DNA of 64,000 bases, taken from contig NC_043023.1 in assembly GCF_006345805.1 (NCBI RefSeq), positions 7,316,001 to 7,380,000 on the forward strand. The letters run 5' to 3'. Source of the stretch: Octopus sinensis (taxonomy: Eukaryota). The translations under genes were made by a program, and so were the position numbers. The notes below the pieces were generated by a model that saw nothing but the letters and a program-made list of their open reading frames with translations, did no database searches and had not been told where the DNA came from. Positions 1 to 64,000 of this stretch are shown here, piece after piece (within the stretch, counting starts at the first letter, position 1; every line of letters starts with the position of its first letter).

Positions 1-453
1 TTTGCACCCTAAGCTCAAATTCCACTAAGGATAACTTTGCCTTTCATCCTTTCAGGGTCAACAAAATAAACTATTAGTCAAGTAAGTACAAGGGTTCAAA
101 GTAATCAGCTTGTCTCCTCCTGTCAGAATTGCTTACTATAAAGCCTGTAATGGATTGACATCCCTTTCAAGGAGTCCTAGGGCTCAAAAAAGAAAAAGAA
201 ATTTCACTGCATGCTTCAGTGCATAACCAAACACCTTTTGATATGAGCAATTTTTTTTTCCTTTTAGTTAATATGTCATATTGTATTGAGAATCCTCTAC
301 ATAAATGAAAGTGTGGTGCCTATTAATGCTATTTCCTGTATGTTCTACATATTTGTTACAATTTTTACAAATATATATTTTTTTTATTGTCATTAACGAG
401 GCAATTCACGTTTCAAAATCATTGGCAGCAAAAATGACATTCAGCTGTAAGAC

Positions 454-650
454 CATCATTTTCATTTCATGTCCATTTTCGATGCTGGCATGGGTTGGGA
501 TGGTTTGACAGAATTCAACATGTTGGAGAATCATGTCTCATGCTAGCAGCTCAGTTTTGACATGGTTTATACAGCTGGATACCTTTTCTGACACCAACCA
601 CTTTACAGTGTGTACCGAGTGTTTTTTCATGGCACCAGCATTAGTGATGT
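454..650 (-). mobile_element. Degenerate SINE 3' fragment (family with a (GAT)n tail, as at 5549 and 49643)
   Basis: CCATTTTCGATGCTGGCATGGGTTGG...CAGCTGGATACC...ACCAACCACT resembles the reverse complement of the SINE 3' end at 5690-5840. Confidence 0.55.
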
Positions 651-1349
651 CACCATAGAGCCTACTTGACCAAAAAGGAATATAGTGGAGGAGGCTTTAT
701 GTGAGGTGTTGAGAGAGTGGAGTGTGACAGGAGCAACAGGAATAGAATTGTTGTTAAAGAGGAAATGTAAGGCAAAGCCATCTTATGAGCTTGGGTAGGA
801 GTAACTGGAATGGAGCTGGAAAGATGATGGTGACACTGTATCTTTAGAAGGTGAATAGAAAAGAGCGGGTGGATAGATGATCAGGAAAGGCAGGAGGGTA
901 AAGGTTGTAAAAATGTGAGAGGGATGGTTAGAAATAGAGGTAGAAATGAATGTAGTAAATGGTGAAGAAAAGTGGAGGGTGGTTGATGATCGACATGAAT
1001 AGGAGACAATGATGGCTATCAATTAAAGGAGAGGAAGTGATGACTGGCAGCACAGACATGCACATTAACAGAAACCGGTGGGTGTTCTTTGTTCCTGTGG
1101 AGGCTAGATGACAAAGAAACACAATGATGGTGAAATGCCGAGATGTTGGAATAGGAAGGTGGTCCGAAACTGATGGTAATGAATGATTCTGGCTATAATA
1201 ACGATGACACACTTAAAGAAAATACATTGAATATACCGTTATTCTGGAAAAATATTCTATCTTTGAGATAAGATGATTCCCCTTGGTTCTCTGGACTGGA
1301 ATCTACAGCAAGTACTTCAGCTTTCTCTGGAGACATACATATATATATG

Positions 1350-1387
<38 letters not shown>

Positions 1388-1534
1388 AAAAGCAATAAAG
1401 ATTCAAGTTAATTTAAATGAATTTACTTGATATGGTACCTAACTTAGATGCACCAAAAAAAAACTATACTGATTTAACAATACAGTAATGTGGGGTGATT
1501 ATAAGCGAGAATGAAGCAACAAGAATGGATAGGT

Positions 1535-1624
1535 TTTTAGTACAATCGTTTCATACAAGGACAGGTTTTATTAAAAGTTGCAAAAATTACAGCATATAAC
1601 GTGTCCCGTACTCATCAGCTAAAA
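1535..1624 (-). ncRNA. Type I hammerhead ribozyme motif
   Basis: Minus strand reads UUUUAG-CUGAUGA-GUAC...GUAU-GAAA-C-GAUU-GUA-CUAAAA. The core is complete. Helix I is 6 bp (UUUUAG/CUAAAA). Helix II is GUAC/GUAU extended by GGGACA/UGUCCU. Helix III is 2 bp and the cleavage triplet is GUA. Confidence 0.85.
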
Positions 1625-1918
1625 TACATGTGAGTTCTCTAGACATCCTAGTGGTTGAGGCTATACTCATGAAGTAATGTAGATAATTAAGGAACATAAA
1701 CAGATTTCAAAAGTTCATTAAAGTTCTTTAAAGATGATGTACAGTCTTATCACAGAATTTTAAAAAAGTCTTAATAGCATCACAGAGAAGGTGACCTAAT
1801 TCAACAGCAATAAATTAGCTGTTTTAACTGGTCAAAGAATAATATTCTCCTCTAATTCCTAGATGCCTGTAAATTAAAACCAGACTTGTCGTCTACTAAT
1901 TCTTCTGTATAACTAGAA

Positions 1919-2140
1919 CCCTCTTTTTTTCTTTTTCTTTCTTCTTTTTCCTTCTTTTTCTTTTTTTCCCTTCCTTCCCTATTTCTTTCTCTTTTCTCTT
2001 TTTTCTTTTTCTTCTTCCTATTCTCTTTTTCCTTTCCTCTTCTCTTTGAGTCCCCCTTCTCCCCCTTTTTGCTCCCTCCTCTTTTATTTTCTCTCTTTTA
2101 TTTTCTCTCTTTTCTTCTATGCCCTTCCCTTTTCTATTCT
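1919..2140 (+). repeat. Polypyrimidine (CT-rich) low-complexity tract
   Basis: About 220 bp made almost entirely of C and T; duplicated near 52820-53040. Confidence 0.9.
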
Positions 2141-2800
2141 ATACAGCTCTAGTAAGCCCTTCAGCCTTTAAAAGTTAAATAGCTACAGCCTCTTGTAATC
2201 TTTACATCCAACCTAACATGGATGTCTTGTCAGAACACCGAATTCTGCGTTATTAGCTTTCAGAGATGCTCTTTTTGGTGCATAAAAACTCACGCATAAA
2301 TCGTACCAGACGAAACGTGTCTGTCATAGGCGCCGGAATTCTTATATCACGTAATTTCGGTTTGCTGGACCTCATCAGTGGCAAGTACCAGGTGACCACA
2401 TGGCAGTCAAATCTCGCTGCTACTTTATAAGTTGGATATAAAGAATACTGTTAAAGTTTATTTTGTACTATCGAATACATTCTCTCTCTCTCTCACTTAT
2501 AGACAAACTTAGTATATTGAGCAAGGTATCTTTTTAAAAAAGCACCCAGGGTGACACATCTGCACTGAAGGATGCAACACAACTAGTTGTACAGTATCCC
2601 ACTCGCAATGTAAGATGACTAGAAACGATCGGTGTGATTAGAAAAGGATCTCATGAATTCCTATTCCTCTCATTTGTTATATGTACTCGACGGACACTAA
2701 GGAATTCCTAAGGTAGATCCAGTTACATTTAAGTTGAGACTGTGGATGACATCGGCATGCTAATAGTTGTATACCCAAAGTTTAAATAATTACTTTTATA

Positions 2801-3273
2801 TAATAATAATAACTATGACCCCCTTCGGTCATGAATGACCATGGGATTGCACCTAGAAAGTTACCCTCCGAGGCACAAGTTGGGCAAGGTTGTTTATGGA
2901 AGACCAGCAGTCGCCCATGCATACTTGCCTCCCCTCTCCACATCACCGATGTTATCCAAGGGAAAGGCAAAGGGGCCGATACAGCTTCGTACCAGTGACG
3001 TCGCAGCTCACTTATTAACGTGCAAGTGGCCGAGCACTCCACAGACACGTGTACCCTTAACGTAGTTCTCGGGGAGATTCAGCACGACACAGAGTGTGTC
3101 AAGGCTGGCCCTTTGAAAGACAGGTGAAACAGGAAGGAAGAGTGAGAGAAAGTTGTGGTGAAAGAGACTCGTGGAGCTTTAGATGTTTTCGCTCAATAAA
3201 CACTCACAATGCCCTGTCAGGGAATCGAAGCTGCGAGTCCACTGACCTAACCACTGGGCCATTGCGCCTTCAC
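2801..3273 (-). mobile_element. tRNA-headed SINE, probably chimeric, with a (TAA)n tail
   Basis: The minus-strand head GTGAAGGCGCAATGGCCCAGTGG...TTCGATTCCCTG has A-box-like and B-box-like motifs. The body matches recalled octopus SINE sequence. Confidence 0.6.
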
Positions 3274-3765
3274 TTATAATAATAATAATAATATGCTGTA
3301 TAAAATTGTAAAATAAGAGAAAATAAATTCTGAAGATGAACAAGTTTCCATATTCTATATCGTTATAATTATTGTTAATGTATATATGTTCTTTTATTCT
3401 TTTACTCGTGTGAGAATGTGTGTCTGTTTCTGAGAATGTATTGGAGAACGTGTATAAATGCGTCTATGTATTTACACCCGCATCTAATTATGCAAGTGCT
3501 ATTCATTAACTATGCCTTCCTTACACTTGTTACTTCCTTTTCCCCCAGACACATATCACCATCACTGACTCACATCACCACCACCACCCTGCCAAACACA
3601 CATCATACTTAACCTACTTGTTTTCATGTTTTCATTATAGGTATGCACACAAACTAACATGTATTTATATACAAAGATCTTTAAATGTTTTAGGTCACAG
3701 TTTGGATTATAACCATATCTATAAACTATTCGCACACACACGTACATACATACATACATACATAT

Positions 3766-3975
3766 TCTTTTACTTGTTTCAGTCATCTGACTGCGTCCAT
3801 GCTGGAGCACCGCCTTAAAGTCTTTCTTTTAGTCGAAGAAATCGCCCCCAGGTCTTATTCTTTGTAAGCTTAGTACTTATTCTATCGGTGACTTTGCCGA
3901 ACCGCTAAGTTACGAGGATGCAATCACGCCAGCATTGGTTGTCAAGCGACGATGGGGGACAAATAGACACAAAGA
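3766..3975 (-). mobile_element. Octopus-type tRNA-derived SINE, 3' half
   Basis: TTTTACTTGTTTCAGTCA...CCATGCTGGAGCACCGCC...GGGGGACAAA is homologous to 11063-11260 and 50490-50660. Confidence 0.8.
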
Positions 3976-4036
3976 CACACTCATACATATATGTACACAC
4001 AAACACATACACACACACACACACATATATATACAC

Positions 4037-4757
4037 GCATAGAAACTAAGTTGTCGCCATTTTATAATTTTAATTTCGCGCATGCGCACGTTTCTTTTTG
4101 ATTTTGTCGACTACAAAGTATAGTAGGGTCAGCTGGGCACCGTCTGTGAGAAAAACAGTACCATAACGCAATACACTGCTAGCAATTTGGAAACAACATG
4201 CTGCACTGCTTTGCATTCACGCCGGCGACTCCAATATGAACAGATCGTGAACTCACAGAACAACCATTGGCTTGCCATGTCTCCAAAACAAGTACCGAAA
4301 GTGATAAATGTCAAACATCCAGTTAACATCGTGGTGTTTGGAGTGATCACTAGTGATGGCGAAGTTATGCCCCCGTTCATCTTCCCACACGGCCTCAGAC
4401 TCAACATCGAGGTCTACATCAAGTGCCTGGAGGTCTACATCAAGTGCCCTGGGTCAAGTGGGTAGCTGCTGGAAGACCCTATGTCAGACAGCAGGACTAT
4501 GCACCATGCCATACAAGCAGGAGAACCCAGTCATGGCTGTCAGACAACTTCTGTGACCACATCACCCCTGAAATATGGCCACCTAACTCGCTAGATTATT
4601 ATGTGTGGGGTACAGTTGAGCGAGAGACCAACAAAATTGTAACACCAAAGATGAAATGAAGGCAAAGATTATGGCAGCATTCACCAACATAAACAATGAG
4701 ACTGTCCAGAAGAGTTGCAGGACATTCTGTAATCGTCTGGAGGCTGTGGTTGAGGAA
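4037..4757 (+). mobile_element. Degenerate Tc1/mariner transposase remnant (probably DD37D/maT-like)
   Basis: Frameshifted pieces VVFGVITSDGEVMPPFIF and QQDYAPCH...WPPNS-LDYYVWG are IS630-Tc1-mariner catalytic motifs. The usual PDxNP before the third Asp is deleted, so the DD37D spacing is inferred. There is an internal ~20-bp duplication at 4410-4452. Confidence 0.85.
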
Positions 4758-4954
4758 TAGAGGAATATCATTACTTTCCATCACTGGAAGAGTTTTTACT
4801 GGGATCCTTTTAATTTGGCTCCAGAACATCACCGTAAAAATCCTTCCAGAATCTCTTAAAGGATCTAATTTGCCATCACCATATAGGAAGTGATCAACAT
4901 GAAGAAATTGAACTTTTCGGTACAAGATAAAGCTGACGACGATGATAGTGTGGA

Positions 4955-5286
4955 TGTGTAATAAGCTAGCTTTCCAACCACATACTACCGGGTTCAGTCC
5001 TCCTGCGTGCCACCTTGCGTAAATGTTTTCTACTATATCCTATATAATTATATATACATGTGTCTTTATGTCTGTATGTCACCCCCCCCCATACACACAC
5101 ACCGCCGACCGCTTAACAACTGATGCTAGTGTGTTTACGTCCCTGTTACTTAGTGGTTCGGCAAAAGAGACGATCAAGTACCAGGTTTAAAAGGAAAACA
5201 TATACTAGGGGCGATTTGTTCGACTAAATTTCTCCGAGGTGGTGCACCAGCATGGTCGCAATCTAGCAACTGAAACAAGTGAGAGA
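4955..5286 (+). mobile_element. Octopus-type tRNA-derived SINE, near full length and diverged
   Basis: The head (CCAACCACAT...CCGGGTTCAGTCC), a central microsatellite and the 3' end (CCAGCATGGTCGCA...CTGAAACAAGT) are homologous to the split SINE at 11063-13071. Confidence 0.8.
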
Positions 5287-5421
5287 TATATGTATTACAT
5301 TATATATAATAAGTGTATGTGAATACAGTATATCTATTTGTATGATTATTGCTTTACTTATAATTTCTTAAAACGTAAACTCTTTTTCATCCATGTTTGT
5401 TTGTACATGTGCATGTGTGTG

Positions 5422-5456
<35 letters not shown>

Positions 5457-5464
5457 ATATATAT

Positions 5465-6520
5465 ACTAGTTGAAGGTGACCCGCTCTTCGCACGGGTAAG
5501 AGTGTGGTTGTTACTTTCTGTTGCTTCCTTTCAGCATGTAAAAAGCATCATCCGAACGTGGCGGATTGCAGCGCCACCGTGACTGGCTTCTGTGCTGGTG
5601 GCACGTAAAAAGCACCAACCGATCGTGGCCGCTGCCAGTTCCCCTGGCACCTGTGCCGGTGGCACGGAAAAAGCACCCACTACGCTCACAGAGTGGTTGG
5701 CATTAGGAAGGTCATCCACCTGTAGAAACACTGCCAGATCAGACTGGAGCCTGGTGCAGCCTCCTGGCTTCCGAGACCCCGGTCACACTGCCCAACCCGT
5801 GCTAGCACGGAAAACGGACGTTAAATGATGATGATGATGATGATTCTCCTTCTTTGTTTCTCTCTCACTTTCCCACTCTCTTACTCTTCCTTTCTCTCGG
5901 ACTCTCCCTCGCTTTCTCTTACTCTCTATCTTTATCTATCTCTCTCCCATTTATAAACAACAGAAGATCTTGAGTAAGTTGAGAAATAAAATATTTAGAA
6001 AGATCAATCAGAAATATGAGGCAGTGGCAATGGAAAGGTCTGCTTCAAGGCAGACAGCAAAACGCTAACATTTAAAAGGACAGACGAACTTGCGAGCTGA
6101 ATAAAAATAATAAAATATTGGAAACCAAAGTTTGAAGGGATAGAATGTGAGGATAGTAGAGTCACCATGGCTGGCATTTGTTAACGACGGACAGCAACGT
6201 AGTGACAGTTTAACGGCTGGCGTAAAATTTTGAACTTGATGTAAAAGAAAATTCGTAAACACCAAGTTTTGAAGTGATTCTTTCTCACGACAGAAGACTC
6301 AAGATGGGAAGCATTCAAAACTTCTTCATCATGGACGGCAACACATTGACGATTAAAAGGCTGGCACAAATTTTTTAGCTTGATGTAACAGAGAATTGCT
6401 AAACACCCGCTCCTTTAAATTTTAATCCCCTTCCAGCCCCATTTATACCCCTTTTCACATTTTGGTTAATATAACCCGATTTCATTTGGGTCTACTGGGG
6501 CCACATTTTATAAGATGAGG
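5465..6520 (+). mobile_element. Putative non-autonomous Helentron-like (HINE/DINE-1-like) element A, carrying an internal SINE
   Basis: A ~1.05-kb direct repeat of 8453-9498. It starts ACTAG followed by the hairpin ACCCG...CGGGT and ends TTTTATAAGATGAGGA. The family assignment is inference. Confidence 0.5.
5549..5844 (+). mobile_element. SINE with internal GTGCCGGTGGCACGTAAAAAGCACC modules and a (GAT)n tail
   Basis: Homologous copies lie at 8528-8832 and 12672-12895 (+) and 49643-50002 (-). Confidence 0.8.
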
Positions 6521-6522
6521 AC

Positions 6523-6855
6523 TCAAGCAAGTTTCCTGAGTTCTGGTCATAGACCACAGAACACTAAACTAAGTTTCCCGAGTTCTGGTCATAGACCATA
6601 GAACACTCAACCAAGTTTCCCGAGTTCTGGTCATAGACCACAGAACACTCAACCAAGTTTCCCGAGTTCTGGTCATAGACCACAGAACACTAAACTAAGT
6701 TTCCCGAGTTCTGGTCATAGACCATAGAACACTCAACCAAGTTTCTCGAGTTCTGGTCATATACCATAGAACAGTCAAGCAAGTTTCCCGAGTTCTGGTC
6801 ATAGACCATAGAACACTCAACCAAGTTTCCCGAGTTCTGGTCATGGAGCATAGAA
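6523..6855 (+). repeat. 42-bp minisatellite, 8 units
   Basis: GTTTCC recurs at 6531, 6573, 6615, 6657, 6699, 6741, 6783 and 6825. The duplicate array is at 57423-57755. Confidence 0.95.
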
Positions 6856-7910
6856 TACTTAGCTAAAATCTAGTTTCTACCTAGTCTGAACCAATCAATC
6901 CACCGCAGTCTTCATCCACACAGAGCTTACTCAACCATGTTCCAGTTCCAGCGACAGACGACCAGACCATCCAGTCATGTTCCTGCTCCAGCCAATGACA
7001 ACGCTAACATACACCAGCAACGCCACCGACGCCTTCATCTCAACGTCGCCATCACCATCGTCGTCCTTCACCTTCACGTCGTCTCCATCTCCGTCGACTT
7101 CATCTCCAGCAACACTAATATGTACATAGCACTCATTCAGGTTTAGCTTTCACGCTGTTATGATTTTCACCGAGGTTAACAGCACAGCACTACCTGCGAG
7201 ATCTTCTGTACCAATGTAACCTGGCACAGCATTGAAGCCAAAACCGCTACACGACATGTGTTCAACCGGCATCTGCACTTGTGATCCGAACATCCTGTTA
7301 CAGAACGAACTGCTATTATGTACTTTACTACGAACTGGTAAATTAACTCCATCTTGTCTGAAATACCCTGAGAGACTTTTCCTATGCGCTGTATTTTGTT
7401 TTGCCCGCATACACCTTGTTTGTACTTCTGTCGCACATAGTTAATACACACACAAATGCTATCTCTGTCACATTCATACGCAACACATGCCTTTCTCGCT
7501 TGTTTTCCATGCTCAATATGCCCTTGTAAACGCAACACATCTCTGTAAGACCCTAGGTCGTTCACGCATACATAGAGAAAGTTGTTTGTCCCTTACAACG
7601 CGCCAGCATGCCACACTTTTGTTCCTGCACGGCCGAGGCATATAATAGCTCAAGCATTGGCTGGCAGCCTCAGCCTTACTGCATTAATCACTGGCATATT
7701 CAATACTGTACACTGTATTTCAGCCTAGCAAGCCCTATTGCACTCATGCACCTCTCTTCTGCACGTGTTGCAACACTTCTGCGTCAGCTCACTTCTTCTC
7801 CCGACTCAAAGCACGTCGGATGTTCACATGCGCTGCGCTCATGTTTAGGCATAATTTCCCCCTGTTAGACCCCTGTTGGTTACGTAATTAACAGAGAAAA
7901 TTATCTGTCT

Positions 7911-7961
7911 CGCACCCAAGTTGCACCCAAAAAGTGTAAAGAAGCAACCAGTTCCCTTTAC
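7911..7961 (+). mobile_element. LTR-related terminus homologous to the solo LTR in the satellite
   Basis: GCACCCAAGTTGCACCCAAAAAGTGTAAAGAAGCAACCAGTTCCCTTTACG is the near-exact reverse complement of the first ~50 bp of the inserts at 30966 and later. Confidence 0.7.
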
Positions 7962-8452
7962 GTAACTATCAAAAAGTATTAAAAAGTTTAATATACATAA
8001 ATACAGATATATACACTTTGTATATATACATATTTATATATAGAACACACACACACACATATATAAACGCTCGTTGGTGTGTTCTGTTTCTTTTGGTCGA
8101 TGGGCGCGTTGACAGGTAGACAATAGAAGGCGATGGCGATGGAATATTTGTTTCTCTGTATGAATGCAGACAGATACATGAGTAAAAGTTATGGGAAGCT
8201 AAGAGATAGAGTGAGTGAAAATGTTCTTACTATAATAACGGGAGTGGAAATCTCAAAGTTATATATGAAGGAGAGTGAGAGGGGAATGTAGGAAATAGCG
8301 TGAGTGAGGAAGATAGGGTTTTCTAAGGTAGCCCACGGGCATCGTCTCCTCATTCTACATGTCCCTGTAAATTTTGGAGCGAATCGGACGGGACGTAGTG
8401 GCATTGAAAGCGAGCCAAACGGTAAAAACGCATTTCAGTTTTATATATAGAG

Positions 8453-9498
8453 ACTAGCTGAAGGTGACCCGCTCTACGCGCGGGTAAGAGTGTGGGTGTT
8501 ACTTTCTGTTGCTTCCTTTCAGCACGTAAAAAGCACCATCCGAACGTGGCCGATTGCAGCACCGCCTTGACTTGCTTCTGTGCCGGTGGCACGTAAAAAG
8601 CACCAACCGATCGTTGCCACTGCGAGCCCCCCTGGCACCAGTGCCGGCGGCACGAAAAAAGCACTCACTACACTCACAGAGTGGTTGGCGTTAGGAAGGT
8701 CATCCACCTGTAGAAACACTGCCAGATCAGACTGGAGCCTGGTGCAGCCTCCTGGCTTCCGAGACCCCGGTCACACTGCCCAACCAGTGCTAGCACGGAA
8801 AACGGACGTTAAACGATGATGATGATGATGATTCTCCATATTTGTTTCTCTCTCACTTTCCCACTCTCTTACTTTTCTTTTCTCTCGGACTCTCCTCGCT
8901 TTCTCTTACTCTCTATCTTTATCTATCTCTCTCCCATTTATAAACAACAGAAGATCTTGAGTAAGTTGAGAAATAAAATATTTAGAAAGATCAATCAGAA
9001 ATATGAGGCAGTGGCAATGGAAAGGTCTGCTTCAAGGCAGACAGCAAATCGCTAACATTTAAAAGGGACAGACGAACTTGCGAGCTGAATAAAAATAATA
9101 AAATATTGGAAACCAAAGTTGAAGGGATAGAATGTGAGGATAGTAGAGTCACCATGGCTGGCATTTGTTAACGACGGACAGCAACGTAGTGACAGTTTAA
9201 CGGCTGGCGTAAAATTTTGAACTTGATGTAAAAGAAAATTCGTAAACACCAAGTTTTGAAGTGATTCTTTCTCACGACAGTAGACTCACCATGGCAAGCA
9301 TTCAAAACTTCTTTATCATGGACGGCAACACATTGACGATTAAAAGGCTGGCGCAAATTTTTTAGCTTGATGTAACAGAGAATTGCTAAACACCCGCTCC
9401 TTTAAATTTTAATCCCCTTCCAGCCCCATTTAGACCCCTTTTCACATTTTGGTTAATATAACCCGATTTCATTCGGGTCTACTTTTATAAGATGAGGA
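8453..9498 (+). mobile_element. Putative Helentron-like element B (paralogue of 5465-6520)
   Basis: Same ACTAG plus ACCCGC/GCGGGT hairpin start and TTTTATAAGATGAGGA end. It is directly preceded by another segment ending TTTTATATATAGAG. Confidence 0.5.
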
Positions 9499-9696
9499 AT
9501 TTTGTCCTAGAGGTGACGCCTTTCATTTGAGGAACAAGTGGACCAATATTGAGCCACAACAGGTCTCGAAACTACGGTAAGCAACCGCCGACTTCATTTT
9601 CCCTCGTAGAAGAAGCGCGCAGTGCATGCTGGGATATATGACTGCGCGAGGCGTGCCGTTTCATTTCCATTTGTGTGTTTATGTAGAGACCCCAAA

Positions 9697-10987
9697 ATGG
9701 CTCCTATTAAGAGACACGCCTACGACGCAGAGTTTAAACTCAAGGCGATCAGTCACGCAGTAGAACACGGGAATAGAGCAGCAGCGAGAGAATTTAACAT
9801 TAACGAATCAATGGTGCGGAAGTGGAGGAAGCAACAAGATGACCTGAGCCAAGTAAAGAAGACTAAAAAGAGTTTCCGAGGGAACAAAGCGAGATGGCCA
9901 CAGTTGGAGAACAAACTCGAACAGTGGGTTGTTGAACAGAGAGCAGCAGGTAGAAGTGTCAGTACAATCACTATTCGAATGAAGGCAACAGCGCTAGCAA
10001 GCGAACTTAACATTAATGAATTTAAAGGCGGTCCTTCTTGGTGCTTTCGGTTTATGAAAAGATGTAATCGCTCCATTCGCACACGAACTACTGTTTCACA
10101 GCAACTGCCAAAAGACTACCAAGAAAAGCTGGTCACTTTTCGCGCATATTGCAAAAACAAGATTACTGAAAAAAAGATCCGGCCAGAGCACATCATCAAC
10201 ATGGACGAGGTTCCACTCACCTTTGATATTCCTGTGAACCGCACCGTGGAAAAAACGGGAGCACGTACGGTAAATGTTCGCACCACAGGAAATGAGAAGT
10301 CATCCTTCACTGTAGTTCTTGCTTGCCAAGCTAATGGCCAGAAACTTCCACCCATGTTTATTTTCAAGAGGAAGACCTTGCCAGAAGAAAACTTTCCAGC
10401 CGGCGTCGTCATCAAAGCTAACTCAAAGGGATGGATGGATGACGAAAAGATGAGCGGGTGGTTGAGAGAAATTTACGTGAAGAGACCGGGTGGCTTTTTT
10501 CACACAGCTCCGTCCCTTTCGATCTACGACTCCATGTGCTCCCATATCACAAATGGTGTCAAAAAACATGTGAAGCACACGAATTCAATACTCGCCGTCA
10601 TTCCAGGTGGATTGACAAAAGAACTCCAGCCGCTAGATATTGGTGTCAACAGGGCATTCAAAGCTAGACTGCGAACTGCGTGGGAACAGTGGATGACAGA
10701 AGGCGAACACACTTTTACCAAGGCAGGGAGACAGCGCCGAACGACATACGCACTATCTGCCAATGGATCATAAATGCCTGGGCTGATATATCAGTCTCAA
10801 CCGTGGTCCGAGCTTTCAGGAAGGTATGAATTGTCACACTGAACTGCTAGACAACATCAGCGACACTGACTCAATTAATGACGACTTCGACGACACAGAG
10901 CCGGGCGTGTTCGATCCCGTATTCGCCCAACTGTTTAATTCGGACACTGAAGAAGAAGAATTCGAGGGATTCGTGAATGAGGAATAA
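9697..10987 (+). pseudogene. pogo/Passer transposase, copy 1 (1-bp deletion near 10751, in-frame TGA, 2-bp insertion near 10836)
   Basis: MAPIKRHAYDAEFKLKAI (Brinker-type HTH), a CENP-B HTH (WPQLENKL...FKGGPSWCFRFMKR) and the DDE_1 triad NMDE / YDS / QPLD with 35 residues between the 2nd and 3rd Asp. The ATG at 9697 is the likely start; the ORF track begins at an upstream GTG. Confidence 0.9.
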
Positions 10988-11270
10988 CTTAATAAAGTGA
11001 GCTTTATATGTTTATTTTGTGTGTTGTGTTGTGTGACATTACGTTTGAGCAATGTTAAGTTACTCTTTTACTTGTTTCAGTCATTTGACTGCGGCCATGC
11101 TGGAGCACCGCCTTTAGTCGAGCAAATCGACCCGGACGTATCTTTGTAAGCCCAGTACTTATTCTACCGCTCTTTGCCAACCGCTAAGTGACGGGGACTT
11201 AAACACCCTGCATCAGGTGTCAGCAATGCTAGGGGGACAAACACACACACACATACATACATACATTATA

Positions 11271-12660
11271 TAAGTCTTTATCACTACTGTCCCCAATCAA
11301 AAGCTTCGCAGCCCGCCTTCGCTAACCTGCGTGTTCTTTCCTCCTCAAAATTCTTAAAATTTTTTTAAGCCCGGTATGAAGATATTTGTTCGTCCTCCGC
11401 CATTACTTCAATCGTCTTTCCAACCCACTTCCGTGAAACTATATAAATAATCACCTCGTGTGCTTCTCTTTCATTCACCTCACACAGCGATGATCATAGC
11501 AAGCAAGCTAAGAATTCTCTTTCTTCCGACTCTTGTACACACACATACATTTGCCGCTAACCTTAAATAATCTATTCACTATTCTTCTTGTTCTTAAATA
11601 TAACCCTTAATTTGTTTATATATCCCTCGGTACCAAGTAATTTGTTCGTTACTCTGTTCATTCTTCAAACCCCGATTGTTTAAGTCTTTATCACTACTGT
11701 CCCCAATCAAAATCTTCGCAGCCCGCCATTCGCTAACCTGCGTGTTCTTTCCTCCTCAAAATTCTTAAAATTTTTTTTAAATGCCTCGGTATGAAGATAT
11801 TTCGTTCGTCCTCCGCCATTACTTTCAATCGTCTTTCCAACCCACTTCCGGTGAACCTATATAAATAATCACCTCGTGTGCTTCTCTTTCATTCACCCTC
11901 ACAGCGATGATCATAGCAAGCAAGCTAAGAATTCTCATTTCTTTTCTTCCGACTCTTGTACTACACACATACATTTGCCGCTAACCCTTAAATGTTCGAA
12001 TCTATTCACTAATTCTGCTTGTTCTTAAAATATAACCCTTTAATTTGTTTAATCCCTCGGTACCAAGTTAATTGTTCGTTACTCTCTACTCTGTTCATTT
12101 CTTCAAACCCCGATTGTTTAAGTCTTTATCACTACTGTCCCCAATCAAAAGCTTCGCAGTCCGCCATTCGCGGTTCGCCCGCCCTCCCTCCCCCCCCACC
12201 ACCCATACCGGAGAACACTCTGTTTACACCATCCTCACCGGATATCCCCTCTACCACCGCCACCACTACGTGTGTCTGTTCCTCCTAGCCCTCCTCCTCA
12301 ATATACTTTCTCACTATGTATTTTACCCCTGCCTATCTCCCCCTGGACAGAAGCAGCTAGCGCCGCAGCTCATCAAACGCCCCACTTAACCTGTTATCTT
12401 ATGTTTCCTCCTGTTTTTGAAATGTGTCACTGCCTCAACCGGCTATCTCCTTCCAGCCCCCTCCCCACTCGTGATATCCTACGTTTTACTTCCTACTTTT
12501 CATTCTGTCTAGAACCTGCCACCAACCCTACCTGTCATCGTTTCTCTTAACCCAAACCTTCCCCACTGGTGCTCCCCTATATTACATGCACCCCCCCCCA
12601 CCCTCTCTCCTCCTCTCTCCTCTCTGCTGCCGGAACCCTTCCCCCCTGCCGCAATGCAAC
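11271..12660. repeat. Unclassified pyrimidine-rich insert containing a ~410-440 bp tandem duplication
   Basis: AAGTCTTTATCACTACTGTCCCCAATCAAAA occurs at ~11271, ~11682 and ~12120, but only twice in copy 2. Confidence 0.7.
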
Positions 12661-12671
12661 GAAAAAAAGAC

Positions 12672-12895
12672 AATACCGATCGTGGCCGATGCCAGACCCC
12701 TCTGGCACCTGTGCAGGTGGCACGTAAAAAGCACCCACTACACTCGCGGAGTGGTTGGTTGGTTAGAAGGGCATCCAGCTGTAGAAACACTGCCAGATCA
12801 GACTGGAGCCTGGGGCAGCCCCTGGCTCCCCAGACCCCGGTCAAACCGTCCAACCCGTGCTGGCGCGGAAAACGGACGTTAACGATGATGATGAT
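12672..12895 (+). mobile_element. 5'-truncated SINE with a (GAT)n tail
   Basis: Homologous to 5610-5844. Confidence 0.8.
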
Positions 12896-13109
12896 ATATA
12901 TATATATATATACGACAGGCTTCTTTCAGTTTCCGTCTACCAAATCCACTCGCAAGGCATTGGTCAGCCCGAGGCTATAGCAGAAGACACACTGCCCAAG
13001 ATGACACGCAGTGGGACTGAACCCGGAACCATGTGGTTGGTTAGCAAGCTACTTACCACACAGCCACTCCTTGCTTTGCACTATTTCGAGTGTTACTATA
13101 TTGTGATTG

Positions 13110-13286
13110 GGATCTTTTCATTTCCAAGGCCTGATTGTCAGATTTTTCTAGTTAACTAAATAATTTGAAACTTCGTATACTGGTAGAGTGTCTCAAAGAA
13201 AACACTAGTTTCAACTTGTTTTTTTTGAGAAAAATGTATTTTATAAGTTTAAACGTAGTTTAAATCTGCGAATTTTAACCAATCGT
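13110..13286. mobile_element. Short insertion in the pogo 3' region flanked by a possible 4-bp target duplication (ATTG)
   Basis: ATTG occurs at 13106-13109 and 13287-13290. Removing the insert restores TATATTGTGATTGCACTAACG, as in recalled related elements. Confidence 0.45.
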
Positions 13287-13714
13287 ATTGCACTAACGTT
13301 TGATTTACTGTAACAGTATCAGACCTGTTTTTTACGTGTTTATTGAATCGAGGAAAAGTTCCCCTCCACTATGTGATCTAAATGTTGCACTACATGTTAT
13401 ACCTTGCTGTTGTTAAAAAATAAACAAAATACCACGTCACTGACTTTACCTCGGGGAAAATAATAAAACAGCTGTTTATTCATTTTGGGAGTGAACGGAG
13501 TTGTCAGAACGCTGGTTTGTAATCTATTAATAAAGTTTGACTGACCTATCCAACTGTTTTGTTGACATTCCTTTCAGCGCAGCTCCATCTAACGGATGCA
13601 TAACGTAACCCCAGCCCCTACTGTAGCATCTAGTCTATGCGGGGCGTCTTATATATGGACAAAGTTTTAAAATAGGCCATTCATTGAAGATGCGCCTTAT
13701 AACCCGGTGCGCCT

Positions 13715-13875
13715 TAACTCTAGTGCTAAAAATAGCTCCTTTTTCTGGTATAGCCACCAAAGTGGTTTCCACCAAGAAATGAGATTACCCTCAACGTAAG
13801 AAAAGTGAAATACAACGAAAAGATAGATTTTAATCTATTTTTAGCACTAGAGTTACCCACTTGGCGGTAACTCTC
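13715..13875. mobile_element. Small foldback/MITE-like element
   Basis: Perfect 21-bp inverted repeat TAACTCTAGTGCTAAAAATAG (13715-13735) / CTATTTTTAGCACTAGAGTTA (13835-13855), plus an overlapping hairpin AGAGTTACC/GGTAACTCT. Confidence 0.65.
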
Positions 13876-13991
13876 TTATATTTAAGTATAAATTTGTATT
13901 GTCTCCCTGGTTTTTTATGTGCTAAGCCACTTGGTGTTAAACTGATGTTATTATCAAATTAATATCTAATTTTTCACCCTCATTTATGTAT

Positions 13992-14811
13992 TGTTATATT
14001 TCGGAATGGTCATTTTGCCAGTTTAGCCAATAAAAACACACGCACTATATATTTGGTGTTATTTTGCTTCAGTGATATTTATTTTTTACATTAATCTTAA
14101 TCTTATTTCGGCCAGAGTTCTTTCGTCACACTCCTGTGACCGCATCAGTGGTCCTTTGTTTTCTTCTTACTTACTTGTGTCTCTCCTTACTAACCGTCAG
14201 CCATTTTGTATTTCTATTGTATGTCTTCATTTGCGCATGCTTATATCTCTATGTGCGTCTATGTTTATTTAGTGTGTGTGTGTGTGGGGGAATGTCTGTA
14301 ATATTTGTATCTTCTGTTTATATACATTCATGTAATTTGTATTCTGATTTTGTTGTTGTTGCTTTTGTTCTAATTTTGTTCATGTGTTTACATCCACCCA
14401 TTATTATCATTACATATGCTTGTATGTATGTATAACAACAATATTAGTAATAATAATAATAAATCTAATCGAAAAAAAAAATATATATATATATACATAC
14501 ATATACACATATATATACAAATGGCGGTGCCCCAGCATGGCCACAGCTCATAAGCTGAAACTAGAATCAATCATCAATCAATCAATCTTATACACATACA
14601 CATATATATACACATATACATACATATATATATATATACATATACATACACATACATACACATACATACATAGATATATATATACATATATATAGTTATT
14701 CATTTCTATTTGTTTATTTATCTGTGTATTTATTTACTATGTTTTCGGGATCCTCCATCGTCATATGTTGTGGTGTGTGCTATTGCTCCATTCTAGTTTT
14801 CTATTCAGGCT
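13992..14811 (-). repeat. Inverted 5' pseudo-LTR arm
   Basis: Reverse complement of 18462-19197, including the last codons of the endonuclease (LNRKLEW). Confidence 0.93.
14110..14154 (-). ncRNA. Minimal hammerhead-like motif, copy in the inverted arm
   Basis: Exact reverse complement of 19037-19081. Confidence 0.6.
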
Positions 14812-14817
14812 TGCAAG

Positions 14818-17800
14818 ATGCTGAAGAACACTATATTTTGTTGCCTAAAGAAAACTGTGACAACGCAACAGCTTCGTTTTATAAAACAATGTGTCTCGTC
14901 CAGAATATGTATCAACAAGGTCACAGCCAACGTTAAACGGCTTGACCTCACTAACGGACAAGCGGAAAGACTAAAAAGGACGCTAATGGTAAATATTAGA
15001 AATAGAATATACAGAGAGCTGAGCGAACAAGAGAAGCGTAAACGTATATTTTTAAAAGAAATTAAAAGTATCACCACACGAAGAAAACAGACATGTAATA
15101 CACCAATGCAATATCCATTTTAAGAGGAAGTTATCGTGGTTGAAACAGAAATGACAATATGAGCTCGCAAAGGAAGAAAAACAGAAATATCCAGATACAA
15201 TAAATGGAATTATTATGGAAGATGTGCTACTACCAGAAGAGTTCAATAAAGACAATGAAGCGAACATCTATGGGGGAGTAACATCGGACCCAGACGAAAT
15301 ATCGATACTTCAACTACCACCAAAGTATGCAATGTATAGTAAGGTGAATACCATCAAATGCCTGTCCGAAATTGAAAAGTCGTTCACAAAAATACGTTGG
15401 AATTTAAATAGATACAATGACAACAACAACGCGAAAAACACTAACCGCAGCAACAACAACACAAACAATAATGACCTCAGCAATAACAACCGTAGCAACA
15501 AAAGCAACAAGAATCCTAACAGCGGCAACAACAAAAACAATAGAAAAAATGAATGCATAGACACAAACAATAGATACAAAAACAAAAACACAAACAAAGA
15601 GAAAAATCGTATACAACAGCAACAACAACAACAATTATAGGGAGAACCGGCACACAAACACACACACAGATAACCATAGTCACAAAGACACGAATAAAAG
15701 TTGTGTCATAGGGGTCACGATGGAGAATAAAGTTGAATGCAACAGGATCCTTGGACAGGGAGTCGGCAGACTTGAAACAGATAACAATACTCATAGGAAC
15801 AAAAATAACAACCACAACAGGGGGAATAACAGGGACCAACAGACAGACATAAAACCCAACACTAATATGAACAACACATACACCAGAAACAGGAACAATG
15901 AATATATCACTAGCGATGATAGTAATAATGGCAATGGTAGGAATAAAGGTAATAACAATAATAGTGGTAGTAATGGTGGTGATGGTAACAGTAGAAGTAG
16001 TAATGAGGATAGTAGTGGTAGTAATAGGAATAATAGTAGTAGTGGTAATGGTGATAATAATAATAGGAAGGCTGATGTTGGAAACAGTAACGATAATGAA
16101 GATAACCCTAGAGAGACCATTGACATGTATACCCATCCCTTTGACACTCAATTCTTCAACGTATGCGACAAAACTTACTGCATGAACTGGATTTATCCAA
16201 CAACATTACCCTTCAACAAAAGATTATACATCCCAAGACGTACTAATGACCATATGGAAGCACAGTTCACTATAGCTAGGACCAAACTTAGACAGATTTT
16301 AGGATTATTCACTAAGAGACAGAGACAGAATAAGACAGAGGCCCAACAACTCGGGATTAAACCTGCATGTAGCCTACATAAGCTCATTCAGCGCACGAGG
16401 AACGGAGAGGTGATATGCCTTCCCACAGATAAATCCGGCAGGATGTCAATAGACAGCTTACCGAACTACATCCAGGCAATGCAACCTCATATCGCCAATA
16501 CAAAAATAACAACTGTACAGGTGCATGAGGAGAGAGAAAAGGTCCTCAATGCCCACATGATGATGTGGACAATTGTTCTGGGACCCCAGAAACGTACTGC
16601 AAAGAATTTCCAAGCCTGGAACAATGATATCCCGGCACTGTATGGACTTCGCAAGGACCATAAAGTTTTTACTGACCCTATAGCAGGACCACCAACAAGA
16701 CCAGTCTGTGGAGCGAATATCGCTAGCAACTACAAAATCTCCTACTTTCTCTCAATGATCATACGCCCTATAATCCGGATGTCACCTGATGTTTGTGACA
16801 GCACAGAAGATCTCCTAAGCAGAATCAGTGACTGTAACAAAACTTGTGACTTGACAGGATGTATAGTAGGTAGCATGGATGTGGTATCCCTATACCCATC
16901 GATTGACGTAGATTTTGCAGTGGAGAAGTGCGTGGAGATGATCAACGAGAGCCAGGTGGAGTTCTGTAATGTCAACACAGAAGAACTGGGCCTCCTACTT
17001 AGACTGACATATAATAAGGAATATTTAGGTAAACATAATCTTAGTAGTTTCTGCCCCAGTAGATGTTTAAGAGGTAGACCGCCTACAATTTCTTCTATGG
17101 CTAGGAAGACACATGTTGAAAGATGGCGCGGATGGACCAGAGCCATACGGAGCGCCGCAAATGTCCATCAGGTAAAGAATAGATCGCACATGCACTAGGA
17201 GCTAGTATAAGAGTACCCTAAAAGCCACACATTTAAATTTAATAATAAAATATATGCCCAGGACGAGGGGGCAGCCATCGGTGTTAGTATCGCTGGTGAT
17301 GTGGCCAACCTTTTCATGGTATGGTGGGACAGAAGGCTTAAAGAACGCCTACTGCAGAAATCCATACTTGTAACCATGTACTCTCCTATGTTGATGATAT
17401 CAACATAGTGGTAAAGGCACCCCCACAAGAGAGTAATGTTGATATAGTAATAGAAACTAATACTATGGAGAGCATCCAGCAAATAGCTAACTCCATCCAC
17501 CAGAGTATTAAGGTCACAATAGACTACCCCACTAAACACACCCAACCATAAACTACCATAATAGACACTAAACTCTGGCTAGAAATTGGTAATAATAAAA
17601 CCCAAATCCTTCATTATACTATGCAAAAACTATGGCCTCAAATACTGATCCACCGGAACTCAGCCATTGCGGGCAATGCCAAATTCAATATTTTGATGGC
17701 AGATCTCGTCAGAATAATGAGAAATGTGTCACGCATGTGCGAGCCTATAGAATTAAGAGACACATACAGTATTTCATTCACCGCATGCAGTTCTCAGGTT

Positions 17801-18510
17801 ACAGCCATAAGAAAGGACCAGAGTATACATAGGAGCCATGAAGAAATTTGATAATATATTATGTAATGATAGGAATGGGATTTGCCCACTCTATAGGAAC
17901 AAGTCATGGAACACTATAGAAAGGACAAAAAAGAAAATAGGGAAGGCCAACCCTGGTATGATAGCCATAAATACCAGAGTGTCATGTTCGTTGACACACC
18001 CCTGGAGTGAACTGGCGTACCGCTTTAGAAGGACCCTAGATAACTTAAACTAAGAATTAGGTTGTTGAAAAGCCAGGCAACCTATCAAATCTATAATTGG
18101 TAGAACCTATCCTTTTAGTAGAACCCCCTGTACGGATAAGTACTGTACTGTATGTAGATTTAGCCCACAAACAAACTGTAAAGCCAGAAATGTAGTCTAT
18201 AGTATAAGATGTATAGAGGGACGATGCAGTAAAACAGACAATAACATACGTAGGGGAAACGGCAAGAAGCATAGGAGAGCGGGTGAATGAACATTGGACA
18301 CAACTCAAGGAAGTAAAAGCTCATCGATTCTGTACCAACACGCCGAACAGGAACCGGGGGATCAATCAATAACATAGAGACTAAGATATTGTCCACACAT
18401 AGAACAGATGCAACAATTACAAATTACAGAAGCTACACATATAATAGAAAAAAATAAACCTAGCCTGAATAGAAAACTAGAATGGAGCAATAGCACACAC
18501 CACAACATAT
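14818..18510 (+). pseudogene. Penelope-like RT/GIY-YIG polyprotein, broken by frameshifts and stops
   Basis: ORF pieces 14818-15123, 15215-15640 and 15720-17198 lie in three different frames. RT motifs B'/C and the endonuclease continue in short frames downstream. Confidence 0.88.
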
Positions 18511-18675
18511 GACGATGGAGGATCCCGAAAACATAGTAAATAAATACACAGATAAATAAACAAATAAATGAATAACTATATATATGTATATATATCTATG
18601 TATGTATGTGTATATATATGTATATATATATATATGTATGTATATGTGTATGTGTATATGTGTATGTGTATATGT

Positions 18676-18715
<40 letters not shown>

Positions 18716-19197
18716 TTTTCGATTAGATTTATTATTATTATTACTAATATTGTTGTTATACATACATACAAGCATATGTAATGATAATAATGGGTGGATG
18801 TTAAACACATGAACAAAATTAGAACAAAAGCAACAACAACAAAATCAGAATACAAATTACATGAATGTATATAAACAGGAAGATACAAATATTACAGACA
18901 TTCCCCCACACACACACACTAAATAAACATAGACGCACATAGAGATTAAGCATGCGCAAATGAAGACATACAATAGAAATACAAAATGCTGACGGTTAGT
19001 AAGGGGGGAGACACAAATAAGTAAGAAGAAAACAAAGGACCACTGATGCGGTCACAGGAGTGTGACGAAAGAACTCTGGCCGAAATAAGATTAAGATTAA
19101 TGTAAAAAATAAATATCACTGAAGCAAAATAACACCAATATATAGTGCGTGTGTTTTATTGGCTAAACTGGCAAAAATACCATTCCGAAATATAACA
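18462..19197 (+). repeat. 3' pseudo-LTR arm (sense)
   Basis: Starts within the ORF end and terminates at a (TA)n tract. Confidence 0.93.
19037..19081 (+). ncRNA. Minimal hammerhead-like motif with a variant core, in the sense pseudo-LTR
   Basis: GGACCA-CUGAUGCG-GUCAC(aggagu)GUGAC-GAAA-G-AA-CUC-UGGCC. Helix II is a perfect 5 bp, helix I is 5 bp with one bulge, helix III is 2 bp. The core reads CUGAUGCG rather than CUGANGA. Confidence 0.6.
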
Positions 19198-19212
19198 TAT
19201 ATATATATAATA

Positions 19213-19252
<40 letters not shown>

Positions 19253-19424
19253 ATATATATGTATATATATATATATATATGTATATATATAATGTATATA
19301 TATATATATGTAATATATATATATATATATGTATATATATATGTATATATATTATATGTATATATATATATATATATATGTATATGTATATATATTATAT
19401 ATATATATATTATATATATATGAT

Positions 19425-21716
19425 TTTTTGATTTAGTTTCAGCTAATGAGCTGTGGCCATGCTGGGGAACTGGCCATTTGGTTTGCTACACGTTTTACCT
19501 CACGGATGCTTTTTAGCAAACGCCATCTGATGCATGAGAGAGTTCGATGCAGCTGCCCTCATCTGTGCCTCCTGCCGTGAAGTTGGTTCATCCGAGACAC
19601 CCGACAGGAAGAGATCCAGTCCTACTTTAAAGACATCCGCATCTACACCATGCAGGTCCCTCAGGTTCTTCGGGAGGATATTGAAGAGCCGTGGGCCTCT
19701 GAAGCCCAGGCTATCACAAATATCTTGTCCTACATCTTGATGGCAAATTTGGAGTCCTTGGTACTACGCAGTGGCGTCCGGTTCTGGCATTTGTGTGACT
19801 CTCGATGCCAAAGTCTGGGGCAAGACCTTCCAGGATCTTCCAGATATATATTATGGTATATCTTCTTTCTCGCTACGCTCCAGGGAATAGAGCTTTAATC
19901 TCTTGAGTCTCTCCAGTAGCTCATATGCTGCACAGAGGCTATCTTCTTCGTGTAGCTTCGTGTGGATCGCCTCATGTTCTGTGATCAACTTGACACGAAT
20001 GGTGACCATAGCTGAGAGCAATAGTCAAAAAGTGGGCTTAGGAACAAGTGTCTTCCAGAGGACCATCATGGTTTCTTGTTCTCTTTTCTCTAAAGGTTCT
20101 AAGAATCAAGCCAGCCACCGTCTACATTTCATTGTCAGTTTAGCAACATGTACATGAAAGGTCGCGTCATCACTCATGTGAATACCCAGGTCACGCACTG
20201 ATTGTGCCTCTGGGATTGCAATCCCTCCGGGTCCAGTGTATTCATTGGGTATTGGCATTCAGTTTGCATGCTGATAGTATAAAGCTTGAAACTTTTCAGC
20301 ATTGAACTGCATGCTATTCTTTCAGCCCACTTGTATATTTCGTCCAGCTCACATTGCAGGTGCTTAGTGTCTTCAGGGTTCTGTATTGCCTGTGAAACTT
20401 TTGTATCATCTGCATAACTTGTGATCGTGGCTCTCTGCGTGACTGAGGGCATGTCTGAGAGGGCCATTATGAACAGTAGTGGTCCAAAACAGTGCCCTGC
20501 GAACACCGCTCACTATTGCGTGTTAATGGAAGTGGCCCCATTGGCTGCTACCACCTGACTTCTATCCTTCAGAAAGTCATGAAGCCATTCTCCCAGTTTT
20601 CCAACTATGCCAAGATCACGCAGTTTTGTGACATATCATTCCATGATCAACTTTATCGAAGGCCTTTGCAAAGTCGAGATATATGACTTCCACATTAGAG
20701 TTTGAGCAGTTGTTTCAGCACCCAGTCATAGTGCTGCAGGAGCTGAGTTAAGCAGCTTTCTTCCTGGTTGGAAACCAGTTGGGTGTCAGGCAGCAAGTCA
20801 TTTTCTTCAAGGAAGGTGATTAGTTTCCTTCTGACTATTCGTTCGTCCATGACATTGCTGATGTGTGAGGTGAGGAGAGATAGGTCTGTAGTTCTTGGCC
20901 TCCGCTCTGCTACCTCCTTTATGAATAGGGCATATTTTACCTTCCTTCAGTTTTCTTGGAAGTTGCCAGCTGCAAGGAGCTCTGAAAGAGGAACTGCAGT
21001 GGTCTTGCTAGGACTTCTTACATACTTTTAGGAAGATTGCCGGGAATCCATCGGGGCCAATAGCTGAGTCTGTTTTTCATTTCATCTATAGCCTTTATTA
21101 CATCGTCTTCCTTTATATCGATGTAATTTATCGTCGCCCCTCTGATTCTATATCTGCAGTGGTAAAGAAGTCAGTTGGATTGCTGATTTGGAAATGCCAA
21201 GGGGTGGAGTGGAAATACTCTGAATTGTTCATCAGTATTTCACTTACCCTCATTGGTTTCCTGTGAGTGTGCCATCCTTTTCAAGGAGTGGCCCTATCCT
21301 ACAGTGCACCGTAGCTGTTTCTTTGGCATACCTGTAGAAAGCTCAGGGGTTAGTTTTTATGTTGTCTATAGCCCAGGCTTCTTTGTCTGCTCTTTCCTTC
21401 TCATGGAGAGTTGCAGACAATTTTCAATTTCCAAGTTTTATTTTCAGGCGGTACTTTTCACTGCTTTCAATTTGTTTGTTTAGGCGATTTGAAATTTTTG
21501 TACGCCGTCTCATTAAAATTTCCTCTCTCTGGGGATATTGTTCTTGTGTACAGTGGCCTTTCTCTCTGGGAACATTTATATAGCATATGGCTTGCAATAC
21601 GGACATGAATTGTTGAAGTATCATGTCGATGTCCGGCGAGGAGAGACATTCAGGCCTTTTCTTTGAGGATCTCTTTCTCAATTGTTTCCAGTTTCCTTAT
21701 TGAAGTTCAAGCAGGA
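19425..21716 (-). mobile_element. 5'-truncated, degenerate CR1-group LINE (RT plus 3' tail)
   Basis: Minus-strand FGPLLF...YADDTKV (YADD at 20405-20416) and a C-terminus SLGFRGPRLFNILPKNLRDL...DEP. The 3' tail is CCCCAGCATGGCCACAGCTC. The clade assignment is from recall. Confidence 0.85.
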
Positions 21717-21725
21717 ATATATATA

Positions 21726-21778
<53 letters not shown>

Positions 21779-21793
21779 TTAATATATTATATG

Positions 21794-21827
<34 letters not shown>

Positions 21828-21845
21828 AATAATATATATGTATGA

Positions 21846-21882
<37 letters not shown>

Positions 21883-22105
21883 ATATATACATATATGTAT
21901 ATATGTATATATATATATATGTATAATATATATATATATGTATATATATATATATGTATATATGTATATATATATATGTATAATATATATATATATATAT
22001 ATTATGTATATATATATATATATATATATATGTTATATATATATATATATATATATATGTAATATATATATATTATATATGTATATATGTATATATATAT
22101 ATAGG

Positions 22106-22156
<51 letters not shown>

Positions 22157-22221
22157 TATATATCTGTGTATATATATATATGTATATATATATATGTATA
22201 TATATATGTATATATATATGG

Positions 22222-22254
<33 letters not shown>

Positions 22255-22539
22255 GTATATATATGTATATATATATATATGCATATATATATGTATATAT
22301 TATATATGTATTATATTATATATATATATGTATAGATATATATATGTATATATATTATATATTATTATATTATATGTATACATATATATATGTATATATA
22401 TATATATATTGTATATATATTATATATGTATATATATGTAATATAAGTAATATATATATATGTAATGTATATATATATATATATATATGTATTATATATA
22501 TATGTATATATAGGTATATATAAGTATATAGATATATGG

Positions 22540-22590
<51 letters not shown>

Positions 22591-22595
22591 TTGTA

Positions 22596-22626
<31 letters not shown>

Positions 22627-23031
22627 GTACAGATATGTATAATGTATATATATGTATATATATATATAGTATAATTATATATAATATATATATATTGTAT
22701 AATATATATATATATATATGTATATATATGTTTATATATGTATATATATTATATATAGATATAGTATATATATGTTTATATATGTATATATATATATATA
22801 TATTGTATATAATATGTTTTATAATGGTTATATATATATAATTGATATATATGTATATATATGTATATATATAGATATATGTTATATATATATGTATATA
22901 TATATATAGATATGTATTATATATATATATATATATGTATATATATGTAGATATATGTATATATATAGATATAACTATTATATATATGTATTATATATTT
23001 CTGTATATAGATATTGTATATTATATATATG

Positions 23032-23064
<33 letters not shown>

Positions 23065-23091
23065 TATATTGTATATATATATATATATGTA

Positions 23092-23126
<35 letters not shown>

Positions 23127-23175
23127 TATATGTATATTATATATATGTATATATATATATATGTATATATATATA

Positions 23176-23214
<39 letters not shown>

Positions 23215-23481
23215 TATATGTATAATAATATATATATGTATATATATATATAATGTATTATATATATATATATGTATATATATATGTATATGTATATATA
23301 TATGTGTATATGTATAGATATATATGTATATGTATATAGATATATATATGTATATGTATATATTATTAGATGTATATTATATTATGTATAGATATTATAT
23401 GTATATTGTAATATATATATGTTATATGTATATATATATATGTAATATATATATAATATATATGTATATAGAATATATATG

Positions 23482-23535
<54 letters not shown>

Positions 23536-23579
23536 AGGTATATATATATGTTATAGATATATATATATATACATATATG

Positions 23580-23612
<33 letters not shown>

Positions 23613-23753
23613 TATATGTATATATATATCTATATATGTATATATAATATATGTATATATATTATATATATATGTATATATATATATGTATATATATATA
23701 TATACATATATGTATATATATATATATGTATATGTATATATATTATGTATATG

Positions 23754-23790
<37 letters not shown>

Positions 23791-24095
23791 GTATATATAT
23801 ATAAATATACATATATGTATATATATATATATGTATATGTATATATAATATGTATATGTATATATATATAAGTATATGTATATATATATATATCTATATA
23901 TATTATAGTTATATATGTATATATATATATATGTATATATGTATATATATATATGTATATATATATATGTATATATATATATATGTAATATATATATATA
24001 TATGTATATTTATATATGTATATATATATTAATATATGTTATTATATATATATATATATACATATACATATTAATACATATAGATATTATTATAC

Positions 24096-24164
<69 letters not shown>

Positions 24165-24298
24165 CATATATTATATTATACATATATATATATTATATAT
24201 ACATATATATATCATATATACATTATATATATATATATAACATATCTAATACTATTATATATATATACATATATATATATATATCTATATATGTATAT
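21717..24298. repeat. Very long degenerate (TA)n/(TATG)n microsatellite (~2.6 kb)
   Basis: Directly visible. Confidence 0.98.
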
Positions 24299-26191
24299 AC
24301 AATTTTTTGTGCCACCTAATATGATTAATTATGAATTTTCTGGTTAATTCCGAATGGACTCGACGGCTTATATTTATTGCTGCCGATAAATTTGGCGGCG
24401 AGGTGCGACGATTGAAAAATTGAAAATTTTAGGTCAGATATTACCTTGGCAGGGTCGGAAATGCCTTCGTGAAAATATCTGTTCCGACTTGGGCTATTTC
24501 TTTTTCTCTGAAGAATCTGAGGGCCTATGGAAGATTGGCTTGATTTAATTTAATCAGGTTAGTTTACCATTAAGCAGCAGATGAAACGGTGCATCGTACA
24601 AGAAATAACAGGGTAAATAATGTTTTTTAAATTTTCTCCTGTTTACGGAATTAATCTTTATTTGCGGTTGAAGCTTTGGCTGTTTTTCTAGTGGTGAAGG
24701 CCTATTATGGACGTTCCTTAATTGTTGATGTTGAACTTAAAAATGGTTCTATGACTATTTAATTTTTTCCCACTAGGCCGCTGGTGGCAAAAAAATTCTA
24801 CAAAATTTTTGTTGCCACCCTATATTGATTAATTATGAATTTTCTGGTTAATTCCGTAATGGAATCGACGGCTTATATTTATTTGCTGCCGATAAATTTG
24901 GCGCGAGTGCGACGATTTGAAAATTTTAGGTCAGATATTACTTGGCAGGGTCGGAAATGTTCGTGAAAATATCTGTTCCGACTTGGGCTATTTCTTGTGA
25001 AGAATCTGAGGGCCTATGGAAGATTGGCTTGATTTAATTTAATCAGGTTAGTTACCATTTTAAACAGCAGATGAAACGGTGCATCGTACAAGAAATTACA
25101 GGGTAAATGTTTTTTAAATTTTCTCCTGTTTACGGAATTAATCTTTATTTGCGGTTGAAGCTTTGGCTGTTATTTCTAGTGGGTGAATGGCCTATTATGG
25201 CCGTTCCTTAATTGTTGATGTTGAACTTAAAAATGGTCTATGACTATTTAATTTTTTCCCACTAGGCCGCTGGTGGCAAAAAAATTCTACAAAATTTTTG
25301 TTGCCACCCTATATTGATTAATTATGAATTTTCTGGTTAATTCCGTAATGGAACTCGACGGTTATATTTATTTGCTGCCGAAAATTTGGGCGAGTGCGAC
25401 GATTTGAAAATTTTAGGTCAGATATTACCTTGGCAGGGTCGGAAATGCCTCGTGAAAAATATGTTCCGACTTGGGCTATTTCTTGCTGAAGAATCTGAGG
25501 GCCTATGGAAGATTGGCTTGATTTAATTTAATCAGGTTAGTTTACCATTAAACAGCAGATGAAACGGGCATCGTACAAAAATTACAGGGTAAATGTTTTT
25601 TAATTTTCCTGTTTACGGAATTAATCTTTATTGCGGGTTGAAGCTTTGGCTGTTATTTCTAGTGGGTGAATGGCCTATTATGGCCGTTCCTTAATTGTTG
25701 ATGTTGAACTTAAAAATGGTCTATGACTATTTAATTTTTTCCCACTAGGCCGCTGGTGGCAAAAAAATTCTACAAAATTTTTGTTGCCACCCTATATTGA
25801 TTAATTATGAATTTTCTGGTTAATTCCGTAATGGAATCGACGGCTTATATTTATTTGCTGCCGATAAATTTGGCGCGAGTGCGACGATTTGAAAATTTTA
25901 GGTCAGATATTACCTTGGCAGGGTCGGAAATGCCTCGTGAAAATATCTGTTCCGACTTGGGCTATTTCTTGCTGAAGAATCTGAGGGCCTATGGAAGATT
26001 GGCTTGATTTAATTTAATCAGGTTAGTTTACCATTAAACAGCAGATGAAACGGTGCATCGTACAAGAAATTACAGGGTAAATGTTTTTTAAATTTTCTCC
26101 GTGTTTACGGAATTAATCTTTATTTGCGGTTGAAGCTTGGCTGTTATTTCTAGTGGGTGAATGGCCTATTATGGCCGTTCCTTAATTGTTG
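24299..26191. repeat. ~490-bp tandem repeat, about 3.9 units
   Basis: TAATTCCG recurs near 24345, 24849, 25338 and 25821 (periods 504, 489, 483). Confidence 0.95.
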
Positions 26192-26286
26192 ATATATATA
26201 TATATATATAAGTATATAGTATATATATATATATATATTATATATATAATGTATATATATGTATATATATATATATATATGTATAT

Positions 26287-26329
<43 letters not shown>

Positions 26330-26725
26330 TTCGTCAGAAATTAATTAGCACTTATCAAATTTCTACATTACATAGGTTAAATCAATTAACCTATGAGCTG
26401 TTCAAAACATCTTACGCGATGAGAAAACTTAGTATGGTGTGATTTCGGTCCTTGGAGGCGCTACCTATATCTATTAAACAAAGGAAGATTTGTCTGCATC
26501 CGCACTCCAAGTTGTTGTTGCACTGCTATGTCAACATCATAAGGCTGTAGACTATCAAACTGCTCTGTAAACAAAGTTACGTCATCGTTCTGCGCAACAG
26601 TGAACTCGCAACAAAGCAATAGTTCGAGATATGGCCACTAGGTGACAGCACATACATTGAGTGAAGAGCAAATCAAGGGTGGTATTTAATTTCTGACGGT
26701 AGTGTATATATATATATATATATTG

Positions 26726-26761
<36 letters not shown>

Positions 26762-27076
26762 ATAATAGTATATATATGTATATATATATGTTATATATAT
26801 ATGTATATATATATATATATATGTATATATTATATATATACGTATATATATATATATATATGTATATATAATATATGTATATATATGAATATAGATATAT
26901 ATGAATATATATATATGTATATATGTATATGCATATATTATAATGTATATATATGTATATATGTATATGTATATATATTATATTATATATGTATATATAT
27001 ATGTATATATATATGTATATGTATATATATATATACATGTATATGTATATATACATGTATATGTATATATTATATG

Positions 27077-27162
<86 letters not shown>

Positions 27163-27183
27163 AATAGTTGATATATATATGGA

Positions 27184-27214
<31 letters not shown>

Positions 27215-27360
27215 AATATTGATATATATATATATGTAATATATATATATATGTATATATATATAAATTGATATATATATATGGTATATAATATATATAT
27301 GTATATATATAAATATTGATAATATATATGTATATATATATATTATATGTATATATATAT

Positions 27361-27454
<94 letters not shown>

Positions 27455-27769
27455 GTATATATAATATGTATATATATAAGTATATATATATATAGTAATA
27501 TATATGTATAGTATATATATATATAATATGTGTAATATATATGTATATATGTATATATATATGTATATATGTATATATATATATATATGTATATATATAT
27601 GTATATATGTATATATATGTATTATCTATATAGGTATATAATTATATGTATATATATATATGTATATATATGTATATATATTATATATGTATTTATATGT
27701 ATATAATATATATATGTATATATATGTATATATATATATATATATGTGTATATATATATATAATATATG

Positions 27770-27821
<52 letters not shown>

Positions 27822-28073
27822 ATATAATATATGTATATTATATATATATATGTATATCTATATATATAATGTATATATATATATATTATGTATATATATA
27901 TATATATGTATATATATATTGTATATATATGTATATATATATATATATGTTATGTATATATATATATGATATATATTGTATATATATATATATATATATG
28001 TATATATAGAATATATATATATATATGTATATATGTATATATATATATAGTATATGTATATTATATATATATG

Positions 28074-28125
<52 letters not shown>

Positions 28126-28143
28126 TAGTATAATATATATATG

Positions 28144-28195
<52 letters not shown>

Positions 28196-28503
28196 GTATA
28201 TATATATATGTAATATATATATATATATATATATGATATATAATATATATGATATATATATTGTATATATATGTATATATATATATATATGTATATATAT
28301 TATAGTATATATATTATATATATGTATATATATATATATGTATATATATATTATGTATATGTATATGTATTTATATGTATATAAATGTATAGTATATATA
28401 TATGTATATATTATATATGTATATTATATATGTGTTATATATATCTATGTATATATATGTATATGTATATGTATGTATATGTATATATATGTATATATAT
28501 ATG

Positions 28504-28534
<31 letters not shown>

Positions 28535-28535
28535 G

Positions 28536-28566
<31 letters not shown>

Positions 28567-28634
28567 GTAATATATGTATATGTATATATATATATATGTA
28601 TGTATATATATATGTATGTATGTATATATATATG

Positions 28635-28666
<32 letters not shown>

Positions 28667-28817
28667 TATATGTATGTATATATAATATGTATGTATGTAT
28701 ATATATATGTATGTATGATATATATATGTATGTATATAGTTATATAGTATGTATATATATATATATATGTATGTATATATATATATATGTATGTATGTAT
28801 ATATATATGTATGTATG

Positions 28818-28850
<33 letters not shown>

Positions 28851-28862
28851 GTAATATATATG

Positions 28863-28894
<32 letters not shown>

Positions 28895-28994
28895 TATATT
28901 ATGTATATATATGTATGTATGTATATATATGTATGTATGTATATTTATGTATGTATATATATATATGTATGTATATATATATATGTATGTATAT
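26192..28994. repeat. Very long (TA)n tract grading into (TATG)n, interrupted by a MITE
   Basis: Directly visible. Confidence 0.97.
26327..26704. mobile_element. Tc1/mariner-type MITE (~378 bp) inserted at a TA
   Basis: TIRs CACTTCGTCAGAAATTAA (26327-26344) / TTAATTTCTGACGGTAGTG (26686-26704), TA on both sides, no ORF. Confidence 0.85.
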
Positions 28995-29180
28995 ATACTA
29001 AGCAATAGGGTTCAGCAACGAATTGCCTTACCACATACCGAATTTAGAAATAGCAGTCAAGGTTATAGCTATTTCTTCTACTAAAAAGTTAGTAGAAGAA
29101 ATAGCTATAACCCTTTGACTGCTATTTCTAAATTCGGTATGTGTAAGGCAATTCGTTGCTAAACCCTTATTGCTTAGTAT
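28995..29180. repeat. 186-bp near-perfect palindrome (~90-bp arms, AAAG loop)
   Basis: ATACTAAGCAAT...CTTCTACTAA-aaag-TTAGTAGAAG...ATTGCTTAGTAT, with about 5 arm differences. Confidence 0.95.
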
Positions 29181-30965
29181 TACTTAAATTTTCCTCGAAT
29201 GAGGCTTTTACATGCCGAAGACTACTTGGTGTATTGATAATTATTCCAAATTAATTAATTTCACCTTCATTATTATGTATGTATATATATATAATATATG
29301 TATATAATATATATATATATATATATCTTATATATATATATATATTATATATATATATAGCGTTATTAAATCTCAGAACGAGATGTAAATAGTAATCGCT
29401 CAACAATGTAACGTATTATTGCCATCCCATCCATTATTCAGACATAGTATATCTAATGTATAGTGGTTAATATCAGGGCTATAGTTGTTGTTTAGCCCCA
29501 GGTCAGTTATAACCCAGACAGACCTATGATCAAAGACATTCCAGCCGTGTCCATCCCATCCATTATTCAGACATAGTATATCTAATGTATAGTGGTTAAT
29601 ATCAGTGGCTATAGTTGTTGTTTAGCCCCAGGTCAGTTATAACCCAGACAGACCTATGATCAAAGACATTCCAGCCGTGTCCATCCCATCCATTATTCAG
29701 ACATAGTATATCTAATGTATAGTGGTTAATATCAGTGGCTATAGTGGTTGTTTAACCCCAGGTCAGTCCTAACCCAGACAGACCTATGATCAAAGACATT
29801 CCAGCCGTGACCATCCCATCCATTATTCAGACATAGTATATCTAATGTACAGTGGTTAATATTAGTGGCTATAGTTGTTGTTTGGCCCCAGGTCAGTCAT
29901 AATCAAGACAGGCCTATGATCAAAGACATTCCAGCCGTGACCATCCCATCCATTATTCAGACATAGTATATCTAATGTATAGTGGTTAATATTAGTGGCT
30001 ATAGTTGTTGTTTCGCCCCAGGTCAATCATAATCAAGAAAGGCCTATGATCAACGACATTCCAGCCGTGACCATCCCATCCGTTATTCAGACATAGTATA
30101 TCTAATGTATAGTGGTTAATATTAGTGGCTATAGTTGTTGTTTAGCCCCAGGTCAATCCCAACCCAGACAGACCTATGATCAAAAACATTCCAGCCGTGA
30201 CCATGCCATCAATTATTCGGACATAGTATATATAATGTACAGTGGTTAATATTAGTGGCTATAGTTGTTGTTTAGCCCCAGGTCAGTCCTAACCCAGACA
30301 AACCTATGATCAAAGACATTCCAGCCGTGACCATCACATCAATTATTCAGACATAGTATATCTAATGTATAGTGGTTAATATTAGTGGCTATAGTTGTTG
30401 TTTAGCCCCAGGTTAGTCCTGATCACGACAGGCCTATGATCAAAGACATTCCAGCCGTGACCATCCATCCATTATTCAGACATAGTATATCTAATGTATA
30501 GTGGTTAATATTAGTGGCTATAGTTGTTGTTTGTCCCCAGGTCAGTCATAATCAAGACAGGCCTATGATCAAAGACATTCCAGCCGTGACCATCCCATCC
30601 ATTATTCAGACATAGTATATCTAATGTATAGTGGTTAATATTAGTGGCTATAGTTGTTGTTTGTCCCCAGGTCAGTCATAATCAAGACAGGCCTATGATC
30701 AAAGACATTCCAGCCGTGACCACCCCATCCGTTATTCAGACATAGTATGTCTAATGAATAGTGGTTAATATTAGTGGCTATAGTCGTTGTTTGGCCCCAG
30801 GTCAATCCCCCCAGACAGACCTATGATCAAAAACATTCCAGCCGTGACCATCCCATCCATTATTCAGACATAGTATATCTAATGTACAGTGGTTAATATC
30901 AGTGGCTATAGTTGTTGTTTAGCCCCAGGTCAGTCCTAACCCAGACAGACCTATGATCAAAGACA

Positions 30966-31423
30966 TGTAAAGGGAACTGGTTGCTTCTTTACACTTTTGG
31001 CGTGCAACTTGGGTGCAACACAATTTCCTTTCTTTTTGTTTCTAGAAACTACCAGTCAGGAACGAAAAGCAAGTTTAAAAATGCATATAATACTTTATTT
31101 TCTTGGTTCAACAATGAAACAGGATGGTATGTTTTTATCCACCTGGTTCTAAGCAGCAAGGCTGAATTCAAACGTTTGTAAGCTTTACAACAATTCAGCA
31201 GCAGTGGAACAGGCTTCTGGAACAGGTTTCAAAATATATGTCCTTTGGCTTCTATCGCTGTGACTCATTCTTCAGTCTCTAGCGCATGTGCATGAGGAAA
31301 CTTCTTATGCCTTTCCAGAAGGTTCCATAGGCTGATCACACGCACACTGAAGAAGGACGTTCTGCACACGCACACTGAAGAATGACGTTGCGTGTGCGCA
31401 CACTGGAAAATGACGTCACTACA
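30966..31423 (-). mobile_element. Solo LTR 1 (458 bp, short form)
   Basis: GACA|TGTAAAGGG...CACTACA|GACA. Empty monomers read AAAGACATTCC. Minus strand has AATAAA ~130 nt from the end. Confidence 0.85.
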
Positions 31424-33114
31424 GACATTCCAGCCGTGACCATCCCATCCATTATTCAGAAATAGTATATCAAAGGTATAGTGATTAATATTAGTGGCTG
31501 TAGTTGTTGTTTAGCCACAGGTCAGTCCTAACCCAGACAGACCTATGATCAAAGACATTCCAGCCGTGACCATCCCATCCACTATTCAGACATAGTAACT
31601 CTAATGTATAGTGGTTAATATTAGTGGCTATAGTTGTTGTTTAGCCCCAGGTCAGTCCTAACCCAGACAGAACTATGATCAAAGACATTCCAGCCGTGAC
31701 CATCCCATCCACTATTCAGACAGTATCTCTAATGTATAGTGGTTATATTAGTGGCTATAGTTGTTATTTAGCCCCAGGTCTGTCCCAACCCAGACAGACC
31801 TATGATCAAAGGCATTCCAGCCTTGACCATCCCATCCATTATTCAGACATATTATATCTAATGTATAGTGGTTAATATTAGTGGCTATAGTTGTTGTTGT
31901 CGTCCAGGTCAATCATAATCAAGACAGGCCTATGATCAACGACATTCCAGCCGTGACCATCCCATCCGTTATTCAGACATAGTATATCTAATGTATAGTG
32001 GTTAATATTAGTGGCTATAGTTGTTGTTTAGCCCCAGGTCAGTCCTAACCCAGACAGACCTATGATCAAAGACATTCCAGCCGTGACCATCCCATCCACT
32101 ATTCAGACATAGTATCTCTAATGTATAGTGGTTAATATTAGTGGCTATAGTTGTTATTTAGCCCCAGGTCTGTCCCAACCCAGACAGACCTATGATCAAA
32201 GGCATTCCAGCCTTGACCATCCCATCCATTATTCAGACATAGTATATCTAATGTATAGTGGTTAATATTAGTGGCTATAGTTGTTGTTTCGCCCCAGGTC
32301 AATCATAATCAAGACAGGCCTATGATCAACGACATTCCAGCCGTGACCATCCCATCCGTTATTCAGACATAGTATATCTAATGTATAGTGGTTAATATTA
32401 GTGGCTATAGTTGTTGTTTAGCCCCAGGTCAATCCCAACCCAGACAGACCTATGATCAAAAACATTCCAGCCGTGACCATGCCATCAATTATTCAGACAT
32501 AGTATATCTAATGTACAGGGGTTAATATTAGTGGCTATAGTTGTTGTTTAGCCCCAGGTCAGTCCCAACCCAGACAAACCTATGATCAAAGACATTCCAG
32601 CCGTGACCATCCCATCAATTATTCAGATATAGTGTATCTAAAGTATAGTGGTTAATATTAGTGGCTATAGTTGTTGTTTAGCCCCAGGTTAGTCCTAATC
32701 ACGACAGGCCTATGATCAAAGACATTCCAGCCGTGACCATCCCATCGATTATTCAGACATAGTATATCTAATGTATAGTGGTTAATATTAGTGGCTATAG
32801 TTGTTGTTTGGCCCCAGGTCAGTCATAATCAAGACAGGCCTATGATCAAAGACATTCCAGCCGTGACCACCCCATCCATTATTCAGACATAGTATATCTC
32901 ATGAATAGTGGTTAATATTAGTGGCTATAGTTGTTGTTTAGCCCCAGGTCAGTCCTAACCCAGACAGACCTATGATCAAAGACATTCCAGCCGTGACCAT
33001 CCCATCCATTATTCAGACATAGTATATCTAATGTACAGTGGTTAATATTAGTGGCTATAGTTGTTGTTTGGCCCCAGGTCAGTCATAATCAAGACAGGCC
33101 TATGATCAAAGACA

Positions 33115-33567
33115 TGTAAGGGAACTGGTTGCTTCTTTACACTTTTGGCGTGCAACTTGGTGCAACACAATTTCCTTTCTTTTTGTTTCTAGAAACTACC
33201 AGTCAGGAACGAAAAGCAAGTTTAAAAATACATATAATACTTTATTTTCTTGGTCAACAATGAAACACGATGGTATGTTTTTATCCACCTGGTTCTAAGC
33301 AGCAAGGCTGAATTCAAACGTTTGTAAGCTTTACAACAATTCAGCAGCAGTGGAACAGGCTTCTGGAACAGGTTTCAAAATATATGTCCTTGGCTTCTAT
33401 TGCTGTGACTCATTCTTCAGTCTCTAGCGCATGTGCATGAGGAAACTTCTTATGCCTTTCCAGAAGGTTCCATAGGCTGATCACACGCACACTGAGAAGG
33501 ACGTTCTGCACACGCACACTGAAGAATGACGTTGCGTGTGCGCGCACTGGAATATGACGTCACTACA
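33115..33567 (-). mobile_element. Solo LTR 2 (short form)
   Basis: Same termini and GACA duplication. Confidence 0.85.
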
Positions 33568-34090
33568 GACATTCCAGCCGTGACCATCCCATCCATTATT
33601 CAGAAATAGTATATCAAAGGTATAGTGATTAATATTAGTGGCTGTAGTTGTTGTTTAGCCACAGGTCAGTCCTAACCCAGACAGACCTATGATCAAGACA
33701 TTCCAGCCGTGACCATCCCATCCACTATTCAGACATAGTATCTCTAATGTATAGTGGTTAATATTAGTGGCTATAGTTGTTGTTTAGCCCCAGGTCAGTC
33801 CTAACCCAGACAGAACTATGATCAAAGACATTCCAGCCGTGACCATCCCATCCACTATTCAGACATAGTATCTCTAATGTATAGTGGTTAATATTAGTGG
33901 CTATAGTTGTTGTTTAGCCCCAGGTCAGTCCTAACCCAGACAGACCTATGATCAAAGACATTCCAGCCGTGACCATCCCATCCATTATTCAGACATAGTA
34001 TATCTAATGTACAGTGGTTAATATTAGTGGCTATAGTTGTTGTTTGGCCCCAGGTCAGTCATAATCAAGACAGGCCTATGATCAAAGACA

Positions 34091-34552
34091 TGTAAAGGGA
34101 ACTGGTTGCTTCTTTACACTTTTGGCGTGCAACTTGGGTGCAACACAATTTCCTCCTTTCTTTTTGTTCTCTAGAAACTACCAGTCAGGAACGAAAAGCA
34201 AGTTTAAAAATACATATAATACTTTATTTTCTTGGTTCAACAATGAAACACGATGGTATGTTTTTATCCACCTGGTTCTAAGCAGCAAGGCTGAATTCAA
34301 ACGTTTGTAAGCTTTACAACAATTCAGCAGCAGTGGAACAGGCTTCTGGAACAGGTTTCAAAATATATGTCCTTTGGCTTCTATTGCTGTGACTCATTCT
34401 TCAGTCTCTAGCGCATGTGCATGAGGAAACTTCTTATGCCTTTCCAGAAGGTTCCATAGGCTGATCACACGCACACTGAAGAAGGACGTTCTGCACACGC
34501 ACACTGAAGAATGACGTTGCGTGTGCGCGCACTGGAATATGACGTCACTACA
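34091..34552 (-). mobile_element. Solo LTR 3 (short form)
   Basis: Same termini and GACA duplication. Confidence 0.85.
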
Positions 34553-36236
34553 GACATTCCAGCCGTGACCATCCCATCCATTATTCAGAAATAGTATATC
34601 AAAGGTATAGTGATTAATATTAGTGGCTGTAGTTGTTGTTTAGCCACAGGTCAGTCCTAACCCAGACAGACTATGATCAAAGACATTCCAGCCGTGACCA
34701 TCCCACTATTCAGACATAGTATCTCTAATTGTAGTGGTTAATATTAGTGGCTATAGTTGTTGTTTAGCCCCAGGTCAGTCCTAACCCAGACAGAACTATG
34801 ATCAAAGACATTCCAGCCGTGACCATCCCATCCACTATTCAGACATAGTATCTCTAATGTATAGTGGTTATATTAGTGGCTATAGTTGTTATTTAGCCCC
34901 AGGTCTGTCCCAACCCAGACAGACCTATGATCAAAGGCATTCCAGCCTTGACCATCCATCCATTATTCAGACAGATTATATCTAATGTATAGTGGTTAAT
35001 ATTAGTGGCTATAGTTGTTGTTTCGTCCCAGGTCAATCATAATCAAGACAGGCCTATGATCAACGACATTCCAGCCGTGACCATCCCATCCGTTATTCAG
35101 ACATAGTATATCTAATGTATAGTGGTTAATATTAGTGGCTATAGTTGTTGTTTAGCCCCAGGTCAGTCCTAACCCAGACAGACCTATGATCAAAGACATT
35201 CCAGCCGTGACCATCCCATCCACTATTCAGACATAGTATCTCTAATGTATAGTGGTTAATATTAGTGGCTATAGTTGTTATTTAGCCCCAGGTCTGTCCC
35301 AACCCAGACAGACCTATGATCAAAGGCATTCCAGCCTTGACCATCCCATCCATTATTCAGACATAGTATATCTAACTGTATAGTGGTTAATATTAGTGGC
35401 TATAGTTGTTGTTTCGCCCCAGGTCAATCATAATCAAGACAGGCCTATGATCAACGACATTCCAGCCGTGACCATCCCATCCGTTATTCAGACATAGTAT
35501 ATCTAATGTATAGTGGTTAATATTAGTGGCTATAGTTGTTGTTTAGCCCCAGGTCAATCCCAACCCAGACAGACCTATGATCAAAAACATTCCAGCCGTG
35601 ACCATGCCATCAATTATTCAGACATAGTATATCTAATGTACAGGGGTTAATATTAGTGGCTATAGTTGTTGTTTAGCCCCAGGTCAGTCCCAACCCAGAC
35701 AAACCTATGATCAAAGACATTCCAGCCGTGACCATCCCATCAATTATTCAGATATAGTATATCTAAAGTATAGTGGTTAATATTAGTGGCTATAGTTGTT
35801 GTTTAGCCCCAGGTTAGTCCTAATCACGACAGGCCTATGATCAAAGACATTCCAGCCGTGACCATCCCATCGATTATTCAGACATAGTATATCTAATGTA
35901 TAGTGGTTAATATTAGTGGCTATAGTTGTTGTTTGGCCCCAGGTCAGTCATAATCAGACAGGCCTATGATCAAAGACATTCCAGCCGTGGACCACCCCAT
36001 CCATTATTCAGACATAGTAATCTCATGAATAGTGGTTAATATTAGTGGCTATAGTTGTTGTTTAGCCCCAGGTCAGTCCTAACCCAGACAGCCTATGATC
36101 AAAGACATCCAGCCGTGACCATCCCATCCATTATTCAGACATAGTATATCTAATGTACAGTGGTTAATATTAGTGGCTATAGTTGTTGTTTGGCCCCAGG
36201 TCAGTCATAATCAAGACAGGCCTATGATCAAAGACA

Positions 36237-36785
36237 TGTAAAGGGAACTGGTTGCTTCTTTACACTTTTGGCGTGCACTTGGGGGCAACACAATTTCCTT
36301 TCTTTTTGTTTCTAGAAACTACCAGTCAGGAACGAAAAGCAAGTTTAAAAATACATATAATACTTTATTTTCTTGGTTCAACAATGAAACACGATGGTAT
36401 GTTTTTATCCACCTGGTTCTAAGCAGCAAGGCTGAATTCAAACGTTTGTAAGCTTTACAACAATTCAGCAGCAGTGGAACAGGCTTCTGGAACAGGTTTC
36501 AAAATATATGTCCTTTGCTTCTATGGCTGTGACTCAGTTGTAAGCTTTACAACAATTCAGCAGCAGTGGAACAGGCTTCTGGAACAGGTTTCAAAATATA
36601 TGTCCTTTGGCTTCTATTGCTGTGACTCATTCTTCAGTCTCTAGCGCATGTGCATGAGGAAACTTCTTATGCCTTTCCAGAAGGTTCCATAGGCTGATCA
36701 CACGCACACTGAAGAAGGACGTTCTGCACACGCACACTGAAGAATGACGTTGCGTGTGCGCACACTGGAATATGACGTCACTACA
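36237..36785 (-). mobile_element. Solo LTR 4 (long form, internal ~93-bp duplication)
   Basis: Same termini; GTAAGCTTTACAAC...GTGACTCA is present twice. Confidence 0.85.
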
Positions 36786-38472
36786 GACATTCCAGCCGTG
36801 ACCATCCCATCCATTATTCAGAAATAGTATATCAAAGGTATAGTGATTAATATTAGTGGCTGTAGTTGTTGTTTAGCCACAGGTCAGTCCTAACCCAGAC
36901 AGACCTATGATCAAAGACATTCCAGCCGTGACCATCCCATCCACTATTCAGACATAGTATCTCTAATGTATAGTGGTTAATATTAGTGGCTATAGTTGTT
37001 GTTTAGCCCCAGGTCAGTCCTAACCCAGACAGAACTATGATCAAAGACATTCCAGCCGTGACCATCCCATCCACTATTCAGACATAGTATCTCTAATGTA
37101 TAGTGGTTAATATTAGTGGCTATAGTTGTTATTTAGCCCCAGGTCTGTCCCAACCCAGACAGACCTATGATCAAAGGCATTCCAGCCTTGACCATCCCAT
37201 CCATTATTCAGACATATTATATCTAATGTATAGTGGTTAATATTAGTGGCTATAGTTGTTGTTTCGTCCCAGGTCAATCATAATCAAGACAGGCCTATGA
37301 TCAACGACATTCCAGCGGTGACCATCCCATCCGTTATTCAGACATAGTATATCTAATGTATAGTGGTTAATATTAGTGGCTATAGTTGTTGTTTAGCCCC
37401 AGGTCAGTCCTAACCCAGACAGACCTATGATCAAAGACATCCAGCCGTGACCATCCCATCCACTATTCAGACATAGTATCTCTAATGTATAGTGGTTAAT
37501 ATTAGTGGCTATAGTTGTTATTTAGCCCCAGGTCTGTCCCAACCCAGACAGACCTATGATCAAAGGCATTCCAGCCTTGACCATACCCATCCATTATTCA
37601 GACATAGTATATCTAATGTTAGTGTTAATATTAGTGGCTATAGTTGTTGTTTCGCCCCAGGTCAATCATAATCAAGACAGGCCTATGATCAACGACATTC
37701 CGCCGTGACCATCCCATCCGTTATTCAGACATAGTATATCTAATGTAGTGGTTAATATTAGTGCTATAGTTGTTGTTTAGCCCCAGGTCAATCCCAACCC
37801 AGACAGACCTATGATCAAAAACATTCCAGCCGTGACCATGCCATCAATTATTCAGACATAGTATATCTAATGTACAGGGGTTAATATTAGTGGCTATAGT
37901 TGTTGTTTAGCCCCAGGTCAGTCCCAACCCAGACAAACCTATGATCAAAGACATTCCAGCCGTGACCATCCCATCATTATTCAGATATAGTATATCTAAA
38001 GTATAGTGGTTAATATTAGTGGCTATAGTTGTTGTTTAGCCCCAGGTTAGTCCTAATCACGACAGGCCTATGATCAAAGAACATTCCAGCCGTGACCATC
38101 CCATCGATTATTCAGACATAGTATATCTAATGTATAGTGGTTATATTAGTGGCTATAGTTGTTGTTTGGCCCCAGGTCAGTCATAATCAAGACAGGCCTA
38201 TGATCAAAGACATTCCAGCCGTGACCACCCCATCCATTATTCAGACATAGTATATCTCATGAATAGTGGTTAATATTAGTGGCTATAGTTGTTGTTTAGC
38301 CCCAGGTCAGTCCTAACCCAGACAGACCTATGATCAAAGACATTCCAGCCGTGACCATCCCATCCATTATTCAGACATAGTATATCTAATGTACAGTGGT
38401 TAATATTAGTGGCTATAGTTGTTGTTTGGCCCCAGGTCAGTCATAATCAAGACAGGCCTATGATCAAAGACA

Positions 38473-39080
38473 TGTAAAGGGAACTGGTTGCTTCTTTACA
38501 CTTTTGGCGTGCAACTTGGGTGCAACACAATTTCCTTTCTTTTTGTTTCTAGAAACTACCAGTCAGGAACGAAAAGCAAGTTTAAAAATACATATAATAC
38601 TTTATTTTCTTGGTTCAACAAGAAACACGATGGTGTATGTTTTTCCATCCACCTGGTTCTAAGCAGCAAGGCTGAATTCAAACGTTTGTAAGCTTTACAA
38701 CAATTCAGCAGCAGTGGAACAGGCTTCTGGAACAGGTTTCAAAATATATGTCCTTTGGCTTCTATGGCTGTGACTCAGTTGTAAGCTTTACAACACATTC
38801 AGCAGCAGTGGAACAGGCTTCTGGAACAGGTTTCAAAATATATGTCCTTTGGCTTCTATTGCTGTGACTCATTCTTCATCTCTACTCCGCGCATGTGCAT
38901 GAGGAAACTTCTTATGCCTTTCCAGAAGGTTTCCATATGGTGATCACACGCACAGTGAGAGAAGGTGTTATCACACGCACACTACTGAAGAATGCGTGCG
39001 TTGCGCACACTGGAATATGCACGCACACTGACACATAAGAATGACCATCCCTCACATGCGAGGCTGGAAGTATGACGTCA
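38473..39080 (-). mobile_element. Solo LTR 5 (long form; right end scrambled)
   Basis: Clear start. Sequence after ~38880 is garbled, so the end coordinate is approximate. Confidence 0.7.
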
Positions 39081-40812
39081 TCGATAGTTGACACATTAGT
39101 CAAGTAACCTAGACAGACCTATGATTATATCACGTGACCTATGTATCAGAATAAGTATAGGTGGCTAGAGGTTTAGTTGTTGTAGGCCACAGGTCAGTCC
39201 TAACCCAGACAGACCTATGATCAAAGACATTCCAGCCGTGACCATCCCATCCACTATTCAGACATAGTATCTCTAATATATTTATAATTAGTGGTTAATA
39301 TTAGTGGCTTGTTTTTTAGCCCCAGGTCAGTCCTAACCCAGACAGAACTATGATCAAGACATTCCAGCCGTGACCATCCCATCCACTACACATATCATAT
39401 CTCTAATGTATAGTGGTTAATATTAGTGGCTATAGTTGTTATTTAGCCCCAGGTCTGTCCCAACCATACAGACCTATGATCAAAGGCATTCCAGCCTTGA
39501 CCATCCCATCCATTATTCAGACATATTATATCTAATGTATAGTGGTTAATATTAGTGGCTATAGGTTGTTTTGTCCCAGGTCAATCATAATCAGACAGGC
39601 CTATGATCAACGACATTCCAGCCGTGACCATCCCATCCGTTATTCAGACATAGTATATCTAATGTATATGTGGTTAATATTAGTGGCTATAGTTGTTGTT
39701 TTTTAGCCCCAGGTCAGTCCTAACCCAGACAGACCTATGATCAAAGACATTCCAGCCGTGACCATCCCATCCACTATTCAGACATAGTATCTCTAATGTA
39801 TAGTGGTTAATATTAGTGGCTATAGTTGTTATTTAGCCCCAGGTCTGTCCCAACCCAGACAGACCTATGATCAAAGGCATTCCAGCCTTGACCATCCCAC
39901 CTTTCATTAGACAGACTAGATATCTAATGTATAGTGGTTTAATATTAGTGGCTATAGTTTTTGTTTCGCCCCAGGTCAATCATAATCAACGACCCTATGA
40001 TCAACGACATTCGACATTCCACACCGTGACCATCCCATCCGTTATTCAGACATAGTATCTATAATGTATAGTGGTTAATATTTGTGGCTATAGTTGTTGT
40101 TTAGCACCAGGTCAATCCCACCCAGACAGACCTATGATCAAAAACATTCCAGCCACCTGACCATGCCATCAATTATTCAGACATAGTATATCTAATGTAC
40201 AGGGGTTAATATTAGTGGCTATAGTTGTTGTTTAGCCCCAGGTCAGTCCCAACCCAGACAAACCTATGATCAAAAACATTCCAGCCGTGACCATCCCATC
40301 AATTATTCAGATAATAGTATAGTTATCTAAAGTATAGTGGTTTAATATTAGTGGCTATAGTTGTGTTGTTTAGCCCCAGGTTAGTCCTAATACACGACAG
40401 CCTATGATCAAAGACATTCCAGCCGTGACCATCCCATCGATTCATCAGATTATATCATAGTAATATCTATGTATAGTGGTTAGGTATTTAGTGGCTATTG
40501 TTGTTGTTTGGCCCCAGGTCAGTCATAATCAAGACAGGCCTATGATCAAAGACATTCCAGCCGCCGTGACCACCCCATCCATTATTCAGACATAGTATAT
40601 CTCATGAATAGTGGTTAATATTGTGGCTATAGTTGTTGTTTAGCCCCAGGTCAGTCCTAACCAGACAGAACTATGATCAAAGACATTCCAGCCGTGACCA
40701 TCCCATCCATTATTCAGACATAGTATATCTAATGTACAGTGGTTAATATTAGTGGCTATGTTTGTTTGGCCCCAGGTCATTCATAATCAAGACAGGGCTA
40801 TGATCAAAGACA

Positions 40813-41362
40813 TGTAAGGGAACTGGTTGCTTCTTTACACTTTTGGCGTGCAACTTGGGTGCAACACAATTTCCTTTCTTTTGTTTCTAGAAACTACCAG
40901 TCAGGAACGAAAAGCAAGTTTAAAAACATATAATACTTTATTTTCTTGGTTCAACAATGAAACAGGATGGTATGTTTTTATCCACCACCTGGTTCTAAGC
41001 AGCAAGGCTGAATTCAAACGTTTGTAAGCTTTACAACAATTCAGGCAGCAGTGGAACAGGCTTCTGGAAACAGTTTCAAAATATATGTCCTTTGGCTTCT
41101 ATGGCTGTGACCAGTTGTAAGCTTTACAACAATTCAGCAGCAGTGGAACAGGCTTCTGGAACAGGTTTCAAAATATATGTCCTTTGGCTTCTATTGCTGT
41201 GACTCATTCTTCAGTCTCTAGCGCATGTGCATGAGGAAACTTCTTATGCCTTTCCAGAAGGTTCCATAGGCTGATCACACGCACACTGAAGAAGGACGTT
41301 CTGCACACGCACACTGAAGAATGACGTTGCGTGTGCGCACACTGGAAAATGACGTCACTACA
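40813..41362 (-). mobile_element. Solo LTR 6 (long form)
   Basis: Same termini and GACA duplication. Confidence 0.85.
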
Positions 41363-42534
41363 GACATTCCAGCCGTGACCATCCCATCCATTATTCAGAA
41401 ATAGTATATCAAAGGTATAGTGATTAATATTAGTGGCTATAGTTGTTGTTTAGCCCCAGGTCAGTCCTAACCCAGACAGAACTATGATCAAAGACATTCC
41501 AGCCGTGACCATCCCATCCACTATTCAGACATAGTATCTCTAATGTATAGTGGTTAATATTAGTGGCTATAGTTGTTATTTAGCCCCAGGTCTGTCCCAA
41601 CCAAGACAGACCTATGATCAAAGGCATTCCAGCCTTGACCATCCCATCCATTATTCAGACATATTATATCTAATGTATAGTGGTTAATATTAGTGGCTAT
41701 AGTTGTTGTTTCGTCCCAGGTCAATCATAATCAAGACAGGCCTATGATCAACGACATTCCAGCCGTGACCATCCCATCCGTTATTCAGACATAGTATATC
41801 TAATGTATAGTGGTTAATATTAGTGGCTATAGTTGTTGTTTAGCCCCAGGTCAGTCCTAACCCAGACAGACATATGATCAAAGACATTCCAGCCGTGACC
41901 ATCCCATCCACTATTCAGACATAGTATCTCTAATGTATAGTGGTTAATATTAGTGGCTATAGTTGTTATTTAGCCCCAGGTCTGTCCCAACCCAGACAGA
42001 CCTATGATCAAAGGCATTCCAGCCTTGACCATCCCATCCATTATTCAGACATAGTATATCTAATGTATAGTGGTTAATATTAGTGGCTATAGTTGTTGTT
42101 TGTCCCCAGGTCAGTCATAATCAAGACAGGCCTATGATCAAAGACATTCCAGCCGTGACCATCCCATCCATTATTCAGACATAGTATATCTAATGTATAG
42201 TGGTTAATATTAGTGGCTATAGTTGTTGTTTGTCCCAGGTCAGTCCATAATCAAGACAGGCCTATGATCAAAGACTTCCAGCCGTGACCACCCCATCCGT
42301 TATTCAGACATAGTAATCTAAATGATAGTGGTTAATATTAGTGGCTATAGTCGTTGTTTGGCCCCAGGTCAATCCCAACCCAGACAGACCTATGATCAAA
42401 AACATTCCAGCCGTGACCATCCCATCCAATATTCAGACATAGTATATCTAATGTACAGTGGTTAATATCAGTGGCTATAGTTGTTGTTTAGCCCCAGGTC
42501 AGTCCTAACCCAGACAGACCTATGATCAAAGACA

Positions 42535-42978
42535 TGTAAAGGGAACTGGTTGCTTCTTTACACTTTTGGCGTGCAACTTGGGTGCAACACAATTCCTTTC
42601 TTTTTGTTTCTAGAAACTACAGTCAGGACACGAAGCAAGTTAAAAATGCATAATACTTTATTTTCTTGGTTCAACAATGAAACACGATGGTATGTTTTTA
42701 TCCACCCTGGTCTAAGCAGCAAGCTGAATCAAACGTTTGTAAGCTTTACACAATTCAGCAGCAGTGGAACAGGCTTCTGGAACAGGTTTCAATATATGTC
42801 CTTGGCTTCTATCGCTGTGACTCATTCTTCAGTCTCTAGCGCATGTGCATGAGGAACTTCTTATGCCTTTCCAGAAGGTTCCCTAGGCTGATCACACGCA
42901 CACTGAAGAAGGAAGTTCTGCACAAGCACACTGAAGAATGACGTGCGGTGCGCACACTGGAAAAATGACGTCACTACA
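42535..42978 (-). mobile_element. Solo LTR 7 (short form, shares variants with LTR 1)
   Basis: Same termini; carries the AAATGCA and CTATCGCTG variants seen in LTR 1. Confidence 0.85.
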
Positions 42979-44663
42979 GACATTCCTTCCAGCCGTGACC
43001 ATCCCATCCATTATTCAGAAATAGTATATCAAGGTATAGTGATTAATATTAGTGGCTGTAGTTGTTGTTTAGCACAGGTCAGTCCTAACCCAGACAGACC
43101 TATGATCAAAGACATTCCAGCCGTGACCATCCCATCCACTATTCAGACATAGTATCTCTAATGTATAGTGGTTAATATTAGTGGCTATAGTTGTTGTTTA
43201 GCCCCAGGTCAGTCCAACCCAGACAGAACTATGATCAAAGACATTCCAGCCGTGACCATCCCATCCACTATTCAGACATAGTATCTCTAATGTAGTGGTA
43301 ATATTAGTGGCTATAGTTGTTATTTAGCCCCAGGTCTGTCCCAACCCAGACAGACCTATGATCAAAGGCATTCCAGCCTTGACCATCCCATCCATTATTC
43401 AGACATATTATATCTAATGTATAGTGGTTAATATTAGTGGCTATAGTTGTTGTTTAGTCCCAGGTCAATCATAATAAGACAGGCCTATGATCAACGACAT
43501 TCCAGCCGTGACCATCCCATCCGTTATTCAGACTAGTATATCTAATGTATAGTGGTTAATATTAGTGGCTATAGTTGGTTAGCCCCAGGTCGTCCTAACC
43601 CAGACAGACCTATGATCAAAGACATTCCAGCCGTGACCATCCCATCCACTATTCAGACATAGTATCTCTATGTATAGTGGTTAATATTAGTGGCTATAGT
43701 TGTTATTTAGCCCCAGGTCTGTCCCAACCCAGACAGACCTATGATCAAAGGCATTCCAGCCTTGACCATCCCATCCATTATTCAGACATAGTATATCTAA
43801 TGTATAGTGGTTAATATAAGTGGCTATAGTTGTTGTTTCGCCCCAGGTCAATCATAATCAAGACAGGCCTATGATCAACGACATTCCAGCCGTGACCATC
43901 CCATCCGTTATTCAGACATAGTATATCTAATGTATAGTGGTTAATATTAGTGGCTATAGTTGTTGTTTAGCCCCAGGTCAATCCCAACCCAGACAGACCT
44001 ATGATCAAAAACATTCCAGCCGTGACCATGCCATCAATTATTCAGACATAGTATATCTACTGTACAGGGGTTAATATTAGTGGCTATAGTTGTTGTTTAG
44101 CCCCAGGTCAGTCCTAACCCAGACAAACCTATGTTCAAAGACATTCCAGCCGTGACCATCCCATCAATTATTCAGACATAGTATATCTAATGTATAGTGG
44201 TTAATATTAGTGGCTATAGTTGTTGTTTAGCCCCAGGTTAGTCCTGATCACGACAGGCCTATGATCAAAGACATTCCAGCCGTGACCATCCCATCCATTA
44301 TTCAGACATAGTATATCTAATGTATAGTGGTTAATATTAGTGGCTATAGTTGTTGTTTGTCCCCAGGTCAGTCATAATCAAGACAGGCCTATGATCAAAG
44401 ACATTCCAGCCGTGACCACCCCATCCATTATTCAGACATAGTATATCTCATGAATTGTGGTTAATATTAGTGGCTATAGTTGTTGTTTAGCCCCAGGTCA
44501 GTCCTAACCCAGAGAGACCTATGATCAAAGACATTCCAGCCGTGACCATCCCATCCATTATTCAGACATAGTATATCTAATGTACAGTGGTTAATATTAG
44601 TGGCTATAGTTGTTGTTTGGCCCCAGGTCAGTCATAATCAAGACAGGCCTATGATCAAAGACA

Positions 44664-45213
44664 TGTAAAGGGAACTGGTTGCTTCTTTACACTTTTGGCG
44701 TGCAACTTGGGTGCAACACAATTTCCTTTCTTTTTGTTTCTAGAAACTACCAGTCAGGAACGAAAAGCAAGTTTAAAAATACATATAATACTTTATTTTC
44801 TTGGTTCAACAATGAAACACCATGGTATGTTTTTATCCACCTGGTTCTAAGCAGCAAGGCTGAATTCAAACGTTTGTAAGCTTTACAACAATTCAGCAGC
44901 AGTGGAACAGGCTTCTGGAACAGGTTTCAAAATATATGTCCTTTGGCTTCTATGGCTGTGACTCAGTTGTAAGCTTTACAACAATTCAGCAGCAGTGGAA
45001 CAGGCTTCTGGAACAGGTTTCAAAATATATGTCCTTTGGCTTCTATTGCTGTGACTCATTCTTCAGTCTCTAGCGCATGTGCATGAGGAAACTTCTTATG
45101 CCTTTCCAGAAGGTTCCATAGGCTGATCACACGCACACTGAAGAAGGACGTTCTGCACACGCACACTGAAGAATGACGTGCGTGTGCGCACACTGGAATA
45201 TGACGTCACTACC
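44664..45213 (-). mobile_element. Solo LTR 8 (long form)
   Basis: Same start; the end reads CACTACC|GACA. Confidence 0.85.
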
Positions 45214-46888
45214 GACATTCCAGCCGTGACCATCCCATCCATTATTCAGAAATAGTATATCAAGGTATAGTGGTTAATATTAGTGGCTGTAGTGTTGTTT
45301 AGCCACAGGTCAGTCCTAACCCAGACAGACCTATGATCAAAGAATTCCAGCCGTGACCATCCCATCCACTATTCAGACATAGTATCTCTATGTATAGTGG
45401 TTAATATTAGTGGCTATAGTTGTTGTTTAGCCCCAGGTCAGTCCTAACCCAGACAGACTATGATCAAAGACATTCCAGCCGTGACCATCCCATCCACTAT
45501 TCAGACATAGTATCTCTAATGTATAGTGTTAATATTAGTGGCTATAGTTGTTATTTAGCCCCAGGTCTGTCCCAACCCAGACAGACCTATGATCAAAGGC
45601 ATTCCAGCCTTGACCATCCCATCCATTATTCAGACATATTATATCTAATGTATAGTGGTTAATATTAGTGGCTATAGTTGTTGTTTCGTCCCAGGTCAAT
45701 CATAATCAAGACAGGCCTATGATCAACGACATTCCAGCCGTGACCATCCCATCCGTTATTCAGACATAGTATATCTAATGTATAGTGGTTAATATTAGTG
45801 GCTATAGTTGTTGTTTAGCCCCAGGTCAGTCCTAACCCAGACAGACCTATGATCAAAGACATTCCAGCCGTGACCATCCCATCCACTATTCAGACATAGT
45901 ATCTCTAATGTATAGTGGTTAATATTAGTGGCTATAGTTGTATTAGCCCCAGGTCTGTCCCAACCCAGACAGACCTATGATCAAAGGCATTCCAGCCTTG
46001 ACCATCCCATCCATTATTCAGACATAGTATATCTAATGTATAGTGGTTAATATTAGTGGCTATAGTTGTTGTTTCGGCCCAGGTCAATCATAATCAAGAC
46101 AGGCCTATGATCAACGACATTCCACCGTGACCATCCATCCGTTATTCAGACATAGTATATCTAATGTATAGTGGTTAATATTAGTGGCTATAGTTGTTGT
46201 TTAGCACCAGGTCAATCCAAACCCAGACAGACCTATGATCAAAAACATTCCAGCCGTGACCATGCATCAATTATTCAGACATAGTATATCTAATGTACAG
46301 GGTTAATATTAGTGGCTATAGTTGTTGTTTAGCCCCAGGTCAGTCCCAACCCAGACAAACCTATGATCAAAGACATTCCAGCCGTGACCATCCCATCCAT
46401 TATTCAGATATAGTATATCTAAAGTATAGTGGTTAATATTAGTGGCTATAGTTGTTGTTTAGCCCCAGGTTAGTCCTAATCACGACAGGCCTATGATCAA
46501 AGACATTCCAGCCGTGACCATCCCATCGATTATTCAGACATAGTATCTAATGTATAGTGGTTAATATTAGTGGGCTATAGTTGTTGTTTGGCCCAGGTCA
46601 GTCATAATCAAGACAGGCCTATGATCAAAGACATTCCAGCCGTGACCACCCCATCCATTATTCAGACATAGTATATCTCATGAATAGTGGTTAATATAGT
46701 GGCTATAGTTGTTGTTTAGCCCTAGGTCAGTCCTAACCCAGACAGACCTATGATCAAAGACATTCCAGCCGTGACCATCCCATCCATTATTCAGACATAG
46801 TATATCTAATGTACAGTGGTTATATTAGTGGCTATAGTTGTTGTTTGGCCCAGGTCAGTCAAATCAGACAGGACCTATGATCAAAGAA

Positions 46889-47422
46889 TGTAAAGGGAAC
46901 TGGTTGCTTCTTTACACTTTTGGCGTGCAACTTGGGTGCAACACAATTTCTTTCTTTTGTTCTAGAAACTACCAGTCAGGAACGAAAGCAAGTTTAAAAA
47001 TACATATAATACTTTATTTTCTTGTTCAACAATGAAACAGGATGGTATGTTTTATCCACCTGGTTCTAAGCACAAGGCTGAATTCAAACGTTTGTAAGCT
47101 TTACAACAATTCAGCAGCAGTGGAACAGGCTTCTGGAACGGTTTCAAAATATATGCCTTGGGCTTCTATGGCTGTGACTCATGTAAGCTTTACAACACTT
47201 CAGCAGCGTGGAACAGGCTTCTGGAACAGGTTTCAAAATATATGTCCTTGGCTTCTATTGCTGTGACTCATACTTCAGTCTCTAGCGCATGTGCATGAGG
47301 AAACTTCTTAGCCTTTCGAAGGTTCCATAGGCTGATCACACGCACACTGAAGAAGGACGTTCTGCACACGCACATGAAGATGACGTTGCGTGTGCGCACC
47401 CACTGGAAAATGACGTACTACA
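46889..47422 (-). mobile_element. Solo LTR 9 (long form, many small deletions)
   Basis: Homologous termini; the left target duplication reads GAA. Confidence 0.8.
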
Positions 47423-48844
47423 GACATTCCAGCCGTGACCATCCCATCCAATTATTCAGAAATAGTATATCAAGGTATAGGATTAATATTAGTGGCTATA
47501 GTGTTGTTTAGCCCCAGGTCAGTCCTAACCCAGACAGAACTATGATCAAAGACATTCCAGCCGTGACCATCCCATCCACTATTCAGACATAGTATCTCTA
47601 ATGTATAGTGGTTAATATAGTGGCTATAGTTGTTATTTAGCCCCAGGTCTGTCCCAACCCAGACAGACCTATGATCAAAGGCATTCCAGCCTTGACCATC
47701 CCATCCATTATTCAGACATATTAATCTAATGTATAGTGGTTAATATTAGTGGCTATAGTTGTTGTTCGTCCAGGTCAATCATAATCAAGACAGGCCTATG
47801 ATCAACGACATTCCAGCCGTGACCACCCATCCGTTATTCAGACATAGTATATCTAATGTATAGTGGTTAATATTAGTGGCTATAGTTGTTTTTAGCCCCA
47901 GGTCAGTCCTAACCCAGACAGACATATGATCAAAGACATTCCAGCCGTGACCATCCCATCCACTATTCAGACATAGTATCTCTAATGTATAGTGGTTAAT
48001 ATTAGTGGCTATAGTGTTATTTAGCCCCAGGTCTGTCCCAACACAGACAGACCTATGATCAAAGGCATTCCAGCATTGACCATCCAATCCATTATTCAGA
48101 CATAGATATCTAATGTATAGTGGTTATATTAGGTCATAGTTGTTGTGTTTCGCCCCAGGTCATCATAATCAAGACAGGCCTATGATCAACGACTCCAGCC
48201 GTTGACATCCAATCAGTTATTCAGACATAGTATATCTAATGTATAGTGGTTAATATTAGTGGCTATAGTTGTTTTTTAGCCCCAGGTCAATCCCAACCCA
48301 GACAGACCTATGATCAAAAACATTCCAGCCGTGTGACCATGCCATCAATTATTCAGACATAGTATAATCTAATGTACAGGGGTTAATATTATTGTGGCTA
48401 TAGTGTTGTTTAGCACCAGGTCAGTCCCAACCCAGGACAAACCTATGAATCAAAGACATTCCAGCCCGTGACCATCCCATCAATTATTCAGATATAGTAT
48501 ATCTAAAGTATAGTGGTTAATATTAGTGGCTATAGTTGTTGTTTAGCCCCAGGTTCGTCCTAATCACGACAGGCCTATGATCAAAGGAATTCCAGCCGTG
48601 ACCATCCCATCGATTATTCAGACATAGTATATCTAAGTAGTGGTTAATATTAGTGGCTATAGTTGTTGTTTGGCCCCAGGTCATTCATACCCAGACAGGC
48701 CTATGATCAAAGACATTCCAGCCGTGACCACCCCATCCATTATTCAGACATAGTATATCTCATGAACAGTGGTTAATATTAGTGGCTATAGTTGTTGTTT
48801 AGCCCCAGGTCAGTCCTAACCCAGACAGACCTATGATCAAAGAC

Positions 48845-48944
48845 NNNNNNNNNNNNNNNNNNNNNNNNNNNNNNNNNNNNNNNNNNNNNNNNNNNNNNNN
48901 NNNNNNNNNNNNNNNNNNNNNNNNNNNNNNNNNNNNNNNNNNNN
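48845..48944. other. Assembly gap (100 N)
   Basis: Run of exactly 100 Ns. Confidence 1.
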
Positions 48945-49310
48945 CTGGGGCTTTTCCTGTCTTCATACTTCTAATTGCCTTAGCTACCACGGAACTATCA
49001 ACTCGGATAGCTGGTCCCTCTGTTGGGTCAACATTCGGCAGACTCTCTTTATCCCATTCATTTTCTTTATTCAGCAACCTTTCATAGTGGCATCTCCAAA
49101 TCTCTCTCTTTGCATCCTCATTTAGTGCAAGTGAACCATCTACCATGCGAACACACTTCTCTCCTACCACATCACGATTCTCTCTCACACACTGTCTTGC
49201 AACGCGAAACACCTCCAGTCTTTGGTCCTCACGGCGCAGAACATTGGCAAATTTTTTCTTATCTGCTTCCCCTCTGGCTAAATAAACCTGTCTCCTAGCT
49301 TCTCTTTTGG
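48945..49310 (-). mobile_element. RTE-clade LINE ORF fragment (region just upstream of RT)
   Basis: REIWRCHYERLLNKENEWD...VAKAIRSMKTGKAP matches the W--HF--LLN ... KAPG pre-RT motif of RTE LINEs; cut by the gap. Confidence 0.85.
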
Positions 49311-49323
49311 CAGTCTGATGTAT

Positions 49324-49373
<50 letters not shown>

Positions 49374-49422
49374 TTATATGTATATATATATATGTATTTA
49401 TATGTATATATATATATATGTA

Positions 49423-49475
<53 letters not shown>

Positions 49476-49642
49476 ATATATATGTATATAACGGGAAGCT
49501 TTATGAAAATAAACAAAAGACGAAGGCAGGTGGAGTACAAACAAACAATTGTATTAGTATGGCGCTCAGGAATATGTATGTATGTATATATATATGTATG
49601 TATATATACATATATATATGTATGTATATATACATATATATA

Positions 49643-50002
49643 TCATCATCATCATCATCATCATCATCGTTTAACGTCCGTTCTCCATGCTAGCATAGGT
49701 TGGACGGTTCGACCGGAGATCTGGGAAGCCAGAAGGCTGCACCAGGCTCCGGTCTTATCTGGCAATGTTTCTACAGCTGGATGTCCTTCCTAACGCCAAC
49801 CACTCCGTGAGTGTAGTGGGTGCTTTTTACGTGCCACCTGCACAGGCGCCAGGCGAGGCTGGCAACGGCCACGGTCAGATTGGTGCATTTTACGTGCCAC
49901 CGGCACGGAAGCCAGTCGGGGCGGCACTGGCTTCGGCCACGATTCGGATGGTGCTTTTTACGTGCCACCGGCACGAAGGCCAGTCGAGGCGGCACTGGCA
50001 TC
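49643..50002 (-). mobile_element. SINE with three internal modules and a (GAT)n tail
   Basis: Reverse-complement homologue of 5549-5844. Confidence 0.85.
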
Positions 50003-50034
50003 TAAAAACATTGACGTATCTGACTAGTTTTAAA

Positions 50035-50270
50035 CAGATGTTATTAGGATGTCAACCTTCCAGACAATGCTTGTTACAAGTAGATGTCATAAGGATGTTG
50101 ACATACAGACTATGATAGTCACAAGTGGACATCATTAGGATGTTGGCCTACCAGACAATGATAGTCACAAGTGGATGTCATTAAGATGTTGCTACCAGAC
50201 CATTATAGTCACAAGTGGGTGTTGTGAGGATGATGGACAACCAGACTATGACAGTCACAAGTGGATATTG
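50035..50270. repeat. Degenerate ~45-bp minisatellite, 5 units
   Basis: ACAAGT at 50076, 50121, 50167, 50211 and 50257. Confidence 0.85.
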
Positions 50271-50489
50271 ACCTATAATTTATGATACTAAATAATAAAG
50301 AATAATCAACATCCGAGATATATTTTCCTGAGACTTAACTGCCATCAATTAGTGGTGCACGTTACAATAAGATAAAAAGCTATCAAGTACTGGGGTTAAG
50401 CAAACTGACTATAAACCCCTTTAAAATGTGAAACTTTGTGCCAAACTTAGAAAGCCAATAATGATATTAACATTAACAACTATTCTTTA

Positions 50490-50835
50490 ACTCGTTTCAG
50501 TCATTTGACAGCAGCCATGCTGGAGCACAGCCTTGAAGGGTTTTAGTCAAACAAATTGACCCAAGGACTTATTTTCTTTTTAAAGCCCAGCACTTATTCT
50601 ATCAATCTTTTTTTTTTGCTGAACCACCAAGCTATGGGAACATAAACACACCAATACTGGCTGTCAAGCAGTGATGACGGGCTTCTTTCAGTGTGCATCT
50701 ACTAAATCCACTCACAACGTTTTGGTCAGCCTGAGACTATAGTAGAAGACACTTGCCTAAGGTGCCGTGCAGTGGGACTGAACCCAGAACCATGTGGTTG
50801 GGAAGCAAGCTTCTTACCACGCAGTCACACCTGCA
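50490..50835 (-). mobile_element. Diverged octopus-type tRNA-derived SINE
   Basis: GTTTCAGTCATTTGAC...CCATGCTGGAGCAC and the head GCAGTGGGACTGAACCCAGAACCATGTGGTTGG are homologous to the split SINE at 11063-13071. Confidence 0.8.
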
Positions 50836-52247
50836 CCTATAATTCATCTGGCAGAACTATTAGTGTGTCAGACAAGATGCTTAGCAACTGTTCTAGTTCT
50901 TTGCACCCTAAGCTCAAATTCCACTAAGGATAACTTTGCCTTTCATCCTTTCAGGGTCAACAAAATAAACTATTAGTCAAGTAAGTACAAGGGTTCAAAG
51001 TAATCAGCTTGTCTCCTCCTGTCAGAATTGCTTACTATAAAGCCTGTAATGGATTGACATCCCTTTCAAGGAGTCCTAGGGCTCAAAAAAGAAAAAGAAA
51101 TTTCACTGCATGCTTCAGTGCATAACCAAACACCTTTTGATATGAGCAATTTTTTTTTCCTTTTAGTTAATATGTCATATTGTATTGAGAATCCTCTACA
51201 TAAATGAAAGTGTGGTGCCTATTAATGCTATTTCCTGTATGTTCTACATATTTGTTACAATTTTTACAAATATATATTTTTTTATTGTCATTAACGAGGC
51301 AATTCACGTTTCAAAATCATTGGCAGCAAAAATGACATTCAGCTGTAAGACCATCATTGTCATTTCATGTCCATTTTCGATGCTGGCATGGGTTGGGATG
51401 GTTTGACAGAATTCAACATGTTGGAGAATCATGTCTCATGCTAGCAGCTCAGTTTTGACATGGTTTATACAGCTGGATACCTTTTCTGACACCAACCACT
51501 TTACAGTGTGTACCGAGTGTTTTTTCATGGCACCAGCATTAGTGATGTCACCATAGAGCCTACTTGACCAAAAAGGAATATAGTGGAGGAGGCTTTATGT
51601 GAGGTGTTGAGAGAGTGGAGTGTGACAGGAGCAACAGGAATAGAATTGTTGTTAAAGAGGAAATGTAAGGCAAAGCCATCTTATGAGCTTGGGTAGGAGT
51701 AACTGGAATGGAGCTGGAAAGATGATGGTGACACTGTATCTTTAGAAGGTGAATAGAAAAGAGCGGGTGGATAGATGATCAGGAAAGGCAGGAGGGTAAA
51801 GGTTGTAAAAATGTGAGAGGGATGGTTAGAAATAGAGGTAGAAATGAATGTAGTAAATGGTGAAGAAAAGTGGAGGGTGGTTGATGATCGACATGAATAG
51901 GAGACAATGATGGCTATCAATTAAAGGAGAGGAAGTGATGACTGGCAGCACAGACATGCACATTAACAGAAACCGGTGGGTGTTCTTTGTTCCTGTGGAG
52001 GCTAGATGACAAAGAAACACAATGATGGTGAAATGCCGAGATGTTGGAATAGGAAGGTGGTCCGAAACTGATGGTAATGAATGATTCTGGCTATAATAAC
52101 GATGACACACTTAAAGAAAATACATTGAATATACCGTTATTCTGGAAAAATATTCTATCTTTGAGATAAGATGATTCCCCTTGGTTCTCTGGACTGGAAT
52201 CTACAGCAAGTACTTCAGCTTTCTCTGGAGACATACATATATATATG

Positions 52248-52285
<38 letters not shown>

Positions 52286-52433
52286 AAAAGCAATAAAGAT
52301 TCAAGTTAATTTAAATGAATTTACTTGAATATGGTACCTAACTTAGATGCACCAAAAAAAAACTATACTGATTTAACAATACAGTAATGTGGGGTGATTA
52401 TAAGCGAGAATGAAGCAACAAGAATGGATAGGT

Positions 52434-52524
52434 TTTTAGTACAATCGTTTCATACAAGGACAGGTTTTATTAAAAGTTGCAAAAATTACAGCATATAAAC
52501 GTGTCCCGTACTCATCAGCTAAAA
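52434..52524 (-). ncRNA. Type I hammerhead ribozyme motif, duplicate copy
   Basis: Same motif as 1535-1624; the only change seen is a 1-nt insertion in the helix II loop. Confidence 0.85.
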
Positions 52525-55500
52525 TACATGTGAGTTCTCTAGACATCCTAGTGGTTGAGGCTATACTCATGAAGTAATGTAGATAATTAAGGAACATAAA
52601 CAGATTTCAAAAGTTCATTAAAGTTCTTTAAAGATGATGTACAGTCTTATCACAGAATTTTAAAAAAGTCTTAATAGCATCACAGAGAAGGTGACCTAAT
52701 TCAACAGCAATAAATTAGCTGTTTTAACTGGTCAAAGAATAATATTCTCCTCTAATTCCTAGATGCCTGTAAATTAAAACCAGACTTGTCGTCTACTAAT
52801 TCTTCTGTATAACTAGAACCCTCTTTTTTTCTTTTTCTTTCTTCTTTTTCCTTCTTTTTCTTTTTTTCCCTTCCTTCCCTATTTCTTTCTCTTTTCTCTT
52901 TTTTCTTTTTCTTCTTCCTATTCTCTTTTTCCTTTCCTCTTCTCTTTGAGTCCCCCTTCTCCCCCTTTTTGCTCCCTCCTCTTTTATTTTCTCTCTTTTA
53001 TTTTCTCTCTTTTCTTCTATGCCCTTCCCTTTTCTATTCTATACAGCTCTAGTAAGCCCTTCAGCCTTTAAAAGTTAAATAGCTACAGCCTCTTGTAATC
53101 TTTACATCCAACCTAACATGGATGTCTTGTCAGAACACCGAATTCTGCGTTATTAGCTTTCAGAGATGCTCTTTTTGGTGCATAAAAACTCACGCATAAA
53201 TCGTACCAGACGAAACGTGTCTGTCATAGGCGCCGGAATTCTTATATCACGTAATTTCGGTTTGCTGGACCTCATCAGTGGCAAGTACCAGGTGACCACA
53301 TGGCAGTCAAATCTCGCTGCTACTTTATAAGTTGGATATAAAGAATACTGTTAAAGTTTATTTTGTACTATCGAATACATTCTCTCTCTCTCTCACTTAT
53401 AGACAAACTTAGTATATTGAGCAAGGTATCTTTTTAAAAAAGCACCCAGGGTGACACATCTGCACTGAAGGATGCAACACAACTAGTTGTACAGTATCCC
53501 ACTCGCAATGTAAGATGACTAGAAACGATCGGTGTGATTAGAAAAGGATCTCATGAATTCCTATTCCTCTCATTTGTTATATGTACTCGACGGACACTAA
53601 GGAATTCCTAAGGTAGATCCAGTTACATTTAAGTTGAGACTGTGGATGACATCGGCATGCTAATAGTTGTATACCCAAAGTTTAAATAATTACTTTTATA
53701 TAATAATAATAACTATGACCCCCTTCGGTCATGAATGACCATGGGATTGCACCTAGAAAGTTACCCTCCGAGGCACAAGTTGGGCAAGGTTGTTTATGGA
53801 AGACCAGCAGTCGCCCATGCATACTTGCCTCCCCTCTCCATGCCACCGATGTTGTCCAAGGGAAACGCAAAGGGGCCGATACAGCTTCGTACCAGTGACG
53901 TCGCAGCTCACTTATTAACGTGCAAGTGGCCGAGCACTCCACAGACACGTGTACCCTTAACGTAGTTCTCGGGGAGATTCAGCACGACACAGAGTGTGTC
54001 AAGGCTGGCCCTTTGAAAGACAGGTGAAACAGGAAGGAAGAGTGAGAGAAAGTTGTGGTGAAAGAGACTCGTGGAGCTTTAGATGTTTTCGCTCAATAAA
54101 CACTCACAATGCCCTGTCAGGGAATCGAAGCTGCGAGTCCACTGACCTAACCACTGGGCCATTGCGCCTTCACTTATAATAATAATAATAATATGCTGTA
54201 TAAAATTGTAAAATAAGAGAAAATAAATTCTGAAGATGAACAAGTTTCCATATTCTATATCGTTATAATTATTGTTAATGTATATATGTTCTTTTATTCT
54301 TTTACTCGTGTGAGAATGTGTGTCTGTTTCTGAGAATGTATTGGAGAACGTGTATAAATGCGTCTATGTATTTACACCCGCATCTAATTATGCAAGTGCT
54401 ATTCATTAACTATGCCTTCCTTACACTTGTTACTTCCTTTTCCCCCAGACACATATCACCATCACTGACTCACATCACCACCACCACCCTGCCAAACACA
54501 CATCATACTTAACCTACTTGTTTTCATGTTTTCATTATAGGTATGCACACAAACTAACATGTATTTATATACAAAGATCTTTAAATGTTTTAGGTCACAG
54601 TTTGGATTATAACCATATCTATAAACTATTCGCACACACACGTACATACATACATACATACATATTCTTTTACTTGTTTCAGTCATCTGACTGCGTCCAT
54701 GCTGGAGCACCGCCTTAAAGTCTTTCTTTTAGTCGAAGAAATCGCCCCCAGGTCTTATTCTTTGTAAGCTTAGTACTTATTCTATCGGTGACTTTGCCGA
54801 ACCGCTAAGTTACGAGGATGCAATCACGCCAGCATTGGTTGTCAAGCGACGATGGGGGACAAATAGACACAAAGACACACTCATACATATATGTACACAC
54901 AAACACATACACACACACACACACATATATATACACGCATAGAAACTAAGTTGTCGCCATTTTATAATTTTAATTTCGCGCATGCGCACGTTTCTTTTTG
55001 ATTTTGTCGACTACAAAGTATAGTAGGGTCAGCTGGGCACCGTCTGTGAGAAAAACAGTACCATAACGCAATACACTGCTAGCAATTTGGAAACAACATG
55101 CTGCACTGCTTTGCATTCACGCCGGCGACTCCAATATGAACAGATCGTGAACTCACAGAACAACCATTGGCTTGCCATGTCTCCAAAACAAGTACCGAAA
55201 GTGATAAATGTCAAACATCCAGTTAACATCGTGGTGTTTGGAGTGATCACTAGTGATGGCGAAGTTATGCCCCCGTTCATCTTCCCACACGGCCTCAGAC
55301 TCAACATCGAGGTCTACATCAAGTGCCTGGAGGTCTACATCAAGTGCCCTGGGTCAAGTGGGTAGCTGCTGGAAGACCCTATGTCAGACAGCAGGACTAT
55401 GCACCATGCCATACAAGCAGGAGAACCCAGTCATGGCTGTCAGACAACTTCTGTGACCACATCACCCCTGAAATATGGCCACCTAACTCGCTAGATTATT

Positions 55501-56321
55501 ATGTGTGGGGTACAGTTGAGCGAGAGACCAACAAAATTGTAACACCAAAGATGAAATGAAGGCAAAGATTATGGCAGCATTCACCAACATAAACAATGAG
55601 ACTGTCCAGAAGAGTTGCAGGACATTCTGTAATCGTCTGGAGGCTGTGGTTGAGGAATAGAGGAATATCATTACTTTCCATCACTGGAAGAGTTTTTACT
55701 GGGATCCTTTTAATTTGGCTCCAGAACATCACCGTAAAAATCCTTCCAGAATCTCTTAAAGGATCTAATTTGCCATCACCATATAGGAAGTGATCAACAT
55801 GAAGAAATTGAACTTTTCGGTACAAGATAAAGCTGACGACGATGATAGTGTGGATGTGTAATAAGCTAGCTTTCCAACCACATACTACCGGGTTCAGTCC
55901 TCCTGCGTGCCACCTTGCGTAAATGTTTTCTACTATATCCTATATAATTATATATACATGTGTCTTTATGTCTGTATGTCACCCCCCCCCATACACACAC
56001 ACCGCCGACCGCTTAACAACTGATGCTAGTGTGTTTACGTCCCTGTTACTTAGTGGTTCGGCAAAAGAGACGATCAAGTACCAGGTTTAAAAGGAAAACA
56101 TATACTAGGGGCGATTTGTTCGACTAAATTTCTCCGAGGTGGTGCACCAGCATGGTCGCAATCTAGCAACTGAAACAAGTGAGAGATATATGTATTACAT
56201 TATATATAATAAGTGTATGTGAATACAGTATATCTATTTGTATGATTATTGCTTTACTTATAATTTCTTAAAACGTAAACTCTTTTTCATCCATGTTTGT
56301 TTGTACATGTGCATGTGTGTG

Positions 56322-56356
<35 letters not shown>

Positions 56357-59300
56357 ATATATATACTAGTTGAAGGTGACCCGCTCTTCGCACGGGTAAG
56401 AGTGTGGTTGTTACTTTCTGTTGCTTCCTTTCAGCATGTAAAAAGCATCATCCGAACGTGGCGGATTGCAGCGCCACCGTGACTGGCTTCTGTGCTGGTG
56501 GCACGTAAAAAGCACCAACCGATCGTGGCCGCTGCCAGTTCCCCTGGCACCTGTGCCGGTGGCACGGAAAAAGCACCCACTACGCTCACAGAGTGGTTGG
56601 CATTAGGAAGGTCATCCACCTGTAGAAACACTGCCAGATCAGACTGGAGCCTGGTGCAGCCTCCTGGCTTCCGAGACCCCGGTCACACTGCCCAACCCGT
56701 GCTAGCACGGAAAACGGACGTTAAATGATGATGATGATGATGATTCTCCTTCTTTGTTTCTCTCTCACTTTCCCACTCTCTTACTCTTCCTTTCTCTCGG
56801 ACTCTCCCTCGCTTTCTCTTACTCTCTATCTTTATCTATCTCTCTCCCATTTATAAACAACAGAAGATCTTGAGTAAGTTGAGAAATAAAATATTTAGAA
56901 AGATCAATCAGAAATATGAGGCAGTGGCAATGGAAAGGTCTGCTTCAAGGCAGACAGCAAAACGCTAACATTTAAAAGGACAGACGAACTTGCGAGCTGA
57001 ATAAAAATAATAAAATATTGGAAACCAAAGTTTGAAGGGATAGAATGTGAGGATAGTAGAGTCACCATGGCTGGCATTTGTTAACGACGGACAGCAACGT
57101 AGTGACAGTTTAACGGCTGGCGTAAAATTTTGAACTTGATGTAAAAGAAAATTCGTAAACACCAAGTTTTGAAGTGATTCTTTCTCACGACAGAAGACTC
57201 AAGATGGGAAGCATTCAAAACTTCTTCATCATGGACGGCAACACATTGACGATTAAAAGGCTGGCACAAATTTTTTAGCTTGATGTAACAGAGAATTGCT
57301 AAACACCCGCTCCTTTAAATTTTAATCCCCTTCCAGCCCCATTTATACCCCTTTTCACATTTTGGTTAATATAACCCGATTTCATTTGGGTCTACTGGGG
57401 CCACATTTTATAAGATGAGGACTCAAGCAAGTTTCCTGAGTTCTGGTCATAGACCATAGAACACTCAACCAAGTTTCCCGAGTTCTGGTCATAGACCATA
57501 GAACACTCAACCAAGTTTCCCGAGTTCTGGTCATAGACCATAGAACACTCAACCAAGTTTCCCGAGTTCTGGTCATAGACCATAGAACAGTGAAGCAAGT
57601 TTCCCGAGTTCTGGTCATAGACCATAGAACACTCAACCAAGTTTCTCGTGTTCTGGTCATATACCATAGAACAGTCAAGCAAGTTTCCCGAGTTCTGGTC
57701 ATAGACCATAGAACACTCAACCAAGTTTCCCGAGTTCTGGTCATGGAGCATAGAATACTTAGCTAAAATCTAGTTTCTACCTAGTCTGAACCAATCAATC
57801 CACCGCAGTCTTCATCCACACAGAGCTTACTCAACCATGTTCCAGTTCCAGCGACAGACGACCAGACCATCCAGTCATGTTCCTGCTCCAGCCAATGACA
57901 ACGCTAACATACACCAGCAACGCCACCGACGCCTTCATCTCAACGTCGCCATCACCATCGTCGTCCTTCACCTTCACGTCGTCTCCATCTCCGTCGACTT
58001 CATCTCCAGCAACACTAATATGTACATAGCACTCATTCAGGTTTAGCTTTCACGCTGTTATGATTTTCACCGAGGTTAACAGCACAGCACTACCTGCGAG
58101 ATCTTCTGTACCAATGTAACCTGGCACAGCATTGAAGCCAAAACCGCTACACGACATGTGTTCAACCGGCATCTGCACTTGTGATCCGAACATCCTGTTA
58201 CAGAACGAACTGCTATTATGTACTTTACTACGAACTGGTAAATTAACTCCATCTTGTCTGAAATACCCTGAGAGACTTTTCCTATGCGCTGTATTTTGTT
58301 TTGCCCGCATACACCTTGTTTGTACTTCTGTCGCACATAGTTAATACACACACAAATGCTATCTCTGTCACATTCATACGCAACACATGCCTTTCTCGCT
58401 TGTTTTCCATGCTCAATATGCCCTTGTAAACGCAACACATCTCTGTAAGACCCTAGGTCGTTCACGCATACATAGAGAAAGTTGTTTGTCCCTTACAACG
58501 CGCCAGCATGCCACACTTTTGTTCCTGCACGGCCGAGGCATATAATAGCTCAAGCATTGGCTGGCAGCCTCAGCCTTACTGCATTAATCACTGGCATATT
58601 CAATACTGTACACTGTATTTCAGCCTAGCAAGCCCTATTGCACTCATGCACCTCTCTTCTGCACGTGTTGCAACACTTCTGCGTCAGCTCACTTCTTCTC
58701 CCGACTCAAAGCACGTCGGATGTTCACATGCGCTGCGCTCATGTTTAGGCATAATTTCCCCCTGTTAGACCCCTGTTGGTTACGTAATTAACAGAGAAAA
58801 TTATCTGTCTCGCACCCAAGTTGCACCCAAAAAGTGTAAAGAAGCAACCAGTTCCCTTTACGTAACTATCAAAAAGTATTAAAAAGTTTAATATACATAA
58901 ATACAGATATATACACTTTGTATATATACATATTTATATATAGAACACACACACACACATATATAAACGCTCGTTGGTGTGTTCTGTTTCTATTTGGTCG
59001 ATGGGCGCGTTGACAGGTAGACAATAGAAGGCGATGGCGATGGAATATTTGTTTCTCTGTATGAATGCAGACAGATACATGAGTAAAAGTTATGGGAAGC
59101 TAAGAGATAGAGTGAGTGAAAATGTTCTTACTATAATAACGGGAGTGGAAATCTCAAAGTTATATATGAAGGAGAGTGAGAGGGGAATGTAGGAAATAGC
59201 GTGAGTGAGGAAGATAGGGTTTTCTAAGGTAGCCCACGGGCATCGTCTCCTCATTCTACATGTCCCTGTAAATTTTGGAGCGAATCGGACGGGACGTAGT

Positions 59301-60583
59301 GGCATTGAAAGCGAGCCAAACGGTAAAAACGCATTTCAGTTTTATATATAGAGACTAGCTGAAGGTGACCCGCTCTACGCGCGGGTAAGAGTGTGGGTGT
59401 TACTTTCTGTTGCTTCCTTTCAGCACGTAAAAAGCACCATCCGAACGTGGCCGATTGCAGCACCGCCTTGACTTGCTTCTGTGCCGGTGGCACGTAAAAA
59501 GCACCAACCGATCGTTGCCACTGCGAGCCCCCCTGGCACCAGTGCCGGCGGCACGAAAAAAGCACTCACTACACTCACAGAGTGGTTGGCGTTAGGAAGG
59601 TCATCCACCTGTAGAAACACTGCCAGATCAGACTGGAGCCTGGTGCAGCCTCCTGGCTTCCGAGACCCCGGTCACACTGCCCAACCAGTGCTAGCACGGA
59701 AAACGGACGTTAAACGATGATGATGATGATGATTCTCCATATTTGTTTCTCTCTCACTTTCCCACTCTCTTACTTTTCTTTTCTCTCGGACTCTCCTCGC
59801 TTTCTCTTACTCTCTATCTTTATCTATCTCTCTCCCATTTATAAACAACAGAAGATCTTGAGTAAGTTGAGAAATAAAATATTTAGAAAGATCAATCAGA
59901 AATATGAGGCAGTGGCAATGGAAAGGTCTGCTTCAAGGCAGACAGCAAATCGCTAACATTTAAAAGGGACAGACGAACTTGCGAGCTGAATAAAAATAAT
60001 AAAATATTGGAAACCAAAGTTGAAGGGATAGAATGTGAGGATAGTAGAGTCACCATGGCTGGCATTTGTTAACGACGGACAGCAACGTAGTGACAGTTTA
60101 ACGGCTGGCGTAAAATTTTGAACTTGATGTAAAAGAAAATTCGTAAACACCAAGTTTTGAAGTGATTCTTTCTCACGACAGTAGACTCACCATGGCAAGC
60201 ATTCAAAACTTCTTTATCATTGACGATTAAAAGGCTGGCGCAAATTTTTTAGCTTGATGTAACAGAGAATTGCTAAACACCCGCTCCTTTAAATTTTAAT
60301 CCCCTTCCAGCCCCATTTATACCCCTTTTCACATTTTGGTTAATATAACCCGATTTCATTCGGGTCTACTTTTATAAGATGAGGAATTTTGTCCTAGAGG
60401 TGACGCCTTTCATTTGAGGAACAAGTGGACCAATATTGAGCCACAACAGGTCTCGAAACTACGGTAAGCAACCGCCGACTTCATTTTCCCTCGTAGAAGA
60501 AGCGCGCGGTGCATGCTGGGATATATGACTGCGCGAGGCGTGCCGTTTCATTTCCATTTGTGTGTTTATGTAGAGACCCCAAA

Positions 60584-61717
60584 ATGGCTCCTATTAAGAG
60601 ACACGCCTACGACGCAGAGTTTAAACTCAAGGCGATCAGTCACGCAGTAGAACACGGGAATAGAGCAGCAGCGAGAGAATTTAACATTAACGAATCAATG
60701 GTGCGGAAGTGGAGGAAGCAACAAGATGACCTGAGCCAAGTAAAGAAGACTAAAAAGAGTTTCCGAGGGAACAAAGCGAGATGGCCACAGTTGGAGAACA
60801 AACTCGAACAGTGGGTTGTTGAACAGAGAGCAGCAGGTAGAAGTGTCAGTACAATCACTATTCGAATGAAGGCAACAGCGCTAGCAAGTGAACTTAACAT
60901 TAATGAATTTAAAGGCGGTCCTTCTTGGTGCTTTCGGTTTATGAAAAGATGTAATCGCTCCATTCGCACACGAACTACTGTTTCACAGCAACTGCCAAAA
61001 GACTACCAAGAAAAGCTGGTCACTTTTCGCGCATATTGCAAAAACAAGATTACTGAAAAAAAGATCCGGCCAGAGCACATCATCAACATGGACGAGGTTC
61101 CACTCACCTTTGATATTCCTGTGAACCGCACCGTGGAAAAAACGGGAGCACGTACGGTAAATGTTCGCACCACAGGAAATGAGAAGTCATCCTTCACTGT
61201 AGTTCTTGCTTGCCAAGCTAATGGCCAGAAACTTCCACCCATGTTTATTTTCAAGAGGAAGACCTTGCCAGAAGAAAACTTTCCAGCCGGCGTCGTCATC
61301 AAAGCTAACTCAAAGGGATGGATGGATGACGAAAAGATGAGCGGGTGGTTGAGAGAAATTTACGTGAAGAGACCGGGTGGCTTTTTTCACACAGCTCCGT
61401 CCCTTTCGATCTACGACTCCATGTGCTCCCATATCACAAATGGTGTCAAAAAACATGTGAAGCACACGAATTCAATACTCGCCGTCATTCCAGGTGGATT
61501 GACAAAAGAACTCCAGCCGCTAGATATTGGTGTCAACAGGGCATTCAAAGCTAGACTGCGAACTGCGTGGGAACAGTGGATGACAGAAGGCGAACACACT
61601 TTTACCAAGGCAGGGAGACAGCGCCGAACGACATACGCCACTATCTGCCAATGGATCGTAAATGCCTGGGCTGATATATCAGTCTCAACCGTGGTCCGAG
61701 CTTTCAGGAAGGTATGA
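60584..61717 (+). CDS. pogo/Passer DD35D transposase, copy 2 (377 aa open, catalytic triad intact, probably truncated by a premature TGA)
   Basis: Uninterrupted ORF with the same domains as copy 1. The frame continues after the TGA for 51 acidic codons to TAA at 61871-61873. Confidence 0.85.
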   Translation: MAPIKRHAYDAEFKLKAISHAVEHGNRAAAREFNINESMVRKWRKQQDDLSQVKKTKKSFRGNKARWPQLENKLEQWVVEQRAAGRSVSTITIRMKATALASELNINEFKGGPSWCFRFMKRCNRSIRTRTTVSQQLPKDYQEKLVTFRAYCKNKITEKKIRPEHIINMDEVPLTFDIPVNRTVEKTGARTVNVRTTGNEKSSFTVVLACQANGQKLPPMFIFKRKTLPEENFPAGVVIKANSKGWMDDEKMSGWLREIYVKRPGGFFHTAPSLSIYDSMCSHITNGVKKHVKHTNSILAVIPGGLTKELQPLDIGVNRAFKARLRTAWEQWMTEGEHTFTKAGRQRRTTYATICQWIVNAWADISVSTVVRAFRKV

Positions 61718-62148
61718 ATTGTCACTGAACTGCTAGACAACATCAGCGACACTGACTCAATTAATGACGACTTCGACGACACAGAGCCGGGCGTGTTCGA
61801 TCCCGTATTCGCCCAACTGTTTAATTCGGACACTGAAGAAGAAGAATTCGAGGGATTCGTGAATGAGGAATAACTTAATAAAGTGAGCTTTATATGTTTA
61901 TTTTGTGTGTTGTGTTGTGTGACATTAACGTTTGAGCAATGTTAAGTTACTCTTTTACTTGTTTCAGTCATTTGACTGCGGCCATGCTGGAGCACCACCT
62001 TTAGTCGAGCAAATCGACCCCGGGACTTATTCTTTGTAAGCCCAGTACTTATTCTACCGGTCTCTTTGGCCGAACCACTAAGTGACGGGGACGTAAACAC
62101 ACCTGCATCAGGTGTCAAGCAATGCTAGGGGGACAAACACACACACAC

Positions 62149-62249
<101 letters not shown>

Positions 62250-64000
62250 TCTTTATCACTACTGTCCCCAATCAAAATCTTCCAGCCCGCCATTCGCTAA
62301 CCGCGTGTTCTTTCCTCCTCAAAATTCTTAAAATTTTTTTTAAATGCCTCGGTATGAAGATATTTCGTTCGTCCTCCGCCATTACTTTCAATCGTCTTTC
62401 CAACCCACTTCCGGTGAACCTATATAAATAATCACCTCGTGTGCTTCTCTTTCATTCACCCTCACAGCGATGATCATAGCAAGCAAGCTAAGAATTCTCA
62501 TTTCATTTCTTCCGACTCTTGTACTACACACATACATTTGCCGCTAACCCTTAAATGTTCGAATCTATTCACTAATTCTGCTTGTTCTTAAAATATAACC
62601 CTTTAATTTGTTTAATCCCTCGGTACCAAGTTAATTTGTTCGTTACTCTGTTCATTTCTTCAAACCCCGATTGTTTAAGTCTTTATCACTACTGTCCCCA
62701 ATCAAAAGCTTCGCAGCCCGCCATTCGCGGTTCGCCCGCCCTCCCACCCCCACCACCCATACCGGAGAACACTCTGTTTACACCATCCTCACCGGATATC
62801 CCCTCTACCACCGCCACCACTACGTGTGTCTGTTCCTCCTACCCCTCCTCCTCAATATACTTTCTCACTATGTATTTTACCCCTGCCTATCTCCCCCTGG
62901 ACAGAAGCAGCTAGCGCCGCAGCTCATCAAACGTCCCACTTAACCTGTTATCTTATGTTCCTCCTGTTTTGAAATGTGTCACTGCCTCAACCGGCTATCT
63001 CCTTCCAGCCCCCTCCCCACTCGTGATATCCTACGTTTTACTTCCTACTTTTCATTCTGTCTAGAACCTGCCACCAACCCTACCTGTCATCGTTTCTCTT
63101 TACCCCAAACCTTCCCCACTGGTGCTCCCCTATATTACATGCACCCTTCCCCCCACTCTCTCTCCCTCTCTCCTCTCTGCCGGAACCCTTCCCCCCTGCC
63201 GCAATGCAACGAAAAAAGACAATAACCGATCGTGGCCGATGCCAGACCCCTCTGGCACCTGTGCAGGTGGCACGTAAAAAGCACCCACTACACTCGCGGA
63301 GTGGTTGGCGTTAGGAAGGGCATCCAGCTGTAGAAACACTGCCAGATCAGACTGGAGCCTGGGGCAGCCCCTGGCTCCCCAGACCCCGGTCAAACCGTCC
63401 AACCCGTGCTGGCGCGGAAAACGGACGTTAAACGATGATGATGATGATGATATATATATATACGACAGGCTTCTTTCAGTTTCCGTCTACCAAATCCACT
63501 CGCAAGGCATTGGTCAGCCCGAGGCTATAGCAGAAGACACTTGCCCAAGATGACACGCAGTGGGACTGAACCCGGAACCATGTGGTTGGTTAGCAAGCTA
63601 CTTACCACACAGCCACTCCTTGCTTTGCACTATTTCGAGTGTTACTATATTGTGATTGGGATCTTTTCATTTCCAAGGCCTGATTGTCAGATTTTTCTAG
63701 TTAACTAAATAATTTGAAACTTCGTATACTGGTAGAGTGTCTAAAAAGAAAACACTAGTTTCAACTTGTTTTTTTTGAGAAAAATGTATTTTATAAGTTT
63801 AAACGTAGTTTAAATCTGCGAATTTTAACCAATCGTATTGCACTAACGTTTGATTTACTGTAACAGTATCAGACCTGTTTTTTACGTGTTTATTGAATCG
63901 AGGAAAAGTTCCCCTCCACTATGTGATCTAAATGTTGCACTACATGTTATACCTTGCTGTTGTTAAAAAATAAACAAAATACCACGTCACTGACTTTACC

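What the first reader, a model, noticed from the sequence alone, without database searches (positions are those of the whole stretch)
29422..48844. Satellite higher-order repeat built from 13 x 130-bp monomers plus one solo LTR
A single retrotransposon insertion (TG...CA ends, GACA duplication at the monomer's GACA), apparently reduced to a solo LTR, was then amplified with its flanking monomers. The same junction occurs 9 times, and 458 + 13 x 130 = 2148 matches the observed 2146-2149 spacing. The result is a regularly spaced set of co-oriented promoter and poly(A) cassettes in a satellite. This could drive satellite transcription (centromeric or heterochromatic RNA, piRNA precursors). It is the most system-like structure in the window; function is inference.
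Basis: partly seen in the sequence, partly recalled or inferred. Interest (0 to 1): 0.82.

Follow-up and report, generated by a model that had tools for sequence, protein, structure and literature searches.

The report
Octopus satellite repeat carrying an amplified LTR-like insert
A 19-kb stretch of 130-bp satellite DNA from an octopus genome is built of larger ~2.15-2.24-kb units, each with 13 monomers plus one copy of a single old mobile-element insertion that looks like a solo LTR; this is a real but ordinary kind of repeat architecture, and no function is shown.

Summary
Window 29422-48844 is a 130-bp satellite interrupted nine times by the same insert at the same monomer position. The array has a true higher-order repeat (HOR): monomers at the same position in different units are 97.8% identical, against 91.1% for different positions.

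- The insert has a short form (444-462 bp, 4 copies) and a long form (534-550 bp, with one degenerate copy of about 618 bp). The long form carries an internal 92-bp tandem duplication.
- Unit lengths are 2129-2340 bp, plus two truncated units of 976 and 1722 bp.
- The array ends in a 100-N assembly gap.

The insert has mobile-element hallmarks: TGTA...TACA ends, a target duplication of 4 bp (GACA, up to 6 bp depending on register), and exact restoration of the monomer when it is removed. Its terminal 56 bp recur once elsewhere in the window, starting one base in from the terminus.

"Solo LTR" is the best reading but is unproven. I found no full-length parent, no paired LTRs and no second complete copy in the window, in 300 kb of Octopus vulgaris DNA, or in the viral, metagenome and protein collections.

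The promoter/poly(A) idea rests only on short motifs on the minus strand. Transcription, piRNA or centromere roles could not be tested. This is a new member of a known kind.

The parts
29422..48844 (+). 130-bp satellite array (about 113 monomers) with nine copies of one insert; bounded on the right by an assembly gap
   Evidence: TRF; monomer BLAST
30966..31423 (-). Insert copy 1, short form (458 bp): TGTAAAGG...CACTACA flanked by GACA/GACA. The minus strand is the putative functional orientation
33115..33567 (-). Insert copy 2, short form (453 bp)
34091..34552 (-). Insert copy 3, short form (462 bp)
36237..36785 (-). Insert copy 4, long form (549 bp), with a 92-bp internal tandem duplication at 36446-36629
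38473..39090 (-). Insert copy 5, long form; the right end and the following monomer are degenerate and rich in indels (unit about 6% diverged from the unit consensus)
40813..41362 (-). Insert copy 6, long form (550 bp)
42535..42978 (-). Insert copy 7, short form (444 bp); lacks the EcoRI site
44664..45213 (-). Insert copy 8, long form (550 bp)
46889..47422 (-). Insert copy 9, long form (534 bp)
31423..33109 (+). Reference block of 13 monomers (HOR positions 1-13). The same positional order recurs at 34552-36231, 36785-38467, 42982-44658 and 45213-46884
33567..34085 (+). Truncated block of 4 monomers: positions 1 and 2, one 2-like monomer, and position 13 (internal deletion or unequal exchange)
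41362..42529 (+). Variant block of 9 monomers. It ends in three diverged monomers that also end the first block (29405-30960), defining a second HOR subtype with a different left-flank monomer
31337..31416 (+). 28-bp repeat x2.9 inside the insert (ACGT-core, CRE-like); the perfect CRE TGACGTCA follows at 31411-31418, six bases in from the insert's + strand 3' end
48845..48944 (.). 100-N assembly gap that ends the assembled array
7906..7961 (-). The only similarity to the insert outside the array: 56 bp at 93% identity to the insert's + strand 5' end, starting one base in from the terminus. Duplicated at 58806-58861

Best explanation
Proposed history of the locus (the window is from an octopus, Octopus vulgaris or a close relative):
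1. A mobile element integrated once into a monomer of a 130-bp satellite at ...AAAGACA|TTCC..., duplicating GACA. The element is most probably an LTR retrotransposon. Either LTR-LTR recombination reduced it to a solo LTR, or only the LTR survives.
2. Unequal exchange or segmental tandem duplication, in a register of 13 monomers plus the insert, then copied that composite unit many times. This produced a higher-order repeat of about 2.15 kb.
3. Later events gave the present mosaic: a 92-bp tandem duplication inside the insert (units of about 2.24 kb), internal deletions (units with 4 and 9 monomers), and conversion of the monomer to the left of the insert (two left-flank types).

Shown: steps 2 and 3, and that the insert is a single integration with a target-site duplication. 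Inferred: the LTR identity. The structure is best seen as a by-product of satellite turnover. Any promoter activity of the insert is conjecture.
For: HOR:
- Same-position monomers are 97.8% identical across units, against 91.1% for different positions. The positional order 1-13 recurs in five complete blocks.
- The cleanest whole units (U1, U3, U4) differ from one another by 0.7-0.9% in substitutions and U8 from them by 1.0-1.4%; the noisier U7 and U9p differ by 2.3-4.7% from the other units (unit 5 aside).

Single insertion:
- All nine copies share the same left junction. Eight share the same right junction and the same distinctive position-1 monomer.

Mobile-element hallmarks:
- Termini are TGTA...TACA. 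The direct repeat GACA flanks the insert, and removing the insert plus one repeat restores the consensus AAAGACATTCC.
- Homology to a second locus (7906-7961) begins one base in from the insert terminus and abuts a different repeat.

LTR-like layout on the minus strand: CRE TGACGTCA at position 6, 28-bp repeats, AP-1 site at 157, a TATA-like run at about 183, a single AATAAA at 325, and a 3' CA. The + strand has no poly(A) signal. The size of 458 bp is typical of LTRs (general knowledge).

Not tRNA- or SINE-like: ARAGORN and Rfam find nothing.

Organism: the reverse-transcriptase-like ORF in the window has best hits of 95-96% to Octopus vulgaris proteins.

Precedent: ATHILA elements and solo LTRs copied after integration inside Arabidopsis CEN180 arrays (10.1101/2021.05.30.446350).
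Against: - No full-length element, paired LTRs, primer-binding site or polypurine tract, and no second complete copy of the insert, was found anywhere: the window, 300 kb of O. vulgaris, viral and metagenome contigs, or the protein collection queried with insert ORFs.
- The flanking repeat is AGACAT, so the duplication may be 4-6 bp, and TG...CA exists in only one register.
- Beyond the shared 56 bp, the second locus is unrelated to the insert. The pattern of a shared end with an unrelated body also fits a retroposon 3' tail.
- The left-flank monomer comes in two types that differ up to 14 bp from the insert. Under a single insertion this requires a conversion event ending at the insert boundary.
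- Units 5, 7 and 9 are rich in indels and the array ends in a gap, so copy number and some variants may be assembly noise.
Confidence: 0.6

Rival explanations
1. The insert is a mobile element but not an LTR. It would be a 5'-truncated non-LTR retroposon or a SINE-like element whose 3' end, in minus orientation, is ...CCAGTTCCCTTTAC. The TG...CA ends would be coincidental. The HOR amplification story stays the same.
For: - Only the terminal 56 bp is shared with the second locus and the rest is unrelated. Different retroposons that share a LINE-derived 3' tail show this pattern.
- At 7884-7966 the fragment is about 74 bp long and bracketed by the direct repeat TTACGTAA (or GTAA), as a 5'-truncated retroposed copy with its own target duplication would be.
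- From general knowledge, SINEs and LINEs are far more abundant than LTR elements in octopus genomes. The window itself carries fragments resembling reverse transcriptase.
Against: - There is no A-rich or simple-repeat tail at either end, and no tRNA-like, 5S or 7SL head.
- No ORF of the insert resembles any protein.
- The TGTA/TACA terminal inversion plus a 4-bp duplication is the LTR signature.
- The bracket at 7884-7966 partly overlaps the element's own end, and its unambiguous part, GTAA, is expected by chance.
Confidence: 0.22
2. The insert is not a transposable element. It would be a piece of unrelated DNA captured into the array by repair or ectopic recombination at short homology and then amplified. 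Under this reading the composite unit is simply a complex satellite.
For: No second full-length copy was found in any searchable sequence. Only 6 bp of repeat flank it.
Against: - The flanking repeat is a true duplication of the target, since the monomer is restored exactly. Repair capture does not normally produce this.
- Termini are inverted (TGTA/TACA).
- The terminal 56 bp occur at an independent locus, with homology starting one base in from the terminus.
Confidence: 0.07
3. The element targets this satellite site and inserted more than once. The two HOR subtypes, which have different left-flank monomers, would come from independent insertions at the same AGACAT site.
For: There are two left-flank monomer types, differing at about 6 sites, the nearest 14 bp from the insert. 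The two subtype-B inserts share a private substitution.
Against: The right-flank monomer is the same distinctive position-1 variant in both subtypes, and positions 1-7 are shared. Conversion that stops at the heterology boundary explains the left-flank difference more simply.
Confidence: 0.05
4. The regular array is largely an assembly product: a few real units expanded, or haplotypes stitched together, in a noisy long-read assembly.
For: - The array ends in a 100-N gap.
- The 13.4 kb at the start of the window recur at 99.5% identity just after the gap, which could be a false duplication.
- Units 5, 7 and 9 carry many small indels.
Against: Units carry distinct substitutions, two insert forms, two flank types and two truncated forms in a non-periodic order. 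An assembler repeating one unit would not create these.
Confidence: 0.06

Closest known systems
ATHILA elements and solo LTRs duplicated after integration inside Arabidopsis CEN180 satellite arrays (Naish et al., 10.1101/2021.05.30.446350)
   Same: [quoted passage not shown]
   Different: In Arabidopsis there are a few duplicates 8.9-538 kb apart, from a well-defined Gypsy family with full-length members. Here at least 9 regularly spaced copies form the HOR unit itself, in an animal, and the parent family is unidentified.
Drosophila Su(Ste) Y-linked tandem repeats with a hoppel (1360) insertion (PMC7874207)
   Same: A single defective transposon insertion was amplified with every unit of a tandem array and sits in one orientation in each unit.
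   Different: In Su(Ste) the insertion is a DNA transposon in a gene-derived repeat, and it is shown experimentally to start antisense transcripts that become piRNAs. Here there is no expression evidence and the repeat is a non-coding 130-bp satellite.
Classical higher-order repeats of primate alpha satellite
   Same: A multimeric unit of diverged monomers (about 91% identical) is homogenised as a block (about 98% between units). Variant units arise by unequal exchange.
   Different: The unit here includes a non-satellite insert of 458-550 bp. A centromeric location is unknown.
Tandem repeats derived from LTR retrotransposons in plants (for example centromeric CRM-derived repeats in maize and the Sobo satellite of Solanum bulbocastanum; from memory, not checked here)
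   Same: LTR sequence becomes part of a long tandem repeat unit.
   Different: In those cases the repeat unit derives from the retrotransposon itself. Here a pre-existing satellite hosts the LTR-like piece.

Membership tests
Satellite DNA with higher-order repeat (HOR) | Head-to-tail monomers of constant length over a long array | tested here: met
   About 113 monomers of about 130 bp, all on the + strand
Satellite DNA with higher-order repeat (HOR) | Multi-monomer units more alike between units than monomers are within a unit, with conserved positional order | tested here: met
   97.8% for same positions against 91.1% for different positions; order 1-13 recurs in five complete blocks
Solo LTR of an LTR retrotransposon | 5'-TG...CA-3' termini forming a short inverted repeat | tested here: met
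   TGTA...TACA in 8 of 9 copies; this depends on choosing the 4-bp register
Solo LTR of an LTR retrotransposon | 4-6-bp target-site duplication, with the target restored when the insert is removed | tested here: met
   GACA (up to AGACAT) on both sides; the monomer consensus AAAGACATTCC is restored
Solo LTR of an LTR retrotransposon | The same sequence occurs as paired direct repeats around a primer-binding site, gag-pol and a polypurine tract in full-length elements | tested here: inconclusive
   None found in the window, in 300 kb of O. vulgaris, or in viral, metagenome and protein collections. The host genome itself could not be searched as DNA
Solo LTR of an LTR retrotransposon | Dispersed copies at other loci with different target duplications | tested here: inconclusive
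   Only one 56-bp terminal fragment, at 7906-7961
Solo LTR of an LTR retrotransposon | U3-R-U5 organisation with promoter and poly(A) signal | tested here: inconclusive
   Motifs lie in the right order on the minus strand only. Short motifs are not evidence of function
SINE or 5'-truncated non-LTR retroposon | A-rich or simple-repeat 3' tail, or an internal pol III promoter / tRNA-like head | tested here: not met
   No tail at either end; ARAGORN and Rfam find nothing
SINE or 5'-truncated non-LTR retroposon | Copies share the 3' end and differ in 5' truncation | tested here: inconclusive
   One short terminal fragment is compatible with this, but it is a single case
Transcribed satellite, piRNA cluster or centromeric satellite | Transcripts or small RNAs, or CENP-A / H3K9me3 chromatin, on the array | not testable with these tools
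   No expression, chromatin or cytogenetic data are available

The most novel reading that the evidence does not exclude
The LTR-like insert would be an active, co-oriented promoter/terminator module. Repeated every ~2.2 kb, it would turn the octopus satellite into a regularly transcribed array: a long non-coding or piRNA-precursor locus analogous to hoppel in Drosophila Su(Ste). Alternatively, the element family would integrate specifically at this satellite site.
Probability: 0.1. Interest if true: 0.6.

Novelty: new member of a known kind. Interest (0 to 1): 0.3.

Why it matters
The locus is a clean, datable example in a cephalopod of a mobile-element insertion swept up by satellite homogenisation and becoming part of the repeat unit. 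My literature searches found no paper describing octopus satellites, so the 130-bp family and its HOR may be undescribed.

The insert gives a convenient marker for array structure: EcoRI cuts 8 of the 9 insert copies, though also two variant monomers. If the insert proved to be transcriptionally active, the array would offer a natural model of TE-driven satellite transcription outside insects and plants. As it stands it is an ordinary product of repeat turnover.

Tried and rejected
Searches for the insert or monomer elsewhere, all negative:
- Exact-pattern scans of viral contigs, using the insert end and the monomer.
- Exact-pattern scans of metagenome contigs, using two insert patterns.
- Exact look-up of ten window ORFs in the protein collection.
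- A homology search with nine concatenated insert ORF translations. The insert therefore leaves no trace in the gene-called collections.
- Seven O. vulgaris loci (300 kb) fetched through copies of the reverse-transcriptase-like gene: no monomer, insert or 56-bp terminus.

Tests of alternative identities for the insert:
- Sensitive local alignment of the whole insert against 6900-8000 found nothing beyond the 56 bp.
- The 1042-bp direct repeats at 5456-6496 / 8444-9483 were checked as possible LTRs of a host element. Their ends are not TG...CA, so I rejected that.
- I looked for a target duplication plus a TG start that would define a longer LTR ending at 7961. None was convincing.
- Rfam (gathering and E-value modes) and tRNA scans were empty.
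- The terminal hairpin TGTAAAG/CTTTACA is no more stable than in shuffled sequence.
- MITE, Ginger-like and Helitron readings were rejected: the terminal inverted repeat is only 4 bp, and there are no TC...CTRR ends.

Literature searches for octopus or cephalopod satellites found nothing relevant.
Full report
**What is there**

TRF reports a 130-bp tandem array over 29422-48844. BLAST with the consensus monomer gives 115 co-linear + strand hits at 84-99% identity and none elsewhere in the window. The series is interrupted nine times. A 100-N assembly gap at 48845-48944 ends the array, so its true extent is unknown.

**The nine interruptions are one insert**

- Aligning the nine interruptions with 20 bp of flank shows one and the same insert at one and the same monomer position...CCTATGATCAAAGACA | TGTAAAGGGAAC ... 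GACGTCACTACA | GACATTCCAGCC....
- The left junction is letter-perfect in six copies. The other three differ by a 1-bp indel.
- The right junction matches in seven copies with two mismatches or fewer. One more has a 1-bp deletion, and the fifth copy is degenerate.
- Shuffled sequence gives no chance matches for either junction.
- Removing the insert and one GACA restores the monomer consensus AAAGACATTCC exactly.
- Precise copies are 30966-31423, 33115-33567, 34091-34552, 36237-36785, 38473-~39090, 40813-41362, 42535-42978, 44664-45213 and 46889-47422.
- Four copies are short (444-462 bp). Five are long (534-550 bp, about 618 bp for the degenerate fifth) because of a 92-bp tandem duplication inside the insert.

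**Higher-order structure**

- Blocks between inserts hold 12 (partial), 13, 4, 13, 13, 12 plus one degenerate, 9, 13, 13 and at least 11 monomers.
- With the block at 31423-33109 as reference, monomers in the other 13-mer blocks find their best match at the same ordinal position.
- Across five complete blocks, same-position monomers are 97.8% identical against 91.1% for different positions.
- The cleanest whole units (U1, U3, U4) differ from one another by 0.7-0.9% in substitutions, and U8 from them by 1.0-1.4%. Units 7 and 9 differ by 2.3-4.7% from the other units, unit 5 aside. Unit 5 is an outlier at about 7%, with many small indels.
- Unit lengths are 2149, 976, 2146, 2236, 2340, 1722, 2129 and 2226 bp.
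- The 4-monomer block keeps positions 1 and 2, one 2-like monomer, and position 13.
- The 9-monomer block and the first block both end in three diverged monomers and carry short inserts. This defines a second HOR subtype.
- The monomer to the right of the insert is the same distinctive position-1 variant throughout.
- The monomer to the left comes in two types, differing at about six sites, the nearest 14 bp from the insert.
- The simplest account is one insertion, amplification in HOR register, and later unequal exchange and conversion. A conversion tract would naturally stop at the heterology created by the insert.

**What the insert is**

Evidence that it is a mobile element:
- The ends are TGTA...TACA with a 4-bp duplication GACA.
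- The repeated string is actually AGACAT, so the duplication could be read as 4, 5 or 6 bp. TG...CA holds only in the 4-bp register.
- Outside the array, the window holds one similarity to the insert. It is 56 bp at 93% identity at 7961..7906 on the minus strand, recurring at 58861..58806 because of a large duplication. The similarity starts one base in from the insert terminus.
- At that locus the sequence next to the terminus belongs to another repeat that occurs in O. vulgaris without the fragment. The terminus is therefore a genuine element boundary.
- Beyond the 56 bp the two loci are unrelated.

Evidence on the type of element:
- On the minus strand the insert reads, in order: a perfect CRE (TGACGTCA) at position 6, 28-bp repeats, an AP-1 site at 157, a TATA-like run near 183, a single AATAAA at 325, and a terminal CA. 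The + strand has no AATAAA or ATTAAA. This fits a U3-R-U5 layout, but these are short motifs only.
- There is no tRNA-like or other Rfam match, no A-rich tail, and no long terminal inverted repeat.
- The terminal hairpin is not unusually stable.

On these grounds a solo LTR, or an LTR remnant, is the best reading.

**The defining test could not be passed**

Showing the same sequence as paired repeats around a primer-binding site, gag-pol and a polypurine tract was not possible with these tools.
- Nothing was found in the window.
- Nothing was found in viral or metagenome contigs.
- Nothing was found in the protein collections, whether by exact ORFs or by a homology search with concatenated insert ORFs.
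- Nothing was found in 300 kb of O. vulgaris chromosomal sequence fetched around reverse-transcriptase-like genes.

The main rival is a retroposon of another class whose conserved 3' tail is the shared 56 bp. The short fragment at 7884-7966 is bracketed by TTACGTAA/GTAA, as a 5'-truncated retroposed copy might be. That bracket overlaps the element's own end, and its unambiguous 4 bp are expected by chance.

**Organism and surroundings**

- The reverse-transcriptase-like ORF at 15720-17198 has its best hits, at 95-96%, in Octopus vulgaris proteins on chromosome-scale records. TE copies in fetched O. vulgaris loci are 88-96% identical to the window. The window is therefore from O. vulgaris or a close relative.
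- The array lies in a repeat-rich setting. It is preceded by kilobase (AT)n tracts around a 489-bp tandem repeat, and transposon fragments lie on both sides.
- Window 1-13450 recurs at 50900-64000 with 99.5% identity over the first 11.3 kb, starting about 2 kb past the gap that ends the array. This is either a segmental duplication of at least 50.9 kb that includes the array, or a false join.

**Reliability of the assembly**

Several things argue against an array made by an assembler repeating one unit: the distinct substitutions between units, the two insert forms, the two flank types and the two truncated units, all in a non-periodic order. Copy number and the indel-rich units 5, 7 and 9 should not be trusted without reads.

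**Function**

Nothing here bears on transcription, small RNAs, chromatin or chromosomal position. Two documented parallels exist:
- ATHILA elements and solo LTRs copied after integration inside Arabidopsis CEN180 arrays (10.1101/2021.05.30.446350).
- The hoppel insertion amplified with every Su(Ste) unit in Drosophila, which does drive antisense transcription and piRNA production (PMC7874207).

It is not evidence that it applies here.

**Verdict**

The structural observation is correct and well above chance. The amplification history is well supported. The solo-LTR label is probable (about 0.6) but untested at its defining feature. The functional reading is conjecture. This is a new member of a known kind, of modest interest.

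Noticed in passing
window 1-13450 and 50900-64000; gap 48845-48944: The first 13.4 kb of the window recur about 50.9 kb downstream (99.5% over 11.3 kb, then 97.6%), starting about 2 kb after the 100-N gap that ends the satellite. This is either a large tandem segmental duplication containing the array or a false duplication at a scaffold join.
   Followed up: partly
window 9622-10773 and 60509-61717 (+): This pogo/Tigger-type transposase ORF (DDE_1, HTH_Tnp_Tc5, BrkDBD) is 92% identical in protein to a teleost fish Tigger (Fundulus heteroclitus) and 81-89% to many other fish. No octopus protein appears among the best 120 hits. It is a candidate horizontal transfer between fish and cephalopod.
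   Followed up: partly
window 13985-14522 and 18670-19205 (inverted), ORF 15720-17198 (+): 544-bp inverted repeats (95.8%) enclose a 492-aa ORF whose relatives are named reverse-transcriptase-domain proteins. Many copies at 87-96% occur in Octopus vulgaris. Inverted terminal repeats around a reverse transcriptase suggest a Penelope-like element (inference). The ORF has no Pfam hit in the local copy.
   Followed up: partly
window 21717-24299, 24304-26193, 26705-28997: Two (AT)n tracts of 2.6 and 2.3 kb flank a 489-bp tandem repeat (3.8 copies, 94%) just upstream of the satellite.
   Followed up: no
window 29007-29167: A near-perfect foldback with arms of about 78 bp and a 4-nt centre, lying 255 bp before the first monomer. 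It may be a foldback or MITE-like element.
   Followed up: no
window 5456-6496 and 8444-9483; 6521-6859: Direct repeats of 1042 bp (95.9%) lie 3 kb apart, without TG...CA ends. A 42-bp tandem repeat (8 copies) follows the first. The 56-bp fragment related to the insert lies between them.
   Followed up: partly
window 38468-40807: The fifth HOR unit is about 6% diverged from the unit consensus, with 39 indel events and a scrambled insert end. It is either an old copy or a poorly polished stretch of the assembly.
   Followed up: partly
window 29422-48844: CpG observed/expected is 0.19 in the monomer but 0.60 in the insert and 0.68 in the left flank. The satellite is strongly CpG-depleted relative to its insert.
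   Followed up: no
window 48946-49323 (-), 20177-20509 (-), 4127-4656 (+): Open frames that look like retroposon or mariner remnants by eye. Only 20177-20509 gives a weak RVT_1 hit (E = 0.02, below the cut-off); the others have no Pfam hit.
   Followed up: partly
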